A DNA stretch of 64,000 nucleotides, taken from NCBI RefSeq assembly GCF_006345805.1, contig NC_043001.1, forward strand, positions 19,220,001 to 19,284,000, written 5' to 3'. Both the position numbers and the translations under genes were made by a program. The first letter of the stretch is position 1, and each line of letters opens with the position of its first letter. The DNA is from Octopus sinensis (taxonomy: Eukaryota). The notes under the pieces were generated by a model. It did not search any database, had not been told where the DNA came from, and was given only the letters and a program-made list of their open reading frames with translations. Below, in pieces: positions 1 through 64,000 of this stretch.

Positions 1-216
1 CCGGTCATCGCAGGTGAGCCTCAAGATGCATGAAGAAAGAGTGAGAGAAAGTTGTGGCAAAAGAGTCAGCAGAAGTTCGCCATTACTTCTGCCGGAGATG
101 CGTGGAGCTTAGGAGTTTCGCTCATAAACACACACATCGCCCGGTCTGAGATTCGAACCCGCGATCCCTCGACCGCGAGTTCGCTGCTCTAACCACTAGA
201 CCATGTTCCTCCACGC
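1..216 (-). mobile_element. tRNA-derived SINE (family B), 5' part
   Basis: Reverse complement matches the tRNA-like head of the copy at 57808 (GCGTGGAGG..TGGTTAGAGCAGCGAACTCGCGGTCGAGGGATCGCGGGTTCGAATC, A and B boxes). Confidence 0.8.
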
Positions 217-926
217 TTATATAAATACGAGTCTTTTATTATTTGAAGCTAAGAGAAATAGAAGACTCGGTGAGCTGTGACTAGTTCAGGTACTGTGTCT
301 TGTTAATTAAATTTAATTGAGGCGTTTGCATTCCTGATATTTCATTGATTTGATTCGTATCCTTTTATTTTTTACTTGTTTCAGTCATTTTACTGCGGCC
401 ATTCTGGAGCACCGCAGTAAGGTTGGGTTTATGGCACTACTTAAATACAGAGGTCCCGCTGCATCGACGTAACGATGCTTTTACAGTGCACACTCGTTAG
501 GGTACGATAAGGGTCAGTTTCATGGTTATAGTCGAAGAAATTAACCCACCCCAGAAGTTAGTCTTTTTTAAATCTAGTACTCTCGTTATCGGGCTTTTTG
601 TGCCAAACCTCTAAGTTACGGGGACATAAACACACTAGCATCGGTTGTCAAGCGATGGCGAGGATACAAACACAGACACAAAGACACACTCACAACTCTA
701 CTATTTCCTTCTATTTAACTCTCGCATATCGTCTCTGATATCCTTTATATCCCTGAAACAACTGTAAGACTACCTTTCGCTTCATGAATGCTCTAGAAAT
801 TCCACACTGCCTTGGATTTGTCGTCTCATTTTATTTAACACACACACACACACATACACATACAGACAGACACGCGGACAGAGAGACAGACAGACTATAC
901 ACTCCTACAAATATTTCTATATACAA

Positions 927-1329
927 ACTAGCAGTATCGCCCGGCGTTGCTCGGGTTTGTAAGGGAATTAACTATATAAGCATTTTTAGAGAGTTACTTC
1001 CCTTATATAATAGCAAAAAAAATGCATTAAAAATGGAAAAAAATTATGGTAATTTTTTTTTTAAATCGTAGACTCATCGTAGACATTTTTAGAGAATTAC
1101 TTCCGTTATATAATAGCAAAAAATGCATTAAAAATGGAAAAAATTATGGTAAATTTTTTTTAAATCGTAGACACATTAAGACGCGCGCTAATACCCAGAA
1201 GGGCTCGATATGAATCACGACTATAAGATACCCGCTTTTGGTTAAACTGCACCGCAAAGTGTGGGAGTAGATAGGAATCTAAATCGTAGGAGACAGACAC
1301 CACACAACTTTTCTTTTATATATATAGAT
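927..1329 (+). mobile_element. Non-autonomous Helitron/Helentron-like (HINE/Lep1-type) element
   Basis: Starts ACTAGC..CCCGGCGTTGCTCGGG and ends GACAGACACCACACAACTTTTCTTTTATATATATAGAT; a related copy is at 5261-5588. Confidence 0.55.
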
Positions 1330-1812
1330 ATATGTTAATGCATATCTATATATTTTCATCTAAACATATAGATATGTATTGTATGTATTTAGAGGATTTG
1401 GTTAACAATCATGACGTACTGAGTTCGATTCCCAGACTGGACTGTGTGTTGTGTTCTTGAGCTTTACTTCATGTTGCTCCTGTTTGCTCAGCTGTAGAAA
1501 TGAGTTCGAATCTCACTGGTGCCAGGCTGTGTCACCCTTTGCCTTTCCCTTGGATAACACCCGTCGCATGGAGAGTTGCATGGGCAACTACAGGTCTTCA
1601 GGAAACAACCTTGCCCGGACTTGTGCCTCAGAGGGTAATTTCTAGGAGCAATCCCATGGCCATTTATGACCGAAAGGGGTCTCTACCCTTTATGTGCACA
1701 TATAGATATATAAGTGCACGGAAAGGTAAATATATTTTTTTAAATAGTTTACGTAGCTGGGTCAACCGGAGCATCAAGAAATGAAGTGTCTTGCTCAAGA
1801 ACACAACACACA

Positions 1813-1965
1813 GGAGTGGCTGTGTGGTAAGTAGCTTGCTTACCAGCTACATGGTTCCGGGCTCAGTCCCACTGCATGAAACCTTGGGCAAGTGTCTTCT
1901 ACCATAGCCTTGGGCCGACCGAAAATGAATGGATTTGGTAGACGGAAACTGAAAACAGCCCGTTG
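1813..1965 (+). mobile_element. tRNA-derived SINE (family A) head
   Basis: GGCTGTGTGGTAAGTAGCTTGCT...GGTTCCGGGCTCAGTCCC; the same sequence recurs more than 8 times in the window and runs into a (TATG)n tract. Confidence 0.8.
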
Positions 1966-2016
1966 TATGTATGTATGTATGTATGTATGTATGTATGTAT
2001 GTATGTACGTATGTAT

Positions 2017-2073
<57 letters not shown>

Positions 2074-2286
2074 AATCCAAACGGGAAAACAGAAAAAACA
2101 ACAACACGTGGAACAATTACAGTATTATTATTAATAGGCGCTCAGGAAAGATGGAAGCAGGAAGGTATGACGTTTCGAGCGGAGCTCTTCGTCGGAAACA
2201 TAAAGATGGAAGAGAGACGAAAGAAAGATCCCGAGGTGGGCAAACAGAGGGAGAAAAAAAAAACGACTGGTGTTTACGAAGTACAC

Positions 2287-2346
<60 letters not shown>

Positions 2347-2548
2347 CAGAAAATGGAGAAATACATCTAAATCATTAATCAACTATCAGATAATACCCAA
2401 TCACATACTTTATTGAACCACTACATAAGAACATTAAGGTTAAACAAAACAGTGTACATGAATGAGTAATACAATACAATAGGTATAATCATTACAAGAG
2501 GATATAAATAAATAAATATAAATAGATATAAATACAAATATACACTAT

Positions 2549-2679
2549 ATCTTACAGCTGTTTCGGCCATGCAGATAAATATGCCTCCTTTTACCCATAT
2601 TAGCCATGTATAGTATGCCAATATGGAGTTAAGAATGAGACATTTACAAATATATATATCTTAAGGCCTCTTCGGAGAT
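2549..2679 (-). ncRNA. Type I hammerhead ribozyme-like motif (U4C variant)
   Basis: Minus strand reads ATCT-CCGAAGA-GGCC..~95 nt..GGCC-GAAAC-AGCT-GTA-AGAT; stems I, II and III all pair. Confidence 0.55.
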
Positions 2680-2952
2680 TCTAAAGTATAAATATATATA
2701 TATACATATAGTTAATCCAAACATGAAAACACAAAGGGAAAACACAACAACGCGAGGACGTGGAACAAATATAGTATTATTGGACGCTCAGGAAGGAAGG
2801 GAAGAAGGAGGATTTAACGTTCCGAGCGGAGCTCTTCGTCAGAAACATAGGTAAAGGAAAGATCCAGAGAAGGGAAGGCGGTGGAAAAAAATCGCCAACG
2901 GTACACACACGGCCACATTTTGAATCTGAATATATATATATATACACACACA

Positions 2953-2983
<31 letters not shown>

Positions 2984-3139
2984 ATGTATGTGTATGTATG
3001 TATGTATGTTTGTGTGTCTATGCCCTCCCTTCATAGCTTGACAACCAATGGTGGAGTGTTTGCGGCCCCGTAACAAAGAGTGTGTTCTCAAGAAAAAGCC
3101 AGCAAACGCCAAAATGTAAAAAATAAGCCAGGCAAAAGA

Positions 3140-3345
3140 AAATGACCACTTGTAAAAAAAAGTGTCTGACCACAGATAACACAATGGTATGGTCTCTCCT
3201 TTGGATGGAAAAACGACAACTGACCGCTTCTAGAAAATGCTTTACAACAGATATCACAGTAGTATGGTCTTCCTGCTGTTTGAATATGTGTTGTGGATGA
3301 CAAATTGTCCTTAGTTGAAAAAGTTTCATCACAAGTTACACGAAC
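3140..3345 (-). pseudogene. Degenerate C2H2 zinc-finger array fragment
   Basis: Translations THIQTAGRPYYCDICCKAFS and KERPYHCVICGQ are decayed TGE(K/R)PYHC linkers with frameshifts. Confidence 0.7.
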
Positions 3346-3998
3346 CACTTTTGAGAAGGTAGAGGTTGCCTACTGCATGATATCAGCACAAATTCCATCT
3401 CACCCATACAAGCATGGAAAAGTAGACGTTCACAGCAGCCATATTCCTACCGCTCTATGTCACGCTGGTGAGACCCATATTGGAGTACGGGATTCAAGCC
3501 TCTTCTCCTTATCTCCTCAAAGACATATAGCATCTCGAAAGAGTCCAGAAGCTGGCTACCCGCATGGTTCTTGGTCTCAAGAATTTTTCTTATGAAGAAA
3601 GGCTGAAGACATTCGACCTTTATTCTCTAGAAAAACGACGACGCCATGGAGATCTCATTCTTGCTCACAACATCATAAGCGGAAAGTGTAACCTCTCGAA
3701 AGAGCTGTTCTTCATTCCTGCTCCAGAGCGTCGGCTGCGGGGTCATTCCGAAAAGCTCCATCTGCGACGATTTCATCTCAATCGAAGGAGAGGGGCTTTC
3801 TCCGTCCGGGTTGCGGATCCGTGGAATAAGCTGCCAGACGAGATGGTGAAGATGCCGACGACCGCTCGGTTCAAAGTCTCCCTTGACCTGAAGTGGCCTG
3901 AACTCTTTACATGAACACCACCCTGTACATAATTCCATGTCCCCCTACATGGCCTTGCTTTTTGCTTTTTGAGCCAAAAATTAACTAACTAACTAATA
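3330..3998 (+). mobile_element. CR1-clade LINE, 5'-truncated 3' end
   Basis: LYVTLVRPILEYG and YEERLKTFDLYSLEKRRRHGDLI..RGHSEKL..FSVRVADPWNKLP motifs; (CTAA)n tail. Confidence 0.85.
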
Positions 3999-5106
3999 AT
4001 GTTGGTGGGGTATTATTGAAAGGAGATTCGGCTGCTATTTTCATATTTTTAAACTCTTTTTATTTTTGCCTCCAGAGGACTTTTCTTATAAAGAGTATAA
4101 TTGTTTTAGAATTTAAGAAACAGCACATGAACCAAATAGGAAACTTCCGTGTTGTCTTCTGACCTTTTAGAGGGAGCAGGTCAGATTCCTCTCAAATCCC
4201 ATCCCATCTTCGTCATCATAATTATAATCATCATCAGTTTAACAAACTCTTTGCAATATTGGATTTCATATAAAGGATCTATGTAGAACTGAACCTGGTT
4301 ACATTTCATTCATATTTTTTTAGGGATTTTGATTTCATTAACTAAGGTGATTCATTTTTCATTCTTTTAAACTCCACTATTCCCCAATGGTTTACACCTG
4401 TATCCAATGATGCTCTATCTGAGATCACAGGAGATCGTAAGATGCTGATAGGTCTAATTTTGTTCCCAATACCAGCTTAGAGTAAGTTTCTAAACTTAGT
4501 TTATTTAACATGTACTTCGTATGAAAATGCGTAAAAATACGATCGCGAACACAAGCAGACGAACTGGAACTCTACCAAAGGATCTCTGGAGTAACGTTAC
4601 TCGACAGGGCATAACTCGGAGATCAGGAAGTTCCTCACGGTCGAATCACTACTTCACATTGAGAAGTCGCAGCCCTGGTACTACGGACATGCGATTAAAA
4701 TGTTACAGGAATGAATCGTAAGATGGGTTCTTTTAGTTGGATCAATCGGCAGGAGACAGGTGTAGACCAAGAATGAGATAGTTGGATAAGGTTCAAAGCC
4801 TCTGTTAGACACGTTTGAGAATCTAGCAGGAAAGTTTAATTATGGTTGTTTCTGACAGGACTCTATGGAGGAGATGTTCAAAGAGAGGAAGGCAGGCAGA
4901 AAGGAAGAGAAGAATGGACGGACGGATGTTTCCATGTAGTTTTCATCCTTTTATTAACCTGCATCGTTCATAATAGCATGTGAATATATATTTGATTTAA
5001 CGAAACAACATTGGTGAGATAACGAACATAACATACAATGACGTAGTTTTAATTCTTCCTATTTATTTCGTCTTCAATAATTATGAACAACATTCATAAT
5101 ATCATC

Positions 5107-6670
5107 TATTTGGTTGTCCGGAAAGTTCTGAGCGGTTTTAAACTAATTCTTTTAAGCCTTCCTAGAACACACCTTAAACGAAACAGTTAAAACTCTGGTG
5201 TTGCTTGAAGTGGAAGTGCATCTCTTCTTTGTTACTGACTAAGAATAGATTTATCTTTTCATTAGCAGCATCGTCCGGTGTTGCTCGGGTTTGTTTCGAC
5301 CCTTTAGAATTGGAATTTTTGAAAAGTAGCTTGTTATTCCCTTTAAGTGAACATTTTTCTGGTTGAAATACACCGAAAAATGGCAACACAGCAGTTAAAA
5401 AATCGTAAAAAATCGGGATTTTCATAGAAAAAAAAGCACCTTTTTGATATAAATAATTTTTGGTGTTAACGTGGTCCGATTTGAATTTTATCTCCTACGG
5501 AATGAAGAGCAAGCCATCTTATATCATACTCTCAATTTTGGTCAAACCTGCCACACACAGACAACTTCAGCTTTATATAGAGAGAGATTACGGCTATCCT
5601 TTATTGACATTTGAAATAGTTACGCGTTGTAATGCCTTTCTTTTTCAAAAAGCAGAAAATGTTGCAAACGCTTGCAAAAACATTTGTGAAGTTTATGGCA
5701 ATGATCCTGTATGTGAATCAACTGTTCGATGGAAGCTTGCAAAATTTTAAGCTGGAGAGTTTAGCTTGGAAGAGGACAAAATCAAATTTGGATGAAGATG
5801 TTTTGAAAGCAACAATCGAAGAAAAACTCAAATACCACGGCTAGAGAAGTTGCAGAGGAGTTGGAAGTTTCTAAAAGTACGGCTCATGAACACCTATTGA
5901 AGCTAGAATATATTTCTCGCTATAATGTATGGGTCCTTCGCCGACTCTCAGAAAATAATTACTTAGACCGGTATTCTATTTGTGACATCTTTTGAAACGG
6001 AATGAAAGCATACTATTTTTGAAACAAGTTGTGACTGAAAATGAAAAAGGGATTGTGTGGGGAAAAGATCCTGGAGTTTGTGTAAGGATTTCTCAAAACA
6101 GCAACCAAAGACGAATATCCATGCCAAAAAAGCTATGCTTTGTGTTTGGATGGAGCATAAAGGCATTATTTATAATGAGCTTCTCTCACAAAACCAGACC
6201 AATAATTCTAAAGTGTACTGTCGTCACGTGGCTAATTTCAAAACAAACAAATCAAAGAATTGAGGCTGAAGATCGCCAACAGGAAACGGGTAGTGTTCCA
6301 ACGAGACTATGCCCGACCACATGTGTCTTTCGCTACCCGAACAAAGTTACATGGACTTGGCTGGGATCTCTTACTCCATCCACCATATTCTCCTGATATT
6401 GTACAATCCAACTACTACTTGTTTTTGTTTCTACAGAACTTATTGCAAGGAAAAATATTTAACTATCCAGATGGAGTCAAAATGCATCTAGATTACTTTT
6501 TTTCATCAAACTTTATGCTGATGTAAATATTTCAATTGCCTGATAGATGGGCAAATGTCATTAATAAAAAGGAAAATTATTTCATTGAATGAAATTTATT
6601 GAAAGACCAATCATTTATATCACATTTTACGTATCAAATAACGTTCAGAACTTTCCGGACTACATAATAA
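5107..6670 (+). mobile_element. Degenerate mariner transposon with TIRs, carrying a nested Helitron-like insert at 5261-5588
   Basis: TIRs TATTTGGTTGTCCGGAAAGTTCTGA / TCAGAACTTTCCGGACTACATAATA; WVL(P)R, DYARPH and HPPYSPDIVQSNYYLF (YSPDLAPSDYHLF-type) motifs; frameshifted. Confidence 0.88.
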
Positions 6671-6679
6671 TATTTTCCA

Positions 6680-8400
6680 GAAGATTCCTAATGTCTGTGT
6701 GACTGGACGTTACAACTCAATGTCGACTCAACATAAACATGTTAAGTAAAAGAAAAGAAGGTGAGAAACTAATTTACTGAGCAGAGCGACATCGTTCTGT
6801 GTGTACTGCTCAGTGGCTCTTTAGTCTGAGGTTGAATTCGCCAACTTTTTATAAGCTTCACACAATCTACTTAGCGGAAAAAACTAGCACACTTCCAATG
6901 AAGTTCCTCGCATCGTCCATTATATGTCAATGAATTATGATCGGTTGAGTTATATTTGCATTGGTTCACAGCGACACATTGCTTTTTATGGCGGTATGGC
7001 AGATCGTGGTCCTGAGCCGGAATAATCAAAAAGTTATGGTTCAAAATTCAGCAGGAGACTCGAAACATTTCAGACTAGAGTGTGTAGAATTTTCCAGTCG
7101 GTTAGTGTGAATTTTGCAGCCGGCACTTATAAAAGAAGTGTCTCTAGATATTTAGGTAGCTGTCAGAACTTTTATAATTTTCTTGTGGTCTGCATCCTTC
7201 GAGAATTCTCGCTTAGGGAAAAAAGCGGATGCGAAGCAAAACATTTTTGTGAGTCCCTTCCTGGGCGATAGTTGATTTAAGTTGGGTGCGTAAGAACTTT
7301 TCTCCGCGAAGCTGCAGTCAGCTAAGGCTTCGTTGCTGTAATAGTCCACCTTATCAACGCTTTGTTTAAAGAATGGCAGGTTATCAATTCTTATCCTAAT
7401 ATTGTTTTCAAATTTTGGGACGAGGCCATTAATTTCGAACGGGTGGAGCAGGAACTTAATTCGATTACATCAACCTCAGTATTTAACTGGTACCTATTTT
7501 ATCGACACCAAAAGGATCAAAGGCTTAGCCGACCTCGGTGGAATTAGAACCCAGAACGTAAAGATGGACAAAATGCCGGTAGTAATTTGTTCGGTGCAGT
7601 AACGATTCTACTAGCTCGCTGCCTCCTTCAAATTTTAGCACAAGACCAGCAGTTTGTGGGGGCTAAGTCGATTGCATTGGACCGTAGTATTCAGCTGGTA
7701 CTTGCTTGGTCGACCTCTGGAGGGTGAAAGGCAAAGTCGACATGGGCAGAATTTGAACTCAAATCATTAAGGCAGACGAAATACCTATTTCTTTACTACC
7801 CACAAGGGGCTAAACACAGAGAGGACAAACAAGGACAGACAAACGGATTAAGTCGATTATATCGACCTCAGTGCGTAACTGGTACTTATTTAATCGACTC
7901 CGAAAGGATGAAAGGCAACGTCGACCTCGGCGGAATTTGAACTCAGAACGTAGCGACAGACGAAATACCGCTGAGTGTTTTGCCCGGTGTGCTAACTATT
8001 CAACCAACTCGCCGCTTTAAAATTCTTATCGTAACATTTGGGAATACAAGTGTTTGTTTATACACCTCGGTTTCTCACCACATTTATGCAATGGTTTGCC
8101 TGAATTGCTTAAACTGAATGGAGCATCAACGAAGTCTACGTTGATAATATTAGTAGCTGTGGTAATATTTTGTGGCTATGAGGTTCTTTCCGAACGTGGC
8201 TAGAGCATGAACGGGATTATGATGCGACAATTCTAAACTGTCGTCTCGATACAATCCATCTTACCCTCTATTAGGGGTCACTGCATATAGGCCGACTTGA
8301 TACCATTTGGCTGCGCTGTCGAGTGAACCCCCTAAATAACGCTTTGAAAGCGTTTCCTGTCTGAATGCAAAGCACGCAAGGCTTGCGTAAGCTATATTGA
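6680..8400 (-). mobile_element. Highly degenerate Penelope-like retroelement RT remnant, interrupted by SINEs at 7465-8015
   Basis: Minus-strand motifs GSLDSA..VGLY, GLYRDDSL (catalytic YRDD) and INVDFVDAPFSLSNSGKPLHKCGEKP. The paralog at ~38570-39340 lacks the 7104-8070 segment, with TCGGTT microhomology at the junction. Confidence 0.6.
7780..8015 (-). mobile_element. tRNA-derived SINE (family C); further fragments at 7465-7770
   Basis: Reverse complement of the complete copy at 57414-57640. Confidence 0.8.
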
Positions 8401-8621
8401 ATGAATGCAAAAACTACAAATTGGATTTTATAAAATTATTTTCCATGTTTAGGAGAGACAGGCATGGTATTGTTGTTGTTGCTGGTTGTGGTGGTAGTGG
8501 TGGCGGTGGCGGAGGGGGTTGGTGGGCTGCTGCTGCTGATTTTGTTTCTTTTGACGATGGTAGAAAAGTTGGACGACGGTGGCGGTGGTGGCGCTAGTGC
8601 TGTTGGTTGTTGTTGTTGTTG

Positions 8622-8809
8622 TTAAGCAACAAGACGGGTAAGGGTGATTAAGGTGATGGTCTAGGGTTTAGGGGCGGGAGACCCCAGACCTTGGAAAAAA
8701 AAAACTTTGGTCGTAGTCGAGGGCTCTTCGTTGACGCCCGGCACCATTGGGAGGTGGCCCTCGAATTTCCTGGAAATGGAGATCTCCAGGTCCAAATTCT
8801 TGAACGGCT
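8622..8809 (-). repeat. Unclassified ~190-bp structured repeat (copies at 10378-10573, 15170-15344, 39672-39859, 41332-41522, 50432-50625)
   Basis: Six copies with shared ends (TTAAGCAACAAGACGGG...TTCTTGAACG), each abutting a (GTT)n or (TTA)n tract. Confidence 0.85.
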
Positions 8810-9099
8810 AGTGCTGCTAGTGATTATGGTGGTGATGCTGCTGTCTTCTTCCAATCAGGACTCACGCCATTAGCCACAAAGAATAATCTCTAATTCGAGC
8901 CTACTCTAAGCTACTAAGAATGCGTGTGGCAACTTGAAGATCCACCCACCACACGTGATAGACTGGCGGTTGCACGGGTGCGAAAGCTACGTTGTTATCC
9001 TCATTCCGTAAAAGGTGGCTTTTAACGGGTGGAGAGCTGAACCATCAGACTAGGGTCTGAAAGTTTACCACACCATAGTGGGTTACACCATGGTTCCTC

Positions 9100-9302
9100 T
9101 GCTTTGTGGCAGAAGTAGGAAGAAAAAGTGAGAGAAAGTTGTGGTGAAAGAGTACAGTGAGGTTCACCACCCTCCCCGCCGGAGCCTCGTGGAGCTTAGG
9201 TGTTTTTTGCTCAATAAACACTCACAATGCCCGGTCTGGGAATCGAAACCGCGTTCTTACGACCGCGAGTCCGCTGCCCTAACCACGGGGCCATTGCGCC
9301 TC
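9100..9302 (-). mobile_element. tRNA-derived SINE (family B); paralog at ~40140-40352
   Basis: Reverse complement of the 57808 head. Confidence 0.8.
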
Positions 9303-9481
9303 CACTGATGCTGCTGTTATCGATGATGATGATGATGATGATGGAGGAGGGGGAAATGAAAGGTGGAATTAGTGATGTTTGTCGTGGATTATGGAAGGAG
9401 TATTGTGTAATGGTCGTCCAAGGTGATTCATGGCGTTCAGTTTTGTTATTGCGTATGAAATGCATGTTTGCGTATGACTGA

Positions 9482-9581
9482 ATGAGCGCCTCTTATAAAC
9501 TGTACTCTCTGGATGTTAAGCGAAGTGTTTTGTTTATCGTCTGGTTCTGTTATATTGTCATTTGCTCGTTTCATAGGAAGT
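9482..9581 (+). CDS. Candidate signal-peptide first exon of receptor gene A (tentative; paralog 40532-40631)
   Basis: ATG..MSASYKLYSLDVKRSVLFIVWFCYIVICSFHRK, then T|gtaaat, a phase-1 donor compatible with the phase-1 exon at 15430. The donor is only moderate and there is no independent support. Confidence 0.3.
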
Positions 9582-10211
9582 GTAAATAGAGGGGAATGTC
9601 AGGAAAAATACTAGGAAACTCGTGAGTAAATGATCAGAAGGGAGTAGTTAGAAACAAAAAACAGAGAGAGGGGGAGAGCGAGACAGATAGATAGAGAGAA
9701 ACAGTGAGAGAGGGAAACAAAGAGAGAGAGAGAGAGAGAATCCGGTGGGAATTTTTGCTGTATTAATTATTTCTCTCCTCATTCTTTCATTGTTTAGTTT
9801 GTTTCTGTTTGTGGAGGTTGTTCAACCACAGAAGAGGCTTAAAACATTTACAGTTAATATCTTGGCTAACTTTTCATTTTATTTCTATTTAATCCCGTTC
9901 AACCAAGGAACCATCAATTTGAAACTATTTCTTAATTTTCTTTTTCTTTCTTTTTCTACTTATTGAACTGAAAATGGGAAACGGTAAATATAATTTTCTA
10001 ATTTTTTAAGGGCTTTTTACCTGTTCGATTCCGTAAAATTTCCTGTTCGATTCCGTAAAATTTCTGATCGATCTTTAATTCGTTAGCATTGTCAAGCACT
10101 TTCCCACCTTTGTTGTTGTTGTTGTTTTTGTTGTTGTTGTTCTTCTTCTTATTATTATTATTATTATTATTCTTTTTCCTCCCCTCCTCCTCCTCCTCTT
10201 CTTCTTCTTCT

Positions 10212-10246
<35 letters not shown>

Positions 10247-10289
10247 TTCCTCTTCTTCTTCTTCTTCCTCTTCTTCTCCTTCCTCTTCT

Positions 10290-10321
<32 letters not shown>

Positions 10322-11184
10322 TTCTTCTTCTTCTTCTTCTTTTTCTTCTTCTTCTGCTGTTGCTGTTGTTGTCGTTATTAAGCAACAAGCCGGGTAAGGG
10401 TGATTAGTTGATGGTCTAGGGCTTAGGGGCGGGAAACCCCAGACCTTGGAAAAAAAAAAACTTAGGTCGTCTTGTTGTAGTCGAGGGCTCTTCGTTGACG
10501 CCCGACACCACTGGGATGTGACCCTCGAAGTTCCTGGAAATGGAGATATCCAGGTCCAAATTCTTGAACGGCTGTCGTCGTGGTTGCTTAAATGGATGGC
10601 TGAGTATAAATGGTGAAAAAGCTCAAAAGCAGAGTTAATGAGATTTCTATAACAAGTCTGACTCCCTTGAACACAGTTGAGCACTGACTTTCAAATCAGA
10701 GCCTTTCTTCGTTGTACCTTGAAGTGATATAATTTCTGAGATTTACTCAAAAACTGCATTCCACTCACCATATGAATAATGAAAGTCTATCGATGCCCCA
10801 ATTGTTTCACTTCTGGTCCCTGTATACGATGAACCCTTTTGTTACCATATTTCTGTTGAGATGCTCTGTGTTTCTTTCAATTAATTGCAAATATAACCCA
10901 GCTATCAGTAATCTAGTGTTTGAAACATAAATCGTGACTAAGGTTTGGTGGAAGATTTTAACTCAGAACTTTTGAAAACAAAACATTTCCACTACAGAGC
11001 CAGAGGCGGTCTCAGCTGGGTTGGTATCGAAAGGGTTACTGAACTGTTTTTGGTTTCTTAAAACTTTTTTGGCAGGTATGAGAGTTCATGAAAGTTATTG
11101 AATACACCTATGAACGAAATTCTGCCGTCGCGAACGAACGCTGATTCCTTTGGAATCTAGTTGCGATTTTCCCTTTTGACGGGC

Positions 11185-11500
11185 GTGGGCATGGCTTAGT
11201 GGTGAAGAAGCTCGCTTCGCAGCCACGTGGTTCCGGGGTTCAGACCCACGACACAGTGTCTTGGGCAAGTATCTTCTACTGTAGCTCCTGCTGATCAATG
11301 CCTTGTGGGAGAATTTGGTTGATGGAAACTGGATGGAAGCCTGTCGTGTGTGTGTCTTTGTGTTCGTCGCTCATCACCTCTTGATAACCGGCGTCTGTTC
11401 ATTTACATCTCAATAACTTAGCGATTCGGCAATAGTAACGAAATAAGATAAATACCAGACTTTAAAAAAAGGAGTATCGGGATTTCTTTGTTCGGCAAAA
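11185..11500 (+). mobile_element. SINE family A, diverged (paralog 42150-42520)
   Basis: tRNA-like head and family-A body. Confidence 0.7.
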
Positions 11501-11867
11501 ACGTATGAATATTAAATCGACCTCATAGTTTAACTAGTACTAAACTTTATTCACCCCGCAAGGGTAACTACTAAAGTTCACCTCGACGGATTTGAACTCA
11601 AAACATAAAGAAACGTGAGTAAATGCTGCTGGTCTTTGATCCAAAGCGTTCCACTCTCAGCCGTCCCTTCTTTTTTTAAGACCGTACGGTGTTATTTGCA
11701 AAAGGTTTGGCTGCTAGTTCTAGCAGATCGGACAACCACTTAGAAGCTTCTTTTCGTAGGTGTGCTTATCTGGTCATGTTCCCGATTATTTTCAAATATG
11801 TTTGGAGAGTCTACTCTCTCTCTCTCTCTCTTTTTCTCTCACACACTCTCTCTCACTCTTTCTCACA

Positions 11868-11937
<70 letters not shown>

Positions 11938-12029
11938 TGATGTTATTTATAACATTATCTCGAAGTTAATAAATTCTGATGACTTCAACAATGTGGTGCA
12001 TGTGTGTGTGTGTGTGTAAGTGTGTGTGT

Positions 12030-12072
<43 letters not shown>

Positions 12073-12224
12073 ATACACCAGAGGAAACAACTCGAGAGTT
12101 GTGTTCCGGAGTGTAGCAGTTTGTGTAAAGTAGCGATTGGAATTATAGGACTTATGACTAACAACAGACTCAACAGAGAAATGATAAGTCAGGGAAGAGC
12201 ATGTCCATTGTCCATTGTAGTAAG

Positions 12225-12465
12225 TAGCTTGCTTACGAACCACATGGTTCCGGGTTCAGTCCCACTGCGCGGCACCTTGGGCAAGTTTCTTCTACTATAG
12301 CCTCGAGCCGACCAAAACCTTCTGAGTGGATTTGGTAGACGGAAACTGAAAGAAGCCCGTCGTATATATGTATGTATATATGTGTGTGTGTATATGTTTA
12401 TGTGTCTGTTATTGTCCCCCCAACATCACTTGACAACCGATGCTAGTGTGTTTATGTCCCCGTAA
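12225..12465 (+). mobile_element. SINE family A, 3'-truncated in copy A (complete at 43925-44330)
   Basis: Breaks off at CCCCGTAA into (TG)n, whereas copy B continues through the full tail. Confidence 0.75.
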
Positions 12466-12512
12466 GTGTGTGTGTGTGTGTCTGTGTGTGTGTGTGCGCG
12501 CGCGTGTGTGTT

Positions 12513-12551
<39 letters not shown>

Positions 12552-13039
12552 ATGTATGTATGTATGTGTGTATGTGTGTATTGTATATCAAACCCAAGCT
12601 GTTATATTTAATTTGTTTATCCGCATAACTGCCTCCGTCTTATGCCCGTAATGAACCAAAGTGCTATATTGGAGACTGTTACCCTTTGTTCATGTGACCG
12701 GAACAGTCTAAAGAAAAAGGTCCCACTGCTTCTTGCAGTCGAACACCTTGTTCAGTCCTTCATCCTTTCACCCGTTTAATATTTTTATCCTCCATTTCTT
12801 TATTCCTTTTTCCCTACACCTCCTGCTCTCACTTTCTCCTTCTCTCAAAATCTCTTTCTCTCCCTCTCTCTTTCTCTCCCGCTCTCTTTCTCCCTTCTTA
12901 CTCAATACTTTTTGAACAGGATCTCCAAAGTGTCCTTCCCTAAGGTAATGGAAGTAACCCTTCGATTCTTGGTCATGCCGTCTACCTCATAATAATAGAA
13001 TTATATTTCTTTCTATAAAATAAGTTTTTTTCCTAAAGC

Positions 13040-13950
13040 TTTAGGATCAACACCACTAAAACCAACCATATGGCTGCGATATGTTGATGACACTTTTATA
13101 CTCTGGTCCCACCAGGAAGATGTCCAAGTGCTGTTGGATCATGTGAACTCAATAAAGCCATCCATACAGTTCACAATGGAAAAAGAAAAAGACAATCAGC
13201 TAGCATTCCTGAACGTATTATTAACACGCACCAAGTATGGATTCAGGACATCCGTTTACCGCAAGCCGACCTTCACTGGGCGATACCTTAACTTCGATTC
13301 ACACCATCCATACAGTGTAAAGAGAGGGATTGATCAGTGCCTAAAACATCGATCAAAGAATATAAGCAGCGATCGGGATACCTACCACAAAGAAATGATC
13401 AAGCTCAGTAACAATCTATTAAGCAACAACTACTCCCAAAAACATATTATCTACTCCAATTATGAAGAAAAGAGAGGATGAAACCAATAAACTGTCTACA
13501 GTATGTCGACCCTATGTGAAAGGCCTCTCTGAAAATATACAGAAGATATGCGGCCCATATGACACCAGGACAGTATTCAAGAGTAATATAACACTTCACA
13601 AATATCTCTTTCGAGTAAAACCACCAGTAGAAGGGAATATGACCAAAAACTGCATATACTCCATCCCATGCAGCTGTGGTAGGTTATACAAAGGCGAAAC
13701 ATGGTGCCCCCTCAAAATAGGTGTACGGGAATATCACAAAGCCGTGACACGAGGAGATATTGATCAATCGGGTATAAGCTGATCATGTATGGAAAAATGG
13801 AGACCACCTCTCCCTGTGAGATGAATTTAAAATAATAGACAGAGAACACCACTGGAAAATACGAAAACTAAAAGAAGCAGCACATATGCTAGGACACAAC
13901 GACCTCCTAAGCAGACCGAGTGCAGATATGAATAGCATAGGGGAATCAGT
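13040..13950 (+). mobile_element. Penelope-like element, RT C-terminus plus GIY-YIG endonuclease, degenerate (paralog ~48200-49110)
   Basis: WLRYVDDTF, IQFTMEKEKDNQLAFL, YRKPTFTGRYLNFDSHHP and CIYSIPCSCGRLYKGET motifs. Confidence 0.9.
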
Positions 13951-14025
13951 ATTAAGGATAGGAAATATTAGATTTATAAGCTCTAAAATTTCACTCCATT
14001 GGTTAAGAGCGCGGGCTACTACCCC

Positions 14026-14082
<57 letters not shown>

Positions 14083-14084
<2 letters not shown>

Positions 14085-14553
14085 AAAAGCCAAAACAATA
14101 AAGTTTGCTTATTGATCGACATGAGCATCCCCTGTGATCATAATATCTCAGCGAAAGAGTTTGACAAGCTCAGAAAATATAAAGACCTACTCATTGAAAT
14201 TGAGAAAATGTGGCATCTCAAGGCGGTTACAATACCAGTGATCGTAGGAGCACTAGGAATGATCAAGAAGGGAACCGAAAATTATATGAGAATGATCCCT
14301 GGCTTACCATCCCTGCAAGAAGTGCAAAAGATTGTCTTAACTGGTACATCACACGTACTGAGAAGAGCATTGTCGATGTGAGAACTGTTGCTGCTCATGC
14401 ATTTTAATTTAACTTAAAAAAAAAAAGAAAGAAAATGAACGAACTACTGAGTTTGGTTTAATGGCCTACCAATGTATACTATGAGTTTCTTTGCCCTAGG
14501 AGTCGGGAAACACTCGGCAAGAAATGGAAGCAAATTTGAAAGAAGAAAAAAAA
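14083..14553 (+). mobile_element. R4/Dong-clade non-LTR retrotransposon 3' end (RLE domain) inserted in (TAA)n (paralog ~49275-49745)
   Basis: VCLLIDMSIPCDHNISAKEFDKLRKYKDL..EIEKMW..TIPVIVGALG; (TAA)n on both sides, which is the known Dong target. Confidence 0.85.
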
Positions 14554-14740
14554 TAATAATAATAATAATGATATGATATAATACAATAATAATAATAATA
14601 ATAATAATAATATAATAATAATAATAATAAATAATAATAATAATATAATGATAATAATAGTAATAATAATATAATAATAATGATAATGATAATATCGAAA
14701 AATACCTTAGGAATGAGAAGCTAGGTTTGAAATTTCCCAA

Positions 14741-14786
14741 GACACCTGATGAAGGCTGGAGGGTATATCAGCCGAAACGTTGTGTT
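14741..14786 (+). ncRNA. Minimal type I hammerhead ribozyme (paralog 50002-50047)
   Basis: GACAC-CTGATGA-AGGCTG-loop-CAGCC-GAAACGTT-GTGTT; intact core with palindromic stem III (AACGTT). Confidence 0.75.
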
Positions 14787-15429
14787 AACAACAAACAAGA
14801 TGAGGACAAATATCCGTCAAATGTAAATAATGAAAATGATGTAAATAAAGTCCATAAGTTATTGTTATTTGCCACAGCAGATGAAAGGTTTTCTGATGGT
14901 ATTGCCGAATAGTTATTAGGTTTGATTGTTTCTCTTCGGTGGCGAGCGGGAGAGCAGATTTGAGTTCATCAGGAAGGATTTAATTGAGAGAATAACATGA
15001 GACTAGCCATGACAGCCAGTCAGCAATCCATGTGTGTAACTAAGAGGTTACGGAGGAGATAGAAGAGACAGATGGAGGAAACAGCAAGTCTACTAACCTG
15101 AGATAGTGTGGACTATTTGCGGCGCGCCATACCGATCTGTGTGTGTTTTATTGTATGTTATTGTTGTTGTTAAGCAACAAGACGGGTAAGGGTGATTAGG
15201 TGATGGTCTAGGGCTTACGGACGGGAGATCCCAGACCTTGGAAAAAACAAACTTTGGTCGTCTTGTTGTAGTCCGACACCACTGGGAGGTGGCCCTCGAA
15301 GTCGCTGGAAATGGAGATCTCCAGGACCAAATTCTTGAACGACTATTGTATGTTATGTAGTACTGTCTAGTACAAAGTATTACTCTTCCACGTAAGAGTC
15401 AAAAGAAAGCTACAATTTTATTTTTTCAG

Positions 15430-15618
15430 ATTTTACCATTTGTAATGCGAAAAAGAAGCTTCCTTTCCAAATTGATCCATGCAATTGCGCGAAATATTAT
15501 AACGCTGGTACTTATATGGATTGTGGAGCTGGTACAATTGCGATAAATGGAGGCTGTGGACGTGATGATAAACCATGTCAGAGTAAACCTTGGCTTCGAT
15601 GCGGCATCAATATTCCAT
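15430..15618 (+). CDS. Receptor gene A, Cys-rich CBM14/peritrophin-A-like ectodomain exon (189 bp, phase 1-1)
   Basis: ttttttcag|AT TTT...CCA T|gtaagt. Reads FTICNAKKKLPFQIDPCNCAKYYNAGTYMDCGAGTIAINGGCGRDDKPCQSKPWLRCGINIP with no stop. Confidence 0.85.
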
Positions 15619-15770
15619 GTAAGTTATGCAATCTGTAACATTACATGAATTACACAACTACTTATTAATCCAATACTCAATCGTAAGTAACGCATGCGCA
15701 CACCACTATACACATAATTCTCTCTCTCTCTTTCTTCTCTCCCTCTCGCTCTCCTCTCTCTCTCTCTCTC

Positions 15771-15808
<38 letters not shown>

Positions 15809-15832
15809 GATAGATAGATAGATAAGATAGAT

Positions 15833-15876
<44 letters not shown>

Positions 15877-16157
15877 TGTATTATATATAATATAATTATT
15901 ATTTGAGGGAATAAAATCCAAACTTACAAGGAAAAAGAATTCAATTTAGAAATACTAAATCAAATTCCACACAATATAATATATATAAAATATTAGAAAA
16001 AAACACCTTTTATCAATTCAAAATGAATAATTAAATTACACCATCTAGAAAGTTACATATAATTGAAAAGTTAAAATTTAAAATAATTAAAATAACAATT
16101 AAAAAGTAAAAATTAAGTAAATTACAAGAATAATGTAATGTATATAATAGGTAGAAA

Positions 16158-16244
16158 AACGACACGCGTTTCGCTGCTATATTTAAGAAATGATTATAGT
16201 AGTAGAGAAATCACTTGCATATAAATATAGTCGCCCATCAGATT
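16158..16244 (-). ncRNA. Degenerate hammerhead in an AT-rich pLTR-like repeat (paralog 51435-51521)
   Basis: CTGATGG in A and CCGATGA in B (consensus CTGATGA), long stem II GCGACTATATTTA/TAAATATAGCAGC, then GAAACGCGTGTC. Confidence 0.45.
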
Positions 16245-16699
16245 AAGATATAATAGAACAGTAAAATAATAATTTAATAAATATACTTTAATATATACAT
16301 ATATATACACATATATATAAATATATATATGTATATGAAAATTCTAAATATATATAATTGAAAAATAAAATGATAATTCAATAATTAAATACTTTAAAAT
16401 TAAATAAAAAACACAAAGCTATAAAAAGTCATTAAATTGTAATCATAATAAGAAATGTTTCAAATATAGATAAATTCCTCACATAAGCTAACCATATAAT
16501 AAATATACATGTGTAGTATCTATGGATTTAATATTACAAACTATGACAAAATAGACTAAATATCAAATAATATAATACCTAATTAACTTCAATCTAGTAT
16601 TACAATTACATAATCCACCTATATATAATATATATATATATAATATATTATTGTCTCTACTAGAGCCTTAACTAAAGCTCTTTCTATTTTATTTCTAGT

Positions 16700-17460
16700 A
16701 CTAGTTAATTCCGTACCAAATCTGATTGACTCAAATTTAATGGCTCTTTTGAGGGCATACCACCATTTATTATTAATAATGGAACTGGTTAATGCCCATA
16801 CTATCTAGGTCAAATCTACAGGTCACAAATTTGGGATCACTGTTGTTGACAATATGATATTGTGGACAACTAACTATATTTTTACCATTAGTCCTAACAA
16901 TAATCCTGTCTAGATAAGATCTCGACGAACCATCGTTATTTTGCCCATATCCACAATGGAGCATCGGGTGATCCAGTCTGAATCGCTCTGTCAGCTGAAA
17001 ACGACTTAGCAAACCGCTAAGGCAAGGGATCTCCCCCAACCATCCGGGTTCGAGCCAACACGATCTACGCATGCATCGTAGAATGTGTTAAATTCACCTA
17101 ATAACACTAAAGTGTGGCGCGTTCCTTGAAAAATTCTCTAGGCTTCAAAAATAGTCAGACTGACCAGCTCACAGGGAACGTAGACAGCACCAAACTAAGG
17201 CCTTACCACTTTGTGTGTGTCACACTAAGGCGACCACCAACCTGCCCTCCGGACCTACAAAGATAGTCTTACCTCAAAATCCTGGTTTTTCCGAGTAGAA
17301 CTGCAACTCCTGTTTTTTAATATTCCTCCAAAGAGCTGAAGGACCTACACAATAAGTAGATGTAGGTGTTTTCAAATCAAAAACACCTCTCTCCTGTCAA
17401 GAGTCCCAGATGAACCACCTCGCTGCAAGTGGTGCAAATGAGGATAGTGACATCAAACTC
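16700..17460 (-). mobile_element. L1/Tx1-clade APE endonuclease fragment (paralog ~52090-52820)
   Basis: EGRLVVA, VLLIGEFN, LWVWANNDGSSRSYLDRIIV, SDHKFV (copy B) and WWYALKRAIK motifs. Confidence 0.75.
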
Positions 17461-17711
17461 CCTTATTCACCAAATGCCACATATTAGAGAAGGCCCTGAA
17501 TAAAAACAGCGTAGCAAAACAGCGGTGCCCCTGCATGACTGCAGCTCTGAGCTGAAACAACAAAAAAGCAAAAAAACATTTATATATATATATATATATA
17601 TAGGTGTATGTGTGTGTGCATGTGTGTGTGTGTGTATACACACACATATATATATACATATACATATATATACACATGTATATATATATATGCATAACAC
17701 ACATACACACA

Positions 17712-17761
<50 letters not shown>

Positions 17762-18169
17762 AATTATACATATAAATATATTATAAATTTAGAAATACTA
17801 ATTCAAATTTCACAAAATGTAATATATATATATAAATTAGAAAAAAAAACACCTTTTATCAATTCAATAATGAAAAATTAAATTATACCATTTAGAAAAA
17901 TAACATATTATAGAAAGATTAAATATAAGATAAAAAATATAACAATGATTACTTAATCATCGTAATATGTTTTATCTTTATTTTAATCTTTCTATAATAT
18001 GTTATTTTTCTAAATGAGTATAATTTAATTTTTCATTATTGAATTGATAAAAGGTGTTTTTATTTCTAATTTATGTGTATATATATATATATTATATATT
18101 ATATATATTTATATATATATATATTATATATATATTATTATATATATAATATATATATATATACATATA

Positions 18170-18253
<84 letters not shown>

Positions 18254-18301
18254 AATTAAATTGACAGAATAAGAGAAAAAATCATATTTCATGTCTTCTC
18301 T

Positions 18302-19857
18302 ATAAGTTTTTATCAAAGTTGTTTTATATTCTATAATTTTCACGGTCAATATATATTAATTGTTATTGTCTGAGATTTTGGTGTAATTTGAGAGGATAAT
18401 ACAAAAGTTATGGATGATTTAGTGATTTACTGCAAAGCCCATGGCGGCCAAAATTATCAGAACGGTGGCTTTTACTCCGTGTTTTAGTATATTTAACCGA
18501 TGAACTTTAATGTTTTGAATTTGTTTACGTGATGGTTCGTTTGCTAAACATTAGTAAGAATATCTGCAGTGTACTTTGTTAATATAATGCCACTTACTCC
18601 GTTACCAATTCGTCAGCATATTATTAAGCTTCGAAAGAAGGATAATTTAAGTATTGGGTCTATTGCAAAGATTGTTAACAAGTCAAAAAGTGTTGTTCAC
18701 GGTATTCTTAAGGTCTTCGATGATTGGGTAGGGGGTGAAGCAAAAAAGTCTACAGGTAGGCAAGAAAAACGACCAAGAGAGAAGATCGTGCTATGGTAAA
18801 GTTGGTTAAAAAGGACAGATTTAAAACTGCTGCTGCTGTTTCTCGGGAAATGAGCATTGTACTGAAGAAAACGTTATCTCGAAAATCTGTGCCTCATCGT
18901 TTAGTTGAACGTAACCTACAAGCAAGATCACCTGTAGTGAAGCCACTGATCAGCTCCAAAAATAAAAAGTGTCGTCTTACCTTTGCAACCGAACATGTGT
19001 TGTGGCCGCAAGAAAAATGGCAAACGGTGCATTTCAGTGATGAATCTAAGTTTATGTTATTTAACTCAGATGGGAAAGTAGGTGAAAAATTGTCGCCTAA
19101 ATGCCTTAAGACTAGTGTTAAATTCGGTGGAGGAAGTGTCATGGTTTGGGAGATGATATCTGGAGATGGTGTGGGCTCATTGGTGCGATAACACGGAAAG
19201 GTAAATGCAGGAGTTTATAAACAACTTCTAAAAGATCATGTCTTGCCTGTGCTGAGAAATTCAACTAAGCGACCACCCATATTCAAGCAGGACAATGCCC
19301 CGTGTCACAAGGCTAAGGTGGTCATGAACTTCCTCAAGGCTGAAAAGGTTATTATTATGGATTGGCCTACTGAAAGCCCAGATCTCAATCCTATTGAAAA
19401 TGTGTGGAATTTTCTAAGAGAACGTTCGAAAGCCAGAAATCCTAAAACAACCGAGCAATTATGGAATGCCCTTCAGGAAGAATGGAATAAGATCACCTAG
19501 CAAGAAATTGAAAATTTAATTTCCTCATGCAGTCAAAGATGTCAAAGTGTGATTGAAGCTAAAGGGCTTCACACTAAATATTAAATAATTCCAGTATTCT
19601 CTGTCATTTTTTATTATTTTGTAATTTTTTTAACCGTTCTGATCATTTTGGCCGCCATGGGTTTTGCAGTAAATCACTAAATCATCCATAACTTTTTTAT
19701 TATCCTCTCAAATTACACTAAAATCTCAGACAACAACAACTAATATTGTATTTATTGTCCGTGAAAATTATAGAACAGAAAATAACTTTGATAAAAACTT
19801 ATACCTACTTTTCTGGCGAAAACAATGCCGTTCTGAACATTTTGGTCGCGACTGTAT
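18302..19857 (+). mobile_element. Tc1 (DD34E) IR/DR-type transposon, left TIR truncated; found in copy A only
   Basis: Transposase 18587-19584 is frameshifted: HFSDESKF, KFGGGSVMVW, FKQDNAPCH, SPDLNPIENVW. The ~220-bp right TIR has two direct repeats and ends CTGTA-TA. Confidence 0.92.
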
Positions 19858-20439
19858 ATATTATATTTTGTGAAATTTGATTTAGTATTTCTAAATTGAA
19901 ATTTTCCCTGTAACTTTGGAATAATATTCCCTCATATTATATATATAGGTATATACACACACACATATATATATATGTATGTACGTATGTATGTGTGTGT
20001 GTGTGTATGTATGTATATGTATGTATATGTATGTATGTATGTATGTATGTATGCATGCATGTATGTATGTATGTATGTATGTATGTATGTATGTATGTAT
20101 GTATGTATGTATGTATGTATACAAGGTTAGTAGAGTTAGCGGTAGGAATAACCATCTAAGTGATAAGAATATCCCTTTTACTGCCGGTATAAATTACTTA
20201 TGTTATTTAATATGCTGCTTAATATATATAATGTTAATTTAAGGGTTAACATTTAACTGTAAATACGTTGCAACTGCTGCGACAATTATTAACTCGTAAC
20301 TGAACAGTGAATGTGTAAAATACGATGGTCTTAGTGTTATCACATTAGAATTAAAAGTGATAGAATAAAAGTGAAATAATATTATAGTTTTATCACAGGT
20401 AAGGAATAAAACTAATGTGATAAGACTATAATATTATAG

Positions 20440-20870
20440 TCTTATAACAGGTAGAAATAAAAGTAATAAAAGTCATTATTGTGAATTGTTAAAGAGATTC
20501 AAAAGCATACCGGTTTCGTGAATTTACTAATCATTACTTTGAATGCACACCGATTAATGAACGGTGCCTGGCCTACTAGTTCCTGAGTAAAACGATTATG
20601 TGTAAGAGAGGTAAGTTCTGGATTTGGTGCAATTAGGGTAGATATAGATCTGTAATGTGAATGGTGTATGGGATGTATGGGGGTTAGTGGTATTAATTGA
20701 AAGGTTAGTAGTGTTCTGTATTATGTCATGTGTTCACATTAAGTTGTGGAAGAAACATTGTTGATGAAAGTTGCCTCTTTATTCATTCTTTGTTGTACTG
20801 AGGTGTTCTGTGAACATTGATAAAGGGGGAAAATTAGGAAATTAGGATTAAGATTCCTAGCACACCTTTC
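20440..20870 (-). mobile_element. Penelope endonuclease C-terminus plus pLTR with a decayed hammerhead (20505-20546)
   Basis: CARNLNPNFLIFPLYQCSQNTSVQQRMNKEATFIN resembles the C-terminus of the 34694-35173 ORF; GCA..TTCAC-GAAACCGGTA-TGC. Confidence 0.65.
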
Positions 20871-21221
20871 TATGTGTTCACCTACCTGTATCTATCTAAC
20901 AAGTTGCTATTGCTATATATTATATTACCACAGCTATATCTACATTGGTGACAGGGTGCATTATTCTGATATTTTTTTAATAAAGCATACTTCTATATCA
21001 GTGCTTTTCAAACTTTTTGCTGGAGCGGAACCCCAAGGAAACATTCCACTGGCTCGAGGAACCCCTGTGCAATAATTTAAATAGTCTTATGAACACATAT
21101 CTGCACAGGAGAATTAAAAATTACTGCCGACTTTAGCAGTTTTGTAGCTTCTTGCGGATCCCCTGAACTGTACCGGCGGAACCCTGGTTGAAAACCACTG
21201 TTCTATATATTCCATAAACCG

Positions 21222-21400
21222 GCATGGCTGTGTGGTAAGTAGCTTGCTTACTAACCATATGGTTCCGGTTTCAGTCCCACTGTATGGCACCTTGGGCAAG
21301 TGTCTTCTACTATAGCCTCGGGCCAACCAAAGCCTTGTGAGTGGATTTGGTAGATGGAAACTGAAAGAAGCCTGTCATATATATGTGTGTGTGAGTGTGT
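21222..21400 (+). mobile_element. SINE family A head
   Basis: Matches the family-A consensus. Confidence 0.8.
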
Positions 21401-21414
21401 GTGTGTGCGTGTGT

Positions 21415-21455
<41 letters not shown>

Positions 21456-21475
21456 TGCGTGTGTGTGTGTGTATG

Positions 21476-21514
<39 letters not shown>

Positions 21515-21604
21515 AGATTCAGATGAATTTGGTATTTAAGTTGAGGCACCAGAATTTAGTACGGTATTATTCATACAATTTCAAAATAAGATTATTAAAA
21601 TCAA

Positions 21605-21978
21605 AATAAGCAACAAGGGTATCCAGATTTAATGCAGTACGATGGTTTCAAGCAACTCTATTTAATTGAACAATGCAATCATTACATCAATTTAAATGCT
21701 GAGCAATCTTCAGCTGCACAAAGACATAGAATTAAATTAAAACAGCTTAGAAGCTGAAGTGAAGACAGTATGTTCTTTGTCTATCTCCATACCTTCTTAG
21801 AGGTTTTAGTTAAAGTTATATTAATGTGTCCATCTGTTTTAATTTAATTTAATTCTATGTCTTTATGCAGCTGAAGATTGCTCTGCATTTAAATTGATGT
21901 AATGATTGCATTGTTTAATTAAATGGAGTTGCTTGAAACGATCGTACTGCATTACCTCTGGATATCTTTGTTGCTTAT
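21605..21978. repeat. Fold-back element with a hammerhead-like motif in each arm (21632-21719 minus, 21865-21952 plus)
   Basis: Arms of ~140 bp around a ~90-bp spacer. ATGCAG-CTGAAGA..GAAAC-GATC-GTA-CTGCAT; the base of stem II has U-U mismatches. Confidence 0.75.
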
Positions 21979-21982
21979 TTTG

Positions 21983-22028
<46 letters not shown>

Positions 22029-22260
22029 ATGTCCCCCCAACATAACTTGACATCCGATGTTAGTGTGTTTACAGGCCCGTAACTTAGAGGATCGGCAAAA
22101 GAGACCGATAGGATAAGTATTAGGCTTACAAAGAATAAGTCCTGGGGTCGATTTGTTCGACAAAAGGCGGTGCTCCTGCATGGCCACGGTCAGATGACTG
22201 GAACAAATAACGAATAAAAGAATACTAATTAGCCTCTATTTAATTTTTTTTTTCTCACAG

Positions 22261-22528
22261 TTAATGACACTCAATGCCGTGAGATCTGGCCCGAAGATTT
22301 TAAATTTTGGAAGTGGGATAAAATACAAACATTTTTAGATACCCATTCGGAAAAGGAGTCAACAACAACCACTACTCTAACACCAGAAACCACTACTCTA
22401 ACACCAGAAACCACTACTCTAACACCAGAAACCACTACTCTAACACTGGTTGCTTCTTTGGCCACTTTTTTGGTATTAGCGATCATATTTATTCTCTTCT
22501 TAATTTTATGGATATCATTTAGACGAAA
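22261..22528 (+). CDS. Receptor gene A, stalk plus transmembrane exon (268 bp, phase 1-2)
   Basis: ttttttttctcacag|TT AAT..CGA AA|gtaagt. Reads NDTQCREIWPEDFKFWKWDKIQTFLDTHSEKESTTTTTL(TPETTTL)3T-LVASLATFLVLAIIFILFLILWISF-RRK. Confidence 0.9.
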
Positions 22529-23379
22529 GTAAGTAAAGTTTCTGTTCCGACCCCTGTTGTACTCTTTCGCCCAAACTTTCTCTCAGTGTTTCTTCCTGTT
22601 TCTTGAGCAACGCTGCGATGGACTGGCGTCCCGTCCAGCGGGGCGAGGGGGGGACACACATACGCCATAGAAAGCGGGAAACCGGGCCCATCAGCCTGGC
22701 TAGGCTTGAAAAGGGCGAGTACAAAATACAAAGAAAATAACAGTATTAATAAAGATAATTTCTAACAGGGACACAGGGTAGAAATTTTAGGGCTGGATTA
22801 GAAGTGGATACAGTTGTTTAAGTAGAGTAAGATTTAGAGTCCCCAGAACAAAATAAATACAAACCATATCTCAGAGAGATTTGAATACAAAGCGTAAAGA
22901 AACGTAACTAAATTGTGTTGCTTTATTCGTTCAGTCAAAAAATCTATCTCTTATCCGTAATTCTTGTTTGAAGTTGTCTACTCCAGCAGTTTGCTGTTGG
23001 TTTACTCCAGAGACACAAGCATTATGAGTTAACAAAACACTCGTTAATTTACAGTACTTCTACTCTACAACAACCAATTTTAAAAAATCCATGAAAGCTA
23101 TTTATAGTGGACTGTAACCGCCAGAAGTAAGTGTTTTCGTTATAAATACCACACACATAACAACATAGGTGTTGCCAGCCTTTCGCCTAATAATCCCGTT
23201 GGGATCCTCATTCACACTGGTTTAATATTTAAAATATTTTTCTGAAAGAAGAACTGGGTGGTGTTTGGAATCTAAACGTAAATGAACGTACCTAAATCCC
23301 TCAAAATATGTTAGCCGATGCCTTACAGATCTTGTCGTTCACGTACCACTTAATGATATTTATTTGGTATTTCCTCCAG

Positions 23380-23473
23380 ACGAAACTCAACTCCAGATGA
23401 TAAATTCGCCAGTTCAAATGTTCAAAATGTAAATGAGAATAATCATCCGAATGAAGAAATCTATGAAAATACG
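23380..23473 (+). CDS. Receptor gene A, cytoplasmic exon 1 (94 bp, phase 2-0)
   Basis: tttcctccag|A CGA..ACG|gttagt. Reads RNSTPDDKFASSNVQNVNENNHPNEEIYENT. Confidence 0.8.
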
Positions 23474-24013
23474 GTTAGTACTTACTCTCTTCCTCTCTCT
23501 AATGTGTGTAAGACTCTATTATCTGTTTCAGGTGGCAGGGGTTAGTTTGAAGAACGTTTAGTTACCAAAATGACCAGACGGAACTTCACTTTAAACAATT
23601 GGCCTGTTTTATATTTCGTTTGGTGAGGTTTGTGTGAGATTGCCAGTGGTGGTATTGAATTTATTGTTGTTGTTGCTGTTCCAGGTCTGTCCAACTGGAG
23701 AAAATCTATAAACAAATGCATTCCAGTAGAGAACATCATATCTTTTGAAAGATAGTGCGTGTAAGACTCTATGATCTGTTTCAGGTGGTAGGGTGTAGTT
23801 TGAAGAACGTTTAGTTACCAAAATGATCAGACGGAACTTCACTTTAAACAATTGGCCCCTGTTTTATTACATCGAAAAAATAAAATACAATGTAGACTTA
23901 GGTGGGATTTGAACTCAAAACGTAAGGAGATATAACAAAATACTATAAGGTGACCGATTCTACCATCCACTCATTCACACGGGTTTATATATTTTATTTT
24001 TATTTCATTACAG

Positions 24014-24166
24014 ACAACTACTTCCTTCTGCAATAGTAGTATAGCGAATAAAAACACTTCAACAACAACAAACCCAAGAAACATCAGTGAGAAAACATAT
24101 GAAAACCTAGAAGAAGAGTCTTCTCCAAGATATGATAACTGGCGTTTAACGAACTGGAAATTGTGA
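24014..24166 (+). CDS. Receptor gene A, terminal exon with a broken ITAM
   Basis: tttcattacag|ACA. Reads TTTSFCNSSIANKNTSTTTNPRNISEKTYENLEEESSPRYDNWRLTNWKL*. Confidence 0.75.
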   Translation, partial: TTTSFCNSSIANKNTSTTTNPRNISEKTYENLEEESSPRYDNWRLTNWKL

Positions 24167-24389
24167 ACAATGAGAACAGAAATAACTCTTAATCACGTCG
24201 TTGAAAAATAAAATCTACTGGTGATAACGATACGTTTTATAACTTAATAATTAATCAAAATCTGTTACTAGTAACAATCTGTTACTGTTCGATAACCAAA
24301 ACCTATCGATAGATGATAACAATGTCTTGATGGTTTTCAATATAATATATCACGTGATACCATTATTGGAGTTATCTCACTTCCTTTTT

Positions 24390-25275
24390 GTTTTTAGATA
24401 TTAAAAATGTGAGATTTCTTCCCAGAAGACGGAGGAAATTGATTCCAACGTCAGATGAGACGAGCACCGATCTTCAGGAAAGAAATCTTATATTTGAAAT
24501 GTTGGCAGAAGGGAGATTAAAGATAGATTCCGACGATGAAATCTATTACAATTATTTTGGACCAGCAGCTAAGTTTACGTTGACATCATCTATAGACAGT
24601 GTTACGCCCTCTTCTTTGATGGGGCAGTATGAATTCTTTGTACGCCATCTCATAAGAACTGTTACCCCTCTGAGAATCTTGCTCCTATGTGTAGTGGCCT
24701 TTGTCTCTGGGACAATCTTGCATTATGAGCACGAATTCTTTGAATTTCATGTTGTCAGAAGTACCGAGACATTGAGGCCAATCTTATTTGATTATCTCTT
24801 TCTCAATTGATTTCCAGTCTGCTTTATAAAGATTGAAATTGGATAGTTTTTAGGTACTCCCCATAAGCCGATCGTCTTCGGATTTTTTTGGTTTATACTT
24901 GGTCAGCACTATTACATTTCATCCGGGACTAGCGTCGGTGTAACTTTCACGTTATGGACGAAATCCATATTGTTTGTGAAACAGAGATCAAGTCTACTAT
25001 CTGCCTGGTTGGTTAGAGTATTACTTGCTCTATGTTGGCGAGGCTGAGCAGGGATTTCCACCTGATTTTGAGTACATTGTGTCATTTCTGAGAGGAAAAG
25101 TTCCTCAGGTCATCATACGTTGGACAGGCTGAAGTCTCCCATAAGAAGTACACTGTTGTGTTGTTCTAGATTAGTTAAGATTTCTATTCTTCCAATACAG
25201 TCTTCGAATAGGTCCGTATGATTTGGAGCATCTAGTGGACGATAAGTGCTACATATAACGATATCGAGTTGTCAG
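24390..25275 (-). mobile_element. CR1/Jockey-type LINE APE endonuclease remnant (paralog ~59190-60060)
   Basis: CSTYRPL, VLLMGDFS, DSRLDLCFTNN and NFNLYKADWKSI motifs on the minus strand. Confidence 0.75.
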
Positions 25276-25282
25276 ACAGACA

Positions 25283-25333
<51 letters not shown>

Positions 25334-25667
25334 GCATACATATACATATATGTAAACGCACATATATATATACTTATATATATGTATCCACTTTCTTTTC
25401 TTTCCTTTCCTGAGCGTCCAATAACACTGTACTAATTCCACGTCCTCGCGTTGTTGTTTTTCCTTGCTTGTTCATGTTTGGATTGACTTAGCCGTCACTA
25501 GGCGGTTCGGCAAAAGAGAACGATATAATAAGTACTGGGCTTACAAAGAATAAGTCCCGGGGTCGAATTGCTCGATTAAAGGCGGTGCTGCAGCATGGCC
25601 GCAGTCAAATGACTGAAACAAGTAAAGGAGTTAAAAGAGTATCATATATGCATATACATATATATAA

Positions 25668-25718
<51 letters not shown>

Positions 25719-26026
25719 CATATATATATATGTATGTGTATAAGTGTGTGTGTGTGTGTATGTGTGTGTGTGTGTGTTGTGTGTGTGTGTGTGTGTGTTG
25801 TGTGTGTGTGTGTGTGTGTTTGTGTGTGTGTGTGACAACTCGATATCGTTATATTTCGAAGACTGCCTTGCAGGAATAGAAATCTTAACCAAACTAGAAC
25901 AATATAGGGAGAGTTCACGAAATAAACAAAAGACGGAGACAGGTGGTGTACAAAACAAACAGATATATTGGTATAATGCTCAGGAATTGAAAAAAAAGTC
26001 TTTTACGTTTTGAGCCTACGCTCTTC

Positions 26027-26098
<72 letters not shown>

Positions 26099-26099
26099 C

Positions 26100-26260
26100 G
26101 AAGTAGTGCCTGTGTGGTAAGTAGCTTGCTTACGAACCAAATGGTTCCGGGTACAGTCACACTGCTTGGCACCTTAGGTAAGTGTCTTCTACTATAGCCT
26201 TGGGCCGACCAAAGCCTTGTGAGTGGATTTGGTAGACGGAAACTGACAGAAGCCCGTCGC

Positions 26261-26295
<35 letters not shown>

Positions 26296-26548
26296 TGTAT
26301 GTATATATGTATGTTTGTATGTATGCGTGTATGTATGTGTGTGTGTCTATGATTGTGTGTCTGTGTGTGTCCCCCTAACATCGCTTGACAACCGATGCTG
26401 GTGTGTTTACGTTCCTGTAACTTAGCGATAGAATAAGTACTAGGTTTACAAAGAATAAGTCCTGGGATTGATTTGCTCAACTAAAGGCGATGCTCCAGCA
26501 TGGCCACATTCAAATGACTGAAACAAGTAAAAGAGTAACAGAGAGTAA

Positions 26549-26550
<2 letters not shown>
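26100..26550 (+). mobile_element. Full-length SINE family A (paralog 60525-61015)
   Basis: Head, internal (TATG)n tract and tail ending (AAAGAGT)n. Confidence 0.85.
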
Positions 26551-26597
<47 letters not shown>

Positions 26598-26601
<4 letters not shown>

Positions 26602-27243
26602 AAAAAAGGTTTGAAAATGCAATTTAAACGATGTTTATTTACTTAACCGGTTTCACTCTTTGGAAAAAGATTGTCAAAAGTAACATTAAAAGTATCATTG
26701 AATAATATGGGTTCAAAAATTTTTTTTACATAATTGTCACATTGAATATTATGCATTCAAAAAAGTTTTTTACATAATTGTAACATTGGATATTATGAAT
26801 TCAAAAATGTTTTTTTATACAAAATTGTCACATTACATGTATAAATATAGTGTTTGGTAACAGAGAAGTTCAATAGTATGATGAGAATATTTGGAAAAAT
26901 TGGCAGAAAAGGATAAAACAAATATATTATTGGAAATTTGGTTGCGTTAATTATTGGTTGTCGCAAATTGTCACATTACATGTATATATATATACAGCCT
27001 TTGGTATATATATACAATCTTTTGACAGCAAAAATTAAAATGGATTTTTTATACATCTCAGAATATTTTAAGTTGAAGGCGAGAATGTGTTGTTACTAAC
27101 CTGTTTGTTTTAGCAGAAAGGTTGAATTGAGAGAAAAAAGGTTGTACCCAGTGTGGTGTATACTCCCCTTCAAGCATCAATGGTTTTGGGGTTATCAGGA
27201 GGTTAGTATGCCTGCTGGTCAAGCAGCGTCTGTTTGTCACACA

Positions 27244-27277
<34 letters not shown>

Positions 27278-27463
27278 ACACACACACACACACACATAGT
27301 ATACAAACACACACCACATACACACAACACACACACACACACAGAACACACACACACACACAACGCACCCACATATATAATATATACACACAACACACAA
27401 ATATAACATGTATTTATATATAATATACACACACATATATATATATAACACACATAGACACAC

Positions 27464-27509
<46 letters not shown>

Positions 27510-28062
27510 TCCATACATAATATAAATATCACACAAATACACCTAGCATATATATACACATACAATATACAAATACAGCATGTATATAATACACATACAC
27601 AATATATGCATGCAATATACGTACGCAATACATACATATAATATATATATATATACAATGCATATACATATATACATGTATACATATAAATAGTGTTTAC
27701 ATACACATACATAGATATACCACATATACACACAATATACATACATACAATGCATACACATACACGTACGCATACATATAATATATATAAACACACACAC
27801 ACATAACATACATACACAATGCATACATATATATACACGCAATGCATATACATGTATTCATGCACATATGGCACACCTACAATATACATATATACAATGC
27901 ACACATACACACACATATATACACTTAATTGTACACATACATATACAATACACATACATACAATATACATATACACAATGCGCATGCAAATAATGCACAT
28001 GTTTATACACGCATAAACATGCAAATAAATATACACACACACATATACATACACATATATAT

Positions 28063-28103
<41 letters not shown>

Positions 28104-29483
28104 CATACATACATGCACATACATATATTTTTTCACACACATACACATACATATATATATAAAAAATTCACACACACACCCACACACACAAATTACAAAC
28201 CTATAGCGTACACACTCAAATATATCTCTACATACCGCACACACACACAAACAATGTACTCACATATACATACATACCATGCATATACACACACAACACT
28301 CACATATATATATATATATAAAAACAAATACACATGTAAATACATACACACGTATACAATGCTCACACACACACACACACACATACACACACACACGCAC
28401 ACAGTGCACACACACACACATATATATACACACGTGCACACACACACACACACAACGCGCGCACACACACACACATACACACACACGCACACAGTGCACA
28501 CACACACACACATATATATACACACGCGCATACACACACACAATGTGCACACACACACACACACACAACACTCACACACATACATAACCTACATATATAT
28601 AATGCATGCGTGTGTATTCCACGTATGTGTGCGGTCAATGCCCGCTAGTGTGTCCTATGCGTGCCGATGCGTGCATGTGCCCGCCCGCACGATATGCTGT
28701 GAGTGTGCGCGTGTCCCTGTGTGCTTGCTCTGGATGTTAGAGTATGTTTAGTTGTGGTCTGTATTTTTGAATAAGATTACTTTCCTTATTTATTCGTATT
28801 TGGTCTGTGGTGTTGTCCGAGCATTGGTATAGTGGGAAGACTAAGAATTTGGGGGACTTATTGTGTGCACAAAGGTCTAAGTGTCCACTTAGTGGTATCT
28901 GTCTTGTGGAGGGGTCCCTCAGTTGTTGTCGGTGAACTGTCATTCTTTCTCTGAGGGTAAGGCTCGTTTGCCCTATGTAGTCTTCGTGGTATCCTTCACA
29001 CCTTATGACGTAGAGTAAATTTTTTGATGCGCACGTGAAATTATTTTTTATGATGAATGTGTGTCCCGAGTGGAACTTGTACGACGATCCCTCAATGAGG
29101 TGGATGCAGGTCTTGCAGTTGGGGCGCCCACATTTTTTGATGGTGGGCGGTGGGTTTGTGTTGTGTAATTTTGCGTTGGTGAGGAGGTTTTTTAGGGATT
29201 TAGGTTGTCTCTTACTTTTTATTATTTTATGAGCTGCCAGTATTTTTTTCAGGCGTGGGTCTTGATTTAGTTGTGGAATGTTGTTGTATATAATAGTGTA
29301 AGCTTCTGCATTCCTTGGGTTGTGTGTTGAGAGATAGGGGAGGCTATTTACTGTACTGTGGATGTGTGTGTGCACGTGTGTATATATGTGTGTGTGTGTG
29401 TGCACTGTGTGCGTGTGTGTGTGTATGTGTGTGTGTGTGTGTGTGAGCATTGTATACGTGTGTATGTATTTACATGTGTATTT

Positions 29484-29528
<45 letters not shown>

Positions 29529-31203
29529 AGTGTTGTGTGTGTATATGCATGGTATGTATGTATATGTGAGTACATTGTTTGTGTGTGTGTGCGGTATGTA
29601 GAGATATATTTGAGTGTGTACGCTATAGGTTTGTAATTTGTGTGTGTGGGTGTGTGTGTGAATTTTTTATATATATATGTATGTGTATATGTGTGAAAAA
29701 ATATATGTATGTGCATGTATGTATGTATGTATATGTATATATATATATATATGTATGTATATATATATGTGTATGTATATGTGTGTGTGTGTATATTTAT
29801 TTGCATGTTTATGCGTGTATAAACATGTGCATTATTTGCATGCGCATTGTGTATATGTATATTGTATGTATGTGTATTGTATATGTATGTGTACAATTAA
29901 GTGTATATATGTGTGTGTATGTGTGCATTGTATATATGTATATTGTAGGTGTGCCATATGTGCATGAATACATGTATATGCATTGCGTGTATATATATGT
30001 ATGCATTGTGTATGTATGTTATGTGTGTGTGTGTTTATATATATTATATGTATGCGTACGTGTATGTGTATGCATTGTATGTATGTATATTGTGTGTATA
30101 TGTGGTATATCTATGTATGTGTATGTAAACACTATTTATATGTATACATGTATATATGTATATGCATTGTCTATATATATATATATTATATGTATGTATT
30201 GCGTATGTATATTGCATGCATATATTGTGTATGTGTATTATATACATGCTGTATTTGTATATTGTATGTGTATATATATGCTAGGTGTATTTGTGTGATA
30301 TTTATATTATGTATGGATGTGTGCGTGTGTTGTGTGTGTGTGTGTGTGTGTGTGTTGTGTGTCTATGTGTTATATATATATGTGTGTGTATATTATATAT
30401 AAATACATGTTATATTTGTGTGTTGTGTGTATATATTATATATGTGGGTGCGTTGTGTGTGTGTGTGTTCTGTGTGTGTGTGTGTGTTGTGTGTATGTGG
30501 TGTGTGTTTGTATACTATGTGTGTGTGTGTGTTGTTGTGTGTGTGTGTGTATATGTGTGTGACAAACAGACGCTGCTTGACCAGCAGGCATACTAACCTC
30601 CTGATAACCCCAAAACCATTGATGCTTGAAGGGGAGTATACACCACACTGGGTACAACCTTTTTTCTCTCAATTCAACCTTTCTGCTAAAACAAACAGGT
30701 TAGTAACAACACATTCTCGCCTTCAACTTAAAATATTCTGAGATGTATAAAAAATCCATTTTAATTTTTGCTGTCAAAAGATTGTATATATATACCAAAG
30801 GCTGTATATATATACATGTAATGTGACAATTTGCGACAACCAATAATGAACGCAACCAAATTTCCAATAATATATTTGTTTTATCCTTTTCTGCCAATTT
30901 TTCCAAATATTCTCATCACACTATTGAACTTCTCTGTTACCAAACACTATATTTATACATGTAATGTGACAATTTTGTATAAAAAAACATTTTTGAATTC
31001 ATAATATCCAATGTAACAATTATGTAAAAAAACTTTTTTGAATGCATAATATTCAATGTGACAATTATGTAAAAAAATTTTTTGAACCCATATTATTCAA
31101 TGATACTTTTAATGTTACTTTTGACAATCTTTTACCAAAGAGTGAAACCGGTTAAGTAAATAAACATCGTTAAAATTACATTTTCAAACCTTTTTTCTTA
31201 TAT
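26598..31203 (-). mobile_element. 5'-truncated Penelope (GIY-YIG, 28737-29360) inside ~1.85-kb inverted repeats
   Basis: KKCGRPNCKTC..KNLLYVIRC..YIGQT..RERMTVHR. Arm 26598-~28445 is the reverse complement of ~29362-31203. Confidence 0.9.
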
Positions 31204-31233
31204 AATCCCACTCGTGCGATACCCCCAACTCAA

Positions 31234-31289
<56 letters not shown>

Positions 31290-31299
<10 letters not shown>

Positions 31300-31675
31300 T
31301 AATCCAAACAAGAGAGCACAAAAACACAACAACGCGAGGACGTGGAACAAATGTAGAATTATTGGGCGCTCAGAAAAGAAGGAAAGAAGGAGGGTTTAAC
31401 GTTTCGAGCGGAGCTCTTCGTCGGAAACATAGGTGAAGGAAAGATCCAGAGAAGGGAAGACAGAGGAAACAAAATCGCCGCGGTCAAATTTCGTTGGCGA
31501 TTTTCTTTCTGTCTTCCCATCTTTGGACTTTTTCTATATAATTCTGATGAAGAGCTCCGCTCGAAACGTGAAATCCACTTTCTTTTCTTTCCTTTCCTGG
31601 GCGTCCAATAACACTGTACTGATTCCACGTCCTCACGTTGTTGTTTTTTCTTGCTTGTTCATGTTTGGTTTGACT
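31290..31675. repeat. Head-to-head pair of short hammerhead-bearing repeats (related copies at 2071-2290, 2715-2925, 25385-25490)
   Basis: CTGATGA-AGAGCTCCGCTC-GAAACGT at 31544-31569 (+) and a CCGACGA variant at ~31394-31428 (-). Confidence 0.7.
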
Positions 31676-31804
31676 TAGCCGTACAACTTAAAATAAGTTG
31701 AATAAAATCAAGATAAGCAACAGGACATCCGGGGGTGATGCAGTATAACCACTTCAAACGGTCGCACTGCATCACTTCTGAATATCCTGTTGCTTATTTT
31801 CATC

Positions 31805-31857
<53 letters not shown>

Positions 31858-31870
<13 letters not shown>

Positions 31871-32213
31871 TTAGAGACAAAACCACTATTATGCAAATCA
31901 AACGAAGAAAGACTTAATCCAATACATAAAATTTTTTATATAAATTAAATAAAATTAAGTTATCCACTACAATTGTTTCTTGTCACTTCTAAGGACATTC
32001 ATCAGGTGGTTTCAAGACCTTCTATTCAATTTTAAATTGAAATTGAATAGAAGGTCTTGAAACCACTTGATGAATGTCCTTAGAAGTGACAAGAAACAAT
32101 TGTATTGGATAACTTAATTTTATTTAATTTATATAAAAAATTTTATGTATTGGATTAAGTCTTTCTTTGTTTGATTTGCATAATAGTGGTTTTGTCTCTA
32201 ATTAATATTATAT
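31858..32213. repeat. Near-perfect ~355-bp palindrome with a hammerhead in each arm
   Basis: Centre ~32035. The minus arm (31963-32010) reads CCAC-CTGATGA-ATGTC..GACAA-GAAAC-AATT-GTA-GTGG; the plus arm (32062-32109) carries C3U and a stem I change. Confidence 0.88.
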
Positions 32214-32291
32214 AATATTTTACTATAAAATTGGATTCAATCCTAAATCTGATTTTTCCCTGTAAATTTGGATTTATTCACTAATATTTAT

Positions 32292-32330
<39 letters not shown>

Positions 32331-32334
<4 letters not shown>

Positions 32335-32763
32335 ACTTATAAACAAGGGCAAAAGAAAAAAGTTCTAATGCCAAATATGCCGAAAATAGACAAATTGTAA
32401 ATAACCATATAATTTAACACTATAAACACGCATCTCGAAGTAAGCCGACAGAAATTTCTAAAAAATTCCGTTATTATCGTATCGGTCCCAATTTCAGAGT
32501 TAATTCATAAGAATTTTATCCTTGTCAGCGATAAATACGTAAGACATAAATGAAATACTTACTCATACCCATGGAAGAAGCAAGCGCTAAGTCATGAGCA
32601 GACCTAAGTACCCCAAATATATCCAAAATAGAAAATCTCTGTCGGCTTACTTCCAGATGCGTGTTTATAGTATTAAATTATATAGTTATTGACAATATGT
32701 CTATTTTCGGCATATTTGGCGTTAGAAGTTTTTTTTTTATTTTGCCCGTATTTATAAATTTAA
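32331..32763. mobile_element. MITE with ~130-bp TIRs (paralog 63597->64000)
   Basis: 32331-32460 is the reverse complement of ~32630-32763. Confidence 0.85.
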
Positions 32764-32824
32764 CTTTTAAAGGTATTTGTTAATATGCTGGTCATTGATA
32801 AAAAATTTTTCGATAAATTTTATC

Positions 32825-32945
<121 letters not shown>

Positions 32946-32967
32946 TATATATATATATGTGTGTATA

Positions 32968-33290
32968 TATCTATATATATAAAACTGAGAATGTGTGTCT
33001 GTCTGTCTATCTGTATGAATCCCTAAAATTTGAGAACTACACAACCAATTGCATTCAAATTTTACACATGCCTTACTTAGGGTCCATGCCTTCTTGCCTA
33101 GGGCGAGCCCACAGAAATATCATATCCTCTCCACTATTTCAGTATTACGTGTTAAAAGTGAAACAAAAACATCTCTCTAGTGTAATGTCAGATACTTTCA
33201 CTTTAATAAAGAAACTATTAAATTCAAATTATTATATAAGAGGGATGAACCATTAACAGTGAACATCCATTTTGCTAGAAGAAGATCCGC
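32968..33290 (-). mobile_element. Helitron-like non-autonomous element
   Basis: Begins ATCTATATATATAAAACTGAGAATGTGTGTCTGTC, the reverse complement of a HINE-type terminus. Confidence 0.45.
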
Positions 33291-33659
33291 TATGGTCTTA
33301 TATGCTACACCACTGGTTTTCAAATCATATTAATCAAATTAATATTCAATTTCTCACCCTTATTATTTTAAATTTAAATTTAAACCCAGGACCATGTGTT
33401 TTGGAACGAAGTTTGTTACCACACAGCTACACCTGCACCTATGTATGTGTGTGTATGTGTGTATAGCTGTATATGTATACACTTATTTCTATATATATAG
33501 ATGTATATGTATACATGTATATGTACAGATGTATATATATGTATATATATATATAGAGAGAGATGTACATGTAATATGTACACATATATATTCACATATA
33601 TACATGCATACATATATACACTCATACACACACACATACACACACACACACATACATAG

Positions 33660-33985
33660 GTGCAGGTGTGGCTGTGTGGCAACAAACTTCGTTCCATAAC
33701 ACATGGTCCTGGGTTCAGTCCCACTGTGTGGTGACTTGGCATGTGTCTTCTGCTATAGCCTCAGACCAACCAAATGTTTGTCAGTGGATTTTGTAGACAG
33801 AAACTGAAAGAAATCAATCGTATATATATGTATGTATATATATAAGTCTGTGTGTGTGTCTTTGTGTTTGTCCCTCATCACTGCCTCACAACAGGTGTAC
33901 GTTTACTTACATCCCCATAACTTACTGGTGTCACGAGAAGAAACTGATAGAATAAGTGCCAGGCTTATCAAAATAAAAAAACACT
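33660..33985 (+). mobile_element. SINE family A, diverged
   Basis: Head and body recognisable. Confidence 0.7.
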
Positions 33986-34054
33986 AGGCAGTATCTCATA
34001 TTTTGTTTGCCCACACAATTTATCTTTGTGTGTGTGTGTGTATACATACACACA

Positions 34055-34173
<119 letters not shown>

Positions 34174-34304
34174 ATTTCGTAGACAGAAACTTAAAGAAAT
34201 CAATCGTATATATGTATATATATATATATAGATAGATAAGAAAGTTGGTTTGTGAAAGAACGTGGTTGAATATATAGAAAATAGTAAAAAGTGAAAAAAC
34301 GAAC

Positions 34305-34377
34305 AATAGTTATGAAGCAGTGATGAGGGTGAAACACAGAAACAAAGTCACACACATACACTTAAATATATACATAC

Positions 34378-34433
<56 letters not shown>

Positions 34434-36955
34434 TAGTAAAAAGTGAAAAAACTACAGAAGGCTTAAAGGTTAAAAAATATATATATTTGCGTCAATATGT
34501 CTGAAGAATATTAAAAAAAATTTTTCTTACAATGACATAATTTAGAAGAAAGACCTGTTTCGCGTTTAGCTTTTCAAATTTCTTACGACGTTAGGTTTAT
34601 GTTGAATAGAGTTATCGTTATGTTTATGTTTCAAAGAGTTCTAAATAAGGGGAGGTAATGAGTGATTTCTTGCGGTGTAAGGGAGATAATCGCTTAAAAT
34701 TTTTTTCCTTTCCCTTGGTGTGAATTTCTCTGTATCAGTATGTTGGCATGGTTAAGTCTGGGCTTGTACTTTTCAATGAAGAATGTTTCCTCGTTTAGTC
34801 TAATTTGTGTTGATGATCCGATAGCACATTGGTAAAATGGAAAGATTAAAAATTGTGGTAGTAGTTGCTTTGCGCATTTCTCAATGTGCTCACTAAAAGG
34901 TATCATTCTGTATTCTGGGAATGCAATCTGTTGTCGATGCAGTGTGCATCTACGTGTGAGTGATAGTCCCGTGGATCCCACGTAGTCTTGGTGGCAGCCT
35001 GAGCATTTTATGACATAAATTATGTTTTCAGAGGCACAAGTAAAGTTAGATTTGATCTTGAATTTCTGTCCCTCTTTAAAGAGGAATTCTGATCCTTCTA
35101 GCAGGTTTGGACATGTTGCACAGTTCGATCTACCACATTTTTTTACTTTTGCATCCGTAATTTCAGAAAACAATTTTGCCTTTGTGAGAATCTTTTTAAG
35201 TGATTTAGGTTGTTTGTAGCTTTTAATGATTTGGTGTATGTTTAGAATTTCCTTTAATTTGGGGTCCTTATGAAATTCTGGGTGATGATGGTGAAGGCTT
35301 CTTTGTTTCTGGGGTTGTATGTAGATATGTAAGGTAGTATTTTCGGGGAAGGTGTGTTGTTGTGTTGAACTTTTCTTAAAGTTTCTATGTTGATTTCTGT
35401 TGCACGTCTGATCCCATCCTCTATGAGTTGAGCTGGGTAATGTCTGTCAATTAGGGTGTTTTTGAGTTCTTGCAGTCTAAAGTTCCTGGTATTTTGTTCT
35501 GACACTATTGTGCATATCCTTCTTGCAAGGTTGAAGGGGATGTTTGTTTTAGTGTGTCTTGGGTGGCATGAATTAAAAAGAAGGTATTGTTTGGCGTCTG
35601 TGGCTTTGTAAAAAATGTCTGTTTCTATTTTAAGGTTAATTTTTTAATTAGTATATCCAAGAACGGGAGCTCCTTTTGGTTGTATTCCATTGTGAACTGT
35701 ATATTTGGGTTTATGCTGTTCAATAGGTTTTTAAATTTTAGGAGTTTATCTGTGTTTTCATTCCAGAGTATAAAACAATCGTCTAAGAATCGTTTCCAAT
35801 TATCTTTTATGTATTGAGAAAGGGGGTTTCCAAAGATTGATAAAGATTCCTGGTAAATGATTATTTCCATGTAGCCCATTGTTAGGTTCGCAATGACTGG
35901 TGCTGCCCTTGTACCCATAGCAATTCCGGATTTTTGACGGTAAAATGTATTGTCAAACATGAAGTGGTTATTATGTAGGATGAATTCAATTGATTTAGTA
36001 ATGAATTCTTTACTGATCCTTTTTGGTATTTCTTCCGGAAATTGGTCCAGCCAGAACTGTATTGCCTCTAGTCCATAATTATGAGGTATACTGGTATATA
36101 AGTTAACTACATCAAATAAAACCAGGAATGTTTCTTCTTTGGCTTTTTTTGGAAGGTGGTTTAACATATCTAAGTCATCTCTGATATGGCTATCGATATG
36201 TTTAAGGAAGGGTTTCAGGAGGATGTCCATAAATAGACTTAGTCTGTGTGTTTCACAGGTTGGGCCAGCTACAATGGGTCGTAGTTTTAGGTCCCCCGGG
36301 TTAGGTGTGTGTATGTATGTCTTTGGTGATTTTTTAATGGTTTCATTTATAATTTGGCTTTTATGAATTTTTGGCAGACCATAGAAAAGGCTAGGTTTGC
36401 ATTTAAAGTTTGTTAGAAAGTCAATCTCTTTGGTTGTTAGTTCCTTTTCATGGGTTTTAATTAGTGAAGATGGAGTTTTCATTATTTTTTGTAGGGTGTA
36501 ATTGGCATTGAGAAATGCGCAAAGCAACTACTACCACAATTTTTAATCTTTCCATTTTACCAATGTGCTATCGGATCATCAACACAAATTAGACTAAACA
36601 AGGAAACATTCTCATTGAAAAGTACAAGCCCAGACTTAACCATGACAACATACTGATACAGAGAAATTCACACCAAGGGAAAGGAAAAAAATTTAAGCGA
36701 TTATCTGCCTTACACCGGAATAAATCACTCATTACCTCCCCTTATTTAGAACTCTTTGAAACATAAACATAACGATAACTCTATTCAACATAAACCTAAC
36801 GTCGTAAGAAATTTGAAAAGCTAAACGCGAAACCGGTCTTTCTAAACTATGTCATTGTAAGAAAAAATTTTTTTAATATTCTTCAGACATATTGACGCAA
36901 ATATATATATTTTTTAACCTTTAAGCCTTCTGTAGTTTTTTCACTTTTTACTATT

Positions 36956-37013
<58 letters not shown>

Positions 37014-37085
37014 ATATTTAAGTGTATGTGTGTGACTTTGTTTCTGTGTTTCACCCTCATCACTGCTTCATAACTATTGTTCGTT
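34305..37085 (-). mobile_element. Penelope element (RT 35625-36505, EN 34694-35173) with an inverted pLTR at its truncated 5' end
   Basis: FYGLPKIHK, LRPIVAG, FDVVNLYTSIP, GIAMGTRAAP, WKRFLDDCF and IIYVIKC..YVGST motifs. 36506-37085 is the reverse complement of ~34305-34886. Confidence 0.92.
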
Positions 37086-40000
37086 TATTTACATCCCCAT
37101 AACTTACTGGATTCACAAGAAGAAACTAATAGAATAAGTAACAGGCTTATCAACATAAAAAAGCACTACGCTGTGTCTCGTATTTTTGTTTGCTCACTCT
37201 GTTATATCTATCGATTTATCTTTGTGTGTGTATATACATATAATACACACACATATATACATGTATGTATATGTGTACAATCATATTTATTATATCAAAG
37301 ACAATGTCTTTACGTGTTCGTGTATTACTTATACATTCGAAAACTGCTGCACTGATCATAATGAAATTTGGAACACAAAATCGAAGGCTATGGAGAAGAG
37401 TAATGCTGTGTGTTTCATACAATTTCATGGACCAAAATTACTGAATGTATCCTTATGATATTTGAAGCTCAGATTCAATGCATAAGGGCGGGTATAATGC
37501 AATATGTTTGATTTGAATTTCAGATTGCTTAAAGGGGGCAGACACCCCATGAAAATTCATAAATTTTCGATGTTGATGAAATTTCAACCATGGGTAATTG
37601 ACACACATCAAGAAGTATCCTCAAAGTTTCCACTTCACATGAAGATTCTAAGACACCTTAACGGGGGCCTTACCTCCCAAATTTTAGTAATTTCTTTTAT
37701 GATCCAAAACTAAGTCAAAAGTACTGAATGGATCTTTACGAAATTTGGAAATTATATTCTATGCATATAAGGGCCACAACCTCCATGACAATTCATATAT
37801 TTTTGCTGTTGATGAAATTGTAACCATAGATATTAGATACAAATGAAGCAATATTTATAAAATTTCATCTTCTTACATGTTAGAAAGACCCGTTCATGGG
37901 AACTTAACACCCACAATTTTATCATTTTATCTAAGCAAAGACGAATAGTTGTACTCTTGGAAGATGTGGGGTCATCCGAGCATAGAAGATGAGCATTATT
38001 TGTAATTCAATGGTACAACAGTGTAAGAGTTTGCTTTGGCATACACTTAAATTGTGATTTTTGCAATGTGCTGCATAAATTGTCAAGTAAATGAGAGACA
38101 TCTTTGCCTCCACTGGTTCAGTTGCAAAGTGTTGAGTAAAGTTATTTGATTGCAGATCTCCTTTCAGTCTTTTTATTATCACTGGGTCACACATAGTCTC
38201 CACATAGTAAAATTGATTTCAAGGCCTTCTCAGATGAGTGACTGGTTATTCAAAGACATTTATAGATTGTATATTTATTCTGTCCAGTTACGTATCAGTA
38301 TAGTGGTCATTTGCAAACTCCAACTTTCATTTCTCCTTAGCCCTCACGTCACACAGTTGTTAATGTTTATTTCGATTGGGTTACGCCCTTCTAATTGCTA
38401 TAGATTCGTAATGCATCTTACGTTTGTGTCTGTCACCTGCATGGTGAGGAATACTACATTGGGAGTGGTAACGACTAGGGTACTGTAGCTGACTGCTTAT
38501 TGTGAATAAAATTTATTGAAAGATCAATCATATATATCAAATAACGTTCAGAACTTTCCGGACTACATAATAATATTTTCTAGAAGATTCCTAATGTCTG
38601 TGTGACTGGACGTTACAACTCAATGTCGACTCAACATAAACATGTTAAGTAAAAGAAAAGAAGGTGAGAAACTAATTTACTGAGCAGAGCGACATCGTTC
38701 TGTGTGTACTGCTCAGTGGCTCTTTAGTCTGAGGTTGAATTCGCCAACTTTTTATAAGCTTCGCACAATCTACTTAGCGGAAAAAACTAGCACACTTCCA
38801 ATGAAGTTCCTCGCATCGTCCATTATATGTCAATGAATTATGATCGGTTGAGTTATATTTGCATTGGTTCACGGCGACACATTGCTTTTTATGGCGGTAT
38901 GGCAGATCGTGGTCCTGAGCCGGAATAATCAAAAAAGTTACGGTTCAAAATTCAGCTGGAGACTCGACACATGTCAGACTAGTGTGTGTAGAGTTTTCCA
39001 GTCGGTTTCTCACCGGATTTATGTAATGGTTTGCCTGAATTGCTTAAACTGAATGGAGCATCAACGAAGTCTACGTTGATAATATTAGTCGCTGTGGTAA
39101 TATTTTGTGGCTATGAGGTTCTTTCCGAACGTGGCTAGAGCATGAACGGGATTATGATGCGACAATTCTAAACTGTCGTCTCGAAACAATCCAATTTACC
39201 CTCTATTAGGGGTCACTGCATATAGGCCGACTTAATACCATTTGGCTGCGCTGTCGAGTGAACCGCCAAATGACGCTTTTAAAAGCGTTTCCTGTGTGAA
39301 TGCAAAGCACGCAAGGCTTGCGTAAGCTTTATTGAATGAATGTAAAAAAATACAAATTGGATTTTATAAAATTATTTTCCATGTTTAGGAGAGACAGGCA
39401 TGGTATTGTTGTTGTTGCTGGTTGTGGTGGCAGTGGTGGCGGTGGCGGAGGGGGTTGGTGGGCTGCTGCTGCTGCTGATTTTGTTTCATGTGAAGATGGC
39501 AGAAAAGTTGGAAGACGGTAGCGGCGGCGGCGGTAGCGGCGGCGGCGGTAGCGGCGGTAGCGGCGGCGGCGGCGGCGGCGGCGGCGGTAGCGGCGGCGGC
39601 GGCGGCGGCGGCGGCGGTAGCGGCGGCGGCGGCGGCGGCGGCGCTAGTGCTACTAGCTGTTGTTGTTGTTGTTAAGCAACAAGACGGGTAAGGATGATTA
39701 AGGTGATGGTTTAGGGCTTAGGGGCGGGAGACCCCAGACCTTGGAAAAAAAAAACTTTGGTCGTAGTCGAGGGCTCTTCGTTGACGCCCGGCACCATTGG
39801 GAGGTGGCCCTCGAATTTCCTGGAAATGGAGATCTCCAGGTCCAAATTCTTGAACGGCTAGTGCTGCTAGTGATTATGGTGGTGATGCTGCTGTCTTCTT
39901 CCAATCAGGACTCACGCCATTAGCCACAAAGAATAATCTCTAATTCGAGCCTACTCTAAGCTACTAAGAATGCGTGTGGCAACTTGAAGATCCACCCACC

Positions 40001-41237
40001 ACACGTGATAGACTGGCGGTTGCACGGGTGCGAAAGCTACGTTGTTATCCTCATTCCGTAAAAGGTGGCTTTTAACGGGTGGAGAGCTGAACCATCAGAC
40101 TAGGGTCTGAAAGTTTACCACACCATAGTGGGTTACACCATGGTTCCTCTGCTTTGTGGCAGAAGTAGGAAGAAAAAGTGAGAGAAAGTTGTGGTGAAAG
40201 AGTACAGTGAGGTTCACCACCCTCCCCGCCGGAGCCTCGTGGAGCTTAGGTGTTTTTTGCTCAATAAACACTCACAATGCCCGGTCTGGGAATCGAAACC
40301 GCGTTCTTACGACCGCGAGTCCGCTGCCCTAACCACGGGGCCATTGCGCCTCCACTGATGCTGCTGTTATCGATGATGATGATGATGATGATGGAGGAGG
40401 GGGAAATGAAAGGTGGAATTAGTGATGTTTGTCGTGGATTATGGAAGGAGTATTGTGTAATGGTCGTCGAAGGCGATTCATGGCGTTCAGTTTTGTTATT
40501 GCGTATGAAATGCATGTTTGCGTATGACTGAATGAGCGCATCTTATAAACTGTACTATCTGGATGTTAAGCGAAGTGTTTTGTTTATCGTCTGGTTCTGT
40601 TATATTGTCATTTGCTCGTTTCATAGGAAGTGTAAATAGAGGGGAATGTCAGGAAAAATACTAGGAAACTCGTGAGTAAATGATCAGAAGGGAGTGGTTA
40701 GAAACAAAAAACAGAGAGAGGGGGAGAGCGAGACAGTTAGATAGAGAGAAACAGTGAGAGAGGGAAACAAAGAGAGAGAGAGAGAGAGAGAGAATCCGGT
40801 GGGAATTTTTGCTGTATTAATTATTTCTCTCCTCATTCTTTCATTGTTTAGTTTGTTTCTGTTTGTGGAGGTTGTTCAACCACAGAAGAGGCTTAAAACA
40901 TTTACAGTTAATATCTTGGCTAACTTTTCATTTTATTTCTATTTAATCCCGTTCAACCAAGGAGCCATCAATTTGAAACTATTTCTTAATTTTCTTTTTC
41001 TTTCTTTTTCTACTTATTGAACTGAAAATGGGAAAAGGTAAATATAATTTTCTAATTTTTTAAGGGCTTTTTTCCTCTTCGATTCCGTAAAATTTCTGAT
41101 CGATCTTTAATTCGTTAGCATTGTCAAGCACTTTCCCACCTTTGTTGTTGTTGTTGTTTTTGTTGTTGTTGTTCTTCTTCTTATTATTATTATTATTATT
41201 ATTCTTTTTCCTCCCCTCCTCCTCCTCCTCTTCTTCT

Positions 41238-41269
<32 letters not shown>

Positions 41270-43567
41270 TGCTTCTTCTTCTTCTTCTTCTTCTTTTTCT
41301 TCTTCTTCTGCTGTTGCTGTTGTTGTTGTTATTAAGCAACAAGACGGGTAAGGGTTATTAGTTGATGGTCTAGGGCTTAGGGGCGGGAAACCCAAGACCT
41401 TGGAAAAAAAAACTTTGGTCGTCTTGTAGTCGAGGGCTCTTCGTTGACGCCCGACACCACTGGGATGTGATCTTCGAAGTTCCTGGAAATGGAGATATCC
41501 AGGTCCAAATTCTTGAACGGCTGTCCTCGTGGTTGCTTAAATGGATGGCTGAGTATAAATGGTGAAAATATTTTGCTGCTATATCAAGCAGTTTAAAAAG
41601 CTCAAAAGCAGAGTTAATGAGATTTCTATAACAAGTCTGACTCCCTTGAACACAGTTGAGCACTGACTTTCAAATCAGAGCCTTTCTTCGTTGTACCTTG
41701 AAGTGATATAATTTCTGAGATTTACTCAAAAACTGCATTCCACCCACCATATGAATAATGAAAGTCTATCGATGCCCCAATTGTTTCACTTCTGTTCCCT
41801 TTTTACGGTGAACCCTTTTGTTACCATATTTCTGTTGAGATGCTCTGTGTTTCTTTCAATTAATTACAAATATAACCCAGCTATCATTAATCTAATGTTT
41901 GAAACATAAATCGTGACTAAGGTTTGGTGGAAGATTTTGACTCAGAACTTTTGAAAACAAAACATTTCTACTACAGAGCCAGAGGCGGTCTCAGCAGGGT
42001 TGGTATCGAAAGGGTTACTGAACTATTTTTGGTTTCTTGAAACCTTTTTGGCAGGTATGAGAGTTCATGAAAGTTATTGAAATTCTGCCGTCGCGAACAA
42101 ACGCTGATTCCTTTAGAATCTAGTTGCGATTTTCCCTTTTGACGGGCGTGGGCATGGCTTAGTGGTGAAGAAGCTCGCTTCGCATCCACTTGGTTCCGGG
42201 GTTCAGACCCACGACACAGTTTCTTGGGCAAGTATCTTCTACTGTAGCTCCTGCTGATCAATGCCTTGTGGGAGAATTTGGTTGATGGAAACTGGATGGA
42301 AGCCTGTCGTGTGTGTGTCTTTGTGTTCGTCGCTCATCACCTCTTGATAACCGGCGTCTGTTCATTTACATCTCAATAACTTAGCGATTCGGCAATAGTA
42401 ACGAAATAAGATAAATACCAGACTTTAAAAAAAAGGAGTATCGGGATTTCTTTGTTCGACTAAAACGCTTGAAGGTAGTGCTCCATCATGACCGCAGTCC
42501 AATGAAAAGTAAAGTAAAAGTATCGTTCTTGCATGAAAATCTAAATGATTTTCAGTAAAATTGAATCGGAGATGAAGCTCTCTATTGGGAAACTATGAAT
42601 TTCACCATTCAAGGAGTACGCAAGATTTTGAAATGTTGAGTACTAAAAATTTTGAAATGAAATACTGTCTTCTCTTATTATCATAACTCCATTCACACCT
42701 GTGATGCATTATAAGAAATTGCATTGAATACCATAGTCATCTTTCGACTGGAGCCTGCTTTGATTACCTTAACTTCCTTGATCGAATTAGAAAACGAGTT
42801 GAGTCATCTTTCTAATCGATTGGCGTCTTGCTCATCGTCAAAATATATTTTCGCTGTGACTCTACAAGTATTTCCAGGGTCATTGCTCTGATGAAATTTC
42901 TAGTCTGATACCTTCCGTCAAGACCTTAAAATGTGTCACCCGCTTCTCTTCCTAGGCGCATCATTTCTTCGTTGAACTTTCTGTTACTCTTAAGTCCTCT
43001 AATTCTAATAGCTATTCTCGAACTGATGCTTTCTAGAAGCAACTCTTATCATCATGTTCTTCTTTGGTTTTTGATGTTTAGTCCTTTAAGCTGTCAATCG
43101 AGAACATTTCAATTTGCACTCCCACAGCTTTTCTTCTTTGTAATTTCTTATGCCACAGGGGCCTCAACCCTTCTTTGCCACAAAATCGTATAAGTATAAA
43201 ATTATATGAATATTAAATCGACCTCATAGTTTAACTAGTACTAAACTTTATTCGCCCCGCAAGGGTAACTACTAAAGTTCACCTCGGCGTATTTGAACTC
43301 AAAACATAAAGAAACGTGAGTAAATGCTGCTGGTCTTTGATCCAAAGCGTTCCACTCTCGGCCGTCCCTTCTTTTTTAAGACAGTACGCTGTTATTTGCA
43401 AAAGGTTTGGCTGCTAGTTCTAGCAGATCGGACAACCACTTAGAAGCTTCTTTTCGTGGGTGTGCTTATCTGGTCATGTTCCCGATTATTTTCAAATATG
43501 TTTGGAGAGTCTACTCTCTCTCTCTCTCTCTTTTTCTCTCACACACTCTCTCTCACTCTTTCTCACA

Positions 43568-43619
<52 letters not shown>

Positions 43620-43701
43620 TGATGTTATTTATAACATTATCTCGAAGTTAATAAATTCTGATGACTTCAACAATGTGGTGCGTGTGTGTGTGTGTGTGTG
43701 T

Positions 43702-43780
<79 letters not shown>

Positions 43781-44589
43781 ATACACCAGAGGATACAACT
43801 CGAGTGTTGTGTTCCGGAGTGTAGCAGTTTGTGTAAAGTAGCGATTGGAATTATAGGACTTATGACTAACAACAGACTCAACAGAGAAATGATAAGTCAG
43901 GGAAGAGCATGTCCATTGTCCATTGTAGTAAGTAGCTTGCTTACGAACCAAATGGTTCCGGGTTCAGTCCCACAGCGCGGCACCTTGGGCAAGTGTCTTC
44001 TACTATAGCCTCGGCCCGACCAAAATCTTCCGAGTGGATTTGGTAGACGGAAACTGAAAGAAGCCCGTCGTATATATGTATGTATGTATGTATGTGTGTG
44101 TGTGTATATGTTTATGTGTCTGTTATTGCCCCCCCCCCCCAACATCACTTGACAACCGATGCTGGTGTGTTTACATCACCGTAACTTAGCAGTTCGGAAA
44201 AAGAGACCGATAGAATAAGTACTAGGCTTACAAAGAATAACTCCTGGGGGCGATTTGCTCGAATAAAGGCGGTGCTCCAGCATGGCCACAGTCAAAATGA
44301 CTGAAACAAGTAAGAGAAAGTAAAAAAAAGGAAGATATTGATATATATATCTGCCTCAACTATTTAAGGACAATAAGGGGTCCAAACCTCCATTTGAACC
44401 CCAACGTGGAAACTTCGAATATAACGCTGAGTTTGAAATAGTGCAATGTTGTCGATGCCTTAACCGCCAACCACAGTGATTCTGAAATTGCAGCCTTCAT
44501 AAATTTTGCCAGACCCTTCGTGTTTACGATCAGAAATGAGCTCCTGGCCCCGAGTGGGAATTTATGTTCCATCACCAAAAGCAAAAATA

Positions 44590-45065
44590 CAATAATCACT
44601 CGCCATATTGCAGTTCACCTATCGTGCCATCAGTATTTCGCGGATTTTCTGGCTCATATATGTAAATTTATATCGCGGACTCCTCATTATATAGCGGGTC
44701 TCTGCGGGCGATAGCTATTTATAGTCTTTTAGATTTTAATTATTTCTGTGGTAAAATAAGCGTTTTATCACCTAAAAATTAATAAGTTAATAAATGAAAA
44801 TACAGTACAGTACTGCACTGTATAACACATTAATTAAAATATATTAAAAGAAAATACGTAGTGTACCGTAGATAAATAAACAAAGAATCGTACATACTGT
44901 ATGAAAAACGAAACCCGGAAGGCGAGTGTGTGGTGTTGTTTTGCAATTATGATAAAATAGATATATACAGATTATAAAAATAATAATAAAATATACAGTA
45001 CAGAACTGTTTCCACTTCGCGGATTTTCACCTATCGCGGGGTATTTGGAACGTAATACACGTGAC
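44590..45065. mobile_element. pogo/Tigger-like non-autonomous remnant
   Basis: Recurrent TCGCGGATTTT and CACCTATCG subterminal motifs of the Tigger type. Confidence 0.4.
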
Positions 45066-45619
45066 AGTTGTACGCTCTCGATAGTCAGATATTGTCAGAA
45101 GAGTCGAGTTTGTCGAGTTTGTCCAGGCATCTTCAACAATGACCTCAGCAAGTGAATGACAGTCATTGCCTATCATCTTCACTTGCTGATGGCGCCCTGG
45201 GTTAGTTAGGCAAAATCGAATTTTTTGACAACATCTGACTATCGAGAGTGTAATTTTGCTTTTGGTCATAGAGTATACATTCCCGCTCGGGCCCAGGAAC
45301 TCTTTTTCTGATCTAAGATCTGAAAAGGGCCTGGGAAAATTTATGAAGGCTGCAACTCCAGAATCACGGTGGCTGGTGGATAAGGTATCGAAAGCAGCAT
45401 GCTTTTTCGCGGCCTGCGTTACATTCGAAGCTTCCACATTTGGGTTCAAAAGGGAGAGAGTATTTAGTTAAAGTTTGGATCACTTATGGTCCACAACGGT
45501 TTTTCCTAAATACTTGAGGCATATGTCTGTGTGTGTATGTGTGTGTGTGTGCGTGTGTGTGTGCGTGCGTGTGCGTGCGTGTGCGTTCGTGCGTGTGTGT
45601 TTGTATAAACGCACACACA

Positions 45620-47672
45620 TACATACATGCATAATGTCTGTCCACTCGTGACCGAGGAAGACCATTGCTGAACTTCAGGAACATTGTACGCTCTAGGACT
45701 AATATTTTGCATGTGTGGCTCCGTTGGTGGCTAATGAACCCTGCTCTTGACAAGCATACACGACTGTAAACCTTGCAAACCAAGATTTACCCCATTCACT
45801 ACACAAGCAGTGCGCTTTCGAATAGCGCGTTTAAGTTCTACATTCAGAATAGTGCTCTCTCAAAGGTATCGACCCCCTCCTTAACCTGCTTCCTCCCTCT
45901 GTGGCGATGACAGGCATTGCTCTCCCAGTCAGTCTCTTGCATATCGCAGACCTTTAATGAGGACGCAGTCCTTAAATCGCAGCCTTGGTTTCTGCCGCGG
46001 CCTCCTTCCATTCACAAGTTCCCCATATAGCATCTACTTAGGAATCCTTCTATCCTTCATTCTAATAAGTCCAACGTAACCGATGTTTGTGCACTCAAGA
46101 TATCAGCTGTTCTCAGGACCTGTGTCTGGAGGTTTAAAGGTCCAGCCAACATTGAGAATGTGTCTGAGACATCTCTGATGAAAGCGTTCAAGGACCCTTA
46201 CATGACAGTTGTAAAAGGTCCATGTTTTACATGAATGACGGAGCGATGTCAGTACACATGCACGGTACACAGCAATTTTTGTTTGCTTTGTGATGCCATG
46301 CTGGGACCAGACACGAGACTGAAGAGACCGGAAGAAATCAGTTGCTCTCTGCGGCCTGAAAGATATTTCATCATCCAGGGAGCAAGAACGGCTGAGTGTG
46401 CTGTCCAGGTAGATGACCTGTCTACCACTTTCAGAATTGTTCCCCCAACCAAGATAGCTGTTTCCACATATGAATTTTCTGGTGCAGGCTTGTCTAGCTT
46501 AATGCTGAGTCCAAATACTTTGCAAGAAGCAGAAATACGATTCATAAGTATTTGCATGTCATCCACTGAATGAGTGACTAAGTCAATCATCTGCATAAAT
46601 GAGGTCGCGAATAAGAGACTGGAAAACTTTTGAATTGGCAGCAAATCAGCGCAAATAAAAGAAGCGGCCAGAAGATCGATACCTGACATATATTCCCAGA
46701 GAGCTTACCTTAGCAAAAGCATGAGTAAAAGCAGCAGCAAAGTAAAATGGAAAGAGAGTTGGGGCAAGAATGTCACCCTGCTTGACACTATTCTCTATAG
46801 GAATGGGTCCCGCCGTGCCACCACCAGCATTGCCTCAAGCCTCCAGCCCATCATGAAATGATTTAGTTATAGATACAAAGTAATCCAGACATCCAAGTTT
46901 GCCAAGTACTTTCCATAGCAACGCCCTATTCACAATATCAAACATGTTGGTTAAATCAATGAATACCTGGACAGGATCCATATTCTACTCTTGGCACCTC
47001 TCCTACATCTGTCTTGCTGTGAAGATCATATCCATTGTCCCTCTACCAGATCAGAAGCCACATTGAGATTCAGATAGGACATTTACAAGACACTCATTCA
47101 GGCGAGTAAGAAGAATATTTGCCAAAACCTTGCCAGCAACTGATAGTAGAGCAATAGCACTGTAGTTACCACACATTATTCTGGCTCCCTTTCCTTTATA
47201 GAGAGGAAGAATAATTGCATCCTTCCAGTCCTTAGGCATTGCACCATCCCTCTAAACTACACTAATAAGTTCATGAAGGGACTGTATGTTGTAATCCCCA
47301 CCAAATTGAAAAACCCCAGCACAAATTCCATCCCATCCAGATACCCTACCAACATTCAGTTTACCTCAACTTTTGAGGGCGTGGAATTTAAGGAGCCAAT
47401 GATAGGTCTTTGTTGCATAGTATCTCTCACTGTTTCGTCCACAACTAACTCATGGTTTAGGAATTCGGAGAAGTGTTCAATCGAGCGACCTGTGATTTCT
47501 GTTGATTTAATAACTAGAATAGAAGACTCCTTGGAAAGCAAAGGAGCTGATGCGGGGCTCTTGGGCCCATAAACTTGCTTCATAAGATGGTAAAGCCTCT
47601 TGCTGTCATTTGCATCAGCAGCAGCCTGAACATCACGAGCAAGATCGTCCCACCAAGTGTTCTGCATCTTCC
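45620..47672 (-). mobile_element. RTE (BovB-like) LINE, degenerate; present in copy B only
   Basis: WKDAIILPLYKGKG..GNYSAIALLSVAGKVLA..ESQCGF, MNRISASCKVFGLSI and C-terminal CLSRAGFISHQRSH motifs. Confidence 0.88.
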
Positions 47673-49182
47673 TGGGAGATCGCTGCAGTAGTGATTTTAC
47701 ACTACTGTATGTATGTATGTATGTATGTGTGTGTGTGTGTGTGTATTGTATATCAAACCCAAGCTGTTATATTTAATTTGTTTATCCGCATAACTGCCTC
47801 CGTCTTATGCCCGTAATGAACCAAAGTGCTATATTGGAGACTGTTACCCTTTGTTCATGTGACCGGAACAACAGTCTAAAGAAAAAGGTCCCACTGCTTC
47901 TTGCAGTCGAACACCTTGTTCAGTCCTTCATCCTTTCACCCGTTTAATATTTTTATCCTCCATTTCTTTATTCCTTTTTCCCTACACCTCCTGCTCTCAC
48001 TTTCTCTTTCTCTCAGTCTCTCTTTCTCTCCCTCTCTTTTTCTCTCCCGCTCTCTTTCTCCCTTCTTACTTAATACTTTTTGAACAGGATCTCCAAAATA
48101 TCCTTCCCTAAGGCAATGAAAGTAACCTTTCGATTCTTGGTCTACCTCATAATAATAGAATTATATTTCTTTCTATAAAATAAGTTTTTTTCCTAAAGCT
48201 TTAGGATCAACACCACTAAAACCAACCATATGGCTGCGATATGTTGATGACACCTTTATACTCTGGTCCCACCAGGAAGATGTCCAAGTGCTGTTGGATC
48301 ATGTGAACTCAATAAAGCCATCCATACAGTTCACAATGGAAAAAGAAAAAGACAATCAGCTAGCATTCCTGAACGTATTATTAACACGCACCAAGATTCA
48401 AGACATCCGTTTACCGCAAACTGACCTTCACTGGACGATACCTTAACTTCAATTCCCACCATCCATACTGTGTAAAGAGTGGGATTACTCAGTGCCTAAA
48501 ACATCGAGCAAAGAATATAGGCAGCGATCGTGATACCCACCACGAAGAAATGATCAAGCTCAGTAACAATCTATTAAGCAACAACTACCCCAAAAACATA
48601 CTACCTACTCCAATTATGAAGAAAAGAGAGGATGAAACCAATAAACTGTCTACAGTCTGTCTACCCTATGTGAAAGGCCTCTCTGAAAATATACAGAAGA
48701 TATGCGGCCCATATGACACCAGGACAGTATTCAAGAGTAATATAACACTTCACAAATATCTCTTTCGAGTAAAACCACCAGTAGAAGGGAATATGACCAA
48801 AAACTGCATATACTCCATCCCATGCAGCTGTGGTAGGTTATACAAAGGCGAAACATGGTTTCCCCCTCAAAATAAGTGTACGGGAATATCACAAAGCTGT
48901 GACACGAGGAGATATTGATCAATCGGGTATAAGCTGATCATGTATGGAAAAATGGAGACCACTTCTCCCTGTGGGATGAATTTAAAATAATAGACAGAGA
49001 ACACCACTGGAAAATACGAAAACTAAAAGAAGCAGCACATATGCTAGGACACAACGACCTCCTAAGCAGACCGAGTGCAGATATGAATAGCATAGGGGAA
49101 TCAGTATTAAGGATAGGAAAATATTAGATTTATAAGCCCTAAAATTTCACTCCATTGGTTAAGAGCGCGGGCTACTAACCCC

Positions 49183-49277
<95 letters not shown>

Positions 49278-49745
49278 AAGACCAAAACAATAAAGTTTGC
49301 TTATTGATCGACATGAGCATCCCCTGTGATCATAATATCTCAGCGAAAGAGTTTGACAAGCTCAGAAAATATAAAGACCTACTCATTGAAATTGAGAAAA
49401 TGTGGCATCTCAAGGCGGTTACAATACCAGTGATCGTAGGAGCACTAGGAATGATCAAGAAGGGAACCGAAAATTATATGAGAATGATCCCTGGCTTACC
49501 ATCCCTGCAAGAAGTGCAAAAGATTGTCTTAACTGGTACATCACACGTACTGAGAAGAGCATTGTCGATGTGAGAACTGTTGCTGCTCATGTATTTTAAA
49601 TTAACTTTAAAAAAAAAAAAAAAGAAAATGAACGAACTACTGAGTTTGGTTTAATGGCCTACCAATGTATACTATGAGTTTCTTTGCCCTAGGAGTCGGG
49701 AAGACACTCGGCAAGAAATGGAAGCAAATTTGAAAGAAGAAAAAA

Positions 49746-49780
<35 letters not shown>

Positions 49781-49786
49781 AATAAC

Positions 49787-49819
<33 letters not shown>

Positions 49820-49825
49820 AATAAC

Positions 49826-49858
<33 letters not shown>

Positions 49859-49880
49859 AATAACAATAATAATAATAATA

Positions 49881-49947
<67 letters not shown>

Positions 49948-50711
49948 GATAATATCGAAAAATACCTTAGGAATGAGAAGCTAGGTTTGAAATTTCCCCA
50001 AGACACCTGATGAAGGCTGGAGGGTATATCAGCCGAAACGTTGTGTTAACAACAAACAAGATGAGGACAAATATCCGTCAAATGTAAATAATGAAAATGA
50101 TGTAAATAAAGTCCATAAGTTATTGTTATTTGCCACAGCAGATGAAAGGGTTTCTGATGGTATTGCCGAATAATTATTAGGGTTTGATTGTTTCTCTTCG
50201 GTGGCGAGCGGGAGAGCAGATTTGAGTTCATCAGGAAGGATTTAATTGAGAGAATAACATGAGACTAGCCATGACAGCCAGTCAGCAATCCATGTGTGTA
50301 ACTAAGAGGTTACGGAGGAGCGATAGAAAGACAGATGGAGGAAACAGCAAGTCTACTAACCTGAGATAGTGTGGACTAGTTTGCGGCGCCATACCGATCT
50401 GTGTGTGTTTTATTGTATGTTATTGTTGTTGTTAAGCAACAAGACGGGTAAGGGTGATTAGATGATGGTCTAGGGCTTAGGGGCGGGAGATCCCGGACCT
50501 TGGAAAAATTACACTTTGGTCGTCTTGTTGTAGTCGAAGGCTCCTCGTTGATGTCCGACACCACTGGGAGGTGGCCCTCGAAGTCGCTGGAAATGGAGAT
50601 CTCCAGGTCCAAATTGTTGGACGACTATTGTATGTTATGTAGTACTGTCTAGTACAAAGTATTACTCTTCCACGTAAGAGTCAAAAGAAAGCTACAATTT
50701 TATTTTTTCAG

Positions 50712-50900
50712 ATTTTACCATTTGTAATGCGAAAAAGAGCCTTCGTTTCCAAATTGATCCATGCAATTGCGCGAAATATTATAACGGTGGTACTTATATG
50801 GATTGTCCAGCTGGTACAATTGCGACATATGCAGGCTGTGAACGTGATGATAAACCATGTCAGAGTAAACCTTGGTTTCGATGCGGCATCAATATTCCAT
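50712..50900 (+). CDS. Receptor gene B, CBM14-like ectodomain exon (189 bp)
   Basis: ttttttcag|..|gtaagt. Reads FTICNAKKSLRFQIDPCNCAKYYNGGTYMDCPAGTIATYAGCERDDKPCQSKPWFRCGINIP. Confidence 0.85.
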
Positions 50901-51001
50901 GTAAGTTATGCAATCTGTAACATTACATTGAATTACACAACTACTTATTAATCCAATACTCAATCGTAAGTCACGCATGCGCACACACATATACACATAA
51001 T

Positions 51002-51155
<154 letters not shown>

Positions 51156-51958
51156 TGTATATATATATATAATTATTATTTGAGGGAATAAAATCCAAAC
51201 TTACAAGGAAAAAGAATTCAATTTAGAAATACTAAATCAAATTCCACACAATATAATATATATAAAATATTAGAAAAAAATACCTTCAATCAATTCAAAA
51301 TGAATAATTAAATTACACCATCTAGAAAATTATATATAATTGAAAAGTTAAAATTTAAAATAATTAAAATAACAATTAAGAAGTAAAGATTGAGTAAATT
51401 ACAAGAATAATGTAATGTATATAATAGGTAGAAAAACGACACGCGTTTCGCTGCTATATTGAAGAAATGATTATAGTAGTAGAGAAATCACTTGCATATA
51501 AATATAGTCGCTCATCGGGTTAAAATATAATAGAACAGTAAAATAATTAATTAATAAATATACTTTAATATATGCATATATATACACATATATATATAAA
51601 TATATATGTATATGAAAATTCTAAATATACATAATTGAAAGATAAAATGATAATTCAATAATTAAATACTTTAAAATTAAATAAAAAAACTCAAAGCTAT
51701 AAAAAGTCATTAAATTGTAATCAAAATAAGAAATGTTTCAAATATAGACTAATTCCTCACATAAGCTAACCATATAATAAATATACATGTGTAGTATCTA
51801 TGGATTTAATATTACAAACTATAACAAAATAGACTAAATATCAAATAATATAATACCTAATTAACTTCAATTTAATATTACAATTACATAATTCACCTAT
51901 ATAACAATAAATAATATAATATATTATATATATATGTGTGTGTGTATACATATATATA

Positions 51959-51999
<41 letters not shown>

Positions 52000-53051
52000 C
52001 TCTACATATATATATAGTATATTATTGTCTCTACTAGAGCCTTAACTAAAACCCTTCCTATATTATTTCTAGTACTAGCTAATTCCGTACCAAATCTGAT
52101 TGACTCAAATTTAATGGTTCTTTTGAGGGCATACCACCATTTATTATTAATAATGGAACTGGTTGATGCCCATACTATCTAGGTCAAATCTACAGGTCAC
52201 AAATTTGTGATCACTGTTGTTGACAATATGATATTGTGGACAACTAACTATATTTTTACCATTAGTTCTAACAATAATCCTGTCAAGATAAGATCTGGAC
52301 GACCCATCGTTATTTGCCCATACCCACAATGGAGCATCCGGGTGATCCAGTCTGAATCGCTCTGCCAGCTGAAAACGACTTAGCAAACCGCTAAGGCAAG
52401 GGATCCCTCCCCCAACCATCCGGGTTCGAGCCAACACGATCTACGCGTGCATCGTAGAATGTGTTAAATTCACCTAACAACACTAAAGTGTGCGACGTTC
52501 CTTAAAAATTCTCTAGGCTTCAAAAATAGTCAGACTGACCAGCTCCACAGGGAACCTAGACAGCCACCAAACTAAAGGCCTTACCACTTTTGCGTGTCAC
52601 ATCTAAGGCGACCAACCTGCCCTCCGGACCTACAAAGATAGTCTTACCTCAAAATCCTGGTTTTTCCCGAGTAGAACTGTAACTCCTGCTTTTTAATATT
52701 CCTCCAAAGAGCCTGAAGGACCTACACTAAGTAGATGTAGGTGTTTTCAAATCAAAACTGGACCTCTTCCTGTCAAGAGTCCCAGATGAACCTACCTCGG
52801 TGCAAATGAGGATAGTGAAATCAAACTCCCTTATTCACCAAATGCCACATATTAGAGAAGGCCCTGACTAAAAACAGCGTAGCAAAACAGCGGTGCCCCT
52901 GCCTGGCCGCAGATCTGAGCTGAAACTACAAAAAATCAAAAAAACATATATATATATATATATGTGTGTGTGTGTATACACACACATATATATATACATA
53001 TACATATATATATACACATGTATATATATATGCATACACACACATACACAC

Positions 53052-53093
<42 letters not shown>

Positions 53094-53109
53094 ATATATA
53101 TATACATAT

Positions 53110-53156
<47 letters not shown>

Positions 53157-53157
53157 G

Positions 53158-53212
<55 letters not shown>

Positions 53213-53243
53213 ATATATATGTATGTATATATATATGTATATA

Positions 53244-53293
<50 letters not shown>

Positions 53294-53364
53294 AATTAAA
53301 TTGACAGAATAAGATAAAAAAATCAAAGGCTGTAAATAGTTTCCAGAACATTTATGAAGAAAAG

Positions 53365-53412
53365 GACTTACTGCTGTTTCCGGGATATCCTATATATCCC
53401 GTCATCAGAGAC
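53365..53412 (-). ncRNA. Type I hammerhead in a Penelope pLTR fragment (~53330-53700)
   Basis: TCT-CTGATGA-CGGGATAT-loop-ATATCCCG-GAAAC-AGCA-GTA-AGT; perfect 8-bp stem II, weak stem I. Confidence 0.7.
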
Positions 53413-53700
53413 AGTGCGAGAAAATGCTTGAGTGTTGATCATTATAGAGAAGATATGAAATACTGTGGGAAGTAATAGAATGATAATAGAAGTGAGATAC
53501 ATAAGTATATTGTATTTAAGTCGTGAAGAAGTTTCCTGTACCTTGTGTGTGGGTTCCTATGGTAGTTATGTTGGTCATTCTAAGCATAGAGCCTTGTAAA
53601 CAGTGTTGTTCGATCGAAGGGGTTTTTTTGCTGTCCATAGCACTGATACGATTTACCTGATACGATTTACGTCTTCTTGACACCAATACCTCTCATACCG

Positions 53701-53770
<70 letters not shown>

Positions 53771-54246
53771 ATAGTCTACTTTCACATTATCCAAAATGTC
53801 GTCTAAGTTTGCTAGATGGCTCGGTGCATCATCTAAAATAAGCAAAGCTTTGCTGGAAATGTTGTGTTTGGCACTGAACCTTTCTACGGCAGGACAAAAA
53901 GCTTTCGTAAATCACTCTTTGAAAAGGGTCTTAGTCATCCATGTCTTATAAAACTGAAAGAAGTCCGTCGTATATATATATGTGTGTATATGTTTGTGTC
54001 TGTGTTTATCGCCCCCCCCCCCCCCAACATCGCTTGACAACCGATGCTGATGTGTTTACGTCCCCATAACTTAGCGGTTCGGCAATAGAGACCGATATGA
54101 TAAGTATTAGGCTTACAAAGAATAAGTCCCGGGGTCGATTTGTTCGACTAAAGGCGGTGCTCCAGCATGGCCACAGTCAGATGACTGGAACAAATAACGA
54201 ATAAAAGAATACTAATTTGCCTCTATTTAATTTTTTTTTCTCACAG

Positions 54247-54472
54247 TTAATGACACTCAATGCCGTAAAATCTGGCCCGAAGATTTTAAATCTTGGAACA
54301 GGGATAAAATACAAACATTTTTAGATACCCATTCGGGAAAGGAGTCAACAACAACCACTACTCCAACATCAGAAACCAATACCATAACACTGGTTGCTTC
54401 TTTGGCCACTTTTTTGGTATTAGCGATCATATTTATTCTCTTCTTAATTTTATGGATATCATTTAGACGAAA
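54247..54472 (+). CDS. Receptor gene B, stalk plus TM exon (226 bp, phase 1-2)
   Basis: ttctcacag|..|gtaagt. Reads NDTQCRKIWPEDFKSWNRDKIQTFLDTHSGKESTTTTTPTSETNTITLVASLATFLVLAIIFILFLILWISFRRK; 42 bp shorter than A and in frame. Confidence 0.9.
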
Positions 54473-54499
54473 GTAAGTAAAGTTTCTGTTTCGTTATTA

Positions 54500-56200
54500 C
54501 CGTTTATTATACAAGAATCCTTCGCTTTACGAACGTAGGGCGTTCCTAAAAATCTTTCCGTAACACCAAATTCTGTAATGCAAAATTGATTTTTATATTA
54601 TCAAGTTAGATTGCGTTCCTACGGACACTTTTTGGAAGACAAAGAAACACAAGAAAACAAGAGAGGATAAGGAAAACGATCGCCATTATACATAAATAGA
54701 GAATACCAAACTCATTCCCTATGGATACCATATTTATTACAACAGGTGGCTTGTAAACGTATCTAACTCGCTATCGCTCGTTAGATACGTTTACAAGCCA
54801 CGAGTTGTAATAAATACGGTATCCATAGGGAATGAGTTTGGTATTTTATTTATTACACACGAATAAACGACCATATTTTATTAACCCAATAACTAAATTC
54901 TTCACGTTTAGTTGTAACTTATGAATGACAAAAGTAGTGCCGTCACCGTGACCTCAGGTCATCACCATGGATTGACCAATCAGAAGCAGCGCTGTCACCG
55001 TGACCTCGGGTCATCGCCATGGATTGACCAATCAGAAGCAGCGCTCGCAGTATCTGACATATGTTAGATACCAAAAATATCTCAAAGTGTTCTCACTCTC
55101 ATGTGTAATAAAAATAGTTTCCAAACATTAACGGTACAAATATTGTAATTGAAACCACAAAACCATTTCAAGAGGAACCCAGTTAGGGAATTAATAAGAA
55201 TTGCGACATTGTAAGAGTATGTTCTTACCGCAAAAGATATTGGCTACTGTGTGAGGGTTGGGGGTGGAATGAGCGTTACTAGGGGGATGAAGGACAATAT
55301 TTAATATCTTATACTTCGTTATCACGACAATCAGCTTGGGTGGGGTGGGAGAACGTATCCAAAGTTGTTTGTTGTTTATGATGCACCATTGCACAGCTCA
55401 GTATAGAAACTAAGCTCATTGTAAATTCCTCTTGGAATGTTTATGTTACGTTCTCCATTAGGATTAGCATCTGCAAAAGCCTGCAGACCTTTCTCTACAA
55501 GTGCCAATTCTTTAGCAATAAATTTGGTCGTCAGTTTAAGTGGTGCTGGTGGAACTTCCTTTGTTTCATCTGTATACACAGCTAGTTCCTTTTCTAATTC
55601 CATCAGCTCCTCGCTGGATAAACTTTCTCTCTGGGACACTAGCGACTCAATCACATCATCCTCTATGACTTCTTCGAACTCTACATCCTTTGCAAGTGTG
55701 CAATATCTATCCGAACTTAATGTAGACTTCCTTCTCGAGGAAAACTTGTAATGCCACGGTTACAGTCTTGCTCTATACTTTTCCAAGCACCACACAAAAA
55801 TGAAAGTTTCACTTCATCTCATGACTCAGCTATTGTATCCACAGCATCCATTCTGTTGAATTTCTTCCAGAAATTTCCAATTGTAAGTTTATCATCCCTG
55901 TCACTTACTTTCTTAAGTTGTTTGAAAGTTCTCAATTTAGCTTTTTCCCCTTGGTTGTATTTTGGGGGATATAGTCTACTTTCACATTATCCAAAATGTC
56001 GTCTAAGTTTGCTAGATGGCTCGGTGCATCGTCTAAAATAAGCAAAGCTTTGTTGGAAATGTTGTGTCTGGCACTGAACCTTTCTACGGCAGGACAAAAA
56101 GCTTTCGTAAACCACTCTTTGAAAAGGGTCTTAGTCATCCATGTCTTATTTTAACGCCAAATCAGAGGTAGATTAAACTTTAACTGACTCATTGAAATCC
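54500..56200 (-). mobile_element. pogo/Tigger transposon remnant (DDE_1); present in copy B only
   Basis: MTKTLFKEWFTKAFCPAV..KALLILDDAPSH..YIPQNTT; Tigger-like terminus near 54507. Confidence 0.8.
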
Positions 56201-56631
56201 GTATCTCAGAGGGATTGGAATTCAAAGTGTAGATAAACGTAACTAAATTGTGTTGGTCAGTTTATTCACTCAGTCTACAAATCCATCGCTTATCCGTATT
56301 TCTTGTTTGAAGTTGACTACTTCATCAGTGTGCGGGCGGTTTACTCCAGAAAAACAACACTCGAACCAAACATTAAGAATTACGGAAACACTCGCTAATT
56401 TACAGTACTCCTATTCTTTACAACAACAAATTTTACAAATCCATGAAAGCTATTTATAGTGGACTGTACTCGCCATAAGTAAGTGCCTTCGTTATAGATA
56501 CCACATACATATCAACATAGATGTTGTCAGCCTTTCGCCTTACAATCCCCTTGTGATCCCCATTCATGCTGGTTTAATATTTCTTTGATTTTTCTGGAAG
56601 AAGACCTGGTTGGTATTTGAAATCAGAACGT

Positions 56632-57062
56632 GGATCTTTTCTGTTTGAACGGCAGTTTTTTCTAGCGGTGTCATATGAAATTGTCACCCATAATTATGAC
56701 CCTAGTATCGATCTATTGCATTTCAATCTGTTTTAGGGTTAGGGTTAGGGTTAGGGTTAGGGGTGGGGGAAGGGTATCTTTTTTTTCTTCACAAATGTAA
56801 ATCAACCCAATCTGTTTCTTAAACGAGGGACATAGTCATACAGCACAGAATGTTTTTTTACCTCAATAGACGTCCGTGATTGATTGAAATTGCAGAAATT
56901 GAAGAAAAAAAACAACAAATATCTTACAAACTATAGAATTTTCTCAATAAAGCCAAGAGAAAAAGATGTTTTATAAACACATTCTACCAGTATACGAAGC
57001 TTAAAAGTGTTTAGTTACGTGGAAATTATTTTAAAAAACTGCCCTTCAAACCGAAAAGATCC
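56632..57062. mobile_element. MITE with an 8-bp TSD and GG..CC termini (Merlin-like), containing (TTAGGG)5
   Basis: TSD CAGAACGT at 56624-56631 and 57063-57070; TIR GGATCTTTTCTGTTTGAACGGCAGTTTTT; absent from copy A. Confidence 0.85.
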
Positions 57063-57171
57063 CAGAACGTAAATAAACGTACACTAAATCCCTCAAAATA
57101 TTTTAACCGACACTTTACAGATTTAGCCGTTCACGTACCACTTAATGATATTCATTTGGTATTTCCTCCAG

Positions 57172-57265
57172 ACGAAACTCAACTCCAGATGATAAATTCG
57201 CCAGTTCTAATGTTCAATATGTAAATGAGAACAATCATACGTATGAAGAAATCGATGAAACTATG
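57172..57265 (+). CDS. Receptor gene B, cytoplasmic exon 1 (94 bp)
   Basis: tttcctccag|..|gttagt. Reads RNSTPDDKFASSNVQYVNENNHTYEEIDETM. Confidence 0.8.
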
Positions 57266-57413
57266 GTTAGTACTTACTCTCTTCTTCTTTGTCTCTATTT
57301 CTCCCTTCTCTTTTCTTCTCTCTTCTTCTCTCTTTCCTCCCCTCTCCTCCTTTCCCTCTTTCCCCTTTTTATTATACATGCCTAATTTATATGTTGATAT
57401 TTTTTTTACAAGG

Positions 57414-57640
57414 CGGCGAGCTGGCAGAAACGTTAGCACGCTGGGCGAAATGCGTAGCCGTATTTCGTCTGCCGTTACGTTCTGAGTTCAAATTCCGCCG
57501 AGATCGACTTTGCCTTTCATCCTTTCGGGGTCGATAAATTAAGTACCAGTTACGCACTAGGGACGATGTAATCGACTAAATCCGTTTGTCTGTCCTTGTT
57601 TGTCCCCTCTGTGTTTAGCCCCTTGTAGGTAGTAAAGAAA
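57414..57640 (+). mobile_element. SINE family C
   Basis: GGCGAGCTGGCAGAAACGTTAGCAC..GAGTTCAAATTCC tRNA-like head. Confidence 0.85.
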
Positions 57641-57807
57641 TATATATGTTGTTATTTTTTGTTTTTTCACAATATAATGGGCGATCTCATTGCACGGCAC
57701 CTGGGACAAGTCTATTCTACCATAGCCTCCAGTCGACCAAAGACATGTGAGGGAAAATTAGACTGAAACGAGAAGAGCTTCTCTGTTCCTCTTTGTGTTA
57801 TCACCAC

Positions 57808-58195
57808 TGCGTGGAGGCGCAATGGCCCAGTGGTTAGGGCAGCGGACTCGCGGTCATAGGATCGCGGTTTCGATTCCCAGACCGGGCTTTGTGAGTGTTT
57901 ATTGAGCGAAAACACCTAAAGCTCCACGAGGCTCCGGCAGGGGATGGTGGTGATCCCTGCTGTACTCTTTCACCACAACTTTCTCTCACCTTTACTTCCT
58001 GTTTCTGCTGTACCTGTATTTCAAAGGGCCGGCCTTGTCACTCTCTGTGTCACGCTGAATATCCCCGAGAACTACGTTAAGGGTACACGTGTCTGTGGAG
58101 TGCTCAGCCACTTACACGTTAATTTCACGAGCAGGCTGTTCCCTTGATTCGGATCAACCGGAACCCTCGTCGTCGTAACCGACGGAATGCTTCAA
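57808..58195 (+). mobile_element. SINE family B
   Basis: tRNA-like head GGCCCAGTGGTTAGGGCAGCGGACTCGCGG..GGTTTCGATTCCC. Confidence 0.85.
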
Positions 58196-58794
58196 CTATC
58201 ACCACTGCATGACTGTTTCGCCCCTTTTGCAGAGGCTGCGCTGTTGCATGTATTCAGACTAGTTGTGACTGTTAAGCGTTTCAGAGAACTGTTAATGGTT
58301 TCAGTGAAATTGGTAAAGAAAAAAAATTCGAATTCGAAATGAAGAACTGGATATCTTCAACATTACATCTCACCTTCTCAATGAAGCTCATCTTCTTTCT
58401 CCCCGTTATTACTTGATATATATATCAAGAGATGTTCACAGCTTTTCGTTCGCGATAGACATAACGCTAAACATCAAGAAATTGAATTAGAAACGAAAGA
58501 ACCCCATAAAATCCATGAGCAAATGCGTTCCGGTAGAGGACATCTTATCCTTTGGAAGATAGTGCGTGGTAAGGTGTAGTTTGAGGAACATTTAGCTGCT
58601 ATAACAATCAGACGGAGCTTCACTTTAAACAATTGGCCTCTGTTTTGTTACATCGGAAAGATAAAATAAAATGTAGACTTAGGTGGGTTTTGAACTCGAA
58701 ACGTAAAGAAATGTAACAAAATAGTAATAAGCGACCGATTCTACCATCCAGCCATCTACCATGACCTATATATCTTCTTTTTATTTTATTTTAG

Positions 58795-58998
58795 ATATCT
58801 TCTTCCTTCTGCAATAGTAAGGAATCGGATAAAAGTACTACAACAACGAACACAAGAAACATTAGTGAGGAATCATATGAAGTCCTAGAAGAAAAATCTT
58901 CTCCGCAATATAATAAACTGTTTTTTACGGACTATAATGAAGAACACCAAGTGAACAATGGGAACAGAAATAACATTTATCATATCGTTGAAGACTAA
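58795..58998 (+). CDS. Receptor gene B, terminal exon with a canonical ITAM
   Basis: ttttattttag|ATA. Reads ISSSFCNSKESDKSTTTTNTRNISEESYEVLEEKSSPQYNKLFFTDYNEEHQVNNGNRNNIYHIVED*. Confidence 0.8.
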   Translation: MSSSFCNSKESDKSTTTTNTRNISEESYEVLEEKSSPQYNKLFFTDYNEEHQVNNGNRNNIYHIVED

Positions 58999-60184
58999 AA
59001 TCTACTGGTGATAACGATACATTTTATAACTTAATAATTAATCAAAATCTGTTACTAGTAACAATCTGTTACTGTTCGATAACCAAAACCTATGGATAGA
59101 TGATAACAATGACTTGATGGTTTTCAATATAATATATCACGTGATACCATTATTGGAGTTATCTCACTTCCTTTTCGTTTTTAGATTTTAAAAATGTGAG
59201 ATTTCTTCCCTGAAGACGGAGGAAATTGATTCCAACGTCAGACGAGACGAGCCCCCGTCTTCAGGAAAGAAATCTTATATTTGAAATGTTGGCAGAAGGG
59301 AGATTAAAGATGGATTCCGACGATGAAATCTATTACAATTATTTTGGACCAGCAGCTAAGTTTACGTTGACATCATCTATAGACAGTGTTACGCCCTCTT
59401 CTTTGATGGGGCAGTATGAATTCTTTGTACGCCATCTCATAAGAACTGTTACCTCTCTGAGAATCCTGCTCCTATGTATAGTGGCCTTTCTCTCTGGGAC
59501 AATCTTGCATTATGAGCACGAATTCTTTGAATTTCATGTTGTCAGAAGTACCGAGACATTGAGGCCAATCTTATTTGATTATCTCTTTCTCAATTGATTT
59601 CCAGTCTGCTTTATAAAGATTGAAATTGGATAGTTTTTAGGTACTCCCCATAAGCCGATCGTCTTCGGATTTTTTTGGTTTATACTTGGTCAGCACAATT
59701 ACATTTCATCCGGGACTAGCGTCGGTGTAACTTTCACGTTATGGACGAAATCCACATTGTTTGTGAAACAGAGATCAAGTCTACTATCTGCCTGGTTGGT
59801 TAGAGTATTACTTGCTCTATGTTGGCGAGGCTGAGCAGGGATTTCCACCTGATTTTGAGTACATTGTGTCATTTCTGAGAGGAAAAGTTCCTCAGTTCGT
59901 CATACGTTGGACAGGCTGAAGTCTCCCATAAGAAGTACACTGTTGTGTTGTTCTAGATTGGTTAAGATTTCTATTCTTCCAAGACAGTCTTCGAATAGGT
60001 CCGTATGATTTGGAGCATCTAGTGGACGATAAGTGCTACATATAACGATATCGAGTTGTCACACACACAAACACAAACACACACACACACACACATATAT
60101 ATATATTTATATATTTATATACACATACATATACATATATGTAAACACATATATACATACATTATATATAATAAATATATATAA

Positions 60185-60224
<40 letters not shown>

Positions 60225-60464
60225 CATATATATAGGCATATATATATGTATGTGTGTGTGACAACTCGATATCGTTATATTTCGAAAACTGCCTTGCAGG
60301 AAGAGAAATCTTAACCAAACTAGAACAATATAGGGATAGTTCACGAAATAAACAAAAGACGAAGACAGGTGGTGTACAAAACAAACAGATATATGGTATA
60401 ATGCTCAGGAATTGAAAAAAAGTATTTACGTTTTGAGCCTACGCTCTTCTATGTATATATAGAA

Positions 60465-60524
<60 letters not shown>

Positions 60525-60734
60525 CGTAGTAGTGCCTGTGTGGTAAGTAGCTTGCTTACGAACCAATGGTTCCGGTTACAGTCACACTGCTTGGCACCTT
60601 GGGTAAGTGTCTTCTACTATAGCCTTGGGCCGACCAAAGCCTTGTGAGTGGATTTGGTAGACGGAAACTGACAGAAGCCCTTCGCATATATAGGTATGTA
60701 TGTATGTATGTATGTATGTGTGTATGTATGTATG

Positions 60735-60768
<34 letters not shown>

Positions 60769-61021
60769 TGTATGTATGTATGTATGTATGTATGTATGTA
60801 TATATGTGTGTGTGTCTATGTTTGTGTGTCTGTATGTGTCCCCCTAACATCGCTTGACAACCGATGCTGGTGTGTTTACGTTCCGGTAAGTTAGCGATAG
60901 AATAAGTACTAGGTTTACAAAGAATAAGTCCTGGGGTCGATTTGCTCGACTAAAGGCGATGCTCCAGCATGGCCACAGTCAAATGACTGAAACAAGTAAA
61001 GAGTAAAAGAGAGTAAATATA

Positions 61022-61111
<90 letters not shown>

Positions 61112-61306
61112 ATATATACTAAGCAATAAGGGTTTAGCAACGAATTGCCTTACCACATACCGAATTTAGAAATAGCAGTCAAAGGGTTATAGCTATTTCT
61201 TCTACTAAAAAGGGAGATCTCAGTAAAAACAGCAATTGGAAGGCTGACACAAACAGGTAAGAGAGAATGAATTAACTGCAATCTATCAAACATTTTTAAA
61301 AGTTAT

Positions 61307-61410
61307 CCACGGACGTACGTTTCGAAATCAAGTTTTAGGAAAGCATAAGAATTAAATATTAAATATTAAATAATTCTATCTTACCGAAACTTCTTTTCTC
61401 TTCAGCGTAG
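61307..61410 (-). ncRNA. Type I hammerhead ribozyme, unit 1
   Basis: CTACG-CTGAAGA-GAAA..TTTC-GAAAC-GTAC-GTC-CGTGG; stem I keeps pairing through a G-U wobble. Confidence 0.85.
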
Positions 61411-61907
61411 AATACTATAATCATAAATGATTATATATTGAATTTTGAGATACTAGGAGGCACCAACTCAACTCAGTATCAGAGCGAGCTAGAATCCGCA
61501 ACTAGTATCACCGAATTCAAATTTGTGAATGAAACGATTGTGTCAACAGCCCCTTCCCACCCGCGTGTAGCCAAAACAAGATGCTGTGGTCATCTACTGA
61601 GATAAAATATGGTTATCCGTAATAATGAAGGGTGAAATTAATTAATTTGGAATAATTATCAATTACACCAAGTAGTCTTCGGCATGTAAAAGCCTCATTC
61701 GAGGAAAATTTAAGTAATACTAAGCAATAAGGGTTTAGCAACGAATTGCCTTACCACATACCGAATTTAGAAATAGCAGTCAAAGGGTTATAGCTATTTC
61801 TTCTACTAAAAAGGGAGATCTCAGTAAAAACAGCAATTGGAAGGCTGACACAAACAGGTAAGAGAGAATGAATTAACTGCAATCTATCAAACATTTTTAA
61901 AAGTTAT

Positions 61908-62012
61908 CTACGGACGTACGTTTCGAAATCAAGTTTTTAGGAAAGCATAAGAATCAAATATTAAATATTAAATAATCCTATCTTACCGAAACTTCTTTTC
62001 TCTTCAGCGTAG
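61908..62012 (-). ncRNA. Type I hammerhead ribozyme, unit 2
   Basis: Same as unit 1 with a perfect stem I (CTACG/CGTAG). Confidence 0.88.
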
Positions 62013-62507
62013 AATACTATAATCATAAATGATTATATATTGAATTTGAGATACTAGGAGGCACCAACTCAACTCAGTATCAGAGCGAGCTAGAATCCGC
62101 AACTAGTATCACCGAATTCAAATTTGTGAATGAAACGATTGTGTCAACAGCCCTTCCCACCCGCGTGTAGCCAAAACAAGATGCTGTGGTCATCTACTGA
62201 GATAAAATATGGTTATCCGTAATAATGAAGGGTGAAATTAATTAATTTGGAATAATTATCAATTACACCAAGTAGTCTTCGGCATGTAAAAGCCTCATTC
62301 GAGGAAAATTTAAGTAATACTAAGCAATAAGGGTTTAGCAACGAATTGCCTTACCACATACCGAATTTAGAAATAGCAGTCAAAGGGTTATAGCTATTTC
62401 TTCTACTAAAAAGGGAGATCTCAGTAAAAACAGCAATTGGAAGGCTGACACAAACAGGTAAGAGAGAATGAATTAACTGCAATCTATCAAACATTTTTAA
62501 AAGTTAT

Positions 62508-62612
62508 CTACGGACGTACGTTTCGAAATCAAGTTTTTAGGAAAGCATAAGAATCAAATATTAAATATTAAATAATTCTATCTTACCGAAACTTCTTTTC
62601 TCTTCAGCGTAG
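62508..62612 (-). ncRNA. Type I hammerhead ribozyme, unit 3
   Basis: Same as unit 2. Confidence 0.88.
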
Positions 62613-63108
62613 AATACTATAATCATAAATGATTATATATTGAATTTTGAGATACTAGGAGGCACCAACTCAACTCAGTATCAGAGCGAGCTAGAATCCG
62701 CAACTAGTATCACCGAATTCAAATTTGTGAATGAAACGATTGTGTCAACAGCCCCTTCCCACCCGCGTGTAGCCAAAACAAGATGCTGTGGTCATCTACT
62801 GAGATAAAATATGGTTATCCGTAATAATGAAGGGTGAAATTAATTAATTTGGAATAATTATCAATTACACCAAGTAGTCTTCGGCATGTAAAAGCCTCAT
62901 TCGAGGAAAATTTAAGTAATACTAAGCAATAAGGGTTTAGCAACGAATTGCCTTACCACATACCGAATTAGAAATAGCAGTCAAAGGGTTATAGCTATTT
63001 CTTCTACTAAAAAGGGAGATCTCAGTAAAAACAGCAATTGGAAGGCTGACACAAACAGGTAAGAGAGAATGAATTAACTGCAATCTATCAAACATTTTTA
63101 AAAGTTAT

Positions 63109-63213
63109 CTACGGACGTACGTTTCGAAATCAAGTTTTTAGGAAAGCATAAGAATCAAATATTAAATATTAAATAATTCTATCTTACCGAAACTTCTTTT
63201 CTCTTCAGCGTAG
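63109..63213 (-). ncRNA. Type I hammerhead ribozyme, unit 4
   Basis: Same as unit 2. Confidence 0.88.
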
Positions 63214-64000
63214 AATACTATAATCATAAATGATTATATATTGAATTTTGAGATACTAGGAGGCACCAACTCAACTCAGTATCAGAGCGAGCTAGAATCC
63301 GCAACTAGTATCACCGAATTCAAATTTGTGAATGAAAACGATTGTGTCAACAGCCCCTTCCCACCCGCGTGTAGCCAAAACAAGATGCTGTGGTCATCTA
63401 CTGAGATAAAATATGGTTATCCGTAATAATGAAGGGTGAAATTAATTAATTTGAATAATTATCATTACACCAAGTAGTCTTCGGCATGTAAAAGCCTCAT
63501 TCGAGGAAAATTTAAGTAATACTAAGCAATAAGGGTTTAGCAACGAATTGCCTTACCACATACCGAATTTAGAAATAGCAGTCAAAGGGTTATACCTACA
63601 ACTTATAAACAAGGGCAAAAGAAAAAAGTTCTAATGCCAAATATGCCGAAAATAGACAAATTGTCAATAACCATATAAGTTAACAATATAAACTCGCATC
63701 TCGAAGTAAGCCGACAGAAATTTCTAAAAAAATCCGTTATTATCGTATCGGTCCCAATTTCAGAGTTAATTCATAAGAATTTTCTCCTTGTCAGCGATAA
63801 ATACGTAAGACATAAATGAAATACTTACTCATACCCATGGAAGAAGCAAGCGCTAAGTCATGAGCAGACCTAAGTACCTCAAATATATCCAAAATAGAAA
63901 ATCTCTGTCGGCTTACTTCGAGACGCGTGTTTATATTGTTAAATTATATGGTTATTGACACAATATGTCTATTTTCGGCATATTTGGCGTTAGAAGTTTT

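What the first reader, a model, noticed from the sequence alone, without database searches (positions are those of the whole stretch)
22547..24210. The cytoplasmic-tail module is a low-identity island with sharp edges, suggesting a tail swap
Seen: A and B are near-identical through the TM exon and 18 bp into the intron. They then align only loosely (roughly 80% by eye; A ~22897-24210 vs B ~56235-59000, with different TE content), and return to near-identity (~97% by eye) immediately after the B stop codon. Established: paired receptor families (KIR, Ly49, SIRP, Siglec) gain different signalling outputs through conversion and recombination. Inference: one tail came from an older third paralog, or everything except the tail is being homogenised.
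Basis: partly seen in the sequence, partly recalled or inferred. Interest (0 to 1): 0.72.

Follow-up and report, generated by a model that had tools for sequence, protein, structure and literature searches.

The report
Octopus gene pair with swapped tail
Two neighbouring copies of an uncharacterised octopus membrane-protein gene are about 97% alike except for a 1.7-kb stretch encoding the intracellular tail, most likely because one copy's tail was overwritten by that of another family member; this is a clean but mechanistically ordinary gene conversion.

Summary
The window is Octopus sinensis chromosome DNA carrying a ~32-kb tandem duplication. Each unit holds one small single-pass membrane-protein gene: A (LOC115211618 isoform X3) and B (isoform X1).

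A and B are 97.2% identical over 11,323 aligned bases. Inside A 22547-24209 they are only 84.5% identical (Fisher p 1e-61). An unsupervised max-chi2 scan picks 22545-24217.

The island covers the two tail exons and their introns. In it, A is 95.6-97% identical to two other paralogs, C and D (LOC115211668 and LOC115211728), and shares a derived intron structure with them. B groups with the O. bimaculoides ortholog of the A/B backbone. Segment trees switch with 100% bootstrap on both sides.

Both breakpoints lie in sequence that is nearly invariant in all paralogs: 22468-22547 (3' half of the TM exon plus 18 intron bases) and 24209-24433 (3'UTR after the ancestral stop).

Best reading: a 1.7-2.0 kb ectopic gene conversion gave A a gene-1-type tail, before the sinensis/vulgaris split and after the bimaculoides split.

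The paired-receptor analogy is not established. The TM segments are identical and there is no ITIM. The family tails carry YEEI plus an ITAM-like motif, and A has since lost both.

Novelty: a new example of a known process.

The parts
6586..38502 (+). Tandem duplication unit A (about 32 kb), containing gene A
   Evidence: Colinear blastn blocks against 38503-64000, and 63591-64000 = 32325-32732. The O. vulgaris locus L003 is colinear with it.
38503..64000 (+). Tandem duplication unit B, which runs off the window end, containing gene B
9974..9983 (+). Gene A exon 1 (ATGGGAAACG, donor GTAAAT)
   Evidence: The spliced model is the same sequence as XP_029636091.1, isoform X3.
15430..15618 (+). Gene A exon 2, Cys-rich N-terminal (presumed extracellular) domain
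   Evidence: tblastn, splice sites.
22261..22528 (+). Gene A exon 3: end of the ectodomain, Thr-rich stalk with a 21-bp repeat, TM helix, RRK
22468..22547 (+). Left breakpoint interval of the converted tract: a stretch nearly invariant in all paralogs (3' half of the TM exon plus 18 intron bases)
   Evidence: The last sites where A=B but differ from C=D are 22466/22467. From 22548 A follows C/D and B follows Obi1.
22547..24208 (+). Minimal converted tract in A: the T-type tail cassette (intron 3, exon 4, intron 4, exon 5)
   Evidence: 142 sites with A=C=D differing from B, against 10 with A=B differing from C=D. A is 95.6-97% identical to C/D and 80.6-86.8% to B, with bootstrap 100%.
22548..22860 (+). 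Intron segment shared only by A, Av, C, Cv, D and Dv. B and O. bimaculoides gene 1 have a different sequence here.
23380..23473 (+). Gene A exon 4 (tail; family YEEID is changed to NEEIY)
24014..24166 (+). Gene A exon 5 (tail). A 1-nt deletion in the A-run at 24137-24138 shifts the frame, removes the distal YDKL and ends the protein at TGA 24164-24166.
24209..24433 (+). Right breakpoint interval: starts at the ancestral stop codon (TAA 24209-24211) and runs through 3'UTR that is nearly invariant in all paralogs
   Evidence: The last cluster of C/D-like sites ends at about 24208. The first site with A=B differing from C=D is 24433.
24212..24542 (+). 3' block conserved in A, B, C, D and Obi1. 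Homology to C/D stops at 24542.
41028..41037 (+). Gene B exon 1 (ATGGGAAAAG)
   Evidence: The model is the same sequence as XP_029636088.1, isoform X1.
50712..50900 (+). Gene B exon 2
54247..54472 (+). Gene B exon 3 (stalk plus TM)
54491..58998 (+). Gene B M-type tail module (introns with extra inserts; exon 4 at 57172-57265; exon 5 at 58795-58998). It is colinear with O. bimaculoides gene 2.
115..12465 (+). Upstream arm U (promoter region plus exon 1). It is repeated in inverted orientation upstream of paralog C, about 12 kb away.
   Evidence: 97.7% over 5.5 kb to L004 and 96.2% to L006.

Best explanation
Gene A is a mosaic. It arose with B by tandem duplication of the gene-2 lineage unit. 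That unit carries the DFTICN-type ectodomain, the common TM exon and an M-type tail, as in B and in O. bimaculoides gene 2.

A patch of 1.66-1.97 kb, covering the whole cytoplasmic-tail cassette (intron 3, exon 4, intron 4, exon 5), was then overwritten. The process was non-reciprocal homologous recombination (ectopic gene conversion, or an equivalent double crossover). The template was a gene-1 lineage paralog: the ancestor of C and D, which lie 30-100 kb away in the same cluster, with C in inverted orientation.

The exchange resolved in the only two stretches that are nearly identical in every family member: the 3' half of the TM exon with its splice donor, and the 3'UTR directly after the stop codon. 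That explains why the island has sharp edges that coincide with functional boundaries.

The event happened after the split from O. bimaculoides and before the O. sinensis / O. vulgaris split.

Since then A's tail has changed further. It lost the YEEI site and the distal half of an ITAM-like YxxL-x7-YxxL motif, and all its remaining tyrosines sit in YxN context.

Shown: the mosaic structure, its boundaries, the donor lineage, the relative timing and the motif changes. Inferred: the recombination mechanism, the membrane topology and any signalling consequence.
For: 1. Island statistics: 84.5% against 97.2% identity, p 1e-61. Max-chi2 returns 22545-24217.

2. Similarity profile of A against B, C, D and the orthologs. 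C and D match A only in 22423-24542, at 94-98%. B matches at 95-100% on both sides and at 81-90% inside.

3. NJ trees with 200 bootstraps:
- TM segment: {A,Av,B,Bv} 100%.
- tail1 and tail2: {B,Bv,Obi2} 100%, with A and Av joining C, Cv, D and Dv.
- 3' block 24211-24542: {A,Av,B,Bv} 100%.

4. Quartet informative sites: 142 to 10 inside the island against 7 to 15 in the flanks, p 2e-10.

5. A shares the derived intron segment 22548-22860 only with C and D and their O. vulgaris orthologs. B keeps the intron start seen in O. bimaculoides gene 1.

6. B is colinear with O. bimaculoides gene 2 from the upstream region through the ectodomain exon, the introns and the M-type tail exons. The M-type tail is therefore ancestral for this backbone.

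7. The same mosaic is present in the independent O. vulgaris assembly, with L003 colinear at about 98%. It is also present in the RefSeq protein X3, which is the same sequence as my gene model. It is therefore not an assembly artefact.

8. C and D keep T-type tails and no gene-1-type gene with an M-type tail was found in the cluster. This is consistent with non-reciprocal transfer.

9. The cluster order D(+), C(-), A(+), B(+), and the inverted upstream arms shared by A and C at 97.7%, show that these loci exchange or share sequence.
Against: - A's tail is sister to the C/D clade (bootstrap 93-96%), not nested within it. Its distance to C and D (3-4.4%) is not smaller than the A-B backbone distance (about 2.8%). 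The order 'duplication, then conversion' is therefore not proven. A single complex event, or later homogenisation of the backbone, is possible.
- A also has a C-like upstream arm, so its history involves more than one exchange.
- Only four paralogs per species, and two in O. bimaculoides, were sampled. An unsampled donor could exist.
- The TM exon of O. bimaculoides gene 2 lies in an assembly gap.
- Trees are NJ on short segments. No formal GENECONV, RDP or ML analysis was run.
Confidence: 0.78

Rival explanations
1. Backbone homogenisation. A is an old gene-1-type (T-tail) copy. Everything except its tail, meaning at least 16 kb upstream and at least 14 kb downstream, has been homogenised with B by concerted evolution. 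Under this reading the tail is the only original part.
For: - The region around ectodomain exon 2 does show within-species clustering: (A,B) 100% and (Av,Bv) 100%.
- A shares its far-upstream arm with C at 97-100%.
- The A-to-C/D tail distance is not smaller than the A-to-B backbone distance.
Against: - This needs conversion of about 30 kb of a 32-kb unit, including TE-rich non-coding DNA that has no counterpart at C or D. The alternative is a single patch of under 2 kb.
- Outside the ectodomain exon the backbone groups by orthology (A-Av 98-100%, above A-B), so it is not being homogenised at present.
- The A/B units are a simple tandem repeat with one period.
Confidence: 0.1
2. One-step chimeric duplication. 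The tandem duplication that created A was itself a template-switching replication event (of the FoSTeS/MMBIR kind). It copied the tail cassette from a gene-1 paralog while copying the rest from the gene-2 unit.
For: The A-B backbone divergence (about 2.8%) and the A-to-C/D tail divergence (3-4.4%) are of similar size. The cluster contains inverted and direct repeats.
Against: Both junctions lie in 80-220 bp of near-perfect homology. That is typical of homologous recombination rather than microhomology-mediated switching. There are no junction insertions or microhomology scars.
Confidence: 0.1
3. In-place rapid divergence of the tail, by positive selection or relaxed constraint, with no transfer.
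For: Tail exons of A compared with C/D give dN about 0.05-0.08 and dS about 0.03-0.05, which shows weak constraint.
Against: The introns are as divergent as the exons. A's tail, introns included, is 96-97% identical to C and D.
Confidence: 0.01
4. Assembly chimera that joins reads of different paralogs.
For: The region is repeat-rich and holds several paralogs of 95-98% identity.
Against: The same mosaic, with the same A-specific substitutions, is present in an independent O. vulgaris chromosome assembly. The gene model is the same sequence as RefSeq isoform X3.
Confidence: 0.01

Closest known systems
Siglec-11 / Siglec-16 and Siglec-5 / Siglec-14 paired receptors in primates (PMC5701461, abstract seen; Siglec-5/14 from my own knowledge)
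   Same: Linked paralogs show mosaic similarity created by gene conversion with sharp boundaries. The extracellular-domain region is homogenised within species while the signalling ends stay different. Here too the region around ectodomain exon 2 clusters by species, and the tails belong to different lineages.
   Different: In Siglecs the converted part is the ectodomain and the partners have opposite outputs: an ITIM tail against a charged TM residue that recruits DAP12. Here the converted patch is the tail itself, the TM segments are identical and uncharged, and both tail types carry similar motifs. The proteins are not Ig-superfamily members and have no known ligand.
CEACAM and KLRC (NKG2) paired opposing receptors (PMC2832619, PMC3210942, PMC7042247; abstracts seen)
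   Same: Tandem multigene families in which gene conversion and recombination shuffle exon blocks, so that ligand-binding and signalling modules have different phylogenies.
   Different: Those are vertebrate immune receptors with defined ITIM/ITAM logic. The octopus family is an orphan with no Pfam domain and no expression or functional data.
KIR2DS4, a product of gene conversion with KIR3DL2 (PMC2768862)
   Same: A bounded conversion tract from a third family member creates a new combination of modules in one gene of a cluster.
   Different: The KIR tract changed ligand specificity in the ectodomain. Here the tract replaces the cytoplasmic tail.
ITAM-bearing receptors such as Drosophila Draper or vertebrate Fc-receptor gamma chain / CD3 chains (my own knowledge)
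   Same: The tails of B, C, D and Obi1 contain YxxL-x7-YxxL preceded by acidic residues, and a YEEI site, which is the preferred Src-family SH2 ligand.
   Different: This is a motif-level resemblance only. There is no evidence of phosphorylation or of Syk/Shark binding. A lacks the motif.

Membership tests
Ectopic (interlocus) gene-conversion tract | A bounded segment whose phylogeny conflicts with that of both flanks | tested here: met
   Segment trees switch from {A,B} to {A,C,D} and back to {A,B}, each with 100% bootstrap. Informative sites are 142:10 inside against 7:15 in the flanks.
Ectopic (interlocus) gene-conversion tract | Non-reciprocal: the donor lineage keeps its own copy and no reciprocal product exists | tested here: met
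   C, D, Cv and Dv all keep T-type tails. No gene-1-type gene with an M-type tail was found among the family members recovered. This is limited to the sampled cluster.
Ectopic (interlocus) gene-conversion tract | Breakpoints in stretches of high donor-recipient identity | tested here: met
   Left interval 22468-22547 and right interval 24209-24433 are nearly invariant in all paralogs.
Ectopic (interlocus) gene-conversion tract | Distinguishable from a double crossover or a replication template switch | not testable with these tools
   The end product is the same sequence under all three. Intermediates or population data would be needed.
Paired (activating/inhibitory) receptors | Linked genes with closely similar ectodomains | tested here: inconclusive
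   The ectodomain part of A and B is about 85% identical in protein. Exon 2 has 9 of 63 codons changed and the ectodomain part of exon 3 has 5 of 32. The topology is only inferred: there is no signal peptide in the models.
Paired (activating/inhibitory) receptors | One partner with an ITIM/ITSM tail | tested here: not met
   No [SIVL]xYxx[IVL] or TxYxx[VI] motif occurs in any tail of A, B, C, D or Obi1/2.
Paired (activating/inhibitory) receptors | The other partner with a short tail and a charged TM residue that recruits an ITAM adaptor | tested here: not met
   The TM segments of A and B are identical and uncharged (27 codons, 0 differences). Both tails are 82-99 residues long.
ITAM-bearing receptors | YxxL/I-x6-12-YxxL/I in the cytoplasmic tail | tested here: met
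   Present in B (YEVLEEKSSPQYNKL), C, D and Obi1. Absent from A (frameshift), Av (premature stop) and Obi2 (YEDQ).
ITAM-bearing receptors | Tyrosine phosphorylation and binding of a tandem-SH2 kinase (Syk/ZAP-70/Shark) | not testable with these tools
   Needs biochemistry.
Chitin-binding peritrophin-A (CBM_14) domain proteins | Pfam PF01607 match above the gathering score | tested here: not met
   The only match is a sub-threshold one in a distant relative (P0012: 13.7 bits against a cut-off of 22.1, E 0.071). None occurs in A, B, C or D.

The most novel reading that the evidence does not exclude
The four-gene cluster is a cephalopod-specific surface-receptor family with ITAM-like tails that evolves the way vertebrate paired immune receptors do. 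The ectodomains of A and B are kept in step within each species by conversion while accumulating only amino-acid-changing differences. Whole tail cassettes are exchanged between paralogs. One partner (A) has had its YEEI site and the distal ITAM tyrosine dismantled, and the distal truncation arose independently in two species. The result would be a pair with an intact and a crippled signalling tail on similar ectodomains.
Probability: 0.15. Interest if true: 0.7.

Novelty: new member of a known kind. Interest (0 to 1): 0.4.

Why it matters
This is a very clean, fully bounded example of module exchange in a lineage-restricted invertebrate gene family. A complete cytoplasmic-tail cassette moved between paralogs using the conserved TM exon and 3'UTR as homology arms. 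It shows that the mix-and-match evolution known from vertebrate immune receptor clusters also operates in cephalopods.

It also defines a small orphan family with a Cys-rich N-terminal domain, a mucin-like stalk, a TM helix, and a tail carrying YEEI plus an ITAM-like motif. The tail variants are ready-made natural experiments for asking what these proteins signal.

There are practical consequences for annotation. RefSeq merges A and B into one gene. The O. bimaculoides 'isoform X1' looks like a product of an assembly gap.

The mechanism itself is well known, so the finding is useful but not surprising.

Tried and rejected
I used family proteins instead. Nothing reached threshold.
- AlphaFold2 on the 10-sequence family alignment gave pLDDT 42, with only the TM helix confident. 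I ran no fold search because the matches would be meaningless.
- A tRNA/SINE check of 22000-25000 with ARAGORN found nothing.
- Exact-product look-ups of P0006 and P0001 failed because they are not the recorded isoforms. P0017 worked and gave the record range from which I inferred the window's approximate genomic coordinates.
- I searched the window for hidden alternative tail cassettes, for example an M-type cassette behind A or a T-type cassette behind B. tblastn found none.
- I first read the two O. bimaculoides isoforms (same ectodomain and TM, different tails) as evidence for alternative tail exons within one gene. I rejected this because the TM exon of gene 2 falls in an N gap (L001 44968-46285) and isoform X1 bridges two genes.
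- I considered that window 1-8400 and the L004 flank might be the same locus. I rejected this because their record coordinates are about 10 kb apart and in opposite orientation, so they are inverted repeat arms.
- The ORF at 24358-24807 has no Pfam match, and homology to C/D ends in the middle of it. I treat it as non-coding 3' sequence.
- A literature search found nothing on this octopus family.

Full report
**What the window is**

The DNA is eukaryotic: 36% G+C, rich in microsatellites and transposon fragments. A protein search with the TM-exon and tail translation found only 'uncharacterized' Octopus proteins.

My spliced models have canonical GT-AG sites. They are the same sequences as O. 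sinensis LOC115211618 isoform X3 (gene A, 237 aa) and isoform X1 (gene B, 240 aa). The exact-product look-up places that gene at CM016863.1 19219974-19288998, so the window is about 19.220-19.284 Mb.

The window holds a tandem duplication with a period of about 32 kb: unit A is 6586-38502 and unit B runs from 38503 to beyond the end.

Exons are:
- Gene A: 9974-9983, 15430-15618, 22261-22528, 23380-23473, 24014-24166.
- Gene B: 41028-41037, 50712-50900, 54247-54472, 57172-57265, 58795-58998.

**Checking the observation**

A and B are identical through the TM-coding half of exon 3 and for exactly 18 intron bases. The first difference is A 22547.

From there B cannot be aligned until A 22861. The alignable blocks then run at 84.4% (22861-23279), 91.4% (around tail exon 1) and 79-82% (over the last exon). 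From A 24208 / B 58995 identity is again 96-100%.

Over the whole unit the backbone is 97.2% identical (11,323 ungapped columns) against 84.5% in the island (1,120 columns), Fisher p = 1.3e-61. A two-breakpoint max-chi2 scan without prior information returns 22545-24217.

**What the island is**

I fetched the family's other loci:
- O. vulgaris A' (L003) and B' (L002).
- O. sinensis paralogs C (LOC115211668, L004) and D (LOC115211728, L005), and their O. vulgaris orthologs (L006, L007).
- The O. bimaculoides locus with gene 1 and gene 2 (L001).

A similarity profile of A against all of them shows a mosaic:
- C and D match A only in 22423-24542, at 94-98%.
- B matches A at 95-100% on both sides of the island and at 81-90% inside it.

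Neighbour-joining trees with 200 bootstraps make the same point:
- TM segment: {A,Av,B,Bv} 100%.
- Both tail segments: {B,Bv,Obi2} 100%, with A and Av joining C, Cv, D and Dv. A is 95.6-97% identical to C/D and 80.6-86.8% to B.
- 3' block 24211-24542: {A,Av,B,Bv} 100% again.

Quartet informative sites are 142 (A=C=D, differing from B) to 10 (A=B, differing from C=D) in the island, and 7 to 15 in the flanks, p = 2e-10.

A also shares with C and D, and with nothing else, a derived intron segment at 22548-22860. B keeps the intron start that O. bimaculoides gene 1 also has.

**Direction and timing**

O. bimaculoides gene 2 is colinear with B along its whole length. This covers the upstream region, the DFTICN-type ectodomain exon, the intron before the TM exon, B-specific intron pieces, the M-type tail exons and the 3' block. 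Its TM exon is hidden in an assembly gap at L001 44968-46285.

The M-type tail is therefore the ancestral partner of this backbone, and A is the copy that changed.

The same mosaic, with the same A-specific substitutions, is in O. vulgaris A' (98-99.6% identical to A across the junctions). The event therefore predates the sinensis/vulgaris split.

The A/C/D-specific intron structure is absent from O. bimaculoides gene 1, which places the event after that split.

A's tail is sister to the C/D clade (bootstrap 93-96%). At two codons it keeps the state seen in O. bimaculoides, where C and D share a derived state. The donor was therefore the C/D ancestor, or C and D have homogenised each other since.

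**Breakpoints and mechanism**

The left exchange point lies in 22468-22547 and the right one in 24209-24433. The tract is therefore 1.66-1.97 kb long.

Both intervals are nearly invariant in every paralog and species. The first holds the TM helix, RRK and the splice donor. The second begins at the ancestral stop codon (TAA 24209-24211, equivalent to B 58996-58998) and runs into a 3'UTR block. That block is 93-97% conserved even between the two lineages, whose tails are only 80-87% alike.

This is the expected geometry of homologous, non-reciprocal exchange. The tail cassette is flanked by two built-in homology arms. The sharp left edge is sharpened further because the donor lineage has a structural change that starts at intron base 19.

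The cluster order is D(+), C(-), A(+), B(+), spanning 19.13-19.28 Mb. A and C are head to head about 30 kb apart. They share inverted upstream arms of about 12 kb that include the promoter region and exon 1. These are 97.7% identical over 5.5 kb, with kilobase stretches at 100%. Sequence exchange or sharing between these loci is therefore evident independently of the tail.

I cannot separate gene conversion from a double crossover or from a one-step chimeric duplication.

**What the genes are and what the swap changed**

No Pfam family reaches threshold. AlphaFold2 is confident only for the TM helix. An exhaustive profile search finds only the Octopus family and four weak hits. Of the three I retrieved, two (P0012, P0015) have the same layout and a conserved YEE[IV] site. 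One of them gives a sub-threshold hit to the chitin-binding peritrophin-A domain, which is a hint only.

The layout is as follows:
- a basic N-terminus with no signal peptide in the models;
- a Cys-rich domain of about 95 residues;
- a Thr-rich stalk;
- a TM helix followed by RRKR;
- a tail of 82-99 residues.

I infer that the tail is cytoplasmic from the positive-inside rule.

The family tail carries YEEI (the preferred Src-family SH2 ligand, from my own knowledge) and an ITAM-like YxxL-x7-YxxL motif. Examples are C with YEVLEEESSPRYDKL and B with YEVLEEKSSPQYNKL. Both tail types have these motifs, so the swap itself exchanged like for like apart from B's extra YVN and a different C-terminus.

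The larger changes came afterwards, in the A lineage:
- YEEID became NEEIY.
- YEAL/YEVL became YENL.
- The distal YDKL was lost. In O. sinensis this happened by a 1-nt deletion at 24137-24138. In O. vulgaris it happened independently, by a stop codon right after YENL.

A's three remaining tyrosines are all in YxN context. Tail dN is about equal to or above dS between A and C/D. That fits either relaxed constraint or re-tuning.

**Comparison with known systems**

The pattern resembles vertebrate paired-receptor clusters (Siglec-11/16, CEACAM, KLRC, KIR), in which conversion gives the ligand-binding and signalling modules different histories.

Membership in that class is not supported. There is no ITIM or ITSM, no charged TM residue and no short-tailed partner.

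One real parallel exists. The region around ectodomain exon 2 clusters by species: (A,B) 100% and (Av,Bv) 100%. All 11 A/B differences in that exon are scored as non-synonymous (dS 0, 9 codons changed).

**Verdict**

The mechanism is ordinary. The case is a new, very clean member of a known kind, in an unstudied cephalopod gene family.

Noticed in passing
window 15430-15618 vs 50712-50900 (ectodomain exon 2 of A and B); segment 15250-15750: All 11 nucleotide differences in this exon are scored as non-synonymous (dN 0.077, dS 0, 9 of 63 codons changed), while the flanking introns differ by 2-5%. The segment clusters by species, (A,B) and (Av,Bv), each with 100% bootstrap. This suggests within-species conversion plus diversifying selection on the ectodomain.
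   Followed up: partly
window 115-12465 vs L004 2147-13585 and L006 2157-13458: The promoter-proximal region and exon 1 of A are repeated in inverted orientation upstream of paralog C. The arms are about 12 kb with a spacer of 12.4 kb or less. Identity is 97.7% over 5.5 kb, with kilobase stretches at 100%. This palindrome-like structure is present in both O. sinensis and O. vulgaris.
   Followed up: partly
window 24137-24138; L003 about 18700: The distal tail of the A lineage is truncated independently in two species. O. sinensis has a 1-nt deletion giving RYDNWRLTNWKL*. O. vulgaris has a stop codon directly after YENL. Both remove the second YxxL of the ITAM-like motif.
   Followed up: partly
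L001 44968-46285 (O. bimaculoides): The TM exon of O. bimaculoides gene 2 falls in a run of N. RefSeq isoform X1 of LOC106874494 joins the TM exon of gene 1 to the tail exons of gene 2 across about 32 kb. This is probably an annotation artefact of the gap.
   Followed up: yes
window 9974-9983 and 41028-41037: RefSeq merges A and B into one gene, LOC115211618. Isoform X2 starts MGN (A's exon 1, AAC) but continues with B's exons 2-5, whereas B's own exon 1 encodes MGK. It is either a read-through transcript from A's promoter or a model artefact.
   Followed up: no
window 22361-22444 vs 54346-54390: The stalk contains a 21-bp repeat (TLTPETT) present about three and a half times in A and collapsed in B. 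RefSeq isoform X4 has yet another stalk version (..TLTPETTITLV..) that neither copy in this window encodes.
   Followed up: no
window 17560-22002 vs 52900-53981: B lacks about 3.4 kb of intron 2 that A, O. vulgaris A' and O. vulgaris B' all have. The region includes a Tc1/mariner transposase fragment at 18548-19497. This is therefore a deletion specific to O. sinensis B.
   Followed up: partly
window 53769-53949 and 55969-56149: A 181-bp direct repeat (97.8%) brackets B's TM exon. O. bimaculoides has only the downstream copy (L001 46397-46575).
   Followed up: no
window 61116-63598: Tandem array of a repeat of about 600 bp at 99% identity, in the B unit. The corresponding part of the A unit (about 27000-31000) is a long, degenerate microsatellite-like tract.
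   Followed up: no
window 24212-24542 and 58999-59329: The 3'UTR block directly after the stop codon is conserved far better than the tail region upstream of it. It is 93-97% identical between lineages whose tail segments are 80-87% alike, and 90-93% identical to O. bimaculoides gene 1. This suggests a conserved regulatory element. An ORF overlapping it (24358-24807) has no Pfam match.
   Followed up: partly
P0012, P0015 (distant relatives found by the profile search): Two proteins of about 280 aa have the same layout and a conserved YEE[IV] site. P0012 gives a sub-threshold match to the chitin-binding peritrophin-A domain (CBM_14, 13.7 bits against a cut-off of 22.1).
   Followed up: partly

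What the first reader, a model, noticed from the sequence alone, without database searches (positions are those of the whole stretch)
58867..58920. Canonical ITAM in paralog B; the same ITAM is broken by a 1-bp difference in paralog A
Seen: B encodes E-E-S-YEVL-EEKSSPQ-YNKL, matching D/ExxYxxL-x(6-8)-YxxL. A (24089-24142) encodes EKT-YENL-EEESSPR-YDNW. A has GATAACTG where B has AATAAACTG, so adding one A to copy A would give YDKL and a full ITAM. Established: ITAMs recruit tandem-SH2 kinases (Syk/ZAP70; Shark in invertebrates). Inference: these are activating receptors, and A is either a hemi-ITAM variant or carries a homopolymer consensus error, since 1-bp indel noise is visible elsewhere in the window.
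Basis: partly seen in the sequence, partly recalled or inferred. Interest (0 to 1): 0.85.

Follow-up and report, generated by a model that had tools for sequence, protein, structure and literature searches.

The report
Octopus receptor-like gene pair with ITAM
Two neighbouring copies of an octopus-only membrane-protein gene sit here: copy B carries a textbook, conserved immune-type activation motif (ITAM) in its tail, while copy A has lost the second half of it and is a pseudogene in the sister species, which points to an undescribed cephalopod receptor family but has no experimental proof yet.

Summary
The window is Octopus sinensis chr CM016863.1, 19,220,001-19,284,000. It holds a tandem pair, A and B, of gene LOC115211618.

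- **Gene model:** each copy has 5 exons with canonical splice sites. The products are identical to RefSeq isoforms X3 (A) and X1 (B).
- **Copy B:** the last exon encodes EESYEVLEEKSSPQYNKL. This is nucleotide-identical in O. vulgaris. The same Y-x-x-L/7-residue spacer/Y-x-K-L is present in 7 of the 8 copies that keep both tyrosines.
- **Copy A:** it alone lacks one A of the AAA. The other frame still reads LAFNELEIVNNENRNNS*, exactly the C-terminus of a paralogue.
- **New evidence on A:** the O. vulgaris orthologue of A is a pseudogene. It has a frameshift in exon 2, a stop right after YENL and a 2-bp deletion. In both species A also lost the family's PYEEI site and gained two YEN motifs.
- **Real or artefact:** I judge the A lesion real at about 60%. 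An assembly error stays plausible at about 35-40%, because this assembly has an excess of single-base deletions.
- **The family:** it was found only in octopods and has no Pfam family. It has no signal peptide, a fast-evolving 8-Cys N-terminal domain that faintly resembles peritrophin-A, a Thr/Pro stalk, an invariant TM helix and an acidic Tyr-rich tail.

ITAM signalling through Src and Syk/Shark kinases is inferred, not shown.

The parts
41028..41037 (+). B exon 1 (ATGGGAAAAG|gt; M-G-K plus 1 base)
   Evidence: The spliced model equals XP_029636088.1. An in-frame TGA lies 54 nt upstream with no AG in between, so this Met is the N-terminus.
50712..50900 (+). B exon 2: Cys-rich N-terminal domain with a hypervariable patch at 50759-50878
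   Evidence: There are 28 mismatches in 120 nt against O. vulgaris B, compared with about 2% in the flanking intron. pN/pS is 1.6-2.3. All Cys are kept.
54247..54472 (+). B exon 3: conserved QCRxIWP segment, Thr/Pro stalk, TM helix (LVASLATFLVLAIIFILFLILWISF), RRK
   Evidence: (helix 113-143, the only confident part of the model).
57172..57265 (+). B exon 4: juxtamembrane tail with YVNE (57218-57229) and PYEEI (YEEI 57242-57253)
   Evidence: PYEEI is the only tail motif shared with the distant octopod branch.
58795..58998 (+). B exon 5 coding part, including the stop
   Evidence: It is 100% nucleotide-identical to O. vulgaris B over 225 nt.
58867..58920 (+). B ITAM: EES-YEVL-EEKSSPQ-YNKL (YEVL 58876-58887, YNKL 58909-58920)
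9974..9983 (+). A exon 1 (ATGGGAAACG|gt; M-G-N). RefSeq isoform X2 also joins it to B exons 2-5.
15430..15618 (+). A exon 2: Cys-rich domain
   Evidence: Against B exon 2 there are 11 nonsynonymous and 0 synonymous differences.
22261..22528 (+). A exon 3: stalk with 3.8 copies of a 21-nt unit (TTLTPET, 22367-22446), plus TM
23380..23473 (+). A exon 4: NVNE and NEEIYENT (23450-23473). PYEEI is lost and a YEN motif is gained.
   Evidence: The same state is seen in O. vulgaris A.
24014..24166 (+). A exon 5 coding part as assembled (ends ...YDNWRLTNWKL, stop TGA 24164-24166)
24089..24142 (+). A remnant of the ITAM: EKT-YENL-EEESSPR-YDNW. One A of the family's AAA is absent at 24137-24138.
24139..24192 (+). 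A: former reading frame after the deletion, still reading LAFNELEIVNNENRNNS*
   Evidence: It differs by 1 synonymous nt from LOC115211668.

Best explanation
**What it is.** The window holds a tandem duplicate pair (A about 9.9-24.2 kb, B about 41.0-59.0 kb) of a gene family found only in octopods. The family encodes small single-pass membrane proteins.

**How B most likely works.** B is intact and most likely acts as a self-contained activating receptor.
- An N-terminal 8-Cys domain evolves fast and is possibly peritrophin-A/CBM14-like. It sits on a Thr/Pro (mucin-type) stalk and faces outward.
- An invariant TM helix followed by RRKR anchors the protein with the C-terminus in the cytoplasm.
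- The acidic, disordered tail, about 100 residues long, carries PYEEI and a canonical ITAM (YEVL-x7-YNKL), the ITAM within the last exon.
- Inferred mechanism: ligand-driven clustering lets a Src-family kinase, for which YEEI is the classical SH2 ligand, phosphorylate the two ITAM tyrosines. A tandem-SH2 kinase (Syk or Shark) then docks.

**What A is.** A is the decaying or remodelled copy.
- Before O. sinensis and O. vulgaris split, A lost PYEEI (Y to N). It also gained two Y-E-N motifs (IYENT and YENL).
- Afterwards the second ITAM half was lost twice. In O. vulgaris this was by a GAA-to-TAA stop, and there A is a pseudogene.
- In O. sinensis it was by the 1-bp deletion, which I take as real with about 60% probability.

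**Shown:** sequence, gene models, conservation, lesions and fast evolution of exon 2.
**Inferred:** topology, phosphorylation, kinase recruitment and 'activating' output.
For: - **Gene models.** Both translate exactly to the RefSeq isoforms and use canonical splice sites.
- **ITAM above chance.**
- **Conservation in B.** B exons 4 and 5 are identical in O. vulgaris at the nucleotide level, against about 2% background divergence.
- **Conservation in the family.** Y-E-x-L, a gap-free 7-residue spacer and Y-(D/N)-K-L are present in B of two species, LOC115211668, LOC115211728, two further O. vulgaris genes and O. bimaculoides X2. Variation falls mainly on the 'x' positions.
- **Topology.** One very hydrophobic segment is the only confident helix in the AlphaFold model. 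The net charge difference across it favours a cytoplasmic C-terminus, and there is no N-terminal hydrophobic segment.
- **Ectodomain as recognition surface.** Divergence is confined to 120 nt inside exon 2 (23% against about 2% in the flanks). pN/pS is above 1 in all six comparisons and the cysteines are invariant.
- **A decaying.** O. vulgaris A has a 1-bp insertion giving a stop at the start of exon 2, TAA after YENL and a 2-bp deletion. Both species share the loss of YEEI.
- **Precedent.** Oyster CgIgR has an ITAM and co-precipitates CgSyk (PMC6994640). Syk and Shark are reported to occur in invertebrates, Syk also in molluscs.
Against: - **No experiments.** There is no experimental or expression evidence here.
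- **No signal peptide in any member.** The N-out topology of a 110-residue Cys-rich domain rests on the positive-inside rule and on analogy. The conserved Met-Gly start, with basic clusters in some paralogues, could instead suggest a cytoplasmic, myristoylated N-terminus.
- **Young or homogenised family.** TM and exon 4 are almost identical even at synonymous sites. Conservation of the ITAM residues therefore cannot be separated statistically from general similarity: 1 of 4 motif columns varies against 9 of 14 others.
- **One broken first half.** The O. bimaculoides B-type tail has YEDQ instead of YxxL.
- **Distant relatives lack the motif.** LOC106871247 and the Argonauta homologue have no ITAM. 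Only PYEE(I/V) is shared.
- **Kinase not verified.** The presence of Syk or Shark in octopus was not checked.
- **A lesion may be an artefact.** The O. sinensis assembly has 21 derived 1-bp deletions against 2 in O. vulgaris.
Confidence: 0.55

Rival explanations
1. The missing A in copy A is a consensus error of the O. sinensis long-read assembly. The real A gene encodes a full YENL-x7-YDKL ITAM and the normal ...LAFNELEIVNNENRNNS end.
For: - Between orthologous O. sinensis and O. vulgaris sequence (36.6 kb), 82 single bases are absent in O. sinensis against 53 absent in O. vulgaris (p=0.016).
- Polarised with the paralogues, derived 1-bp deletions are 21 against 2.
- The out-of-frame remainder of A is perfectly preserved, with 1 synonymous difference from LOC115211668.
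- The RefSeq protein comes from the same assembly, so it gives no independent support.
Against: - The excess deletions cluster in the transposon-rich intron at 14.0-18.8 kb, with 13 events. Outside it, in unique sequence, the count is 3 against 2.
- The run is only three A's.
- The orthologous A in O. vulgaris is demonstrably decaying, with three lesions. A real frameshift in an unconstrained tail is therefore expected.
- RefSeq did not flag the model as low quality. This is weak evidence.
Confidence: 0.38
2. The two YxxL are not a Syk/Shark-docking ITAM. They are tyrosine-based YxxPhi sorting or endocytosis signals, separate single SH2 sites, or functionally neutral sequence kept only because the family is young and homogenised by gene conversion.
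For: - Nucleotide identity of TM and tail exons among paralogues is so high that purifying selection on the motif cannot be demonstrated.
- The distant branch has other Tyr motifs but no ITAM.
- O. bimaculoides X1 has YEDQ.
- The second half has been lost in A without loss of the rest of the gene in O. sinensis.
Against: - The chance of the motif given the tail composition is 0.01-0.3%.
- Both tail leucines sit at Y+3, and the acidic context and exact 7-residue spacer are kept in all intact copies.
- The motif co-occurs with PYEEI.
- B exon 5 has zero differences from O. vulgaris over 225 nt, where about 4 are expected.
Confidence: 0.25
3. The topology is the reverse, or the protein is not a surface receptor. 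The Met-Gly N-terminus is cytoplasmic (possibly myristoylated, with Zn- or lipid-binding cysteines) and the Tyr-rich C-terminus is luminal or extracellular, so the 'ITAM' is irrelevant.
For: - No member has a signal peptide. The start is always M-G-(N/K), and some paralogues follow it with a polybasic stretch.
- The N-terminal domain could not be modelled (pLDDT about 30).
Against: - RRKR directly follows the TM on the C-side, while the N-side flank is neutral to acidic.
- A Thr/Pro repeat stalk of variable copy number precedes the TM.
- Exon 2 evolves like an exposed recognition surface.
- The only database resemblances are to extracellular chitin-binding domains.
Confidence: 0.08

Closest known systems
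Oyster CgIgR (Crassostrea gigas ITAM-bearing Ig receptor signalling through CgSyk; PMC6994640)
   Same: It is a mollusc single-pass receptor that carries a classical ITAM on the same chain as the ligand-binding ectodomain. It is the closest taxonomic precedent for ITAM-Syk coupling.
   Different: CgIgR has five Ig domains, whereas this family has a small 8-Cys non-Ig domain and no signal peptide. No CgIgR-like protein appeared in the family searches, and no Pfam family is shared. For this family nothing has been tested experimentally.
Drosophila Draper / CED-1 family (ITAM bound by Shark after Src42A phosphorylation)
   Same: It is an invertebrate receptor with its own ITAM, working through a Src-family kinase plus a tandem-SH2 kinase. 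This is stated from established knowledge; cites Ziegenfuss 2008.
   Different: Draper has an EGF-repeat ectodomain, a signal peptide and a longer, non-canonical spacer. It is widely conserved, whereas this family is restricted to octopods.
Vertebrate ITAM adaptor chains (DAP12, FcR-gamma, CD3-zeta, Ig-alpha/beta)
   Same: They share the same consensus, D/E-x-x-Y-x-x-L-x7-Y-x-x-L, in an acidic, disordered tail.
   Different: The vertebrate chains are adaptors with minute ectodomains and a charged TM residue for pairing. Here the TM has no charged residue and the chain has its own ectodomain of about 110 residues. There is no sequence homology. Here the whole motif lies in one exon. From memory and not tested here, vertebrate ITAMs are typically split over two exons. 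This points to convergent origin.
Dectin-1 / CLEC-2 hemITAM receptors
   Same: A glycan-type recognition domain is coupled directly to a tyrosine motif for Syk. Copy A, with a single remaining YxxL, superficially recalls a hemITAM.
   Different: These are type II C-type lectins with the motif at the N-terminus, preceded by an acidic triplet. A has EKTYENL, with no acidic triplet, so the hemITAM definition is not met.
Transmembrane adaptor proteins of the LAT/NTAL/PAG type
   Same: They have no signal peptide (type III insertion) and a multi-tyrosine tail. A's two Y-E-N motifs match the Grb2-type pY-x-N consensus used by LAT. This is from established knowledge.
   Different: Those adaptors have very short ectodomains and a juxtamembrane CxxC palmitoylation site. 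Here the ectodomain is large and Cys-rich, and no Cys follows the TM (WISFRRKRN).
Peritrophin-A / CBM14 chitin-binding domains (e.g. squid chitin-binding beak protein 3, PDB 7BWE)
   Same: The pattern C-x-F-(x)-D-P-C-x-C-x-x-Y-x-x-C resembles the CBM14 core. The only Pfam domain hit and the only PDB profile hit are of this kind.
   Different: Both hits are below threshold: 13.7-15.2 bits against a cut-off of 22.1, and E=0.56. CBM14 proteins are secreted and carry signal peptides.

Membership tests
ITAM-bearing signalling chain | Sequence consensus (D/E)-x-x-Y-x-x-(L/I)-x(6-8)-Y-x-x-(L/I) | tested here: met
   B has EES-YEVL-EEKSSPQ-YNKL at 58867-58920. A as assembled does not meet it, reading YENL-x7-YDNW.
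ITAM-bearing signalling chain | Motif lies in the cytoplasmic tail of a membrane protein | tested here: inconclusive
   There is a single strong hydrophobic helix with RRKR on its C-side, so a C-in orientation is predicted. There is no signal peptide, and the topology was not determined experimentally.
ITAM-bearing signalling chain | Both YxxL and their spacing conserved among orthologues and paralogues | tested here: met
   The motif is identical in O. vulgaris B. It is present with the same gap-free spacer in LOC115211668, LOC115211728, two O. vulgaris paralogues and O. bimaculoides X2. Exceptions are O. bimaculoides X1 (YEDQ) and copy A. The motif is absent from the distant octopod branch. 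The test has low power because overall divergence is low.
ITAM-bearing signalling chain | Tyrosines phosphorylated by a Src-family kinase and bound by the tandem SH2 domains of Syk/ZAP-70/Shark | not testable with these tools
   Only a precedent in oyster is available (PMC6994640).
ITAM-bearing signalling chain | A tandem-SH2 kinase exists in the same organism | not tested
   Literature reports Syk in molluscs and Syk and Shark in invertebrates generally. No octopus sequence was retrieved here.
Vertebrate ITAM adaptors (DAP12/FcR-gamma/CD3/Ig-alpha-beta) by homology | Detectable sequence homology, a charged TM residue and a minimal ectodomain | tested here: not met
   No Pfam, PDB or representative-library hit to these families was found. 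The TM has no D/E/K/R, and the ectodomain is about 110 residues.
hemITAM receptors (CLEC-2/Dectin-1 type) | A single YxxL preceded by an acidic triplet, in the N-terminal tail of a type II C-type lectin | tested here: not met
   A has ISEKTYENL in a C-terminal tail, and there is no lectin domain.
Peritrophin-A / CBM14 chitin-binding domain | Match to PF01607 above the gathering score; six-Cys pattern with aromatic core | tested here: inconclusive
   The distant member LOC106871247 scores 13.7-15.2 bits (E 0.02-0.07) against a cut-off of 22.1. A and B themselves give no hit. The family profile hits only squid chitin-binding beak protein 3 in the PDB, at E=0.56. The structure model is too poor for a fold search.
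LAT-type transmembrane adaptors | No signal peptide, very short ectodomain, juxtamembrane palmitoylated CxxC, multiple YxN | tested here: not met
   The lack of a signal peptide is met. The ectodomain is about 110 residues with 8 Cys. No Cys follows the TM. YxN motifs occur only in A (YENT, YENL) and once in B (YVNE).

The most novel reading that the evidence does not exclude
Octopods evolved, from scratch, their own family of non-Ig immune-type receptors.
- The outward-facing domain is peritrophin-like, possibly binds chitin or another glycan, and is under diversifying selection and within-species gene conversion.
- It is wired directly to a de novo ITAM plus a Src-docking PYEEI.
- The genes sit in a tandem cluster that also produces ITAM-less or decoy and YxN-type variants (copy A). 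This would be a cephalopod counterpart of vertebrate paired activating/non-activating receptor clusters.
Probability: 0.2. Interest if true: 0.8.

Novelty: new variant of a known kind. Interest (0 to 1): 0.55.

Why it matters
Cephalopod immune and self/non-self recognition receptors are almost unknown. No paper in the searched library links an ITAM to any cephalopod protein or mentions these loci.

This is a lineage-restricted, tandemly duplicated receptor-like family. Its ectodomain patch evolves about ten times faster than the neighbouring introns, and its tail carries a textbook ITAM. That makes it a concrete, testable candidate for how octopus cells turn recognition into tyrosine-kinase signalling. 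It would also be a clean case of convergent invention of the ITAM outside vertebrates.

The A/B pair, together with the O. vulgaris pseudogene, offers a natural series: full ITAM, first half only, and dead gene.

On the practical side, the analysis shows that single-base deletions in this O. sinensis assembly must be checked against reads before a frameshift is interpreted.

Tried and rejected
- **Pfam.** Scans of six family members gave only sub-threshold hits driven by the TM and low-complexity sequence. No family was assigned.
- **Structure prediction.** AlphaFold2 with the 11-sequence family alignment gave mean pLDDT 40. Only the TM helix was confident. I therefore ran no fold search, since matches would be meaningless.
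- **Representative-library search.** A full HMMER profile search of 1.84 billion representatives found only the family itself, an O. bimaculoides fragment, a distant octopod branch and one spurious teleost hit through YEEI/TM composition. No wider homologues were found.
- **ITAM homology with the distant branch.** MAFFT aligned the first ITAM tyrosine with YQRI of the distant branch. BLASTP supports only PYEEI, so I dropped the idea that the first half-ITAM is ancient.
- **Motif-specific conservation and dN/dS on TM and tail.** There are too few substitutions, so the test is underpowered and I do not use it as evidence.
- **Global indel asymmetry as proof of an artefact at 24137.** I rejected this as decisive, because the excess deletions cluster at 14.0-18.8 kb.
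- **Literature.** Searches for octopus Syk, for the LOC identifiers and for the O. sinensis assembly paper gave nothing usable.
- **Octopus Syk or Shark.** I ran no further search on this. A vertebrate query would probably be swamped by vertebrate hits.

Full report
**1. Where we are**

The spliced model of copy B is 100% identical to XP_029636090.1/XP_029636088.1, Octopus sinensis LOC115211618. A locus fetched for isoform X3 is byte-identical to window 7974-26166. The window is therefore GCA_006345805.1, CM016863.1, about 19,220,001-19,284,000.

A self-comparison shows a tandem segmental duplication. A spans roughly 6.6-25.4 kb and B roughly 38.5-60.2 kb, at 90-97% identity. Both are interrupted by transposon insertions and microsatellites.

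**2. The observation**

The exons were rebuilt from open frames, AG/GT boundaries and matching phases:

| Exon | Copy B | Copy A |
|---|---|---|
| 1 | 41028-41037 | 9974-9983 |
| 2 | 50712-50900 | 15430-15618 |
| 3 | 54247-54472 | 22261-22528 |
| 4 | 57172-57265 | 23380-23473 |
| 5 | 58795-58998 | 24014-24166 |

These models translate exactly to RefSeq isoforms X1 (B) and X3 (A). The frame is therefore the annotated one. Independent annotations of O. vulgaris and O. bimaculoides use the same frame.

As a bare pattern the motif is not rare in this AT-rich sequence. It occurs five times in six frames, but four of those are TA-microsatellite artefacts. Given the composition of the B tail, the motif arises in only 0.01-0.3% of shuffles. 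Both of the only two leucines of the tail sit at Y+3.

**3. The family**

Database searches found 13 close proteins, all from O. sinensis, O. vulgaris and O. bimaculoides. They also found a distant branch, consisting of O. bimaculoides LOC106871247 and an Argonauta hians protein. No family reaches a Pfam threshold, and no paper mentions these loci.

In O. sinensis four genes lie within about 150 kb.

All members share these features:
- They start M-G-(N/K) without any hydrophobic N-terminal segment.
- An in-frame stop lies 54 nt upstream of the ATG, with no acceptor in between.
- They have a Cys-rich N-terminal domain.
- They have a conserved QCxxIWP...W segment.
- They have a Thr/Pro stalk of variable repeat number.
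- They have an invariant, very hydrophobic TM followed by RRKR. This is the only confident helix in the structure model.
- They have an acidic, Ser/Thr/Asn-rich tail with several tyrosines.

The charge distribution predicts N-out/C-in. This remains an inference.

**4. The ITAM across copies**

Y-E-x-L, a gap-free 7-residue spacer and Y-(D/N)-K-L are present in:
- B of O. sinensis and O. vulgaris, where exon 5 is nucleotide-identical over 225 nt;
- LOC115211668;
- LOC115211728;
- two further O. vulgaris genes;
- O. bimaculoides X2.

Variation falls mostly on the 'x' positions. There are two limits on this evidence.
- The paralogues are so similar, even at synonymous sites, that motif-specific constraint cannot be shown statistically.
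- O. bimaculoides X1 has YEDQ.

The distant branch has no ITAM. The only tail element shared with it is PYEE(I/V). The ITAM is a subfamily innovation added to an older PYEEI-bearing tail.

**5. Copy A**

All other copies read TAT-(G/A)AT-AAA-CT(G/A). Only O. sinensis A reads TAT-GAT-AAC-TGG. From 24139 the old frame still reads LAFNELEIVNNENRNNS*, the C-terminus of LOC115211668, with one synonymous difference.

The new information is the O. vulgaris orthologue of A (locus L001, positionally upstream of B as here). It carries three lesions:
- a 1-bp insertion at the start of exon 2 that gives a stop six codons later;
- GAA to TAA directly after YENL;
- a 2-bp deletion further on.

In that species its AAA is intact.

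In both species A also has NEEI instead of YEEI, a new IYENT, and YENL instead of YE(V/A/D)L. So the A lineage was remodelled before the species split. It lost the Src-type site and gained two pY-x-N-type motifs. It has since lost the second ITAM half independently in both species.

**6. Real deletion or assembly error?**

Evidence for an error:
- Across 36.6 kb of orthologous sequence there are 720 substitutions. There are 82 single bases absent in O. sinensis against 53 absent in O. vulgaris (p=0.016).
- Polarised with the paralogues, derived 1-bp deletions are 21 in O. sinensis against 2 in O. vulgaris. This is the signature of uncorrected long-read consensus errors.

Evidence for a real deletion:
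- Thirteen of the excess deletions cluster in the transposon-rich intron at 14.0-18.8 kb. Outside it, in unique sequence, the count is 3 against 2.
- The orthologue is decaying.

Weighing both, I put the deletion at about 60% real and 35-40% artefact. Only reads can settle this. The RefSeq protein is not independent evidence.

**7. The ectodomain**

Between O. sinensis and O. vulgaris, divergence jumps to 23% within 120 nt of exon 2. The flanking intron is about 2% diverged.

pN/pS is 1.6-2.3 between the species. Between A and B of O. sinensis there are 11 nonsynonymous and 0 synonymous changes. All cysteines are kept.

Within each species A and B resemble each other more than they resemble their orthologues. 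This indicates gene conversion plus diversifying change, which is the behaviour of an exposed recognition surface.

The pattern around F-x-D-P-C-x-C-x-x-Y resembles peritrophin-A/CBM14. The only supporting hits are sub-threshold: PF01607 at E 0.02-0.07 for the distant member, and squid chitin-binding beak protein 3 at E 0.56 as the sole PDB hit. I treat this as a lead only.

**8. Mechanism**

Best reading (0.55): B is a self-contained activating receptor. Clustering allows a Src-family kinase to phosphorylate the ITAM, and Syk or Shark then docks. YEEI is the classical SH2 ligand of Src-family kinases; this is established knowledge and was not tested here.

The closest precedent in molluscs is oyster CgIgR with CgSyk (PMC6994640). 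Syk and Shark are reported in invertebrates, Syk also in molluscs. I did not verify them in octopus.

The rivals, all scored in the report, are:
- the assembly-error reading of A;
- non-ITAM roles of the YxxL pair, such as sorting signals or neutral sequence;
- reversed topology.

**9. Comparison and novelty**

It works like an ITAM receptor. It is not a homologue of any known ITAM chain:
- there is no sequence match;
- there is no charged TM residue;
- it has its own ectodomain;
- the whole motif lies in one exon.

It is best called a new variant of a known kind, convergently evolved and restricted to octopods.

Interest is moderate (0.55). The architecture and the fast-evolving ectodomain are attractive and directly testable, but everything functional is still inference.

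Noticed in passing
window 50759-50878 (B exon 2) and 15477-15596 (A exon 2); L001 and L002 counterparts: There is a sharply bounded hypervariable patch inside exon 2. Divergence between O. sinensis and O. vulgaris is 23%, against about 2% in the flanking intron. pN/pS is above 1 and the cysteines are invariant. A and B resemble each other within a species more than they resemble their orthologues, which suggests gene conversion plus diversifying change.
   Followed up: yes
L001 9911-9933, 18690-18710, 18756-18770 (O. vulgaris orthologue of A): The O. vulgaris A copy is a pseudogene. It has a 1-bp insertion at the start of exon 2 (stop six codons later), GAA to TAA after YENL, and a 2-bp deletion in exon 5. 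Part of its exon 5 (AAT...CCAAGTG) looks converted from B.
   Followed up: yes
window 14000-18800: A cluster of 13 single-base deletions is specific to the O. sinensis assembly, mostly in runs of 2-4 bases within transposon-derived intron sequence. This looks like unpolished long-read consensus error, so frameshifts in this assembly need read support.
   Followed up: yes
window 9974-9983 joined to 50712 onward: RefSeq isoform X2 joins A's first exon (MGN) to B's exons 2-5, across about 40 kb and the whole of A. In O. bimaculoides one gene uses two alternative tail cassettes (X1 and X2). The duplicated units may be used as alternative exon sets.
   Followed up: partly
window 22367-22446: The stalk of A holds 3.8 perfect copies of a 21-nt unit (TTLTPET), whereas B has one. 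RefSeq isoform X4 lacks 45 nt here with non-canonical boundaries. That looks like a repeat-number allele seen in RNA-seq rather than an intron.
   Followed up: partly
window 24185-24200; L003 and L005 counterparts: The short '...NRNNS*' end of A and of LOC115211668 arises from a 1-bp insertion (TCTTAATCAC against TCTTATCAC). This removes the terminal SYHVVEK, including the last tyrosine. Tail truncation by small indels therefore recurs in this family.
   Followed up: partly
window 61116-63598: There is a tandem array of about four copies with a period of about 601 bp at 99% identity. It contains a repeated open frame (NTIIINDYILNFEILGGTNSTQYQSELESATSITEFKFVNETIVSTAP...) with no Pfam match.
   Followed up: partly
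window 26551-28452 and 29357-31280: A large inverted repeat has arms of about 1.9 kb at 94% identity. It is rich in TG/TA microsatellite-like sequence and lies between the two gene copies.
   Followed up: no
window 18548-19497 (+) and 35628-36527 (-): A Tc1/mariner-type transposase remnant (HTH_Tnp_Tc3_2, DDE_3) lies in the exon 2-3 intron of A. The corresponding stretch (17.8-22.0 kb) finds no counterpart in B in the self-comparison. A reverse-transcriptase ORF (RVT_1) lies between the copies.
   Followed up: partly
window 24358-24807 and 59214-59594: An open frame of 127-150 codons just downstream of both stop codons is conserved between A and B. It has no Pfam match. It could be 3' UTR, a transposon fragment or another small gene.
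   Followed up: no
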